Positions 1 to 64,000 of a stretch of DNA of 64,000 nucleotides are shown piece by piece. The DNA is from Chrysomallon squamiferum. Taxonomy: Eukaryota > Animalia > Mollusca. The position numbers were made by a program, and so were the translations under genes. Position 1 is the first letter of the stretch; every line of letters begins with the position of its first letter. The notes beneath the pieces were generated by a model. That model searched no databases, was not told the origin of the DNA, and was given only the letters and a program-made list of their open reading frames with translations. The DNA is taken from positions 15,810,001 through 15,874,000 of the forward strand of contig CM022665.1 in assembly GCA_012295275.1 (NCBI GenBank), read 5' to 3'.

Positions 1-330
1 AGTTGAAATTCACTACATATAAAAACAGTTATAATAAGAAAAAAGCCTTCCCAAATATAATGAATAAAAGAATCCCCAAAAATCAAACCGAACAAGAAAG
101 AAGAACACACAAAAACCAAATGTTAACAATAATAAAGAAAACAGAAAAAGGAAAGAAAATCTTAAAATTACATCAAAAAATAAACAAGATATACAGACAC
201 AAGAAACCAACATAAAAACCAAAAAAAAAATTAAATAATACTAAAAAAGAAACCCATTATAAATGTTTAGATTAAAAACTTAATATGTAAACTTATTTTA
301 AAAATACAACAAAACAGAAACAGTACTAAC

Positions 331-3300
331 TTGTGTAAATCTATTAAGAAAAGATCGCGGCAAACCCTTTCTTCCACCACCCTGATTTTGTGGATTCTGA
401 CAGGCAAACAGTCTAGTGCTGTTGTGTTTTATGCAGAATGTTCTACCTAGTTCTGGTATGAACAGTTCTCCTCTGTGGTCCAGACAGGCATTTAGGCCCT
501 CTAGAACAGACTGGGATGCTAGATTCAGCTGAAAGCAAAATCAGATCGTCATAAATCATTGATTTCTAAATTTAAATCTTAAAACAAAATGATTAGATTA
601 TAAACAAAGTGGCTGCTGTGAGATCTGTTTTGCTTCTTATCATGTGACCCTTCAGTTCTCAGGTTAGTGCTTTAAGAACATTGGTAAAATCTTATCCATA
701 ATATATCATGAAAATGAAAAAACACACATATATTCAGTATGAAGTTAATGAGTTTATTTTTAATCTCTAACTATCAAAACATAAAATACATAATATTATA
801 TTCAGCTAATACCAGTTTAAATGAATGTCATTTGTTCCAGAAGACTGAGTTACAGTACCTCATCAAGAACAATCCAATGTCCAGCTTTTAGAGCTTGCAG
901 CAGTGGTCCATCCCTCCATGCAAACATGCCTCCTTCGCCTCCCTCCACTGGCAAATCAGCACCAAAGAGATCAGTCACATCCTAAAAAGAAAGAAGGATC
1001 AAGTAATAAATAAAAAAAACTAAATAATGATTATATGTATAATAGGATTATTCCAAGTGAATTGGAATAATTTATTGTATAGAATGACGTTTGCCAAGTC
1101 AAAACCAATATCAAACTATATGCCGAAGTAGGTAACTATGAAATATTACATTTCTTTCTTCCACTAAATGAAAATAAATATTTTATACAAAGTGTGCCAG
1201 TATTTTTTTTAAAAAAATTTAATTTTAATTTATTTATTAATTTATTTTCATTATTTAGTAATATGGAATATCAATGTTAAAAGTACAAACCTGAAAATAT
1301 AGTTATACTTTTAAAATAAACCTAAAAGAACACCATTGAAAAGTTATCTAAAGTAAAATAGCTAAATTAGATCCATACAGCCTCAATATTGCATATGAAG
1401 TAGTTATTTATTATAATCATATAATCAAAAGAATTAACATCAAACTTTGTGTTTGTCAATGAAACCACACCATTAAAAAGTTAGACAATATTGCTTAAAT
1501 GACAAAAATAAAAATTATCTTTACCATGATGTCAACCAATATGGAATAAATAATAGTTGTGCAAAACAAATCTGTTGTGTATACAGGAAGCCTTGCATAA
1601 AAATATATTCCTCATATTTGAAAGAAAACAGCAAGATTATATTATGTTTATTTAATACCACTTCAGTCAAATTTATAAGCCATCATATAAATATCATGTC
1701 TGTACTGTAATGAAAAACCCTTACAAATGTTAGAGTATAATCCACACTGTACAGATTTATTTAGCACTGCAATGAGACACATGAAAAATGTTTTTATCAC
1801 ATGACACTTTTCAGTGCAATTTTCAATATGAGATACAAAAAATGTGTCTTCTGTAAAAATGTATGGTTATGTTTTGACACAAGTTATTATACATATATTT
1901 ATATTATATTACTGATCAAAGTTTGATCATGGTGCTGTTAAAGAGATTCGAAGTTAAATCACAAGTGATAAATAAGTAGTGAAAAATGAAAAACTGATCA
2001 ATAAATGAATAAATAAATATGATTGATGAAATAGCTATTTTACTTTCTTGAAGTTTTTAGTTTATATAAATGAATGAATTTTAACCTAAAAAAAAAACCC
2101 AGATAACATCAAAGTCAACAAGTATGATAAATTCCATTGTACTCACTGTTTGTTCAGACAGGTTAATTCTAACTAGCTGTCTCCTGGCTGATCTTGCTAT
2201 TGCAGCAACCAGACTAGTTTTGCCAACACCTGGTGAACCTTCTAACAGAAGAGGTTTGGTTAGTTGCAGTGCACGGAGAATACGTTGTGCATTCATGCAT
2301 GTTGTTGCAGCCTGGAGGGCATATTTTTCTTCTGAGCTGTTAGGTAAATCACCTGTTAGAAAAAACCCAAGAAATAATTTGTTTTAACTTCATTTGTTTT
2401 CTTACTGATAAAAAATATAAATCAAAACACATAATATTTTTTCATTTGTATGTTTAACAAGTATGTATTAAATAAATAAGTAAATAATTAATAAAAAGAC
2501 AAAGAAAAAGAACTAATGCAAGAAAAAAGAAGAAATATATATATATCACTAAAAAGAAAAGAAAAAGAACAAAAAGAATTCAGATTAACAGCAATTAGAA
2601 ATTGAACTAACCTTTGTCTATGGCAAATGGTGGGATAGAAAAGAAAGTATCTGTTTCAGTAACATACATCTTCACAGCAGAATCATGTGCTAATTTGAGA
2701 TCAGCCAAACTGAATTCATGTCCAGTGAGTTTGTTAACTTGTTCAAGTAAAAAGTCCAAGCATGTTTTACGTGCCACATTAGCGTTGAAGTCATTTCCTC
2801 TCTGTGTGATTCCTAAACAGAGAAATGAATTCAAGATTTATGAAAATAAAAAGATGAAATAAAAAGAACTGCAGTAACAAAAAAACTAATAATTTCCTAC
2901 AAAAACAAGAGATAAATAAATTAAAAACAAAACAAATTTTCGATAAAACAATGGAAACTGATTATTTAATATTAAATTTCACCATTTTACTATTATTAGT
3001 AGTAATATACCATTATTATTATTATTTTCATCATCATCATCATCAATATTTTTCGTTTGTAGTCAATGTTATTATGCCTGTTTGTGTTATTTACTTCAAA
3101 GTTCTATTATATAAATTAACTCAATGCACCTTTCTTTTTTTCATCATGTATAACTTAATTCTTTAACTAATATCATTTGTTTCTTACCAGTTCCAAGACA
3201 GTCTACAAAAACAAGACAAGCTCCATGAATATATGCAACAGCAGGATCAAGATATCTGCCACAGATGTTGATGAACTGTACCCAACTGAGAATATCCCTG

Positions 3301-6300
3301 ATACTGACAGTGATCCTGTAAATAAAAATGACAACATTAATAATAATGAGGTGAGTGAAACAATTGTTTTAAATTTAAAAAGAAAAAAGTAAAAATAAAT
3401 AAATAATACTATTATTAATAGAAATTATTAACAATGAAAACATAATGAAAATTGCTTTGTTATTTGATTATAAAATATTTTAAAAAACAAAATGAAAATG
3501 ATATTTATCTCAAGCCAGGGAACATGTAAATGGCAACAAGAAACACACACACACATATATTTTTTGTCTGTTACAGGCATTATGGATTGAACTTCATATG
3601 TCTTAAGCATGTTTAAAAAATATGGTCACAGTGGAAACCAAATTTGACTATTATTTGTAAGAAACTTACAAGAAATTTAATAATAATAATTTTTATTTCC
3701 AACAACAAATTTTAATTCTATCTCAACTGGAACAATTCAAATGGCCCATGGAAAAAATTTAAACTTTTTTCTCTATATTTTAATATATAAATATCAGTCT
3801 TTTGGGTTTTTTTTGTTTTTTTTAAATCTTAAATATTTTTTCTTTAGTAAAATCAAATAAAAAATTGATGAATTTGGGTTTTTCTTTTGGTTTACCTCTT
3901 TCCAATTTCACTGTTATGAAACCAGTCTATGAAATCCATGATGGCTGCCCCAAATCCACTGGTACCATCTTGCTGGTTAGAGAGACAGATGTCATCGGTC
4001 AGATTGTGTTCAATGATGTCTATCAGATCTTGTCTCTGATTGGCTGGAGGGCACCAGATCTCTGTAAAACGATTCCTTAGTGCAGGAGATAACTGGAATA
4101 AATAAATGAAAGAATTACTATTCATTTAATCTCACCTGAATATATTTTATTATTAATTGTGATTAGGTGATAAGAGAATTTTTGAATTTGTTTTAGTCTT
4201 TTGTACAATGAAATGACAGAGAAGAAAACATTTGCTGTCATTATGCAGATTACTGTTACAGTTGTGCAGCAATGGATCTTTTAACAGCAACTTTTTGCTG
4301 AATGGAAAGGACATATCATGGTTTTGCCATCAGTTAATGCACAATGATTGGGATGGGAATCAGTGTGATAGTGGTACTGAAAAGTATTAAAAAACTTGTC
4401 TTTACTGAACTTAAAACATTTTTTTAATAAAATTAATTTTAAAAATAATAAAAATTAAAAGCAAATTAGGCTAAACATTCCAAAATATGTAAAACAACTT
4501 GGCCAAAAAGAAATTAGAAAATATAATAACATGTGATCAGCGTAAGTTTATCCAATTACTGTTACAGATAACAAATAGCAGTAATTTTAAACCTCAGAGG
4601 CTTTTCATTTTACATATTTAAAGTCAGCAAACTTTATTATGATGTACATTACTGATAACACAATCACTATTGCTACATTACCTCTTTCTTGCCAAAATCG
4701 CCACCAGGATTCATAGTGGCAAAGATTTGAAAACCTTCCTTAGCAACTACATGCTCTACCTCATTCTGGTTGCCATCACCACCACCTTTTTCAGCCAACA
4801 GCAATTTTTGTTCTGGTTCCAGAACGCTGTTCAGTCGCTCAAGAACAGAATCATCAGCAAGAGAAATTTCATCAATCAAAAACATTTCTCCATTTTTCAT
4901 TGCATTCACTAATGGTCCATCCACCCATTCAAAGAGTTTGTGTTCTTTTTCATTCTCCTGCGAGGAAAAATAAATAAAATAAAAAATAGAAAAGAGTCAA
5001 CATTTTGAAACAACATCTATGATATCTGTGGCAGCTATTACTTGCCTTGAAAATCATTTACAAGTTTAGAGCACTGTTATGTTTTCATTTTTCTTTCTTT
5101 TTTTTTAGCTATATTTAAAAAAATAAATATATGAAAAAAATGAAACATTGAATAATTTATTAAAAATACATAATGATAATATTAGAGCTAATCTGCTGCC
5201 AACAATCCATAGAATAAATCAAGAATTATCTTTTATAAGCATATATCAATGGATAGGTAGGCGTATGAATGTGTGTGGGTGTTTGTGTATGTGTGTCTGA
5301 TAATGAGTTATGAAGCTGTGGCTGGGACAAACAATTAAATAGCTCCAAGCTAAATTCTAATTTAAAAAAAAAAAGGGAATACCTCTTTGTCACCATGGTC
5401 CCTGACTGGTCTAAGTCCTCCAAGGAAATCAGCACTTTCTGTGTGCATATGACAGTTTACACTGTGTAGTGTTTTCTGTCGCAGTGCAGCATACATCTGA
5501 CACACAGTTGTCTTACCACATCTTTAAATAAAATAATATGACAGTTAGAATAATGTAGTGGTCTTTTGTCTAACACCCAGCTGACATATTTTAAATGTGA
5601 TTCTAATTTAGTTTTCAATTGACAAATTACCAAGTTTTAAGATTAATGATATGATTAAATTACATTTCATGTGTCTCTTTTAGTATGTTTATGCTTCAAT
5701 TTGATTTTAATATCACTTACCCTGTTTCTCCTACTAACAAGATTGGTTCATGAAACTTAATAGCTTGGCCAATCAAAACAGCCAATCTTCTCATGCTATG
5801 AGTCCAAACTATGTGCTGAAAGCCATCCACTGATTGGCTAACAGCCTCTTGCAGCATGGCAACAGTTGTGGAAGATGTGTTAGTGAAGAGATTGAATAAT
5901 GTTTCAGGTGACACTGTCCTTTTTAAGTGTTTTTTAATGACTTCTTGAATGACACCTGCTTCTTCATGTTTTCTCACTCTCCCTGCCAGCACCATGTAGC
6001 CTAGAAGAGTGAAACAAGTGGATGAATGAAAGAATGGCTGGGTGAGTATATGAATGTTTCTCTGAACTTGCCTTTTTACATATGTAACACATTTTAGAAG
6101 AAGAGCTAGAAGACAAAGGACAAAATGATTTAAAAAGAAAGAAGGAAAAAATTATATACAAGGAAAGAGACATAAGTTAAATGCCAAAGAAATAATACTA
6201 ATATTAATAAATAAATACATTTAAAAACATAGTAACCATAATTAAATAATAATAAAAAAAAAAAACAATGCCAAAAAACAAACTGATTGAAGAGAGAGTA

Positions 6301-9300
6301 AGTTTAAAATAACAGTCTCAGTCTTGCAGGTTATCTAGTATTTTATTTTCACTTTTATTTATAAAGATGCTATAAAATACCACAAAAAGGTGAAATGGCA
6401 ACATACATGCATTACCCACAAATAATGGAAAATTGAAAATGACTTAATATTATTCCAGTTATTATATTGTCAAACTATTATTAGCAAAGATTAATGACTC
6501 AGGCTTTTTGTGAAATGGGTATTCCATATGCTAACTGTTCCTATCACCTCTGTTGAGTAGTAAGTAATAATTATGATAAAAAGTTTGTATATACCATGGT
6601 CAGCAAGATGCTGGTCCCAATCATAAAACTTTTTGCTTGTTCCAGCCCCAGTAGCTTGGTAGCGTTCTGCCCAGCGGAACAAGTCTCTCAGAGTCATAAA
6701 ACCCTGCTTGCCAGCAAAAACACCAGAACTTCGTCTTCTTGTCTGAGATGGTAATAATTATCATGATGATAGCAACACAACAGTTAATATAACAAAAACA
6801 AGAGTTATTATGACCTTAATAAATAATAACAATAATAATAATAATAAATTAATGATTCTTGCAATAACAGCATAAACAATAAAACCACAACCTTAATAAC
6901 AATATAAAGATAAAAAAACTGTAATACTAATATTAATATTACTAATACTAACAATTGTAATAATAATAATAAAAAGAACCAGAAAATGAAGTACATTTCT
7001 AAAATTTAAAAAAATATATATTTATAAAATAAGTGCATTCAGTGATTTTACAATGCTAAATATTTTACCTGCAAATCCAACATGACTGCCACCAAACGTT
7101 TGGCATAAGACATAGGAATGCTGCATCGCTGATGTAAAATTGTCTCCAGTTCTGCACTTGGAAGTTCATCAAAATGGAGCTCAATGAATCGATTTCTGAA
7201 TGCTCTGGATAGCATCTGTTTTTAAATAAACAAATTATGTAATCAAATAAATAAATTTGTAATGGCCTATTCATTAATATCAATGTGCATGATCCAAAGT
7301 ATATTAGCTTTATAGTTATTGAATTAGAATGTATTTGCATTAAGAATTAACAAAGGTTTTATATTTAATTTAATAATAATAATAATAAAAACAGTTATAG
7401 TGTTAGTAGTGTTTGCAATATTAATATAAAAACAATGAAAAAACATAAGAAAAAATGAAATACAATCAATAAAATAAACATAACAAAATGAATTTAAATT
7501 TCTCTTGCAGAATGTTCTCTACAAAGCTATTTAAAATCAATTGTTTATTGTGTTCTAAACATTTAATATTATTTTATGATAACAACATTTGTAGTATTAC
7601 AGTAGCACTAACCTTTAGTGATGCCTATAGAAGTCAGAATTTTGACTGTGAAAATATACTGTGTTATAACAGCATCTACAATGCATCATATTAAATTTAC
7701 AATGACTCATGGGGTCTTGTCTGTTACAGAGAGGTTAATCATTACCTTTCTTCCTCCATATTGGCCAGGAGGATTCTGTGTCGCAAACAACATAAACTTG
7801 GGATGTGCTTTCACTGTTTCTTGTGTTTCTGGTATGAACAGCTCCCTGTTGTCATCTAGAAGCTGAAGGGTTAAAGTGAAAACAAAACAAATAAATAAAT
7901 ATGAAACTAAATTATGTGCATGTAACTTTTTTGAGAAATCAGTTAATAACAAAATGTTAAGAATATATAGATAATGATAGCTAAGTAAATAAAAGGAAGA
8001 TTCAAATTTTAATGATTCACTAAAATAAAAATAAAAAATTCTAAAAAGTCACAAAATTAATTGATATTTGTTATTTCTGGTTCTGCATGAAAATTAATCA
8101 CCTAGCTCAATGCTGATATTTCTTAATGCGACAACATCAGGTCAGCACAAAACACACAAAATAAGAATATACTATAATGAATTAGCCATTATATAATGCA
8201 TGTTAACAATTAAATTTCAATCTGTAACTACTGTTTTAATTAACAACAAATAGATATTAAATATTGTAGTTTTGCATTCTTTTGTTGCACAGTTTCAAAT
8301 TCTGCAGTTTTACAGAAAGGAAAATATGACATTATTATGTATGTAAAGTAGGGATTACACTCATGATATATGAGTATATTATGTACATTACACAGGTTAA
8401 TTTAGCACTGTAATGAGACACATGAAAAATATCTTTATCATATGACACTTTTCAGTGCATTTTTTATCTCATATTCAACACTTTGGAAATTAACAAAAAT
8501 AGTTATTGTAAATACTAAATCCTATGCTGTTATAAGCCAAATCAAGACACAGTAAATTATTTTACAATGATTTAAATTATAAATTTCTTAACACAGATTG
8601 TATTATTTCACTTCAGTTTTCAGAAAGATTGATTAAAATACAAAATTTACCATTAACAAACTAAAGAAATATAATTATTAACAAAGTTTTTTAACTTTCT
8701 ACTTAATGAACTCAAACATAGAGTAACACTCTTAAAATTTATTTTCCCTTCTCACACTAGTTATATTTTTTACTCACCTTAATCAATGAGCCCTACACCC
8801 TAACAGCATTTTACCAAATATATATATATTAAGCATAAACATAATATTAATTTACTTTTTCATAAATTCTGCAGCACCTCCATTAATAACATTAATTTAC
8901 CTTTAATCAACTCTTCAGTAAGTTTAGGCCAAATATTAATTTCCTTTCTACTTTCCAATAATTACTAATGATAACTTACCCTGTCATCAACTATACACCT
9001 TTTAGCAATTTCAGACCAACTAATATTATTTTGGACCATTAACTTACTCTGATTAAAGCTGAAAAAGCTCAAGCCACAAACATTAATTTCTCCTTCAAAG
9101 AAACTATAAATTGCAAACATCAATTTACCCTGTTCAATGCTTCCAAAACATCACTAGGAGCCAGGTTCAGTTCATCCAGAATTATCCAGAACCCCTGTCT
9201 CATGGCTTCCACTAGAATTCCTTCTTTAAACACCAGTTTGCCACTTTCATCTGCTGCATAACATCCCACATACTCCTGTAGATCAGTGTGCTCGTGGTTG

Positions 9301-12300
9301 TTGACGCGGACACATCGATTTCCACTTGCCTTTGATAACCATGTTATCAGACTGGTTTTACCAACTGATGTTTCACCTTGTATCAGAACTGGGTGCTGAC
9401 TTGAAAAGGAAATATAACTAATATTTAATACAGGATATTTTATTAATGACTGTTTTAATATCGTATTTGACTGGTGAAAGATAATGTGTTATACTTGATA
9501 TGTACCTTTTTGATTGGTCAAGGGTAATGTACAATACATCATATATACAATTACGTATGGCTTTCATACCTTTTTTGACTGGTAATGGTAATGTATAACA
9601 CAGAATTATACAATTACTGATGGCTTTCATATTTTTTTTGAGTGGTAAAAAGTAATGTATAATACAAAATATATACAATTATCAGTATCTTCTCTTTTTT
9701 GACTGGTAAAGGGTAATGTATACTACAGGATATATACAACTGCTGATGGCCTTCATACCTTTTTGGAGGGGTAAAATGTTATGTTTTAAAAACTAAAATA
9801 CATTATTTAATCTGTATGATTTATAATCAGTAAATCTCATTCTGGAAAAATAAAGAAAAATAAAAGAAAAATGAAAATACAGTTTGAGTTCTTAAAGAAA
9901 ACTGTTTATACTGTTACAGAAAACACTACTATGATAGTAAAATCAACACAGTACAGATTAATTTAGCACTGTAATGACACACATGAAAAATATTTTTATT
10001 ACATGATATTTTTCAGTGCAGGCTGGTCAATGTGACATATATCATACTTACTCAGTATGTGGAATACTAAAGATATTGGTTTGATACCTTCTCTCACATT
10101 ATATAATATTTTACATAATAGGGCTTGATCTTAGCAATAGTTTTAATGATTATTATATATAACACATGTATATTACACCTACCCAGCAGATACAATTCTA
10201 GCCAGATCTCTGAGATTTTCTCTCACAGATGGTGTTAGGATGTAATCATCTGCCACTGTGGGTTCCAGTGATCCCTGAGAAATCCAGTAGCCTTCAAATG
10301 ATATATACATTCCATCAGGTGGTGCTGGCACTTCATGTTTGAGGATTGACTTGCTATTTGTCTTCCCAATGACGTAATCACATATCAGTTTTCTAACAAC
10401 AGGATGAGAAGATCGATCAAGCTGAGTCAGAAAACTGAGACAGAATCCCTAAAAAATAATTAGTTATATAGTTAATTAAAACATGAGCAAGGTTTATGGT
10501 ATTTAAATGCCATATAATTATTTTCTCTCATAAAATATATATGTTTGTTTGGGTGTGTCCAGGGGTATATCTAGGGGAAATAGTGCCTATGGCAAGCACT
10601 GAAATTGCCCCCATGTCCAAACCTCTGACTCCAATTTTTTTATTCTAATAGAGCATTGTAGTTGGATACAGAATGAACTATTCAAAAAAAAAAAAGAATT
10701 CAAAAGACTTTGTGAAAGTGAAAGTGAACTGAGGAATTAATTTGTGAGGTATATGTGTTTTTAAGGATGAGAAAAACAACTAAATCCAACCACCATTCAT
10801 TAAATAAATGTTTTATTCAAATATATATTTAGGCTTTATATAAGAGTTTTGTTCAAGTAGATATCTAAGACTAAGTATTATACATAGTCATAAATAAGTA
10901 TAATCTACTTAAGCCTGAGGTATGAATATTATAAAATTTACACTGTAATGTTTTTAAAAAGAACATTAAATTCATAGATTACCTTATTTTACTATATTAT
11001 TACAAGCACAATATTTTTACATAATAATTTACGCAAGTTCTTTAACAATCTGATATATTTAGTTGGTTTTTCTAGTCAAGTCAGCACGTACATTCTAGGG
11101 AACATCCACTTACATTTACATATGTCATACAGACTTGCTTTTACCAACCCAGTTTGATACAGTCTTTGTCTTTCTTAATGCAGCCAAAACACTTCATGAT
11201 CTAGTGGCAGTGAATTTGTTTTAGGATACTAATCCTCAAATCAACATGGGAGTTTTTTGTTATTTTTCAAATTGCCTGCCATTGAATCACTGTACCAGTT
11301 GGCGTACTTTTACTTCTCTGTAATGCCTTTATAAATGACCTGGGTAAAAGATCACTGCATGCTATGTGCCTAATAACATGGTAATTTCTTATTTGTCCTC
11401 AAATCGAATGATACCAATTTGCTTGGACCTCAAAGTCTGGACAAATTTAATTACTAACCCTGGTGGGGGGGGGATTTTCTTACTTTTGATTTTCTCCCCT
11501 ACTGTTGCAATGAAATCTTCCTTTTGTTTTTAGAAATTAGATGACATTTTCCTGGCAGCTTTAGTATCTATATGTTTGAGAAATTCAATTCTTTTAGCAA
11601 TTTGTCCAGTACTCTTAACAGAGGTCACCCATGTTGCTAATGCGTTAGCTATGTTATATCACTCTTCTTGGCAGCACTTTCTCTTAGACTAACATCCAAT
11701 AAACTACTAAAATGTTTTGTGTACCAAGTGTTGCCTTTCTCTCCATGCTTGGCTATTTCTGCCCTTATTTCAGGAGAAAAATTATTGTTCTCTCATTTCC
11801 ATTTAATGCCACTATGACTAGTAACAGTTTCAGGTGTTCCACTGCTGTGTACTATCATTTTGCTGTGTCCATTCAGGCAGCTTTACACACAAACCTATCT
11901 TCATGTTACTGGTCTGTTTATGTACTGCAGCATGGTTACAAGTACTTTTTTTACATATATATATTTTTAGCCTCTATATAATTATATAGGTAATTCCATC
12001 CAGTATGGAGTTAGAAGTGGCAGAGACTAAATAATCATACTTATGAATACTTGAAACCCAGTCAACTTAATTATTAAGGGTACTGAGAACTAGTGCTAGT
12101 AGTCCACTGTTCTGACACTGGAACAGCAATATATTCACAGCTGATTATCAATTACAACACCAATTAAACATTTTATTACTTCAAAAGGATCACATAATGT
12201 AACATGGTGAGGAAAATAAATTATATCACACTAGAGGGAATAGTGATTCTGTAACTGAAAACTTCTGATTCATAGCTGTAACACAATTAAATCATAGAAT

Positions 12301-15300
12301 GATCAGTATAAGTAATACACTAGTTGCGTAACAAGGGAAAAAAAAGTATTATGGTTGTCACATTAATTAATAAAGTGTTGTGAAGGCACATTATTTTATA
12401 CATGCATTAATTTCATACTTTACAATACACAGACAGACACACATACACACACATCCACATACAAGAAGGAATCTGCTGTTTTAACTCCAAGTACTATTCT
12501 TATTCATCTACTTTAAGGGATCATTTACATGGACTTTTCTACATTGAAGGAAAGCATTTACCATCTCACTGAGGCACCAACTGGAAAAAGAAATAATCAA
12601 ATGGATACCTTATTATACCTCAGTTCACCAAACTTTCACCTATATTTATAAAAAGCAACTACATTTTAAAACCTATATTATTAATCATTAAAAAAATTAT
12701 GATGTACACTTTATATAAAAAATGACATATAAATTTTGATGTATATATTAATGCTAAATTAACAAACATGATTAGACAGTTACCTCATACAATGAACGTG
12801 ACACTAAGCCACAAGGATTTGATGCAGCAAATTTGAGAGCTCGGCACAAAGTTCTCAAACTGAATCAGAAAATCAAAATAGAAATAATTTACTATCATGT
12901 TCAAATCAAATTCTGGGATGTTAGAAATTAAATAGAACATATCAATACACATTAATGTTAATTTTCAGAATGCTTCAAGTAAAAAAGGAGTTTATTTATA
13001 AAATTACATTAAAAGTAGAAATCTTACTAATAAAATACGGTAAATGATAATCTTTGCTAAAAAGAAAAAAATTAACAAAAATGATTATACATATATGTAA
13101 ATTAAGGGAAAAACGGTTAAAAGAAGAGTGGTGTGATACCTGAAGTGAGGTCTATGACCTGTCCCATCAGTCAGATGTTTCTCTGCTTCAATTCGAACTT
13201 TCAGGTAGAAGTGGACAATCCTGTCAATGTGAGTGGGGGTCAAGGACAAACCTTTGAGGTAATCATTAATAAGAATCTTCAAATCCTGAACATCATTCAA
13301 CTCATCCACAAACAATTCTGTAAACCTGAAATTAAATAATTATGCAAAAATTAAAATTAAAATGATATATACAGGATTTGTACACCTTAGGCTGTCAAAA
13401 TTTACATAACTTTTCCAAAATTTTCCGTAGCCCAAACCCATTTCCAAACCTGATCACAACAAAGAGGGTTTTTTTTTCAAATTTTAGACATTTGTTTTTA
13501 GACAGAGTTAAAACTTGCCTTGACTAAGCTGTGTTGTATATAGGTAGGATTACTAGTAATAATAAAATTAATGTAATTAATTTTGGCATATTAAAATGCA
13601 GTTTTATACTTGGAGTGGACACGACTATGATGGTATGTAAGGTGACTGCCAGAAATATGAATACAGAAGTATTGCTTCACAAAAAGTTGTTGTGTTCCTT
13701 TCTTCTAATTCAGTTAATAACTTATACCTTTAAAATGCCCTAAATCCTACTCCTTATGGGCTTGTGGTCAGAATTATCAGTTGGCCTCAAAATGAAAAAT
13801 ATAACCAACCATAATGGGCTGTTCAAATATTACACAACACTATTCTTGTCAAAATAAAACATCCACCCACTCCATGCCAAACTATACAAAATTTAAGGTA
13901 ACACTTGAAGATTCCCCCCCCCCCTCCAACACACAGAGAATGCAACGGGGCAATGTTTATTTATATCCATATGTATTACAATGATCTCCTTAATAATGAC
14001 ATATTGCTGTAAGATGGGAAAAAAAAGCCTACAGGTTTTCACTTTTAACTGACCATCATATAAATACAATGTTAAAAATTAAATGTCTGGTATATTAAAG
14101 CATTTCAGCTGGGTTTACATTTACCTGTAAAAACCTATATTAACATATTTTTCAAACAATAACCCACAACTTTTTTTCTTATGGGACAGGGCGGATTATA
14201 TATGAATTTCATTTTCAATTTCAAATAATGTATACGCCACTTCTGTAAGTAGGATGTACTTTTGCATTTGGAACAGCTGATTACTGTTGCATTAAATCAT
14301 TAATTATGTGGCATGTTACTGTGAGCATGTTGATACCCATTCAACAGATTATACTCATTAGTGTTGTAATCAATTACACTGACCACTTAGCACTATCACA
14401 ACAAGCCTGCTCTGTCAGTCTGATAGAAATTTGCAACAAGTATCATCTATTTACAAACTGGAATACTGGAAACAAAATACAGTTGTTTTTAGAAATATGG
14501 GCCTCCTGCACAAGTGCAGATAGTCTGAGTTAATCTTTCGGGATCAGGATACAATGAAACCATTTTCTTTGGCTATGCCATAATGGCACCCTCATTATCT
14601 TGGTTAAAACGGGGCATTGGGTCAGGGCTAAATACTTGTGAAACAATCCAGTTTTTCATACATTTTATTTACAACAAGGACATAATTTTCCACAACTTTA
14701 CCATAGTCAAGGTAACAAAACCTGATTTTCCAAATCTTTCCAAAACATGTATGAACCCTGTATATAGATTCATGATGAAAAATGCTGCAATACCAGTATA
14801 TATTATGCAGATGACATGATTCATGTGACCCTATGAGATACTATAAAGTTAAATATTATGATGAGTATCAATGAATTCTTAATCTTATTTATACATTTAT
14901 TTCTACTCAGCAGCTAAACACCCATATATGAATTTGTCAGCATGTAATTAAACATTTATTCTTTTGATTATTCTAAGGCTACATTTATTTATAAAATACC
15001 AACTTGAAGTACCTGTCTATTTTTATAATTCATATTTATTCATGAAATATTAAAGAGTCCAGATTTGTGGCTAACTTGGTTATGGCCTGTTATATAATAT
15101 ACAATAATAATAATAAAATAATGATTAATAAAGTTACCTGTTTCTAATTCCTGGTGTGAGATCCTTTTTGCCAACATCAGTTGCAGGATTCATGCAGGCA
15201 AACAGACGGAAGTCAGGATGTCGTACTATTGGTTCAGCATCTCTGAAAACAAATATTATCTTCATTTTGAACAACAATGATCTTTTTAAGAGAATAATTA

Positions 15301-18300
15301 AGATATTATTATTTAATTTATTATTTAATATTTGTTTGTTAAGTCACTGATCACATCAAAATGACAAGAAATACAAACCCTCTTTCAGTGAGAACAACAG
15401 AACCAGTAGTACTTTCTAGAAGACCACTCAGGCATTCTAATGTTTCTGCAGCAGCAAGGTTTATCTCATCAAGAAGGACCCAGTCTCCTTTCTTCAGAGC
15501 TGTGACCAGACTTCCCTGGAATTAAAATCCACTGTAACATTAAGCTTTTATATAAACGATTCAAAAATGTTCCGTAAATGACTATGTTTACTAAAAATAA
15601 TGTTAATTCTAAAAACACTCTAAGTATAAGTAAATAATTTACTTTAAAAAAAATGAGTGAAAAAAGTTATGATTAGTAAAGACTTATATATTATAGTTTT
15701 CAATTACTATTAACATGATTTATAAAGGTATATATAGTTAAAAATTTAAATTACTAAAAACATAACTTAATGATACATTTCAGGTTAGAATAATATTCTT
15801 GTAATTCTTCATTTATCATCATCACATAATAAATTAAAACATCATACTTCTTTTTAATGCTTTAATGTTTATTAATGTATCAGTGAATGAATGCCTATTT
15901 GTTTAATAACACTTCAACATTATTTTAATACTCATTTTATTAAGTGTCAATTAACATAGAAAAAACCTGCTATTGTCAGACTCATGTTAATTCTTATCAA
16001 ACAACAGTCATGACAATTTAGCGTTAGCACATATGCTAAACTATAATTTATGAGGACTGATCCTGAAATCCATTACCCTGCTGGTAAACATTCTACCACA
16101 GAGTACACCCTGTCTAAATAACAAATCAAACAAATAATACATTTACAAGATGAATTTAAGATAAATATTAATAAAAATTGTTTTAATACTGAGAATAAAA
16201 TATGTATACCTCTATAAATGCAAAGGCCAATGCATTTTCAATCTGTTGCACTTGTATCTGTAATTCTTTCAATCTCTGACCTATCTTTTTCCATTCCATG
16301 AGAATTTCAAGATCTGAAAAAAAAGAGGGAAAAAAAAATGAAAGAAAAGAAAATGAAGAAAAAAGAAAAGGTAATGTTAACAAATTTTAAACATTTAAAA
16401 TAAAATAAAATATGGATGTACCATTGGTGGAGCAAAAGATGGAATAGGAAATAAACCCAAGGTATATATAATTATCTCTTTGATACATTTAAGCATTTTA
16501 CAACTAACAGAAGTTAAATATTTTAATATATTGATGTTATGAAAGAATAAAGCTGTAGCTCCTATTTCAGTGGGTATTCTTAGCCATGTAGCATGACCTT
16601 TGATAAATCTGTTGTAGAATATTGACTGGCTTGGAAAACAATCTGTTCTCTGTTGTAAGAAGGGTTGAATATGGGATCTATCCTGCATCAAACTTGTGCT
16701 ATACTAGAAATAATTATAGGCTGCTACAGCTAAATAGCACAGTGAGGATCAATCTGAATCAAGCAAAATGTCTGCCACCTAGACAGAGGCATTTATTATG
16801 AACACTGGAATAAGTAACTAAATACATATCACTCTCACTTTCTTTGTATTTCTTGCTGGCTGCCTGTTGAGTGTGTTCCATCAAACTTAATAAGCTCTTC
16901 CATTTTTTTTTGCAAAAACAGTCCTGTGTAACAAAAAGAAAAGGAAAAAAAAGTAATTATTAGTACTTTAGGTACTCTTCCAAAAACCTAATATATCAAC
17001 ACTTTCACAATATGTATTTAGATATCCATCAAGCTAACTGTAGTTAAAATTACAAACCTGAATGTGTCCCAAGAACCTGGAATTTTGTTTCCTGGAGAAT
17101 GTTTTATTGAAAAGGATTTCAAAATCCTCTCTAAATGGCATGATGACAAACTTGAGATCAACTGGTTTGAAACTAGAGAACACAAAAAAAAAAAAAATGA
17201 CATGCTCATATATATTAAATTAATACTATGGATAAATGAATGAATGGAAGGACAATTTTTCTTAAAGATCATTACTTATCAATCGTGTGAAATGATAATA
17301 ATACAAAGGAAAAGGAAAAGTGTTGCAGCCACATCATCGGGTCTTCCTATCAATAGTAATATATATAATTTATCAAACACAGGTAGCACATACAATAGTG
17401 TTTGATAAAGCAGAACATTGATAATATAGAGAAGCAGACCCCAAACACAGAGTGGCTCAAACAGTTCATAATAATCATCCTTGAAAGAATAGAAAAGACA
17501 GCATGACAAAATAGATTTTATACACACAAAGTACCTGAAATTTAAGACTATTTCTTGAATGATATTTCTAATAATGTTAGTCAAAGCACAGAAATATTAG
17601 TTTGTAAAAGTAAACCCAGAATAAAATATGAATTTACCCAGTATGACATTCATAAAGAATTTTCAACTTAATTTAGTACATTTGAATTACTGCAAGAAAT
17701 TGTTTTTTCAAAGTTACTGCAATGCATCTCAATATTCATCGTTTGTAGGTCTCGAAGTATTTGCATCAGTCCATATCAATGGATACTGATTACCTGTATG
17801 CAATTGTCTATTAGAGTTATAAAAGTAAACACAAATTGTTCTAACCCTCCTAGAAGGTCTGTACTATCACTTTGTTGGTTCATGTTGATCACATGCAGTT
17901 TATGACCTGAAAAAATTAACAAAATATTAGCTTAAAATTATACACATAATTATCACATAAAGTGAACTAATGCATCAAAAGTATAGAAGTGTTTTCAGTT
18001 CTGTTTTGCCCACCCCATCTGATACAAATTAATTTGCTATTTAAAACCTGTTTATATCTAAGCCCAACAGATGTCTGAAGATAAATAAAATAAATTATGT
18101 AAATCTCTTGGTCTAACATAACAATGCAGTCAACTTCCTTTGAAAAAATGTCCTAGCTAAGCTGTTGCCAGGATCTAAACCCTTTTCCCCAATGTGAGAT
18201 TCAAGTGTTTTACCAGCTGAGCTAAAACAGTAACAGTGAATGTCCCACTAGCTACTAAAATTGAAAATTTATAATAAATACTATTGAAAAAATCATATAG

Positions 18301-19743
18301 AAATTCCCGAATTTATAAAGTAAAATACCTAGCTGATGAGCTAAAAACTGAATAGATGATGTTTTTCCTGTTCCAGTCTCTCCAACCAATAATGCTGGTT
18401 CATTTCTTGCAACACAGACAGCTACTTTTTCCAGCAATGAAACTGACTGACGAGTGAAGGCAAATGTACCCTGTGATGTTCTGGAAATAAATTTTATAAA
18501 AATATGATTAATTCAGATGAACATATAAATTAACTAAAATATTTTATTAATTACTGAAAAATATTAGCCAAAACAAAGAAGAAAAAAAAAGACTAACAAA
18601 TACTAGAAATAGTTCTCCAGTATTTAATATGAATTTTACCATCACCTCCCCTAAAAAGTCACAAAATTAATTGATATTTGTAACTTCTGGTTCAGCAGTA
18701 AAATTAATCACCTAGCTCAATGCTGATATTTCTTAATGCTACAAAATCAAGTCAGCACAAAACACACAAAATAAGATATAAGAAATTCTATGTAAACTAT
18801 TGCTGTTACATGCATTGTAACAATGAGATTAATACATATAGCTGTTTTCCATCATTAAGCCAGTCAGGCTCATCCAAAAAAAAAAAAAAAAAAAAAAATA
18901 AATAAATAAATGATCTTAATTAATACCTCTTTATTTTGAAAATATCCACTGGTTTTTTGGGAAGGGCAACTCTACCAACAGTAAGTGTACTTGGTGTGAT
19001 GTCAATGTTTGGCTTGTGTTTACAGCAAAAATATTCTGCCTGAAAGTTAGAAATACTTTTATTAAATTTTCACAAATAAATATAATTAGAGTGTAATAAA
19101 ATAAATTAACTTAAATAGAAGTTTAATGGTTAACAAACTTTAAAAATTATCTCAACACCAAAAAAATAAACAAATAAATAAAACATGAAAAAAAAAAAAA
19201 TATATATATATATATTTAAAAAAATAAAATAAATAAATATAACCAAAATAATAATGATTTTTATATTTAGTACCTGTTATACAACTGTCATTAAATGGTA
19301 ACAATGACAGATTACAGTCTGCTTTTGAAAACAAAATACAAATGCTTATATTATCATGTTATTAGCATAAAAGTTGATACTGTATGATAGTTTATTAGAC
19401 ATAATATGAAAATATATTAAATGCAGTTTGGCTGCTTGCTTATATTTTTTTCAATAAAACAGAAGAGAAGTAATAATTAATATTTCTTTCCTCAAATATT
19501 AGTAATACATGGATTGTACAAGATTGCTAAATACAGGCATGAATGAACATTTTTTTGAATTATAATTTTTGATATTAAACTACCTCGTATCATTTAACCT
19601 TCTGAACTAGGCATTCCTAGGTATTTCTAAAGATGTTTGTTTATTATTTGAGACCAATGATACATTCAAAATGGAATAAATTATGAATAAATCAAAGTAA
19701 TATGTAGTCTGCCAGTTTACATGATGCTACTATCAGAAAGAAC

Positions 19744-19782
<39 letters not shown>

Positions 19783-22700
19783 GTATATCAATATATTAAA
19801 ACTTTTTCAAAACAAAATATACATACATGGTTTTTAGTAATGTTTAGTTTGGCTCCAATGGCTTCTGCAAGCAGTATTCTTTTCCCAAGTTTTGGCAATG
19901 AAGCGACAAAACAATCAACAGCTTCCTGAAAAACTTTTAGTCCTGATTCGGATGAAGAAATGTCAAAATCAGCACTGATACGACTACACCAGGTCATTAG
20001 ATCTCTGGAAAATAAAACACATTGCAATTTTTATCTGATGAATGATAGCATGAATAAAAACCTAAATACTCAAATTTGTATTATGTTTTACTACATACAT
20101 TAGTATAAAAAATAAAATTTAAAAAAAGGAAAAAAGCATCTGCACTGCTTTGTCCACAATTAATTTTTTATATATCTATTGTCAGAGGAAATAATAAATA
20201 TATCAAGGTTAAAAGAAGGCTGAAGATTCAATTAAATTATATGATGGATATTGGATCTAAGTGGCAAGGGGGTGGGGTAACAGTAGCTTAAAAAAAAATT
20301 ACACCAATTTTATACACATTTCTAAGTATCTGCTCTATTTCTATATCTATTTCTATCTTTACCTCTATGTCTATGTATCTGTATCTACACAGATATGAGA
20401 GAGAGATAGAGAGTGCGGGAGAGATATGGAGATACAGAATCACAGAGTGAGAATAGGACACAGTATGGAAAGCAAAATGGAGCAGTCCAATTTATTCTTC
20501 TGTGATATCTCTATTTACTCTCATCTCCATTTAAAAACATATAACTGCAAATATATGCTAACAGGGATTCAAATGTACAATCCATATAGTACCTTGTAGA
20601 AACCAAACGTCCATCTTGAGACATGAATTTGCCAGTGGTGTCTGTATTAGACTCAGTGTCAGCAATTGTAACCTCATGTTTACCTACAGACAGCAAGAAA
20701 TAGATATCCAAGAGTTTATCAACTACAGATGTCAGCAGTGGAAATTTTGTAGATATCACCTTAAAAGGAAACAATTTTTTTAATTAATTCTAAAACCTTG
20801 CATAAAAATGTTTTTAAAAAATACTAGAAATATAACTAATATTTTAAAATTTTAATATTTTATTTAAATGCTAAAAACACCATTTTGTTGTAAAATCACA
20901 GTTTCTAATGCAACAGACATTTCAGTATTGTGTTCTGAATTGCTATGGAGATTTTAAAAATATGGAAATTCTAAAATATTAAGCATAATTTTGCTATCCA
21001 TTTTATCACTAATAAATGTTTTTAAAATTAAAATATTCACTGTACTGGCAGATTATGACTATATCTCTAAAGATAGATTATAGATATAGACAAAGTATCT
21101 CTTATAAATTCTTTATTATCTCAAGTTATTACTTTATTTGTTATCATTTCTATTAATTAGGAATAAAAATATGTAAAAAATTTGATCTCAGTCTATTACC
21201 ACTACAAGGTTCCATCACTATTTAGGTTATAACAGCTATATGATTTTCTTCTTACATGGTCAAAAAAAAAGAAGAAAATAAAAAAGCAATTTAAACATTT
21301 CTGCAATACTTACAGTTTGCAGTTCTGACCCTGTTAAAGGCTCAACATTTATCTTAGTCCACATCTTGTCAAGTAACACAGAACTACTACTGTGTTGGTT
21401 ATACCAGCCTCTACTCCCTCCTATCAGTCTGCAAAAAAAATAAAAAAAATAAAAAAAAGTGTTTTAATTTATTTACTTTCTTACAATATTATATTATATA
21501 TATTGATATATATTATTATTATCTTTTAGTATACAAAACTCAGTAAAGTAAAACAATTAATTATAAAACTGAATATTTTTTACACACTAATAATATTAAG
21601 TTATAATAACAATAATAATGTCATAATATTTATAGACTGCCAAAATATTTTTAAAATCTAAAGTTCTATTCAAAGGTAAATTCTTGTAAAAGGGCAACTA
21701 TTGAGAATTTTTTTTAGATCAAAAATAAAATCTAAAAATCCAACCTTTGGGTTGCAAAAAGTCTAAATCCAGAATGGGCACGGATATTATCCCCATGCCC
21801 AGGTACAGAGAGGCATCCATTTTCTAGCAGGGGCAACAAGATGGAGACAACATCCATTGGTGCATGGTCTACATCTTCAAGCAGCACCCAGTGTCCTTCT
21901 GTAACTGCCCGAGTCAGAATTCCAGGCTGCCATACAAACTGTCCTGGTACCTCAGTACATCTGTAGATACCTAACAGTGTCTGAGGAAAAAAAGAAATAC
22001 AAATAATAATGATTATGAAGAATACAATAATAATTAAAATTATCCCAGTATTGATTTTGATAACAACAATAATTATGATGACAGTGATAAAATAAAACTT
22101 TCAGATAAATTCATTTTCTATTTTCTACTGCAGAACCAACAATAAATAAATATTTTCATATTTTACCATTACTACCTAAAAGATATAACCAGTAATTCTA
22201 ATGCTATATTATTTTTGAAATAATAATGCAAACTACATTACTAATAAGGTCTGATTTCATATACCCTTGCACTGCATAAGCATGAGTACTGAATACCTCC
22301 TTAGTAAATAAACTATTATTGTTTTTAAAAGTATTTTTTTTTTCTAAAATATATATGTACCTTTTATTTTATTTGAGAAAACAACAACTTACTTTACTGT
22401 CAGTCTGGTCACCAAGTTGTATTTTTAATAATTCAGGTGATTTTGTTCTACCTGTAACAAAGCCAAGGTGTTCAACAAGTGAAGTCTTCCCACTACCTAC
22501 AGGTCCTTGTAAAAGGATAGGGCTTCCTGACACTACAGCCAGAGCAAGACTTCGCAGGTTATTCAGCATTGAGGTAACTGGGATGAGACAACCAGAAGAT
22601 ACCTGAAAAAAAAGGATAAAAGAAAAGGTGAAATAGAAGAAGCTTTAGATAAAAATAATAGATAGAAATTAGAATACAAATGGAGTTCAACACAAACAAA

Positions 22701-25700
22701 TGTTTGTGAATGACAGCTTCCATCACATGAAGGGGTTACTCTTTTTTCAGTGAGAAGGATGTGATCTTTCAAATCCACAGATAGCATGGACCAAAGACTT
22801 TTTTTAAAATTCAAATAGGAAACTTGTTGTTTGCATACATAATAGTACAGGTTTTAGAAGATGAATGATTTTTGTTTTGACAAAAAAGAATGGAAAATTA
22901 ATTTTGAACTGATTTTTTTTATACATCTGGTTGACGGACCTTTCAAAACAAATTTCAAAATTTTCTGTCCAAAAAGTGGTTTTGAGCACTATAATGAACG
23001 TATCAGAGCAATCATGGAAAAAACATTGGATTATAATTTTCTTTTTACATGTAATATGAACTCTAATGCATTGAAAATGGAAATAAATAACATAAATGAA
23101 GAATTGTAACAGTTTCAAGTATTTTTTACAACAACATATTCAAAACTGTCTGCTATGCAGTTTTGGCAGAATAATGTGTCCACATTATGGTACCTAATCA
23201 TAACAGTTATCTTCATATTCACCCACCAGTGCCTGCAAAAATAATTTTCTTTTTTGTTTTCATGAAATGCTTTTGCTGGCAATGTCATAATAATATTTTA
23301 AGAAATATAGTACAAAACAGGTATAAAGTGGTATGAGTTCAAAGTTACCAAAAAAACAAAAACAACAAATACATTTGTTTGACCTCTTCAAAAGTATAAA
23401 ATCAAAAAACAGCATTCAGGCATAGTTTGCACCGATTAAATTTGAGCAATCTTAAGCCATTTTTTGAGCAGATGCAATTTGTGCTGCTATGAGTTACCAT
23501 TCCTGCTGGTCCATGTATCATAGATGGGAAATCATTTATCACAATCTCTGATAAACTACACTTAAGGCATTGCAAATGTCAAAACAGATAAAAATTGAAG
23601 CACTCACAAAACTGAATTATGATTATTTTAAAGTAACATACTGTATTATCGTCTTTACTGGAATTTAATTTTGGAACCAGAATCCCAGCCACATAAATGA
23701 CACTGCTAATAAAATCTGACTCCATGATGGCTTGCATAGTGTGACTCTGAGGATGGGACATTTCCTTGGTAACCAGGTCTATGGTCTTCATAGATGACAG
23801 TTTTCTTTTTTCTTCTTCATAGTGATATCTGTATGAATAAAAAAAATAATATTTAACAATATCCCATCATCAACACAATATTAACTACTTCAATCAGAAT
23901 AAAGGAAAAAGTAAATCAATAAATTAACAGTCAACTAAATCTCTGTGAATGAATATTTATGAAGCCTGAGCAAAACTATATATCATCAATTATTGGCTAT
24001 CACTGTAATGATAATAATAAGAAAATTAATTTAAATGATTCAATGAATAAAATTTAAAACATGCATATATCATCAAATAAAAATTTAACTGGAATATTGA
24101 ATGGCATATAAAGAAAAATAATTAATAATAAACAAAAACATGTGTGTGTGTTTGTGTATTTATATCACTTATGTTAAAATTTGTAATGAAACATTATTAA
24201 AAATATCTTTGGTTGAGAATTACAGCATTTGTGTACAAAAAGAAACAAGAGAATAAAAATAACCCTAATAGTAATAGAAAACATGAAAACAATAAAAAAA
24301 AAAAAAATTATTTCTCACCATTATAACTTTTAAATAAATAAAATTCAAATATTGATCATTACTGCGAGTATAACATAGCTGAAACTGTTTGTCATGACAT
24401 CACCTTAAAAAAAACGAAATGTAAACATTTCTAGACATGTAGACAAAACTTGTACCTAATTGTGAGGTCTCTCTTCTCTGTAGGTGTAAAATACATTCTA
24501 CAGAGCTTTTCTTTTTCACTTGGTGATAGGTGAAGAAGCCGGGACACTGTCTGCACAGCAAACCTGGATTATAAAAAGAAATAACATTTATTTAAAGATC
24601 TCAAAAGTTATGAGATGTATTATTTTTATTCTGTACAATAATGCAAGAAACCTCCTACTACCACTCCATTGGTTACTCTCATCAATAAGGGAAAATGGGT
24701 ATTTTATATCCAATCTTCCAACAAACAGGAAAACACATATACTAAAACATTTGTGGAATACTAGATTAAATGGGTGATAGCCTGATAGATGAAGTTTCAT
24801 TCCAGCACTTTTCACAACTGAGATATACTCTAAATCCATTATATATGTATTAAATAAAACAGATACATATTAATATTTTATCACCATATGGACAAAACCT
24901 ACAGCCTGTAATATGAAACAAAGAACCAAACACCTTTCTTTATCTAGTTTTTGGTATAAACAGTTATTACATATCAACATTTATTTTACAACTTAATTAT
25001 CATTATGTATAATGCTAAATATTGGGGAAAAAAAGCATTTTCAAATAAGAAACAAAAGAAAAGATGTACCATCTGATCACTTTATCCTTGTTGGTCAGAA
25101 AGCAAATAACATTTTCCATGGTGATACAATCAGAAATTTCATCTTCTGTGTAATGTACATATCTCCAAAATGCTTGGCAACGGTCTCTGTCCAAAATCTA
25201 TAAAACACATCATGATGTTATGTAACAGGTTTGAATTTATAATTTATAAAACAAATTCAGAAGTATATAAAATATAGTTCACACACCAAGTGTGAATTTT
25301 AAATTGATATAAAGGCATTTTATAAATAAATGTTACCTTGATTCTTTTTGCCTTCTTTCTTGGAGGCTCTTCATTGTCACGTTGGCCATCTGATCGAAAT
25401 GGTTTGCAAGTTTTCAAAAATTCAACAGCAAACCTACAATGTTTAAGAACAGTAGATTAAACATGACATAATAATAATAATAATTTATTTCTTATTCTTT
25501 AAATGTGAAGTTTACAATAGTGCTACAGACATGAACATATCCATTCTAATTTTTGTGGAATTGAATACTGAGTCACATACATATATTCATACACTAGTAT
25601 ACATTATTACTATTGATCATTAATTTCACACACATTAACAAAGTCATTCGTATTCCTAACTACAACAAAGGAGCTGTTTTCTAAAACTATCATAAATATA

Positions 25701-26707
25701 CATTTATTAAAATTAAAATTAAAATTAATTTAAATTACTTTTTAAGGCCATGGCGAATATGAAAGCCATTTTCTAATATTAGTAAGGTTATATATTAAAT
25801 ATGTTTTATGGTCTGTGTTAATACACATCATTTTCAATAAGATAATGCATGTATAACACACACACATCAAATCACTTTTTAAGATCAGGTCTAATATGTA
25901 AGCCATTTTCTAATACTAGTAAGTTTATACATTTAAAATATTAAATTAAATCACGTTTTAAGGTCAGGGCTAATATGTAAGCCATGACTTAATGCAACAG
26001 CAAATTCTTCAGTCAAAAAAGAACCATGTTCAAGAACTGAGACTCTGGCTCGTTCTGCAATGTCCAGTATGACAGGCTGAAAACACCTACAGATGTCTTC
26101 AGTACATTCTTTATTAACTAGTAACTCAGAGAGTGAATTCATGAAGTTTAGTCTGTCTGATGGATTCCATATCTGGAAAGGAAAAAGCCTGGTTATTCTA
26201 CTTTTAAATAATTATGCGTATCTCTTTTAGTTTTCAAATTCATTTAAAAAAAAAAAAAATAAATAAAGAAAATAAAAACATTTAAAATAATATTTTGTTT
26301 CAAAGGCAGAGAGAGACGCTCAGTAAATTATAATTTTGCACACCATACACTATGTATCTCAATTCACCTGAGGTTTTCAATTAACACACAAATCAAATAA
26401 TTATAATTACAAAAATAATAATAATAAATAAAAATAATAAATTAATGTACACTTTAAAAATGATTTAATAACTATTATTAGTAGTAACAGTACTGCTATA
26501 AATAACATTAATCGCCGACTTACTAACTTTGGAGTGAACTTAAGAAAAGTATTAATAATTATAAATTTATCGTCTTCGTTAAGTTAATCAAATCACCTGT
26601 TTCGAAAGGTACAGTTTTAATTTGGAACTACACGTTCCATTTAACTGGCATAGTAATTTCAGCGATTCAAATACGATCCATTCCTTTGTAGTTCGTTCTG
26701 CGTCCAT
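331..26707 (-). CDS. MDN1: Midasin (MDN1/Rea1 AAA+ ATPase, 60S ribosome biogenesis); 5' part, 35 exons, gene continues beyond position 1
   Basis: Exon 1-2 junction LYLSKQ|IWNPSDRLNFMNSLSELLVNKECTEDICRCFQPVILDIAER resembles the metazoan MDN1 N-terminus. Five Walker A motifs: GPVGSGKT, GETGTGKT, GETSVGKT, GETGCGKT, GSPGVGKT, plus FATMNPGGDFGKKELSPALRNRFTEIW. GT-AG exons in frame: 26597-26707, 25955-26172, 25337-25433, 25070-25197, 24456-24563, 23642-23828, 22393-22602, 21745-21980, 21314-21428, 20593-20759, 19827-20004, 18927-19039, 18329-18480, 17846-17906, 17058-17172, 16839-16923, 16210-16313, 15379-15515, 15138-15242, 13140-13325, 12784-12859, 10183-10448, 9129-9399, 7746-7862, 7069-7215, 6595-6742, 5721-6000, 5383-5521, 4682-4957, 3896-4092, 3188-3315, 2612-2812, 2147-2352, 859-981, 331-528. 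Confidence 0.97.
1694..1818 (-). ncRNA. Intronic box H/ACA snoRNA candidate, copy 1 (predicted 18S rRNA pseudouridylation guide)
   Basis: On the host strand: hairpin GCACTG..CAGTGC with upper stem CATGTGA/TCATGTG, H box AAATAA, hairpin CTGTAC..GTACAG, then ACA+3 nt; 125 nt. Pocket AAAGTG/CTCATT, 14 nt from the H box, is complementary to 18S AAUGAG-UA-CACUUU. Confidence 0.8.
8043..8165. repeat. Dispersed ~125 bp repeat, near-identical to 18652-18776
   Basis: aaaaagtcacaaaattaattgatatttg...aaattaatcacctagctcaatgctgatatttcttaatgc...gtcagcacaaaacacacaaaataaga occurs twice in the same orientation in two MDN1 introns. Confidence 0.85.
8335..8459 (-). ncRNA. Intronic box H/ACA snoRNA candidate, copy 2
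   Basis: Same 5' hairpin and pocket as copy 1 (upper stem CATATGA/TCATGTG), H box AAATTA. Different 3' hairpin (GTGTAA/TTACAT, upper stem TATACTCAT/ATGAGTGTA, pocket 15 nt from ACA), then ACA-TAA; 125 nt. Confidence 0.8.
8740..9128 (-). repeat. Highly degenerate tandem units resembling the adjacent MDN1 donor site (exon 9129-9399)
   Basis: Recurrent attaatttac(c)/aacttacc motifs, spaced tens of bp apart, echo the true junction catcaatttaccctgttcaa. Confidence 0.45.
9400..9780 (-). repeat. ~60 bp tandem repeat (about 6 units) abutting and resembling the acceptor of MDN1 exon 9129-9399
   Basis: Unit approximately tttgactggtaaagggtaatgtataatacagaatatatacaattactgatggctttcatacctt. On the minus strand it reads pyrimidine tract-CAG|TCA, like the real ttccttttcaag|TCAG. 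Confidence 0.8.
9900..10020 (-). ncRNA. Intronic box H/ACA snoRNA candidate, copy 3 (5' pocket degenerate)
   Basis: GCACTG..CAGTGC hairpin, H box AAATTA, 3' hairpin TGTACTGT/ACAGTATA homologous to copy 1, ACA-GTT; 121 nt. Pocket has drifted to AAAATA/GTCATT. Confidence 0.65.
11100..11800 (-). mobile_element. Decayed pogo/Tigger-like (Tc1-mariner superfamily) transposase fossil in an MDN1 intron
   Basis: Frameshifted, stop-containing translations FSPEIRAEIAKH..KHFSSLLDVSLRESA, TKAARKMSSNF*KQKEDFIATV..IPP..LVIKFVQT and SKQIGIIRFEDK*EITMLL..QVIYKGITE recall pogo-family HTH and DDE-domain motifs. Confidence 0.7.
13372..14760. mobile_element. Non-autonomous DNA transposon with imperfect TIRs, TA-flanked
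   Basis: Left TATA|CAGGATTTGTACA, right TGTATGAACCCTG|TATA (reverse complement CAGGGTTCATACA, 10/13 match); tttccaaa sub-terminal repeats at both ends. Confidence 0.6.
17259..17489 (-). other. Long intronic fold-back: box C/D scaRNA-like candidate or old palindromic MITE
   Basis: Stems TTTATCAAACAC/GTGTTTGATAAA, TATCAAT/ATTGATA, GGGTCT/AGACCC and GCCAC/GTGGC; C-like ATGATTA and D-like ATGA at the ends within a terminal stem. Confidence 0.4.
18161..18226 (-). mobile_element. tRNA-derived SINE head (degenerate)
   Basis: A-box TAGCTCAGCTGGTA and decayed B-box GGTTTAGATCC at tRNA-like spacing; no intact cloverleaf. Confidence 0.5.
18652..18776. repeat. Second copy of the ~125 bp repeat at 8043-8165
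   Basis: Direct sequence identity by eye, with only a few substitutions. Confidence 0.85.
25735..25954 (-). repeat. Two decayed copies of the MDN1 exon 2 3' end plus donor site
   Basis: Real junction aaatcacgttttaaggtcagggctaatatgtaagccat; copies aaatcactttttaagatcaggtctaatatgtaagccat (~25869) and aaattactttttaaggccatggcgaatatgaaagccat (~25732). Confidence 0.85.
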
Positions 26708-27120
26708 CCTAGATTTCAAATTATAAAAATTATTACCAACATTATTAAAATCAAAACGTATTGCAACTTTTCGTCTGCACGCAGCGCGTTATCTGTACCG
26801 GAAAGCAACACGACCACGCGCACTATCTTACGGAGTAAATACAAAATTTTACATTTCAATTTTTAGTGGTTAAAATATTTGTATAATTTTAAAACGAAAA
26901 GTAAAACACATTGTGCTAAAAATATATTATACATATTTGACTTCTTATAATCACTTGATTAGTTTAACGAATATTTACTACAAGTAATAAGAAATATTAT
27001 TTCAGAAGTTCGGATAAAATCGACACCTTTCGGCCGCAGTCAGATGAGCCGATAACAACGAAGAGATGTTAAAATGTGTTTTTGTACCCTTTTATACCGA
27101 TTCAACGTGTACAGAAGTAG
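26708..27120 (-). promoter_or_regulatory. CpG-retaining promoter region of MDN1
   Basis: Local cluster of CpGs directly upstream of the ATG, contrasting with the CpG-poor gene body; ETS-like ACCGGAAA near 26797. Confidence 0.55.
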
Positions 27121-29337
27121 GCATTTCTTTTCAATTTGATATTTAACTTAATAATAGTAATAATAATAATAAAATGTTAATTACATAGTCATTAAATTTA
27201 TTTCACTAGCAAAATTATAAATAAATAAATAATTAATATATAATATATATATACATACTACTACTATTAACGTAACTAAGCCCAGAACTAAAACTACTAT
27301 TTCTATTACTGCTAATGAAATAAACTGAAATAAATAATATTTAATTATTTATGTATATTTTTGCAAATGAAATCCAGTATCTGAAGTACATTTGATTTTT
27401 ATTCTTTTTTTGAGTGTTTTTTTTATTAGATTTGTTGGCTATGTACAGTCTGAAAGGACGTGAATGTTGATGTCTGTACTGTAGGTGGTGGTCGTGCAAT
27501 ACTTGCTATTCATATCTTCTGTTCATTAAATTGCAATGTTATTTTTTTTTTTTTTTTTTTTTTTATATATATATATAATAGCATTTGTTTGTTTATTTCT
27601 TTTCACTTATTTATTCACTGATTGACTGACTAATTCATACATGCATTAATTCATTCATTATTTATTTAAATTTATTTAAACAATTTCCAAGAATCACTTT
27701 TTACAGCTAATTATATAAATGCCTCTAAGCAGCTTACAATTGCTATTACATTTTATTCATAAGTAAACAAAACTTGTATATTATGCAAATTTCAAATGTG
27801 ATAGGTTAATGCAATACAGACACCTTTAAAATTAAAGCTCAGAATTAGACAGCACAATATAAAAAGTTATATTTGATAAAAATACAGATGTAAGATTTAG
27901 TGTAAAAACATGTAAACCCCAATTAATTACCTTTGGGTGCAGCTTGTGTTAAATTCTTTAAAAAAGAAATTATGTGTTTACTGGCAGTATTACAACACTG
28001 AAACTATTTAAATATATTGTATTTTATTTTTTAGATACCTGAGTAAGTTTCTTTCAGTACTAGCGAATGTTCAACTTCAAGTTCGAAAACATCAGATTTG
28101 GCATAATTTATGCATTATCAATATCATTTCACTTGTAGTTCTCTCATTTTCACTTCTATTAATCTAATTTATTTAATAGCAGACCAAAAATATGACAGAC
28201 TAAAAGATAAAGTGAATAAAGTTTTGTTTTGTTTTTAATATAATAAGTGAACTTTTCTTTCCTTTTTGCAGAATTTTAAAAGTGGATTTTCTTTTCTTTT
28301 TCTTCTTTTTTTAAATATCTTTTATTATTATTATTACAGACATAGCAAAATATGATGGATTTAAAACTTATAAATGTAAAGAAATTGTTATCTCAGTCTT
28401 ATATGAATTTTATTGATAAATATTTTAAAATCTGTTTTTCATTTTCAAACTGTTATTATTATTTAATAATAAACAAGAAACATGCCAGCAAAAGACAACA
28501 GATTTATAGATAAATCATAAATCGCACAAACATAAACAGTACTGTTTATGTTTGTGTGAATTTTAAATTTCCTAAAAAACAAAAACAAATAGATATATTT
28601 CTAAATTTCATAGTTCTGATATTGATAAATAATACTTTTTTCTTTTTTCTTTTTTTAATTTTGAAATTATTAATATTTATTATTTGTTTCAGTTAATAAA
28701 AAAAAAATCATGGTGGAAGAGGATTACTGATTTAGAACTACAAACAATAAACAAAATTTTATTTCTGAATAAAATATGTTTGTTAAAGATGAATAAAATA
28801 CTAGTTTTCTTTTTCTTCAGTAAATATTAATATTATTTTTTTTAATTTTATTTCTCTTTACAGACAATGTAAGAAGACAACATTTTTAATTTTTTTTTTA
28901 TAACAGACTGTTATTACTAAATAATATTTTAATTTTCTTCTTGTGATTGTTAAAATTTATATATTTATTTATTTATTTATTAGTTTACACATAACACAAA
29001 CATGAAACCAGATTTACAGACATAACCAACAGACAAATATATTTTTGTATATGATTGTTTGAGTTTATTATTATTATTATTATTTTAAATTAACATTAAT
29101 AAATAAATGTTTCCTTCTATTTACAGAATGTTAAAATTTGTTTTTGTTCTGTTCTAAGTAGCAAACATGATAAAAGAAAACAATATCTATCTATTACTAA
29201 AAATGATAAATAAAATGTTAAAATTTTGTAATAGTGTTTATTATTAACAAATATATATATATATTTTTTTTTTAGTTTTCAAATCGTTAATATTTATTAT
29301 ATCATTTAATTTATCAACTAGAACATAGATTTACCAA

Positions 29338-29760
29338 AGGGTCATTCCGTGTCAAATCACCAAATGGGTTAAACCCGACTGTCTCAGATTTTTATAAAAC
29401 TTGGTATACTTGTTGACTGGGATCCCCTAGCACCAAATCTGAAATATTAGCCCAATTGGATCAGTGGTATGGGAGATATGACACCGAATTTTGAGATTTT
29501 TGGCAAAAATGGGCGTGACCACCAACCTTAGAACCCTCATATCTCATGAACTCATGGGCCAATCTTCATAAAATTGGTATTGTTGAAAAGGCAATATGAC
29601 AAGGATTTCAAATCTGTTCAGTTTGGAAAATATGTGAGTACATTGACCTTTTGACCTTTGATATGACATTGAAATTGACCGTGTGGATCACGTGACCTTG
29701 AGATGACCTTTATTGAAATTTAATCTCCCACATGTTAACTAAAACATATAAAAGTTTCCT
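29338..29760. repeat. Interspersed repeat / DNA transposon end fragment
   Basis: Abrupt GC-richer block starting AGGGTCATTCCGTGTCAAATC with TGACCTT(T)GACCT motifs; no matching second TIR found. Confidence 0.45.
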
Positions 29761-31201
29761 GGGTGTAATGTTTTTTATTTAGCCACAATATAGATTTAAA
29801 AAATGCACATACATGAAAATAACACCTTTTCAGCCATTAAGATCTGATTAACTAAAACCTGAATGATCAAGGAATCACCATCTTTCTTGATCATGAAAAA
29901 CATTGATATAAATAATATCTATTTTCACGTTTACGGTAACAAGAATTACAACATATAATATTCCAAGTGAATAAAAAATCAAACTCGCATCATTTCTGTT
30001 TTTAATTTTAATCTTTAAGGATGACAACCCCCCCCCCAAAAAAAAAACCCCAATCTTTTTTAAACTTTCTTCAGATTATGAAAAGAATTATTTTGATACG
30101 TATCTTCAGATGAAAATTCAAGTTTGTTTAGCAAAAAACAACAAAACAACAAACAACAACAAGAGAATCGGGTGCGACACGCTACAGCCAGCGCTTTTTC
30201 TATTAATGTATAACATTTTTGTTCGGGTACTGTGACACAAAGTTTTGGACTGTGAGAACTTTTTAGCGTATAATGATACACACTGATCAGTAAATTTCAT
30301 TTGTTAATATGAATCGATTCACATGTCAGTGTTAAGCTAAGATTCTATCAGCAAGTTACATTGCTCCATTTTCAACATTGTTACACACCGCGCCCCGCGT
30401 TCCTAATTACGTAGTGCTTAATAAAATGTTTATCATGTTCGTGGAATAATATTTTTGTTTATTAGTACATGACTGTGATTATTTTCCATTTAATTTTCAA
30501 ACACAATAATAGTTTTTAAGTGTTTATTTGCAAACAGAATATGCACAAATGTTAGATAAATAAAAAAATTATTATTATTATTATTCTCATTTTGTTATTA
30601 AAATTATAATATATATATTTGAAAGCAAGTGTAATTGCAAGCAACATTTTTTATTTTTATTTTTTTAAAGTAAACTATGCTTAGGAATACAATCATGAAA
30701 ATGGCTCAGGAGGAAATGCATACAAAATAAGTAAAATATATAACTAATTTGTTCATTTAATATATCTGTGTATACCAGTGTAAATGTTGTCGTGTTTATG
30801 TATGTGTGGATGGATGGATGTAAGTATGTTTGTGTGTACATATATATGTACAAGTGTGTATATATGTGTGTGTGTTATGCATGTTTGTATGTGTATGTGT
30901 GTTATGCATGTTTGTATGTGTATGCATGTCTGTGAGTATATATGTATGCACGCGCATATGCATGTGTTATGTATACATCGTACACGTATCTATATATATG
31001 TATACACAATAAAAAAATATATATATAGTTTATGTGTCAAACAACAAGATGTAATTTATGTATTTACTTAAGTATACATGGTATACAAAATTTAAAAAAA
31101 TGATTTATTCCTCCTCTATCATAAAGCAATATTCTAATATTTTCTAAAACAAATGTCAAGGTATAATGGCTTCTGCAATATTTAAATTTATTCTTTGTCC
31201 T

Positions 31202-31369
31202 TTAAGGCTGAACAGTTTTCATTCCGGTTAGAGCCAAAGAAACAAGAATGAATGCTGGGAACACATGCGATCCTGAATAAAATGAAACAAAATGAAATGT
31301 AATAAGATAAAATATAGTAAAACATAAAATAAATTAAAGAAAAATAATATGTATGTATACGTATAAATA

Positions 31370-31412
<43 letters not shown>

Positions 31413-34274
31413 AGACAAAATACAAAAATAAAATAAAACCAAAAATTTATTGATTTTGTAATTTGACAGTTTTTTTGTTTATGTGAAGCTTATTTAAAAT
31501 ACTGAACAGTATATGTTCTCTCTACACCTCCTCCCCCGTTTTTTCAACAACGCACTAACCCTGGAAATCATTTACTCTTACGAAGATGACAGTGTAATTT
31601 AGAAGAAAATTATAAAATATTCTTAAGCTACATTACAAAATACATTTAACTTATATATATATATATACCTGAATTTGTATAAGCCACAACAGGTGCCAGT
31701 TGGTCCACAGTAGCTGCAAGAGTCTTTGCCGTCTTGGCTGCGAACCCAATCATACTATCATTAACCCTTTCCATGGTGTCACAACTCTGATGGTAACATT
31801 TGTTCATGTAACCTCTGAAGTTGGCTGAATTATAATAAAACAAATACATTCAGAGAGATTGACATCCATATGGAACCAACTAATAACGCTAACATGTCTG
31901 ATACAAAAATCAGTGAATAAAGATACTTTAATTAGTTCCTGTTACCTGTGTCGGTTAAAAAAATGGCGCGGATTCCTGCCTGCCAGAACGTGGCATGATC
32001 ACTTCGCATAAAATTGTTGTATCGCACAAATTCTTCTTGTGAAACGTAATCCCCTTTTAGCATGGATAAATTTAGTTTTTCGATTTCGTACTGGCTTTGT
32101 CCCTGGCGATGGAACTGTGTTACAAACGCATTCATCATCTGGGAATCAGCTGGGCGACCTATCACAGTAAGAAAATCACCTTGGTTGCCATCGCTTTTAA
32201 GATGTTTAGCTGTAATAGGGAACAACTAAAAAAGAAAACATACGAAAACAAATTTAGAGAAAAAGCAACAAAAAAACATTTTATTTTTATTTTTTATTTT
32301 TTATTTTTTAAAGCTGTAACATTAAGTACGAAGAAAGAAAAAGAATAGATGAATTATGATGTGAATGAAAGGAGAAGGCGGGTGAAACGAAAAGTAATAT
32401 TTTTAATAAAAATCAATAGATCAGTCAATAAATAAGTAAGTAAATAAACAAAGAAAAAAACAAAACCAAAAACAGACGATGTGCCTTGATAATTAAACTT
32501 TCTGATTACCGGTACTGAAAAAAGTTGAAATATGCTGATATAGTGAGACAGAAATTAAAAAGTAAATAATAAACAAATAAATAATAAAAAGGAAACCACA
32601 AGATATTCAGCTGCAATGCGAGCAGCAGAAATAAATAAGAGAAAGTAGATTTAACAATAAGAAAACAATGCATCTTTGTAAATATAATAATGTTTTAACC
32701 TGGCTAAATGTCATAGAAGTATGGATTCAGTGCGGGAAGTTCATTACATTGTCCACACAATGTGTATCAATGAAAATAACACGTTTTTGTTAATACAATT
32801 AACATTTTATCATTAAAATACACACCAGTAATTGTATTTAGCAATGAAAACATCTTTGTAAATATTATAAACTTTTAACCTGGCTAAACATCACTGAAGT
32901 TATGGGTAGTGACTGAGATTGTCTGTGTTCGTCAAAGTTCATTATAGTATCCATCACCATCACACCGGAAACCTTTGGCGTCTTGGACCAGAAATGAGGA
33001 ACCCATTCAGTGATAAAATGCTTGCTTCCGCAACCTATATCGTCACAAGCGCGATCTCTAACAGAGGCTGAAATAATTATTATCTAAATATATAGATATA
33101 CACACACACACACACACACACTCTCATATATATATGTATATATATTTAACAGAAACAACAAAAACCAAAATCATAAAATGACAACATAACAAAAAAAACA
33201 CAAACAAAACCTACAAATATAAACAGTAATAACAATAAAAATTCGCACAGCCGTACAAATAAAAAAATAAGTGAACAATAACAATATTAATCTTGTAATA
33301 TTAAATTTTTTAGAAATAAGTCCGTAAATTGTTATCATTATTATTATTATTATAGATCAAAATAATAATGATTATAATAATAATTTTCTAAAAAAAAATG
33401 TCTTCCTCTCTTTTCTCTTTTCTCTTCTTTTCCGTAAACCCTCACCTTATGAACTTAAAAATCTTGTTATGTACTTCGTTCTCTGAACTTTAATTTTGTA
33501 CCCAACATCAACAACCCCCAACCCACTTAACTCTTTTGGCAGCTGAAGTTGTTCTCCTGATTATATAATGTTTCCCGTTTGACCTTTCTTCTTCTTCTTC
33601 TTCTTCTTCTTATTGTTATTATAGATCAGAATAAAAAATAATAATCATAATAATTCACAGAATAGTTTAAATATTCAAGTCAAACTTCGATAACTTGAAA
33701 TTAAAGTGGACAGAGAAATGAGTGAATGTTACGTTTTTAATGTCAAGACAGTTTCCTAGTAGACCTGTTATGGATACATGACATGATAACAGTATTCCAG
33801 AATTATAATACTGAAATTAAATTACATTTTTCCCATTCTTCAAAATCGAAAGCAGCGAAAATAACAGTGTTGTTTCTGTGTGTTCGACTTGCCACTTTTT
33901 TGGCTGCCTGCAGCATAGCAACGACAGCTGCACCATTGTCATCAACGCCTGAAAAAAAAAAAAATTGTGTGTTTACACACATACACACACACACATAAGT
34001 TTATATACACATTATAAAACTGAAAGAAGACCGAACCATTTCACCTACCAACCTACTAAACAAAAACAAAAACAAGAGAGAGAGTGAGAAAAATAATAAC
34101 AACAATAAAAAATAAAAATAAAGAAATGAAAACAAAAAAACAAAAAACTCGAAAGGAGAAAGAAATTCTAACCCAGGAGCGGGGCGTGATTTAGAAAAGT
34201 GGGTGTGATTATTATTTAAGCGTATCTTTCGTACGTGCTACAAATGCATAAATGTTCGCTGCTCTTTATTATTA

Positions 34275-34334
<60 letters not shown>

Positions 34335-36708
34335 GGCGATTTGATCAAATTAGTATTGAAAAGCAGATATTGTTATTGTTGTTGTTATTATTATTACATT
34401 TTAATGGAATCATTATTCAAGAGCGATGAACTTAAGGTGAAACAAAATATTTTTATACTTCAGTTGAAGCTTTGTAGTACTTTCCACAAATTCTTGTTGT
34501 CATATTCATGATTACTTTCTATTTATATAATAACAATAGGCCTAATGATAAATAATGTAATAATAATAACAATAATAAAAAAAAGTTATTGTAGAATATA
34601 GATACAGTTTTTTGGTTGTTGAGATATCTGAAAGCTTAACAAACTTTACCAGAACTGAATCTCATTGTATCGTAGTGTGCTGCAATTCCAACAATGACGT
34701 CATTGTCAGTGTTGAAGTGTTTTCCTTTCAAGACACCAAGAACGTTTGTGCCTTTCACCTGAAAAAGTAATGCGTAGTGAAATAAAAACATGCGTGACGG
34801 TTACACATACCCCCCACATAACACTGAAGAAACAAAACAATTTGCTGTTGTATGCAATAAATAATCATTGTAACATGAGCAACAACAACATCAACAACAA
34901 TAAATAAATGAATAAAAATAAATTATTTAACATATGCAATACGGGAAAACATTTTGAAAGGAAATAATATATAAAGTAATTAACTAATTAAATATACAAC
35001 AACAACAACTATCACTACTACTATTAATAATAGTAATAATAATAATATCAGTAGTAGTAGAAGTAGCAACAGAAGCAGCTGTAGTAGGAATAGCAGCAAT
35101 AACAATGGTATTTTTTATTTTATTTTATTTTTTAAAACGATGATGATAGTTAAAATGATAAGAATAATAAAATTACTTATGTTGATGATGACGATAATAA
35201 CGATAACAACAACAATAACGTATTTCAGTAATATTTTCTTTAAAAAAAAAAAAGAGACATTATTGTCACTTACGTTTCGCATGAGAGTTGGAAATACGTC
35301 TACATGTGTTTCAAGGCCATAGTCCCTAAACTGGTCCCTAATGAACCGCATCGCTCTACGTTTGTATTTGGGATATGTTACGTGATGTCTTGGTTGAGAG
35401 AAATGGGACTGTAATGTGTTTTTCATCCATTCTTGGTCGATGTCAGCACGGACAAACAACACTTGAAAAAATATAATGTATTGTAAGTAATTAGTGCATG
35501 TACCTACGTATTTGATCATGTCGTTATAATTATAGATGCAAATAAATTACAGTAAATAAATAAACAAAGGTCGACAAAAATCAAAAATAACTGTATGCAC
35601 ACACGCATAATATGCATACATACGCATTTATACGGTATATGACAAAACAAAACAAAATAAATAAATAAAAATAACCTCCATGACAAAGCTAAAATTTAAT
35701 AGTCGAAAAATCTTTAAATATTCCTGGTGGTACAAGTCACTAATATTTTTTTTTTTAATTATTATTATTTTGGGTGATACAATGATAAAGTATGATATTA
35801 AAATAACAATGTTAAAAAAAGCTGATCGTTCAAACCGGTTAACTTGAAAGTGTAAAGAATTTTACCAAACCATTTATTATTACCTCAACAGGTACACTTT
35901 ATACTACATATCACAAGCAACGTTTGAAAATGAAATAGGATTCCAGGAAAACTGCGTATCGTTTAGTTTTGTTTATCTGATAATATGATTTGACTTGAAT
36001 TAGTTGTATCTGGCCTCGATATACCGAAGAAAAAAAAAAAAAAAAAAAAAAACACGAGACGAAAAAAACCGAAAAAAAAAACCGAGTGAAATAAATAAAT
36101 AAATAATTATAAAACATCCTAAAAATGATCACGTAGTTAAGAAGAACAAGGACAATCGTAATAAAACCACCACCAATAATAAACATTGTAACAACATCTG
36201 AGTGAAATATTTGCGAATGGTACTATTAAAAGGCTGACAACCATTTGAGGAATTAAATTACAGAAATTATTTATGCAAAATCTACATAACGTCAACAATA
36301 TTTTTGACTGTGATAAACCACGTCGGCAGTGGTTGCGATAAAATTTAAATAAGCTACCGAAATGTTTTGTAATTAACAGATATCTTTGGTAGTCGGTATA
36401 ATTAGCTGAAATAAACTTTGTGTAAATTCAAAATGACTGTTTTATTTTCCTCTAGGTTCCAGTTAAACTAAAATAAAATAAATTAAGGATCCACATTAGA
36501 AAATGATTTTTTATTTTTATTTATTTATTTATTTATTTATTTTTATTTTATAGTTCATTTAATAAACAGATCTATCCATTGTGTAAGAAATAAAATAAAA
36601 TCAAGTGAAAAACAGAACTATTGATTCTAAATATTATTATCTTCAATTCAAACTAAATGTCCCAAAAAATCAAAATGGCGGTTTACACCTGTTGTGCATT
36701 GTAGTGTC

Positions 36709-36756
<48 letters not shown>

Positions 36757-36857
36757 AGAAAAAGGCGAAGTGTAAAAAGAACAATAAATAACTAAATAAC
36801 AAAATATAATTTCAATTTTATGTTACCTGTAAATACGAAGGCAAGCAAACACTTCAT
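31202..36857 (-). CDS. Secreted peptidase family M28 (co-catalytic zinc aminopeptidase-like), 8 exons, possible GPI anchor
   Basis: Exons 36827-36857, 35274-35461, 34650-34758, 33826-33948, 32880-33067, 31946-32225, 31669-31824, 31202-31272 join in frame. Signal peptide MKCLLAFVFTVLFVRA; motifs NVLG, AHYDT, GVDDNG, FDFEEW, GSKHF, VMDT, RSDHATF, YHQSCD; tail NSGSHVFPAFILVSLALTGMKTVQP*. Confidence 0.92.
31374..31409. repeat. (GT)n microsatellite
   Basis: Perfect dinucleotide run. Confidence 0.9.
32671..32755 (-). repeat. Decayed duplicate of the peptidase exon 5 3' end plus donor
   Basis: catctttgtaaatataataatgttttaacctggctaaatgtcatagaagtatgg..aagttcatta mirrors the real junction at 32851-32950. 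Confidence 0.85.
34268..34333. repeat. (ATT)n microsatellite
   Basis: Trinucleotide run; similar runs at 36711-36754, 41710-41757, 59294-59343 and 61006-61052. Confidence 0.9.
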
Positions 36858-37257
36858 GGTGAGTGGTCACAGGTCTTGTTAAGTGAATTGCGAGACGAAG
36901 AGTAACGCTTAGTTATAGGTCGCCTTGACAGTATCAAACATAGTCACAATTTCCTAGAAATATTTTCTATATATGGCACACAAAAAGCATTATATAGAAA
37001 CTTAAAAAGAAAAAGAAGAAAAGAGAAAGAGAAAGAAGAAACAAATGAATAAAATAAAAATAATATGTAAACAAACAAACAAAACAAAACATAATCTTAA
37101 TTTTCTAGAACTAGACTATTCTCCATATATAGCATATGAAGAAAAAAAAATGTGTCAACTTCATTTACTGTGTGAAAACGATCGAATATAAAATGATACG
37201 CTCGTGATAAACTGAAAATATGGCAATCTTGCAGTAATTTATTATTTAAAAAACTAT

Positions 37258-37291
<34 letters not shown>

Positions 37292-37389
37292 TCAGTTTAT
37301 TTTTTATACTAGAACACATGCAATTTTGTTATTATAACAGTTCCTGGAGTAAATGTATATTAAAAATTTCTTAATATAAACTCTACGTA

Positions 37390-37557
37390 AAAACACAAAT
37401 TTATTTTGACCCGTATGGGCCTCCGCAGCCGGAATAGCTAGTCCTTCATACAGAGTTACCTCCGTCTTGTTCGATTCTGCAGAATCGCCTAAATTAGTAC
37501 CTGATGATGAGCCATGTCTTATGTGGCCCGCTTCTCGAGAAAGGTTGCCCATGCCTG
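37390..37557 (-). mobile_element. Partial hAT (Charlie-type) MITE end
   Basis: TIR CAGGCATGGGCAACCT on the minus strand next to an NTCTAAAN-like target (ctctaaat); second TIR not found. Confidence 0.55.
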
Positions 37558-38453
37558 CTCTAAATACACATTTGTTCTCAGGGTAAAGTGTATGCAAAAT
37601 GACTGAACATATTCCTTGACGTATATATTTGTAGAAAATATATGTTTATTCTTTCAGCATAATATTCGCATTGCACATTCAAGAGGTGGATATTCTGTTA
37701 AGGTGTGATGAGTAATAGCAATAGCAGTAAGAGTGAAAAAATAAAATACACACACACCCACAGACACATACACACAAACATTATATATAATTAAAAAAAA
37801 AATTAAGTAATTATAATAAAAATAATTAATAAAAATATAATAGTAATAATAAATGCACGCATTATAATTTGCATTCATTACAATACTTTAACAAAAAAAG
37901 ACAACAACAACAACAAAAAAAACCCCAGTAAAATAAATAAAATAAAATAAAATAAATTATGTGAATTAATTTTGTATAAGGTGTCAAATAACAGAAAACA
38001 CTTTAGTACCGTTATTGCTAAGACATAAATTATAGCTTTATGCAGAACAGCATCAGTGTAGTAATCTTTTGATTCAAAAACCAATATTTTCTATCGTAAA
38101 AATATAAACCAATATATATTGTACGTATGGCAGGTACACAACAGATACTAGTATTAATATATTGGAAAAGAGACATTTTATTTTATAAAAGTCAGACACC
38201 GAGAGCGAGAGAGAGAAAAAGAGGATAAAGAGAGAGAGATTACCCATACAGACGATTCACTGCTGACAAACAAATTAATGCATGGGCTTCCTCTTTCAGT
38301 ATGTAAAAAAAAAGTATCAGAAGTCAACTAATTTAAAAGAAAGAAAAAGGTCAATTCTTTTTTTTTGTTAAATTAAAAAAATTAAAAAGAAAGAATAATA
38401 TGAATTAGTCTTGTCAATGTCTTTTTGTCGTTTTTCTTCCATTTTTTCTTTCT

Positions 38454-39488
38454 TCAAAGCATTGATTCTTTAGTGGACAAATCTCGAACTTGATTTCGTT
38501 GCGTACTGTTAATACTCAAAATGAAATCATTGCGACTGTCTTTCGTTTTACACATGATAATATCTTTGTATTCCTGTCTAATCCTCTTGTTCATAATTCC
38601 GTAAATAAAACAGTTAATGACGCTGTTGGCATGTCCCAGAATGTTGACTGCGGCATGCAGAACTACAAGATTTGGTGACGCATCAGCAAACATGGCTGTT
38701 AGACCGTAAGGTGTGGTAACAACCATGAATGCAATGAAAACGGCTAGTTGCGTCTTCACGCTCCTGATTTCTCGGATATGTCTCTGCAAAATGACACTCT
38801 GTAGTTGGGTATTAACCTTTGCGTTTCGGCGAGATATGTTCGTAAGTATTTTCACATAGCAAGCTAGGGAAATGGATACAGGAAATCCTATAACTGTCCC
38901 GACTACGATTACAGTGTACGATGTAGACTTGTATCTGTCATAGCTACATTCATGTATTAGTTTGTCGTAAGTCAAATCGGAACAACAGAACAGCGGTAGA
39001 CCAGCTAAGATCCAACCATACATCCACTGCACAGCACAGATAAGGTACACATTTCTAAGCGAAAAAATCTTAGCACTTTTGGCGAAGTAACAAATCTGGC
39101 AGCACCTGTTAAGCGCAATGACCATTAAAGATGAAATTGATACAAATTTGAGCAATATGATCATGAAAGCGTTAAACTGACACAGCATAAATGGGCCAGG
39201 GAAGCGTCCGTATAGAAGGTCTATTGTATCAAAAACGACAACATACGCCGTTAGCAAGAAATCCGCTACAGCTAGGTTACACAGCAAAATATTGTAACTA
39301 GTAGTGAGGTGACTGTTTTTGAATAGACCTACGATAACGTAGATAAACAGAGCAGTGATAACAGGATAGAAAAGTTCATTGTAAAATTCGTATCCCTGAT
39401 ACCACGGTGAAATGTAAACACTTAAATGGTTGTTGGTGGTACTGTTTCCACCGCTATTGGGACTGTTACTAACACTGCTGTAATGCAT
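38454..39488 (-). CDS. Intronless class A (rhodopsin-like) GPCR, melatonin-receptor-like/orphan, 344 aa
   Basis: Seven hydrophobic segments; NLAVADFL (TM2), conserved TM3 Cys, IALNRC (NRY-type variant of DRY), TM4 Trp, TTPY (TM6), NSVINCFIYGIMNKRIR (TM7-helix 8); N-glycosylation sequon in the N-terminus. Confidence 0.93.
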   Translation of the reverse strand: MHYSSVSNSPNSGGNSTTNNHLSVYISPWYQGYEFYNELFYPVITALFIYVIVGLFKNSHLTTSYNILLCNLAVADFLLTAYVVVFDTIDLLYGRFPGPFMLCQFNAFMIILLKFVSISSLMVIALNRCCQICYFAKSAKIFSLRNVYLICAVQWMYGWILAGLPLFCCSDLTYDKLIHECSYDRYKSTSYTVIVVGTVIGFPVSISLACYVKILTNISRRNAKVNTQLQSVILQRHIREIRSVKTQLAVFIAFMVVTTPYGLTAMFADASPNLVVLHAAVNILGHANSVINCFIYGIMNKRIRQEYKDIIMCKTKDSRNDFILSINSTQRNQVRDLSTKESML

Positions 39489-40587
39489 TCTTTTTCATAC
39501 AGCTGTCTCAGATTTGTGCTAAATTAAATAATTACCCACGTCTACTTTTTAACAGCGCCATGTACTAACATAATTATTCTCCTCCAGACATCTTGTTAGT
39601 ATATCTCAGAACGGTAAGAGTGCAAGTAGGTACTGGAAATTCAGAGATAAAATGTAATTTTCTGTCCACACGTCTTCTTCTTCTGATTTTTTTTTTTTCA
39701 AGTTAATTCATTACATCTTTAAACTCAGAATCTTTCTTCTTCTTTCATCTACATCTTTTATTTCAGTTTTTATGTTCCTTTTAAGTCTTCCTAATACAAG
39801 TATCATTCGACACGAAGTCTGCCAATCTAAGAGACAAAAATTAATTTTTCCATTAAGAATTCGTTCGTGTCGGCGGTCTAGAAACTTGTTTCCTGTTTCT
39901 CTGCCGAAGAATAGCAATTTACGGATGCTTATTATATATGTACGTTCGGGAGAACAATGAAGCTTTTTAATAATATTAACACCACAAAAGAAGACCCGCA
40001 ATACCTAGACCATTATTAACTATGCTTGACTTTGACATTACATCAAATAATCAGTCAATTTCATTTGTCTCTTTATAAATTCTCGACAAAATGGAGACAA
40101 AATTATTGTATTGATTTTTGGCTAATTTTGTTTTGTTTTCGTTTTTTGTTGTTGTATTTTTTTTTATCAGCGAAACACGAACTAAAAATGACCGTGAAAA
40201 TATATCCTCTAATTTGTTTCTGTCAGATATGAAGCACAATATACTATAGGTATAGTGTTTGGTTGATAATAAACTAAAATGATTCAGTATTTATTATAAA
40301 ATAAAATAAAAGAAACGTGAGCAGATAAGTTGTGCTGAATGGAGTTCTGTTATTAGAAAATAGTAATAAATATACTAAGATCACATTTACTGAACCAGCA
40401 GACGAATAAACTGTGAGATTCCCGGTGTCGTTCGTGCACTAAATAAAATAATGTTAATTGTTCTGGAAAACAAAGCTGAAATTTATATATTTAATCTGTA
40501 TTAATAATTCTGTACTACAAATCGATTACCTTTAATTAAAAACACAAAAACATTTAATTTTCCTGAAGTTTTGACCTTAAATGTATA

Positions 40588-41130
40588 ATGTTACACTTCG
40601 TGCAGAGTCACGCTTCGTTGTAGGTCGCCTAGACCAGGGGTTTTCAAACTTTTTGACTTGCGGACCCCTTTATATTTCAGGCTTTACCTTAGGGACCCCC
40701 TTATAAACGCTTATGAAATTTATAATAAATATTTGCTTAAAATAACATATATTTTTACATTTATTTATCTAACAGTATTTAACAAATAGGTTTATTGTCA
40801 GTTATACACACAGGATTTACCTGTTATTTCATGCGCTCACATTTACAAATATAAGAAAAAAGATTTCGATTAAAAAACATATATAAAATCAAACTGCCCA
40901 TAAAAAGTATTCGCTGTCCACGGACCCCCTGTCTTGTACTTGCGGACCCCCTGTGGTCCGCGGACCACAGTTTGAAAAACCCTGGCCTAGACTGTACTAC
41001 GTTGTCGAAAAAAATAGTCTTAGTCATCTAAAAGTACTCTCCGTATATGGCACAGGAAGAAGGAAACAAACAAACAAAATAAACAACAAAAAACAACAAA
41101 TGGCCCAGCTTTATTTACTGTGTGAAAAGT
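40588..41130 (-). repeat. Decayed duplicate of the M28 peptidase exon 1/promoter region (36820-37180), interrupted by a MITE
   Basis: gagtcacgcttcgttgtaggtcgcctagac (40605-40634) vs gagtaacgcttagttataggtcgccttgac (36900-36929), 26/30 identical; downstream blocks tatatggcaca and atttactgtgtgaaaa are also shared. Confidence 0.75.
40635..40984. mobile_element. Complete hAT (Charlie-type) MITE, 350 bp
   Basis: TIRs CAGGGGTTTTCAAACT / AGTTTGAAAAACCCTG; perfect 8-bp TSD GCCTAGAC (40627-40634, 40985-40992); sub-terminal CGGACCCC repeats. Confidence 0.95.
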
Positions 41131-41666
41131 AGTTGATTGATTTTAGAAACTGTTGTAATTGACCGACTGGGGAGGAATTAACGGAGGAACTGGGGAGAAA
41201 TTTAACTCGGGGTAGGAACTTGGCAAGGATGTAGGGCCTACTTTGTACACGTGATGGTATGACTTAAACAACAAAAACAACACAGACATCATCATCTTCA
41301 TCAACAATAACAATAACAGAAACAACAACAACAATAATAAGAGTTGCAGCAGAAGCAGCACAACCAGTAGTAGTATTACTTCTAGTAGTAAATAAATAAA
41401 TGATATAAAAAACAAATAAATAAATAAGTAAATAAATAAAAACTACAAAAAAGGAAAAAAGAAGAAATGAATAAAAAAGAATAATAATAAAAAAATGTTT
41501 TAAGAAATTAATGAAAAATAAAAAATTTAAATATAAATAAAACATGAAGGCATAACTTAAATTCTCCGACTAAAGAAATCAAACAACGAAAAAAAAATTA
41601 GTAAAAGGAGAATGCCCTATTAATATAATGATGATGATGATAATAATAACAATAATAATAATAATA

Positions 41667-41707
41667 ATTTAATTCTAGGGATCTCTAATTCAAAAGGTGG
41701 AATTACC

Positions 41708-41761
<54 letters not shown>

Positions 41762-41973
41762 TTAATTCTAGGGATCTCTAATTCAAAAGGTGGAATTACC
41801 ATAATAATAATAATAATAATACTTGAAATTTGAATGGTCAAAATTACTATAATTTTAAGTAGGAATGTAACGCTTGAAAATAAATATATTTATTACATGT
41901 CATTTGAAAGAAATTAATGTATTTATTTTCTTTAATTTTTCATTCTTTCTAATATAGGTAATTTTATACTGCT

Positions 41974-42024
<51 letters not shown>

Positions 42025-42535
42025 GTCTTAGGTACTTACCTTTAGGATTATTAATCGCTATTTAAATGTTCGGAAAACAAGATTAAAGAACTTGTACTCT
42101 AGTTGCTAAGTATTACTATGGACGTCAACACGTCAGATGATTGTTGAGGTCAGCTGTACACTTGTCTGGGATGATTTCGGAAACTGTTTTGAATAAAATC
42201 TGCTAGTTCAAAGGATCTTTTCCTAAGATTCAACATAGTAGCTCACACACGCTAAATATTTTTCTGAAAATATACTAGTAAACATTTGACATTCATCATA
42301 TGTACTCAGTGCGACACAAATTGTTGTATTAGTTGAACCATTTTATAAAAGATTATTTCCTCGAATTTAGCTGCAGTATTTGAGATTAATGACGTACGTT
42401 AGTGAGTATTTTGCTTTTAAAATTAAATGACAGTGTTACTGATCAAAGCACGCGTACAGATATTCACTTTCTCCTTTTTTTAAATTTTTTAAATTTAATT
42501 CTAGGGATCTCTAATTTAAAAGGTGGAATTAACAT
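41667..42535 (+). repeat. Three copies of a 43-bp unit each followed by (AAT)n (41667-41709, 41760-41802, 42493-42535)
   Basis: atttaattctagggatctctaatt(c/t)aaaaggtggaatta(c/a)cat, near-identical in all three. Confidence 0.85.
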
Positions 42536-42699
42536 AATAATAACAATCGTAATAATAATAATAGGCCATAGGCGGAGTTTCACTTCATTTCATAGTTAAT
42601 ACAAACAACAACAACAATCGTACTATGTAAATTTTGTTTTGTTTACGAAAATGATGTTTTCATATGTTGATAACTAGAGGTTCCTGATATAGCATAAGC

Positions 42700-42990
42700 A
42701 TGCCTGGGGGACGTCGAATTCTTTCAAGGATACAGTCTTCGTCATCATATTCGTCATCCACACATAAAAGTCCAGGGATCGGCGGAAAGTATGTTTGTAC
42801 CAGTTGTCGGAGTTAATCATTTTACTGAGCAAACTGTTACTGTTCAGTAACATGTATTAGTACTATTACTAACACTTAATAGTAATAATAAAAATGTTGG
42901 TGTGAGTGTGTATAGTATAATATATATATAAATTAATTTCCATTTCTGTGATATTCTTAATTTAAAAACAAATAATCAAACAATAATTTA

Positions 42991-43065
<75 letters not shown>

Positions 43066-46000
43066 GAAAGTTAAATACCATTCAAAATTTAAATGTTTCT
43101 AAACATTATTTCAGTCATAATGGCGAAGAAAGAGAGCCCAACATGATTCCATTGGCCTCCATGGTTGTACTACCCAAACATGCATCAATTCCTGAAATCC
43201 CTGGTGACTCAAATCTCTATTTTGAAGTGATGCTGTTCATCTTTGGTGTGATCATCATGTGTCTGCAGTTCATTAACCTGTACAAAACAGTCTGGTGGCT
43301 GCCACATTCACATTCTAATTATGCTTTGGTTTGTTCTATTAACTTATTAGTGTGTTTATGTATGTATAATCATAATAATGATATTTCAAAGGCCCACATA
43401 TAAACAGGAATACATAACTTTATTTATATACATAAACATACACATGTAAAATGTATTTACGTGTATATATGTATATGTATATATATATATATTTTTGCAC
43501 ATGTGCACACACACACACACCAAAACATTTTTTTTTTTTAAATTATCCTTAAGAAGTTAAAACAACAAAATTATATTATTTTCTCATTAATTTCACCAAT
43601 ATTACAGTTATAAAAAGAATTCTGGATCTGTCTTCAGTTCAGTGTAATATCATTCACTGATTCAGTTTGACTGAAAAAATAAAACAGAAATTTTTGTGTC
43701 TTTAACAGATTAAGCTTTGAGTTTAGACTCTTGAAATTACCATTATTTTGGGTTATTTAACAGAATGAGAAACATACATTGTTTATAAGAATTATTATTT
43801 TATTAGGAAATGCACATAATGAAACATTCATTGTTTTTTGGTTTTAAGTAGCATGTTTCAAAATTATGCAGACTATTGGAGAGTGTTCACTTATCACTGA
43901 TATTGATAAATTAAAAAATACAACTACACATATCATTCTTCTTTCTTTTTTTTTCTTCTGCAAATGTTAGATGTATAGTAATAATGCATATGTAATAATG
44001 TTTATGTGTCACTTGAAAAAAAATCATATTTGTTCTAACCCAGTTTATATGTGTATGTACACACACACACACACACACACACATTCATAAACTAATGTGT
44101 TGTGATTATAAAGATGTATTATGTGAAGAAATATGTAAACTTTCTTACAGAAATGTATTTTGATTAAATTGTTATTTCAGAACTTTTACCTGATTGACCC
44201 ATATCTGCTTCAGTTTCTGTGCTTACTGATGAGTCGTCGACTGATTGCTTGTTTTGTTCAAGAGGTTCGTATGAAATAGAATAACATCTTACAATTAGCC
44301 TGAGTATCTTCTGGTGAAGAACAGGTCAGACAGACATTTGGATGGATATCACTGGTTCTGTATTATTTTTTGGATATTCTTTGCCAACTATATGATTGAT
44401 TACAATTCCAGCTAGTATACTCATTTAACAATAATTTTGGTTTCACATTCCTTTAGATTGGTTGTTTTTGAGTTTGCTGGTAACATAAAAAGTACACATG
44501 CTACAAGAAGAAACACAAGACCCGTATCATAAAATCACTGACTCAGAAATCTTTGGATATGTTTGAATTGACCTAAATAGTGATACAGTGATCAGCTGAT
44601 TAACACGTGACAGGTTTTCAGTGTGACGTAAATGCAAGGATTTTTGACTTGACAAATCATGACATCGTTTAAAGATATTCAGTCCATTACATCTATTTGT
44701 GCTCATGTGTTAGAGTGTCCAAAATTTGTTACTGTAAATAATGTGGTAAATGTAGCTGTTACAAGACCAATTATATACAGTGGAAGCCATCATTTGTTTG
44801 TACTGTTATCAGACCAAAATTTGTTCATACATCTGTTAATGTGGATCATAATTATCATAATATGTTCATATATCTGATGATCGTGATTTGTACATTTGTG
44901 GATCATAATTAGATCATACAATGTACCTACCTCTGGAACAAAACATATCAATTCATATTTAATATGGATCATAGTAAATCTATTCATATATTGATATGTG
45001 TCTTAATTTGTATTCACATACTTGTTAATATAGATTTTGTTTTGTTTCTGATTATAATCATAATTTACTGACAACTTTTGTCAGTATGGATTATAATTTG
45101 TTCATATATAATTATATTTGTTAATATAGAATATAATTTGTTTTGTTTTTAACACTGATCATAATTTGTTCAGACATTAGTCCATTTTGGTTATAATTTG
45201 TTCACATATTTGTTAATGTAGATCATAATTTGCTTTGTTTTTAACTCATAATTTATGCCAGTCTTTTTTAATATGGGTCATTTGTTTCCTAGGTTTGTTC
45301 AGTACTTAACACTTCAAGTGTAATGGCTGATTTTGTGGCCTGCAAGATGTCACTAAATGACTGGTTAAGATTTAACATTCTACCAAATTCAAACAGTAGA
45401 GAACGTCGGCAAAACATGGATGTTTATAAATGACAACCACAATTCGCGAAAAACACTCAAGTTATGGAACACTGCTACCACTAGGTTTAATATAATCTGT
45501 AATTGGTCTGTATGTCTGTTAATATGTATCATGGTCTGTCCATTTGTCCGTTTGCCTAAGCCAGCCTTTTAGAACATTTGTTAATTTTGTTGATCTCCTA
45601 TCATGTGTTTTTAATGTGGACTACAGTCTGATAATTTAATGTTTGTTTCAGGTTTACGGAAGTCGATCATATAAAGTGTTTTACTGGAGTTTACAGCTGA
45701 TAAAGCTTCTCTTTGTCATTTTGGCTGTTGGCTGGCTGGGTTACACAGGATACTATGTTGTCATTCAACACTCACCACTTTACTGTTTATATCTCTGTTG
45801 TCCGTTTGTATCATTTTGTATTATTTATTTATTGTCATTATATTGATTAAAAGGAATGTATAATATGTTCCCCAGAATGATGATAACTTTAGTCAGTAAT
45901 GTAAAATATTTTAAATTAAATTTTTGATATATATATATATATATAATAACAATAATAATAGTTTAATTGGTTTCTTTTTCTTCTTTTTTTCTGATTGAAT

Positions 46001-49000
46001 GTTTAATTGGTGTGAAAGATGGTGAATAATTCTGTGCTTTTAATTGCTTTAAGATTAATTACAAATAAAAAAAGATTTTGATTTTGCTTCTTAAAGTTTG
46101 AAAAGTTTTATTTTGTTATTATTTTTTAAGAAAGTAAAAAAAAAAAAAAATGATAAGAATTTAGGATGTAATATTGTTCCAAAAACGTTTAGGGATTTAG
46201 AAAAGATTTATTATTTTTTATAGGAGAAATATGCTTCATTTTCAGATATCTAGTTCTGGAACAGTAGAATTTAATGCAATGCTTATTAGAAATTATTATT
46301 TAGATCATAGATGTGTAATAACCACAACATAAATTTTCAATTAAATCAAAGATTTTGGATAATTCTAATTAAACCATAAAATATATTATCAGAAACTGTT
46401 TTCTTTTTCTTTTGTAAATGTCATTCATTTTAATAACCAGAGAATATTTCGGGAAAAATGTTTGCTATAAAATTACTTTAGAAAAAGATTCAAATCATAG
46501 CTTTCAATTCATTATCATTAAGCATAAGTAAAACATTTAAAAACTGCATATTTTAAAATTCTAAAACAATTTATTTTTACTTTCAGATTGGCAACATATT
46601 TAATTTTATTTGGTCCAGCACTCAAGCCTCTATACCACAGATACCATGCATGGCCCAAACCTATGTACATTTTTGATAAAAGCCAACAAAAGTTAAAAAA
46701 TTGTGAGCGTGATGTTTGTTTAACACATAGTTGTACACTGACACCTGACATTGTTCGCGAGGAGGTGGAAACACTCAAAGTTGACTTCAACAATCGCGTG
46801 AAACAAGTTCTATTCAACTCCATGTTAACAGCTTATTATATGGCCTTTGTACCTCTCTGTTTTGCCCAGGTGAGTTAATAGTAGTAATATTTAGAACTGT
46901 TTTTTGTTTTGCTATGTTAAATCATTTCAGAATGATGTATTTTCAATTACTAAAGGCCATGATTCAAGTTTTATTTTTTTTGAAATGTAACATTTAAGGC
47001 ATTATTAATTGATAAGTAGTAATTAAGAGTAATGAATATACATGCTTATATACATTATGAGATGTTTGGGGACAATTGTAAAAAGACATAATTATATGTC
47101 TGAATGCACACACAGTGGACTGTATCAAAACTGGATTCACTTGGGATCCACAGCATATGCCTGTTTAGACAGAATGCTGGTATAGAAATATTAAAATTAC
47201 ATGAAATTGAGTTATAAGTTCATGGTTGATTATGAATGTCCCAGTTAAACTAGGAAACATTCTGTCACTATTCAGATTTGTTAACTTGCTAGTCATTACT
47301 CAGTTTCTCTCATCCAAAATATTGGTTTTCTACAGTAGAGGGATTTTGCATTCCTATTGCACATGTGCATGAAGAGTAACATCCCTTGACAAAATAGACT
47401 GAAACTAGTCTATTTACAAATTGGGGGACATGACAGACAGGTTGTTATTAGTTCACAGGAGACTCTAAACATTGGCAGCTAACATGTACATATTTTGAAT
47501 TAGATGGTATAAGGTCCACTGAAAATTTCTTTCAATTATTTATAATATTTTATTATTATTTACTGGAAACAAATGCATAAATATTGTGAATACCTCCACC
47601 ATGCTCAAAATCTGGGCATGCATGTGCTTATCAGTATACTGTGTATATGTGTGTAAGTACATACAAAATTATATATAATTTGTTTATTGGAACACATGCC
47701 TGCATAAATATTGTAAATACCACCCCCCATGTCAAAATCAGGGCATATGTGTGAGTAATTGAAAAAACATCTTTCAAAACAACTCAGGTCCAGATTAAGG
47801 GGTAGCAGGTCCCGTCCCCCACAGACACACTACAAACATTGGCAATAACTTGTTTTTCAGCAAGTCTTTGTGGTGATACCATTTACAGCCAGACTATTTA
47901 TACCTTTGTTGCAGACACATCTCTGATTGAACTCTGACAACATGGCCACACACTATGTTCAACAAACATGATTAATTAAATCTTTTGTTTATGAAGAAAT
48001 ATCGAGCTACTTATTTCCTTATAGGTTAAAACCTGTTACTTCTCTTATTACAGTTATTGTTAGGTGTAATTAGTATGAACATATTTAAAAAAAACTATAA
48101 ATAAACCATTTATTTTGGAGTAAGATATAATTGTGATATTGAAGAATGTACCTTTACTCACTTACTCATACAGACACCTACATACTTGTACAATCCCTAC
48201 TAAGTACATGTATTTGTGACTCCAAGCAACAAACACTTCTACTAGTTGTCGTAGTCTGAATAATTGAAACTGTTGTTCTCTATAGTTATCTGAACCATGT
48301 CATTAATTTCATTTGTTTTTGTTATTCTAGGTGTTGTGACAATTTCCCGTTCCTATTCAGGGTGGGTATATAATCCACATGTTTCTTGTTGTTCACTGGC
48401 TTCCCACCGACAAAATGTACTGTACAAACTCTCATGTTTGCAGTAACATTAAAATCTTTTTTATTTCTATGTGAAGCGATTACCCACAAATGTTTCCGAT
48501 ATACATTGTCTGGATATCGAAGGAAGTATAAGAAATTTCTCAGACATCTGTGATTGGAACAGTTAATAATTGAACAATGGTCGTGGCCTCCCATTACAGC
48601 ATAATTGCTTTTGCCCCTCAATTTGCAAGTATGGCTATTTTGGCGAGAGATCTCGCAATTTGCATCATCAAACTATTCAGGAACAGGCACATGCGCAGTG
48701 GAATGGGAAATGTCTCTATTACTGGTAATGGTCACTACGTTTTCGAATTTCAGACACTGCTTTCCTATCTGAATTTGAATGGCTAAATCTTTATGATGAA
48801 AACTCATCTATTAATTTTACTTTAGTCTGCAGTGAAAGGTGATATACTGCTCTTTTTTATGTCACTTTATCATTAGAAATTCAATACGACAGTACAAAAT
48901 GTGCACCATATGTGTATTTACATTAAATCTAAATGAGTGAATTCACTTAGCTATCAACACACACTAGTATTAATCTTGTTCATTTAGCTGTGTATAGTAA

Positions 49001-50677
49001 TTACAAGAAGCAAGGCATCATTGTTTATTAAGCTTTCAAAAAAAAGTGCAGTAGTTTAATTTCATGCAATTTGCCATCATTGTTTAAGAAGTAACTGTAC
49101 GTGCACAGTTGCGTGCTGTTGTTGACAAAACTAATAACTTTATCAATTGTTCTTTTGTTCAGCAATTTAGACTTGGAATCCAGTTTTGTTAACAATAGCT
49201 GGATGGGACTTTGAAATGTGTCAGTTTAAACAGAAATCAGTTCTTACATAAATGGAACAGAGATAAATTTAAGTCATTCAAATGCATTAATTACAGAATG
49301 TTTAAAGATGAATTTAAACTAGAACATTATCTGTTAAAACTGCCACAAAAAAAGCTAGAACATTATGTAAATGTAAAACCAGTAATGTCAGGCTTCCTAC
49401 AGAAACTGGCAGATGATTAAGTATTGAAAGAGAAGACAGAATATGTCTTTTATGTAATTCTGATATTGGTGATAGGTTCCACTATATTTTTCTTCTGCAT
49501 CTTTATCTTTTGATACCACATTATTATACACTTAGACCAAATGCAATAACATTTCAACATTTATTCTTTACAGTAAAAAAATCACTTTTATATAAACTTT
49601 CCGATTTTTACAAATTGTTATCGAGTTAATTTGTCTTCCATGTTAAATAATTATTAATATGTTTTGTACCACTACAGAAAATACTGTTTAGTTTATGTTT
49701 TGCTTATATGTTCTCAGTGCAGTCTTTAGAGAAATAAACTTGTCTTGTCTTGTCTCATAATGCCAGTTTTGATAGAGTCCACTGTATAAAATATTCAAGC
49801 ATATATACACATCTTCATATGTGATTATAATCCATGATGGATAAACATTTTATTACAGTAATGCTAGCAAGCATACATCCTGTTTAACTTTAATAGTGTA
49901 TGGTATTAGCAGTACAATGTATAATAAAATAAGATCTTGATATTAAAAACAATAGTATACTTACACATAATGTATACATGTGTTGGTATGTTATTTTTTA
50001 AAACAAATTCATGTATGTTTATATCAGTTTGTGGTGTACATACTTACTGAAATATTGTTTTGTGCTTATGACTTCTATTATTATTATTTTTTCAAATGAG
50101 TCTCAGTCTGTAATATTTGTATTATTATGCATTTAAATTTTTTTTGTGTGTAATGTATGTAAGTATATACATGTATATGTTATTTTCTTTCAAACTTCTA
50201 AAATCATTAAAAATAAATTTATCGGGAATTTTCTGTTTTAACAGTTATTATTTTATTTTATATTTCATCCTTTTGATAATGGCTATGGTGTGTTATTGCA
50301 TGTGTATTTTATTTTATCTCTAACTAACTTAAAGATCTTTATTTGTACTGCTTACGTAGAATGTACAAAACAACTGTGACTCATGCTGGGTAAGTGGTAC
50401 ACATATAAAAACTCTATATTTTTGTTTTTGGTTGTTTTAAGCACACTATCAGTACTAAGTGTGAGGGTATATATAAAAGCAGTGTTCTCACTTCAAACAT
50501 GTTACAGGTTGTTAGTTAATACATGATATCTGCAAGTCTTTATGAAGCAAAACACAAACATGAGATATTTGTGACATAATATATGCATACAGTGATATAT
50601 ACACCCATACTCAGTGTTTTATGTCATATAAAACAGTTCTCATAGTTACCACATTTATTTAGTGTTGATGTTTTATG

Positions 50678-50710
<33 letters not shown>

Positions 50711-53700
50711 AGACATATTCATTTAAATACATAACTTATGCTTCTTTGTAAATATATTTTCAGTGAAATTGGTAATTTCGTTGTCATTATTTTACATGCT
50801 TCATGCAAATTCACATTGATCATGGTGTGTAGGCATTATCTGCCATTTTATATGATGATGTATAATTAATGTATTTTATAAAACAATAATTCATTAAAAT
50901 CATTTTTACCCTTTAAATACTGATAGTGATGCAGATGTTCCTTTTAAGTTAAGATGTTGTTTTGGTTGTGCTTTCATTTTTATATTATTTTTTTTTTTTT
51001 ATTGTTTACTTTTGTTTTTGTCAAAGGTTGTTTTAATCATTGATTTTTAAGAACATAGTTTTCATCAGTTAGATTTTTGTCTATAACTAATTTAGCATGG
51101 CTGATTACATCTAGACATTCATGCCCTTCTAATAAGGGATCAAAAAACAAATTTGCACATAATAGTAATAATAATAGTTATAATAATCATATCATAATCA
51201 TTGTTATTATTTAAAAAGGTACTTTTTCTTGAGAACTTTCATTGTAAAAAGATTGATAATCTAGTTGTTTAGATCTGTCTTCTTAGCTGAAATTTTTAAA
51301 AATATTTGGCAAGATTTGTTACTCTGCTGTTAGTGAAAACATGAATAAATGTTTAGATTCACCTGTTAGATTAATCAAATTTTTGTTACACCTTTAGGAG
51401 ACAGTAACAGCTCCTAGTTTTTAAAAATCCCAGTAAAACTATTAAAACATTGAAGAACTAAAACTATTAATAACAATGATAAAATTTGAGGCAGAAATAG
51501 GAATAGAGAAATAATAAGTTTTAAAAAAATGACCCAAAAGCAAAAAAAAAACATCTAAAAGGAGAAAGGTCTTGTTTCATTTAAAAAAAGGAATGATTTT
51601 TATTTTCACCAAGTTAATGGAGGTGCACAGACATGGAAACCCAAAGAAGGAGAATTTGGATGATCTGATAGCCTCAGTGAATTTAGACAGCCTCAGTGAA
51701 TTTAGACAGCTTTATATTTGTACTTGCAGTGTAACAATACCTTGAGTATTAAATATTTAATAAAGGCTCTTTTGACAACCTTCCAGGATTACTGGAAACT
51801 AAAAATGGTCAGATTTAACTCAGTTTTAAAACATTAAACTTGCTAGCCCTGTGTCTGACAGCTATTTTGACAAGAAACATCCAGTTTAAGTGGTCATTTG
51901 GTAATATTATACTGTATTACATTGATATAACATTTGTAAATATAATTTAAGGCTGTGGTGTTCACAGTAAAAAGTATGATCATCAGTTTTTAGTTTGGTA
52001 TATTGATAAAATTACTAGCCAGCATTTGATTTGTTCTATATTTTATTCTTCTGTTTTAAATGATAGAAGTGCAATAATTTTTAATGATACATTTTAATAT
52101 ATAAATACAAAAAAATATATATATATATTTGGTTTAAAACTTGCCTGCTTTTCTTCCTCTTTTTAAATTAATGTATATGGCTTTGTTGTCAATATTATTT
52201 GTATTTTTTATTTTTATATCTGTAGTTATTATTTTTGTTTTTGTTTTAGTTTTTTGATTTTTCATAAAATGACTAGTTTGTTTCTGGGGTTTTTTTTCTC
52301 CACTATTTTATTCACAGTGTTTTAAAATATATTGTTGGGGTTTTTGTTGTTGTTTTTTAAAATGTTTTTGATTACATTTTCATTAATGGTTTTAGTGTTT
52401 TCATTGTTTTATTGATGGTAAACTGTTTTTTTGTTTGTTTTACTAGTTTGTTTTAGGAATCATTTTTTTTTCAAATTATTTTGTCTTAGCTATTTAAATG
52501 TGTAGATTTGATATATATTTTAACTGACTTAAATAGATGAAATGATAAAATTTACATTTGGATTGACAAATATGTAAAATACTAATTATATAGATATTTT
52601 TAAGATTTTGGAATATAAGGATTATAACTAAAGAAAAGGATTTAAGTATAAACACAAATACCATTTATATTTCATATACAGCTTATACAATTTTTTACAT
52701 ATAACATATTTTAATAAATTCATTCATAAAATAAAGTTTGTTTATGCTAAAGTATCTAAAAACTGAAATACCAGCGTTTTGGCTGTTCACAAAAAGATTC
52801 AGATTTCATAATTTCCAATAAGGGATTCTCAACCTGTATTTAGTGTAGAATATTAATTGATTAAATACATTGTTAAATAAATAAACAGTCATTTAGCATC
52901 AGTTTGCTTCTTTTTTTCTTTTTCTTTGAATTCAATAAAAAAAATTAAAAGATAATTGTTAATCTCATTTAAAAAAAAAAACTTATTACAAATAACTGAA
53001 AAAATTATTATTTTACTCTGAATTCGTTAATAAGTATATTTTATTTTATTATTATTATTATTAATCATTGTCTGAGACTCCATAGAACAATTATACATCC
53101 ATTTTATTTAAGTTTTTAAAAATAGGCATCCTTGGAAAATATACCAAAAAACTAGTTTAGTATTCATTTCTAACAAAAATTATATTTTTTATTTTTAGTC
53201 CTTTTAAATAATATTTCATTTAGGCAAAATGCCTTTGTGCCTGTGCATCTGTGTGTCTATGTCTGCCTTCATTAGTGGTTCATTTTTATTATAATATAAA
53301 TAAACTATGTTATCATTTTATATTAATATGTTTTACTATGCATTTATTAAATCTTATATAAACATATATAGGTAAAATTTATTTATTCTAAAACATTCAC
53401 ATATATGTCTAATGTTATAATAATTTTTATCATCATCATCATAATATTAATAATTATTATCATTATCATCACAATAATAATAACAATCATATTAACAATA
53501 ATATTAATAACAACAATAATAATAAGATATTTATTTTATTTTTTATTTTTGTTTTTCAGAATACTTTATATTATGACACTTGGTGGGTAGGACAGCATGT
53601 GTGTTTGACATGGTTGAGTGCATTTCTCATGCTTATAGCCCATTTTCTGTCTCCCAAATATCTTGATTTATTACACAAATGTGCTCTGCATCTAGGGCGG

Positions 53701-56550
53701 TGGCAGAGAGTGGAGGGCAGACACGCCCATGTTCCATATAATGCGTAAGTTGTACATGTTTGATAGAATTAAAATTTTCACTAATAAGGGAAGGCTGGGA
53801 TTCCATTTCCCAGATACCGAAATGTCACTGACGTCACAAAAATAATGCCAACACAATTTTCATATTCTGACTCCATTAACACAAAACAGTACAGACACTA
53901 CACCAAGATCAGTGCCACCACTGAAATGAGTGACCTTGACTTTGTAAACCCAGGTGACTATTTATTTGTTGCCAGATTTTGACAAGATAAACGTTGCATA
54001 GGATGGGGTCTAAATGGTAGCAGAAAAACTGTCATTTGAAAAAAGAATCACACAGATAAAGTGATAGTGGGGAAATGCAGCAAAATATTTCACTGATATA
54101 TTTTTATTTATTTAATTATTTATCATTATTGGTATAACTCTTGGGAAATACATTTTCAGGGAATTAAATTCTTAGATTTTCAGTTGTTAGCAGATTTAAA
54201 AAAAATAAAAATTCTTTTATCCTCATTAATATATTTAATAACTATATTGAAAATTATATTGTGAAATAATAAAAATACAACAACAATTAGAACATTAAAA
54301 CTAATACCTACTATTACAATCAGAATTGTTTTAAAATTATACATACAAAGTTTCCACATTTTTGCAGTGCCATTTTTGGGGGTTAGATTGGTTCTTGGAA
54401 GCAGTTTGGTGTTCCATGATGCGTCTACACCAGATAACAGGGATACTCAACTGCTTCATGATATTTAGGCTTCATTTGCAGAATAAAAATGTGCAATACC
54501 ACTATAAATGATAATGTTTTACACTTGTCTTGTGCATCTTTTATTTAGTCAGTGAGGTTAAGTACCATTGCAAAACACAGTTTCATAAAGGCACAATATT
54601 GTCTCATTTTATTGGATTCATTCATTTGTGTTTTGTGTCCATTTGGTGTCATTTCAGTACTGTTTTGATATCCCAGCCTAAGTGTTTGTTGTGTACTGAC
54701 TTGAAATTTCACTCCATAGGATTCCATAGTTTGTTAGATGTACATACGAGATCAATGCATAGCTACCGAGGCTGACTATATATTTATTTCTGTGATCTTT
54801 AAAGTCATCTTTTAATGTGAATTAATTTCTGAATGGTGAACTACTTTTAAGCTGTAGTGTTTACATTTTTATTTTTTATTTTTTCAGCTGGTCTGAACTT
54901 CAAGTATGGCCACAGGGAGCATTGGTGAAACATGTCCGTGGTTTGTTTAAAGCTGAAGGTATTAATGTCACTGCAGAGCCAGGAAACAGCATGCACAGTC
55001 GATTTTATGTAAGTATTTTTTTATTTTTTTTTATATAGTCTTGGCATGGGCCTATTTGTTTTACATTGTCATGGCATGAATTTATTTTTTTATACAGTTT
55101 TGGCATGGGTTTATTTTTATGATGTGGTCGTGCCATGAATCTACTGTTGACCCTTGATTTGATGGACTAATTGGGGGAGGGATTATTTTTTTTTACATGT
55201 GTTGAAGTACTTCTTTTTTAAATTAGGGGTATTTAAGTTAATTTTATGTCAAAAAGTAAAATAATCAAATAATAATAATGATAGTAATAATAAAAGAAAT
55301 ACTCATTAAAGCAAACACAAAAGTTATCTTTCTGCCATATTTTGCAATATTAAATTTAATTTGTTTTGAGTTGTTTTTTGTTTTCTAAATAAGTGACAAG
55401 TTAGACTGAAATACGATGTATGTAGAAATGATATACAATTATACATTTTAAATGAATCCATAGTTTGAAATTCTGATTACCAGTTCCAAAGTTATTTATG
55501 ACATTGTGGAGTTCTGTTATAAGAAATTCAGCAATACCAGTCTTTCACAGGTTCACTGATTTCCGATTTATTTATTTTTAATTTATTTGTTGTTTTGTTT
55601 TTTTAGATTTGTGATCCTACCTGTTTTTGTTTTTTTTGTTTTTCTTAAATTAATTTTATTTGTGCTAATTTGTACTGACATTTTCTATTTAGTTTTAAGT
55701 ACAGTGGCATTGCTACTTTCCTCCATTTCTATTTTAATTATAATACAACTTTTTCATGATGATATCTGGAGATAAACAGTTTTCACACTTAGAATCAGTA
55801 ATACAGATTATGGTGGTTAGGATCATGTATAAAATTTACTTTTTATTTTGGGTTTTATTTTGTAGGCCATTGCAGGTGATAAGCTGGGTTCTTATAAAAA
55901 AAAACAGTTAACAGTATAAAATTTACCTTGTTTCAGTTCTTATTCTATAAACCATTGCTGACGATAAATTGGCTACTTACAAAAAAATAATTTTGATGAT
56001 ATAAAATTTACTTTTTGGTTTAACATTTGATTCCTTAGACCACTGGGGTGATAAATTGACTTCTTAACAAAAAAAAAAAAAAAATTAACAATATAAAATA
56101 TACTTTTTGTTTCAGTTTTTTATTTGTAAGACCATGGCAAATGATAAATATAAACAGTTACCAGTATATAATTTTTGTTTCATTTTTTAAATTTATTTCA
56201 TACATCATTGCAGGTGATAAACAAATAGTTACCAGGATAAAATTTAATTTTTATTTCAGTTTTTATTATCGTGTTACTTATAAACAAATAGTTAACAATA
56301 TAAAATTTAATTTTTGTTTCAGTTTTTATTCCACAAACCCTTGCGTGTGATAAACTGGCTACTTGTACTTGGATGGCTTCTTGTAGCCTACCAGTTTTTT
56401 CGACTTGTCCAGTGCATGGAATGGAGTCACATCATCTCTCTGGCACTGATGTTGTTCTGTAACTACTACACACTTTTTAAGCTGATGCGAGACCGGTTTA
56501 TAATGGCAAAATGTTACAGAGTAGAGGAATCTGCAAACAGTTCTAGTTAA
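42700..56550 (+). CDS. TMEM39A: Transmembrane protein 39 (TMEM39A/B orthologue), complete, 8 coding exons
   Basis: Starts MPGGRR like TMEM39A. Motifs [108 protein letters not shown]. Exons 42700-42788, 43115-43328, 44181-44264, 45652-45803, 46587-46869, 53560-53744, 54888-55008, 56323-56550. Confidence 0.96.
42993..43059. repeat. (CT)n microsatellite
   Basis: Perfect dinucleotide run in TMEM39 intron 1. Confidence 0.9.
44800..45260. repeat. Degenerate ~25-30 bp minisatellite
   Basis: Repeated ggatcataatttgttcatatatttgttaatgt-like units. Confidence 0.75.
48322..48594 (-). mobile_element. THAP zinc-finger domain ORF (probably transposon-derived), antisense in TMEM39 intron 5
   Basis: [14 protein letters not shown]...YP...W...RVCTVHF...YIPTL gives the C2CH signature with the conserved P, W, F and terminal PT of THAP domains. 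Confidence 0.8.
49140..49755 (+). mobile_element. LINE (CR1/L2-like) ORF2 3' fragment with tail
   Basis: [18 protein letters not shown], then frameshifted [38 protein letters not shown]; ends AATAAA-(CTTGT)3. Confidence 0.8.
55009..55140 (+). repeat. ~30 bp tandem repeat (4 units) immediately after the TMEM39 exon 7 donor
   Basis: Units like tatacagtcttggcatgggtttatttt; weak resemblance to the junction cacagtcgattttat|gtaagtatttt. Confidence 0.6.
55827..56322 (+). repeat. Tandem array (about 6 decayed units) of the TMEM39 last-exon acceptor plus exon start
   Basis: Units ataaaatttac/atttttgtttcag-ttttattc..aaccattgc..gtgataaa match the real 56299-56365; intact tttcag at 55936, 56115 and 56259. 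Confidence 0.9.
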
Positions 56551-57271
56551 TGTCTTCATCTTGTTTGTAGATTGTAATTAGTTTGGATTTGAAAATATTA
56601 AAAATTCAATGTTAAGTCTATATGTGTGTGTTTTTCTGAGTGTGTGCCTGTGTTTGGGAGTGAATTTATAAATTTGTAGGCACATTCAAGATTTTTGGGT
56701 CTTAATATGTGTGTATGGTGTGTCTCTCTCCATGTGTATGTTTTAATAGATGTTGCTGACTGCTGATATCTTCAGAGTTCAATGTTAATGCTGTGAGTCT
56801 ATGTGTATAAATTTTTATTGATGTCACTGCCTACAAAAGGGATTATTTAACATTCAGAGAAAAAGGATTCATTATATGCCATGGGTTCCATACATGAAAA
56901 TTAAAAACAGATACTCCAGTTCCTAAAACACTGAAATACATTTTGATTTCAAGTTCATTAATTCTGTCATATACTACAGCTTACAATAGAGTTTGCTTTC
57001 TTACATCATAACCATTTCATCAAGGGACCACAATTATAGTGGGGTTTTTTCTTAGTGCAGTATGTAGCTATGGCTTATCCTTATTTACAAACACAGTAAA
57101 AGTAAAAATTGTAAAGATTAATTATACAGAAGCTGGTGACTAAAAGAAATAAATAGACCTCTTGATAAAACTATGCACACTACCATACTGTCACAGATTT
57201 ATGTTCTTGTGAAATATCTCAGAAACAAAGACTGAAAATTAAAAAAGTGTCAAAAAAAACAAAACAAAAAA

Positions 57272-57309
<38 letters not shown>

Positions 57310-59292
57310 AATTAAAAAACCATATATATATATATATATATATCTAAAAACAACATATTTATATAAGCTTAATTAAAACAAATTGACAGTAATCAAGGAT
57401 TAAAAGGGAGCAGAAATGTCTGAAATAAATCAACATCTAAAGGTGACTCGAGAATTTCTTAGGTAATATAACATACCAGCCAATCTACTACTAAACTTCA
57501 TTTTTTAATAAAAATATAATATGAATACTTAACCTAATACACCATACATTACTGAAGTGAACTCTGAAGTAGTCTGTGTAAATGTTTAATGTTTGTGTCT
57601 GTTTAAACTCTTCATCTGTAACATATTGCAGAAGACTGCCATTTACTGAGATCATCTGTATTCATAGAACATAATTTGTTGTTGTTGTTTCTTTGGTAAC
57701 TGTTGTTTATGAGGTAATCAAAATTAGAAAGATAATCATTAATGTAGATATTTAATTACACAAGATAAAAATCTGAAGATTTTCAACATGTCTGAGTTCC
57801 TGTTTTCTGAAAATAAATTTTGATTCATGTTATATCTGAATGTGTATTAAATTTTCTTAGCAACACCAGTCAGGTGAAACCATGTGTAATAATGGAAACT
57901 AAAAAGATCTCTTAAAACATTTCTGAAGCTTTTGTTTATTTATTTTTAAGAAATATAGTTAGTTTGTCATCAATTTCTTCTTCTTTTTATTTTTTTTTCA
58001 TTTTAATTTTTTTGTGAAATGACTGCTAAAACCCCAAAAATTTTCTTACTTTTTTTTTTTTTTTTTTTTTTTAATAAATTTAGTTTTGTTTGTGAGTAAT
58101 ACTACATTTTGTATTATTGTCAAAACAACAGTTTAAAAGAATTTTGAAAATTTTGTTATTTAAAAGGTTATTTTACTAATTTGTTTTGTACAGCAAATAT
58201 ACCACATTTTATTTTTAAATGGTTCATATATAACAGTATATTACTGTTGACCATTTTTTAAAATGACAAATTATTTTAATTAATTGTAAGAGAAAAACAC
58301 CACAGAAACCATACTCATACCACACTAACAATTCAAGCTAGTATTAGGTTAGGTTATATTGTTTATCTAGATTAGTAGCCTTATAATTGGTTTTAAATTT
58401 TCAGCTGTTTGAAATGTTAGCATATTTCTCAGTTTCTGTTAAATAGGTGCTGCATATTTTGTACAAGTTTTATTGTGTTGTTTTTGTTTTAACTTTGTAT
58501 TCATATAATATAATAAAATATGTGCAAATATCTACACTGGTTTTTAGTTTTATTTGAATACTTTTTTTTGTTTTTTTTGCATTTCTTATAATATACATGA
58601 AAAATTTCATTCATTTCTCATGAGTTACTTCTTGAGCAAAACAAAAATTATTTAAAAAAAAAAAATAATAATTAATGAAATTGAAAAAATAAAAAAAATA
58701 ATAATAATAATGGTAAGTATAATATTAATCCAAGAACAACATTAAAGAAATAAAAACTAAAAACTAAACCCCTAATTTCTTAAGAAAACCGCAATCTCGT
58801 TCTTATTACGTCATGCGAAGGGCAGTAATGCTATAACAGAATACAAATTAGTATCATGAGTTGTCTTTCTTGCATCGTGAATCTGAACCTTTTCCGACAG
58901 AAAAAGAGGTTGAAAACATAATTATCATAACATTGAGGCTTGTCGAACATAATAATAATAATAATAATAAAGAAAACAATAAATAAATAAATTAAAAAAA
59001 AAAAGAGAGAGAGAGAGAGAAAAAAGAACCATTCTAAAGGCGAGAGTAGATCATTTTTCATTCTTGAACGTCTTTCCAAATTTACTAAATCACCAAATTT
59101 TATTCTTATATGCATACATATATACATACGTACATACACACACAAAAATACGTATGAACAGACACACAGACACACATACACACACATATTATTAACAGTG
59201 AAAATTATATTTTTTTATGATCCCAGAGATAAGATTACAAACACCAAATTTAAAAGCGTTTAAATAAATAAATATTCTGTAACTATTCATGA

Positions 59293-59344
<52 letters not shown>

Positions 59345-60469
59345 TGTATCTCTTTCCAGGTTTTGTTACATAAACTTTGTAACAATTATATTTATTTAAT
59401 ATTGTCATGTTTCCGTTATGTTTACCTTGCATGCAAAATGTTTCTGTGCAAAAGTCAAGTTCAAGGTTTATGACTTAATAATGGTATGACCTTTAACCTT
59501 TCGCTGTTATAATATTTGGAATATTTTGTCTTGTTTCCTTTCTTCTTCGACAGTTCGTAAGTAATCTTTTTATAACATGTTCTTGTTTAGCAGTTTTATT
59601 TTGTTTTGTATTTGTTGATGTGTTTGTACGTTTGTCAGATAGAGTTATAATTTTTATTTGTTTGTTTTATTATTATTCGTTTTTTAAAGTTAAATACGTT
59701 TTGGGAGATATTGTTTAGTATTTATTTATCTAAAAATTACGTTAGTAAACAAATTAATTAGTTTAGTTAATGTTTTAGTTTTTAGTGCTTACTTTTTCAT
59801 ATCACTGGTTAGACATATTCTTTTTTTTTTTTTTTTTTTTTATAACGGGTCTTGTCTGTTAAACGTTGGGTCTGTACGTTAAAACCAAAAAGTCAGATAG
59901 AAATAATAACAACAAGTACCACCTCCCAAAATAAAACAAAAACAAAACCCAAATAAATAAATAAATCAAACAAATAAGTCCTTCAAGGAAGGGAAAAGTC
60001 GCTGATTAAACTTAAAAAATAAATAAATAAATAAATAAATAAATAAAAAGAAGAAGAAGAAAGAAATAAAAAAGTAAAGCGTACCATTAGAATTCCCGAA
60101 GAAGAGGAAACAAGCAAACAAACGAAAAGATACATAAAGAAAAAAAAAAAAAAAAATAATAATAAATAGATAAAATAAAATAAAATTTAATATAAAATAA
60201 AAAATAAAAAATAAAATATAAATTAAAAAAAAGACACCTTTACTTTCATATTATTATTATTGATGTTCTATTAACAGTCAGAACCATGCTCGTCATTTCA
60301 CCTCAGTGAAAACAAATGAATTCAGAAATAAAAACAGACAGAATTTATATCTTTAATATATGTTATTCTAACAATAAAACAGAAACACTATATGCCATGT
60401 ATAAAAAATTAAATTGGTTTATTAACAGTAAAATATTTAATATTATATGCATGAATATTCTGTACCACT

Positions 60470-60994
60470 CTTAATAATAATAATGATGATGATGATGATA
60501 ATGATGTTGACGATGATAAAATAATAACAACAACAACAGCAATAATAATAGTAATAATAATAATAATAATAATAATTCTTATTCTTGTTGTTATCATTAT
60601 TATTATCGACATTATTGATGATGATGATGATAATAGCAAAATCATTTATTGTTGTAGTAATTGTAGATGCTGTAAGTACAAATATTATTCTAATAATAGT
60701 AGCAGTAGTATCTGTAGTAATAATAATAGTTGTTACCGTAGATGTGGTAGTTGTATTCATAGTAGTAATAATCGTAGGAGTTGCGACAATACTATTTATA
60801 ACAACAGTGGACGGTTCCTAGTTGTTGTAGTAAGAGCAGCACTTGTAGTAGCAGTAATATTCGTAAAAGTAATAGTACTTGTAATGGCTGTAAAAGTTGT
60901 AGTTGCAGGAATAGTTGCTGTAGTGGTAGTGGTAGAAGAAGAAAAATAGAAGAAAAAAAAAAAGGAAATTCCCGGAATTAACTAAATTATTTAA

Positions 60995-61053
<59 letters not shown>

Positions 61054-61170
61054 GTAGCAATAGGAGTAGTAGTGGTAGTGAAGTATGGTAGTAGTAGTAA
61101 CAGTAGTAGCAGTATTGGTAGTAGTAGTTGTAGTAGTAGTAGGAGTTGTTGTTGTAGTAATAGTAATAAA
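60470..61170. repeat. Low-complexity compound trinucleotide region (TAA/TAG/TGA/TTG)
   Basis: Mosaic of decayed triplet repeats; the overlapping ORFs are compositional artefacts. Confidence 0.8.
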
Positions 61171-61963
61171 AGCTAAACAAGAAAAGGAACAAAATAAGTC
61201 TGGCCTGTGAAAACAAATAGAGAAATAAACAGGTCAAAGTAAACGAAAGTAAACTAGTGTCAAGTGTATTTATTTAAAGTATTAACAGAACCGAAATATA
61301 ATACAAAGATGTGTGATCTTAAATAACAGACTTAATAAAATTAAACAAGGGATAAAGCCAGATTTTTTTTTTAAATTACAACAAGATTAAAACAAATTTC
61401 TTCTTCTTCTTCTTCGTCGAACTCTGAAAACAAATTTAAAATTACAAGGTATAAGGTCAAAACCTTTGTAAAATTACAATAAAGCATAAAATTAAAACAT
61501 ATTTTAAAAAGCATCAAAGTAAAATAAAAGAGTAATAAACAGACTTTAGTAAAATTGCACTTTTTCTGCTGCATTCTAACACAGTGCAATTAAATCGAAA
61601 TAAAACGAAGTATTCAGACATTGTTTACATTAAAAATTATTTCCAGCGTTCCATAAAACAATCACACATTTTACACCGCCCTTAAAAAATACCAGTCTAG
61701 TGTTTTACCAGTGATCTTTAGCGCTTTGTTATTATAAGCTGATGGGTTGAACAAGTATGAAAAGAACTAAAATCACCTGACGCATATTTAAACAGAATTT
61801 ACGACAGTCTTAGAGAAAGAAAAAAAAACGACGACAACGACGACGACGTCGACAACAAAGCTTTGAAGAAAGCATAACACATATCAAGAGTGTCTCTTTC
61901 AGAATGTTTTATCTGTTTTCTTTTTCACGCATTTATTTATTTTTTATTTTATTTTTTTCCTCT

Positions 61964-62000
<37 letters not shown>

Positions 62001-63459
62001 TATGTTCTTCTTCTGCTTCTTCTTCATTTTTTTTTTTTTTTTTTTTTTTTCATCTTCTGCACCACAATGTCAAAGTCTCGTCCCAAACTTCAAACTTGAC
62101 AAGCTTTGCCATTACTGACGTCGGAATTTTGCTAAGTCGATTCCTAGAATTGATTGGATGTTGTCAGTAATTGTTCTAAATATCGTCAGTCTAATGTTAA
62201 GTTGATTCACTGCATTGATCAGAGGGATAGCGCAAGCTTCATGACATTAGTGTAACGCCTCATCTTCCAGACCCACGGCCCGAAACAATGACCGTCTTGT
62301 ACTGCTAGCCTGGGAACGTTCAACACAGATGATGTTTTCCAATAAAATAACTATGGAATTCTTTACGGATTTCGAATACACTGTGTTTAGACGGCAAAAG
62401 GAAAATAGTTGACTGACCCCCCCCCTCCCTCACACCGCTCCAGGTTCTCATACACTTCTCACCTAGTCAAATAAAATGTTTTGTGTTAGATTATTTAAAC
62501 CAGTGTATACTTTGATTTGTTCCATCAGTTATAATGTCTCGAGTTATATTAGCTCAATAAGTGTTTTTCTGATTTCATCGTTTTTATTTATTTATTTATG
62601 TTTGTTTGTTTATTTACGTTTGTTTATTTGTCTATTTGTTCATTTATGTTAGTTTATTTCTTCGTTTATTCATTTAATTTGTTTGTTTTTTTTGTTGTTT
62701 TTTGTTGTTATTAAAGCGTTCTTCATATGTATTGTTTAATTCAAATGTTTCATTAAAATAACTGCATCAGTGAAGCAACGAAGTTTTCTTTCGTGGACAC
62801 GTATGTTTTGTACTGAGTTAATTATCCATTCATTAAACGCACTCTGTCATTCGTTCTCTCGTTCACTGTTCCTTTCGTTATTCACTGATTCGCTCGTTCT
62901 TTCAGTATTTACTCCTTTTTTTCATTTACTGATATGTCTTGTCTGATATTTAATACAGCCCAGAATCAAGTCACTGCAGCTGAAAATTAAAGATACCTAT
63001 ACAGTGCTGAGAGGCTGTGATTTATACAAAATTGTAAATTCACTTATTGTAATATTAGTTGTTTTAATTTAAAAAAAAAAAAAAAAAAAAAGTAAAAAAT
63101 ATAATTGCTTCTGTTACAAAGCAAATTAAAAAAAGGAAGAAACATTTTGTTATTTCTGCTTATCCGTTTTTAAAGCAGGCACAGAGTAAAAGAAATTATT
63201 TTTTTATGAATTTTTTCTTTCTTTCGTAGCACAGTATATAATTCGTGCTATTAATTGTACTCTTATTTCAATGAGGTTAGGCAACAAACAAAGCAGAATT
63301 ACTGGTTTTAAAAGAAATATGATGATTAACATATGAAATGGACTGTTTCTGTTTTTAATTTATTTTATCCCAATTTGTATTACATTTTTAATTATAATTA
63401 CTCTCGTTCAAATTTTCTTGATTTATTAACTGTCGTGCGATATTGATGATATATATATA

Positions 63460-63590
63460 GCTACTGCGTGCGTAATTTTGAGCTTCTTTCTTCAGAGAAC
63501 TGCTTAAATTCGCCGCTTGTGGATGACGTCACTTGAGAGTCCTTGGTTAATGTGTCCGGTGACAGTGTTCGAGCAAGAGTTTTGACGAAA
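63460..63590. promoter_or_regulatory. CpG-rich complex island with a canonical CRE (TGACGTCA 63524-63531)
   Basis: Perfect CRE palindrome within a short GC-richer block in otherwise low-complexity DNA; target gene not visible in the window. Confidence 0.3.
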
Positions 63591-64000
63591 CCATAATATA
63601 ATATATATATTGTTATGTGTATGTGTGTGTTAGCACTCGAAATTGTATCCGTAGGTAATTAAACGCTTATACAAACAAACAAAAAACAACATAACAAACA
63701 AACAAACAATCAAATAATCAAATATGCAAAACAATATATATATATATATAGAAACAGAAAAAACAAACAAAAAGATAAACAGATAGACAGGCAAAGAAAC
63801 AAAGAAATAAACAAATATAAATATAAAAATAAAAAATAAAAATAGACACACTAACATATAGACATATAAACAAATAAATATACAAAGAAAGAAAGAAAAA
63901 ACCAATACACATACAAACAAAATAAGAATTGAAGAAAAAAAAAAAAAAAAAAAAAAAAAAACAAACAAACAGATAAACAAACAGACAAACATTCTTTGTT

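Follow-up and report, generated by a model that had tools for sequence, protein, structure and literature searches.

Pseudouridine at the 18S rRNA position equivalent to human U566 has been mapped in four amphibians and a lizard and assigned to the box H/ACA snoRNA SNORA35, or HBI-36, which in Xenopus is present in two copies about 6 kb apart (PMC6984369, in part). In human and mouse U566 is unmodified although human SNORA35 carries the antisense element, so that a suitable pocket alone is no guarantee of modification; the target context is U-A at the modified Xenopus site and U-C at the unmodified human site (PMC6984369, in part). More generally, intronic H/ACA guides are found in ribosome-biogenesis genes, and their local duplication between introns, as well as the independent fate of their two hairpins, has been described (PMC6984369, in part). 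The elements described below share these features, including the intronic position on the sense strand of the host gene.

Results of our analysis of a 64,000-nt window of the Chrysomallon squamiferum genome make it highly probable that the midasin gene harbours three intronic, sense-strand H/ACA elements, two of which (copies 1 and 2) are likely to guide the modification of the U566-equivalent residue, while the third (copy 3) is probably decaying (Table 1). They represent a predicted guide, scoring below Rfam cut-offs, for an 18S pseudouridine that is lineage-variable, being present in amphibians and a lizard and absent in human and mouse, and extend it to a third animal lineage.

Three related elements in midasin introns

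The assignment of the host gene as midasin is based on matches to midasin structures in PDB (E ~2e-98) and agrees with tblastn searches with molluscan midasins; the gene extends beyond the window on the left. In RNA contigs X6 and X7, the introns that carry copies 2 and 3 are removed by splicing. The intron of copy 2 contains also another element (B), unrelated to the snoRNA copies. A 14-nt antisense match of element B, which lies in ITS1 of rDNA locus L012 and is missing from the second copy, was rejected.

Table 1. Positions of the predicted H/ACA elements, their motifs and the host gene in the analysed window
Feature	Position	Strand	Length	Details
Copy 1, predicted box H/ACA snoRNA	1694..1818	(-)	125 nt	
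Copy 1, pocket strands	1805-1810, 1771-1776	(-)		AAAGUG, CUCAUU
Copy 1, boxes	1757-1762, 1697-1699	(-)		H box, ACA
Copy 2, predicted box H/ACA snoRNA	8335..8459	(-)	125 nt	
Copy 2, pocket strands	8446-8451, 8412-8417	(-)		AAAGUG, CUCAUU
Copy 2, boxes	8398-8403, 8338-8340	(-)		H box, ACA
Copy 3, probably decaying paralog	9900..10020	(-)	121 nt	
Copy 3, altered pocket	10007-10012, 9973-9978	(-)		AAAAUA, GUCAUU
Copy 3, boxes	9959-9964, 9903-9905	(-)		H box, ACA
Midasin (MDN1/Rea1), N-terminal and AAA-ring exons	328..26202	(-)		PDB matches, tblastn
MDN1 intron with copy 1	982..2146	(-)	1165 nt	GT-AG; tblastn exon ends and splice dinucleotides only
MDN1 intron with copy 2	7863..9128	(-)	1266 nt	joint 7862-9129, RNA contigs X6 and X7
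MDN1 intron with copy 3	9400..10182	(-)	783 nt	joint 9399-10183, RNA contigs X6 and X7

The sequence-only reading of this region had described three elements of 121-125 nt, one per intron and all in the sense of MDN1, and its coordinates and lengths, on the minus strand, proved exact. The claimed H/ACA layout was also recovered, and can be read directly from the DNA: in all three copies a hairpin, an ANANNA motif, a second hairpin and an ACA follow each other on the MDN1 sense strand. The H boxes occupy nt 57-62 (AAAUAA, AAAUUA, and AAAUUA in copies 1, 2, and 3, respectively), and the ACA after the 3' stem is located 3 nt before the proposed RNA end. In pairwise BLAST (E 1e-21 to 1e-27) the copies are 85-90% identical across 68-88 nt, while their 40-nt flanks have only 9-17 of 40 bases in common in an ungapped comparison. 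When both strands of the window were scanned de novo for H/ACA elements by a crude method, 26 candidates were obtained, among which copies 2, 1, and 3 take energy ranks 1, 2, and 7.

Folding energies favour the minus strand. Compared with shuffled sequences, copies 1, 2, and 3 have z-scores of -3.3, -5.0, and -3.1 on this strand and of -0.8, -1.2, and -1.9 on the plus strand. This energy asymmetry is real, but the proposal that the G-U pairs form only on the sense strand is loosely worded: the plus-strand folds also contain 2-4 such pairs. The two-hairpin fold is adopted on the minus strand by copies 1 and 2 individually and by all three copies as a consensus, whereas copy 3 folded alone prefers a different structure. 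In the consensus, 3 of the 32 pairs are altered on both sides and the diverged 3' hairpins stay paired; the covariation term, from three paralogs only, is -0.21 kcal/mol.

The 5' pocket and its predicted 18S rRNA target

The AAAGUG / CUCAUU pocket of copies 1 and 2 forms 12 of 12 possible Watson-Crick pairs (6+6) around a single U of 18S rRNA and places this U 14 nt from the H box, within the 14-16 nt rule, which confirms for these two copies what had been proposed. This complementarity was computed on surrogate 18S sequences standing in for that of C. squamiferum. Because the 58 surrogate rDNA loci were retrieved by the target motif, they say nothing on its universality. The 12-pair site is the top Watson-Crick match among the 18S, 5.8S, and 28S rRNA of locus L012 as well as in the 18S rRNA of loci L004 and L006, the next best match having 8 pairs. 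As many as 12 pairs were reached in 18 of 3000 dinucleotide-shuffled rRNA sets (chance ~0.006), in 2 of 400 block-shuffled sets, and in none of 400 pocket shuffles. A search of viral contigs for the target motif gave 0 matches.

The earlier estimate that the target lies at about human 18S U566 agrees with a count along the human 18S sequence, which gives U566 (PMC6984369, in part). The context of the predicted target is U-A, as at the modified Xenopus site; zebrafish 18S has C at the target position.

Copy number and the repeat question

The copies are dispersed hairpin repeats, short and rich in A and T, and their borders are sharp, as would be expected of a small transposon (MITE) or of a neutral hairpin repeat that matches 18S rRNA by chance. 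We judge such an origin extremely improbable. All three copies are in host orientation, inverted repeats at their termini do not exceed 5 nt, target-site duplications of at least 5 nt are absent, and the pocket match has the chance value of ~0.006 given above. The sequence depth over copies 2 and 3, counted at 80% likeness in two DNA runs, is 1.0-1.5 times the single-copy value in run X4 and 1.0-1.2 times in run X5, which argues against a MITE, one of the findings named in the sequence-only reading as refuting it. The main contigs of both runs have no listed variant inside copy 2. A covariance model finds in the window only these three copies. Its 33 matches also comprise the antisense image of each copy (37.6, 30.5, and 23.5 bits) and a rejected 25-bit match at 43356-43476, which overlaps a TA/CA microsatellite; the remaining 26 matches have E values of at least 0.28.

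Comparison with SNORA35 and with Drosophila guides

At gathering thresholds, Rfam gave 0 matches in the whole window. The best family for all three copies, below threshold, is SNORA35/HBI-36 (RF00566, clan CL00034), with 35.2 bits for copy 1 (E 0.0027), 34.1 bits for copy 2 (at 8379-8460), and 17.4 bits for copy 3, compared with the gathering cut-off of 39. This closest known family had been overlooked previously. The elements resemble SNORA35 in length and H/ACA layout, in having GCACUG/CAGUGC as the 5' lower stem and AAGUG and CUCA among the pocket residues, in their occurrence in multiple copies and, in the case of copies 1 and 2 but not copy 3, in the predicted target, which corresponds to human 18S-566. 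Since GCAC/GUGC, a part of the shared stem, occurs also in the SNORA22 consensus, the stem is weak evidence of common descent. The 3' hairpin aligns poorly with SNORA35 and is without the 18S-350 guide of its non-mammalian members: the best fits of the 3' pockets of copies 1, 2, and 3 to this site in L004 and L006 have 8, 2, and 5 pairs, with 3, 1, and 2 pairs in the shorter arm and at distances of 17-18 only. As the 3' pockets do not fit 18S-350, we do not class the elements as SNORA35. They also differ from mammalian SNORA35 in the host gene, which is MDN1 here and HTR2C in mammals. One scan of a mostly microbial collection of metagenome contigs with a strict pattern gave 0 matches to homologs.

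We regard it as possible, if somewhat doubtful, that the elements are true protostome homologs of SNORA35/HBI-36. Were they so, the 18S-566 guide would predate the protostome-deuterostome split, residing here in a ribosome-assembly gene, and the brain-specific orphan snoRNA that mammals carry in a serotonin-receptor gene would descend from a housekeeping 18S-566 guide, which would date its origin and give its ancestral job. The 18S-350 guide would have been lost here, with turnover by duplication from intron to intron.

The Drosophila snoRNA:Psi18S-525 guides, which the sequence-only reading had linked to the same site, are also multi-copy (525b, 525f, and 525k). In locus L004, which we take to be fly-like, the 18S as delimited by Rfam has the target U at position 525, and Psi18S-525f, which starts GTGGAGGTAAAG, has AAAG at nt 9-12, in the same register as the pocket of copies 1 and 2. 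These two observations support the link indirectly. In the 12 nt of 525f that were compared, the first 8 differ from the lower stem of our elements. A location of the fly guides in Msp300 was unsupported by our search, which gave two unrelated listings.

The 3' hairpins of the elements are likely to be structural only. Their pockets form at best 10, 8, and 9 Watson-Crick pairs (copies 1, 2, and 3) with L012 rRNA, all within the range of 40 shuffles each. Two candidate fits were rejected as chance: that of the 3' hairpin of copy 1 to the same 18S U (6+4 pairs, within the shuffled range) and that of the 3' hairpin of copy 3 to U624/625 of L006 and L004 (8+4 pairs).

Predicted expression and function

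From the established H/ACA pathway we infer the expression, RNP assembly and modifying activity of copies 1 and 2. The snoRNA would be co-transcribed with MDN1, freed by splicing, and trimmed to ends protected by dyskerin, NOP10, NHP2 and GAR1. Its 5' pocket would then pair with AAUGAG and CACUUU flanking the unpaired U-A, a pairing that would bring the target U to dyskerin at a distance of 14 nt from the H box. The read data (DNA runs and RNA contigs) cover copies 2 and 3. Copy 2 has a single listed RNA piece, a 247-nt contig of depth 2.2; this contig carries both letters listed for copy 1 and could represent DNA or pre-mRNA.

Genuine H/ACA genes may cease to modify their site, either as silent relics or, like mammalian SNORA35, as expressed but inactive RNAs. 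The pocket lost in copy 3 would fit such a loss, as would the fact that no mature snoRNA was seen among the assembled RNA-seq contigs, which cover exons, and the retention of SNORA35 in human and mouse as a guide without modification provides a precedent (PMC6984369, in part). However, the pockets of copies 1 and 2 are identical and perfectly complementary to the target despite divergence in the 3' hairpins and flanks (the five differences in nt 1-62 include none in the pocket, and one converts a G-U pair to A-U), and the U-A context is that of the modified Xenopus site and not of the unmodified human U-C. An inactive state of the whole family seems to us unlikely, and active guiding by copies 1 and 2 remains our preferred reading.

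Midasin as a snoRNA host was not found named in the literature searched, and is new in relation to it. The proposed arrangement, in which the gene of a 60S-maturation ATPase would host 40S guides, is retained as likely for copies 1 and 2; for a 60S factor gene to host a 40S guide is unremarkable. The gene family is likely real and fairly ordinary, and leaves the general understanding of H/ACA RNAs unchanged.

The probable fate of copy 3

Of the three proposed snoRNAs, copy 3, in which the pocket is altered, is probably not a working guide for the 18S site. Its pocket differs from that of copies 1 and 2 by three changes, and the main contig of one run (X5) has a 3-nt stem deletion at ~10003; from these differences we infer that copy 3 is probably decaying. 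Alternatively, the H/ACA snoRNAs could act on a different target, whether elsewhere in rRNA or in an snRNA, or copy 3 could have been retargeted and not decayed. Three of the six differences between copies 3 and 2 in nt 1-62 fall within the 12 pocket bases, which might reflect a switch, and point mutations are known to have changed the targets of such guides (PMC6984369, in part). Against this, the best match of the 5' pocket of copy 3 in surrogate rRNA has no more than 6-7 Watson-Crick pairs, a level that does not exceed chance, one of its upper-stem pairs is broken in addition to the X5 deletion, and no 3' pocket match to L012 rRNA lies outside the shuffled range. From these rRNA comparisons and the changes in copy 3, both alternatives appear decidedly improbable. 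If copy 3 is indeed a decaying paralog, the three copies illustrate the gain and decay of guides inside one gene.

Three paralogous elements in the introns of midasin

Judging from sequence comparison, the three paralogs listed in the table below are likely a real intronic box H/ACA guide family for a known, lineage-variable 18S rRNA site, with two intact members and one decaying. All three stretches lie where the sequence-only reading had placed them, and each has the proposed order of hairpin, ANANNA box, hairpin and ACA. The copies share 77 invariant columns of the 125 in their alignment, and this similarity ends at their borders, the flanks matching at 9-17 of 40 bases. BLAST and nhmmer searches of the window returned copies 1-3 as the only members, while an unfiltered covariance model built from them and run on the window gave as extra matches only antisense images and a microsatellite match.

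Predicted box H/ACA elements in MDN1 introns and their parts
Feature	Position	Strand	Length (nt)	MDN1 intron
Copy 1	1694-1818	minus	125	982-2146
Copy 2	8335-8459	minus	125	7863-9128
Copy 3	9900-10020	minus	121	9400-10182
5' hairpin	nt 2-55 of each copy	minus		
ANANNA (H) box	nt 57-62 of each copy	minus		
3' hairpin, then ACA	downstream of ANANNA box in each copy	minus		

The folding z-scores of copies 1, 2 and 3 are -3.3, -5.0 and -3.1 on the minus strand and -0.8, -1.2 and -1.9 on the plus strand. The 5' lower stem is invariant among the copies; the 3' hairpins have diverged yet kept their pairing, with three of 32 consensus pairs altered on both sides, a weak signal in a set of three paralogs. 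A crude search for the H/ACA layout on either strand retained 26 candidates, placing copies 2, 1 and 3 first, second and seventh. The weak candidate at 14282-14427 (minus strand, rank 17 of 26), in the long MDN1 intron between the exon matches at 13402 and 15137, does not fold at full length into two hairpins.

The host gene is assigned by the translation of an exon, which matches solved structures of midasin (E about 2e-98), and by tblastn with molluscan midasins, which locates minus-strand MDN1 exons between 26202 and 328. Over 11 exons, the four molluscs compared share 70-77% identity with this gene, a brachiopod 70%, five arthropods 59-68% and Trichoplax 61% (10 of the 11 exons), which makes a mollusc or another lophotrochozoan the likely source. 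Contigs of both RNA runs (X6 and X7) omit the introns of copies 2 and 3, which have GT-AG ends, and these two copies are therefore intronic; the intron of copy 1 was delimited by tblastn and splice dinucleotides. The copy 3 intron also holds a tandem repeat of ~62-nt units (9436-9803), and three degenerate direct repeats (25729-25985) lie in a 5' intron of MDN1. Several short open frames at 11348-11990, within an MDN1 intron, match none of the four midasins compared; we would guess that they are possibly a transposon remnant.

A transposon as the source of the copies is very unlikely: they show neither a terminal inverted repeat longer than 5 nt nor a target-site duplication of at least 5 nt. 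At 80% likeness, the depth of the copy 2 bins is 23-29 vs. a single-copy value of 19.3 in DNA run X4 and 50-60 vs. 49.7 in DNA run X5, that of the main copy 3 bin is 19.3 and 53.1, respectively, and neighbouring A-rich tracts reach 125-340; being taken from the listed pieces of assembled contigs, with some records filtered out, these depths bound the copy number and do not count it.

Predicted 18S rRNA target

Targets were sought in eukaryotic rDNA contigs used as surrogates for the rRNA of this species; since the target motif was their selection criterion, they show where the motif lies and are uninformative on how common it is. One of them (L012) contains 18S, 5.8S and 28S. Short contigs with the motif also occur in ten bacterial GTDB assemblies (L001-L010) and are probably contaminants, because all nine scanned match eukaryotic SSU rRNA.

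On surrogate 18S, the proposed pairing of the 5' pocket held for copies 1 and 2, with 6+6 Watson-Crick pairs around U-A, 14 nt from the H box. This site is the best Watson-Crick match in L012, L004 and L006 (runner-up 8); once G-U pairs count as well, it is outranked in L003 and L009 by two G-U-rich fits with 13-14 pairs, only 6-7 of them Watson-Crick. Twelve pairs were attained by 18 of the 3000 dinucleotide-shuffled and 2 of the 400 block-shuffled rRNA sets, and by none of 400 shuffled pockets. The 3' pockets of all three copies gave nothing above chance on surrogate rRNA.

The predicted target is U525 in L004, whose 18S we take to be fly-like. Our literature search returned nothing on Drosophila 18S U525 pseudouridine. 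In the excerpt of PMC9149858, guide Psi18S-525f carries AAAG in the register of this pocket but has a different starting stem; the excerpt of PMC7528653 only names 525b. Counting along the human line of the PMC6984369 supplement excerpt gives U566, in agreement with the position first suggested.

The predicted three-copy guide family of the sequence-only reading stands for copies 1 and 2, which are intact, and is weakened for copy 3, whose pocket is altered and whose stem pair is broken. Of the six positions in nt 1-62 at which copy 3 departs from copy 2, three lie inside the pocket, and a fourth disrupts an upper-stem pair; the best fits of the pocket to surrogate rRNA comprise no more than 6-7 pairs. 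Around 10003, at the base of the 5' upper stem of copy 3, the main X5 contig lacks 3 nt that X4 retains. On the rRNA targets searched, decay is likelier than retargeting.

Comparison with SNORA35/HBI-36

The suggested Rfam search gave no match at the families' own cut-offs; at E-value thresholds, SNORA35/HBI-36 was the top family for each copy (35.2, 34.1 and 17.4 bits for copies 1, 2 and 3 vs. a cut-off of 39). A good part of the score derives from target-driven pocket bases, boxes and the lower stem, the GCAC/GUGC core of which is also present in the SNORA22 consensus.

In the consulted portions of the sources, SNORA35 is assigned to 18S-566 and 18S-350 by Deryusheva et al. (PMC6984369), who mapped pseudouridine at 566 in four amphibians and one lizard, the position being unmodified in human and mouse, and whose Xenopus line has the same U-A context as the motif found here. 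Jorjani et al. (PMC4914119) predicted 18S-566 via the 5' element of SNORA35. The mammalian gene is described in parts of PMC6027130 and PMC7038934 as brain-specific and located in an HTR2C intron, a different site is proposed for mouse Snora35b in a section of the preprint 10.1101/2024.10.03.616461, and the part of PMC11758842 at hand merely lists SNORA35.

In predicted function, the copies match the SNORA35 5' domain. In contrast to SNORA35, they score below the Rfam cut-off, are without an 18S-350 guide and reside in another host gene, and they are therefore not placed in this family. Common descent with SNORA35 would be plausible, although we lean slightly against it.

The RNA class, the target and intronic duplication are already familiar; what is new is midasin as host gene and a possible tie to SNORA35. 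Titles and abstracts of the matches listed in our literature search contained no report of midasin/MDN1 as a snoRNA host (automated genome annotations and snoRNA databases may already list such genes), and the search returned neither a link of SNORA35 with MDN1 nor an invertebrate HBI-36 homolog. Among the matches listed on the evolution of SNORA35/HTR2C host genes, none concerns an invertebrate copy by title, and the main text of PMC2653536, on chicken snoRNAs, has neither HBI-36 nor MDN1.

A second intronic element

A further two-copy intronic element of MDN1, element B (8041-8171 and 18651-18780), shows 93% identity over 131 bp in the same orientation, and one of its copies shares the intron with copy 2. 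In both X4 and X5, its depth is about double the single-copy value. It has no credible Rfam match, neither H/ACA nor C/D layout on the minus strand, and no rRNA antisense of at least 10 nt common to both copies. The copy at 18651 folds into three hairpins, and element B could be another small RNA.
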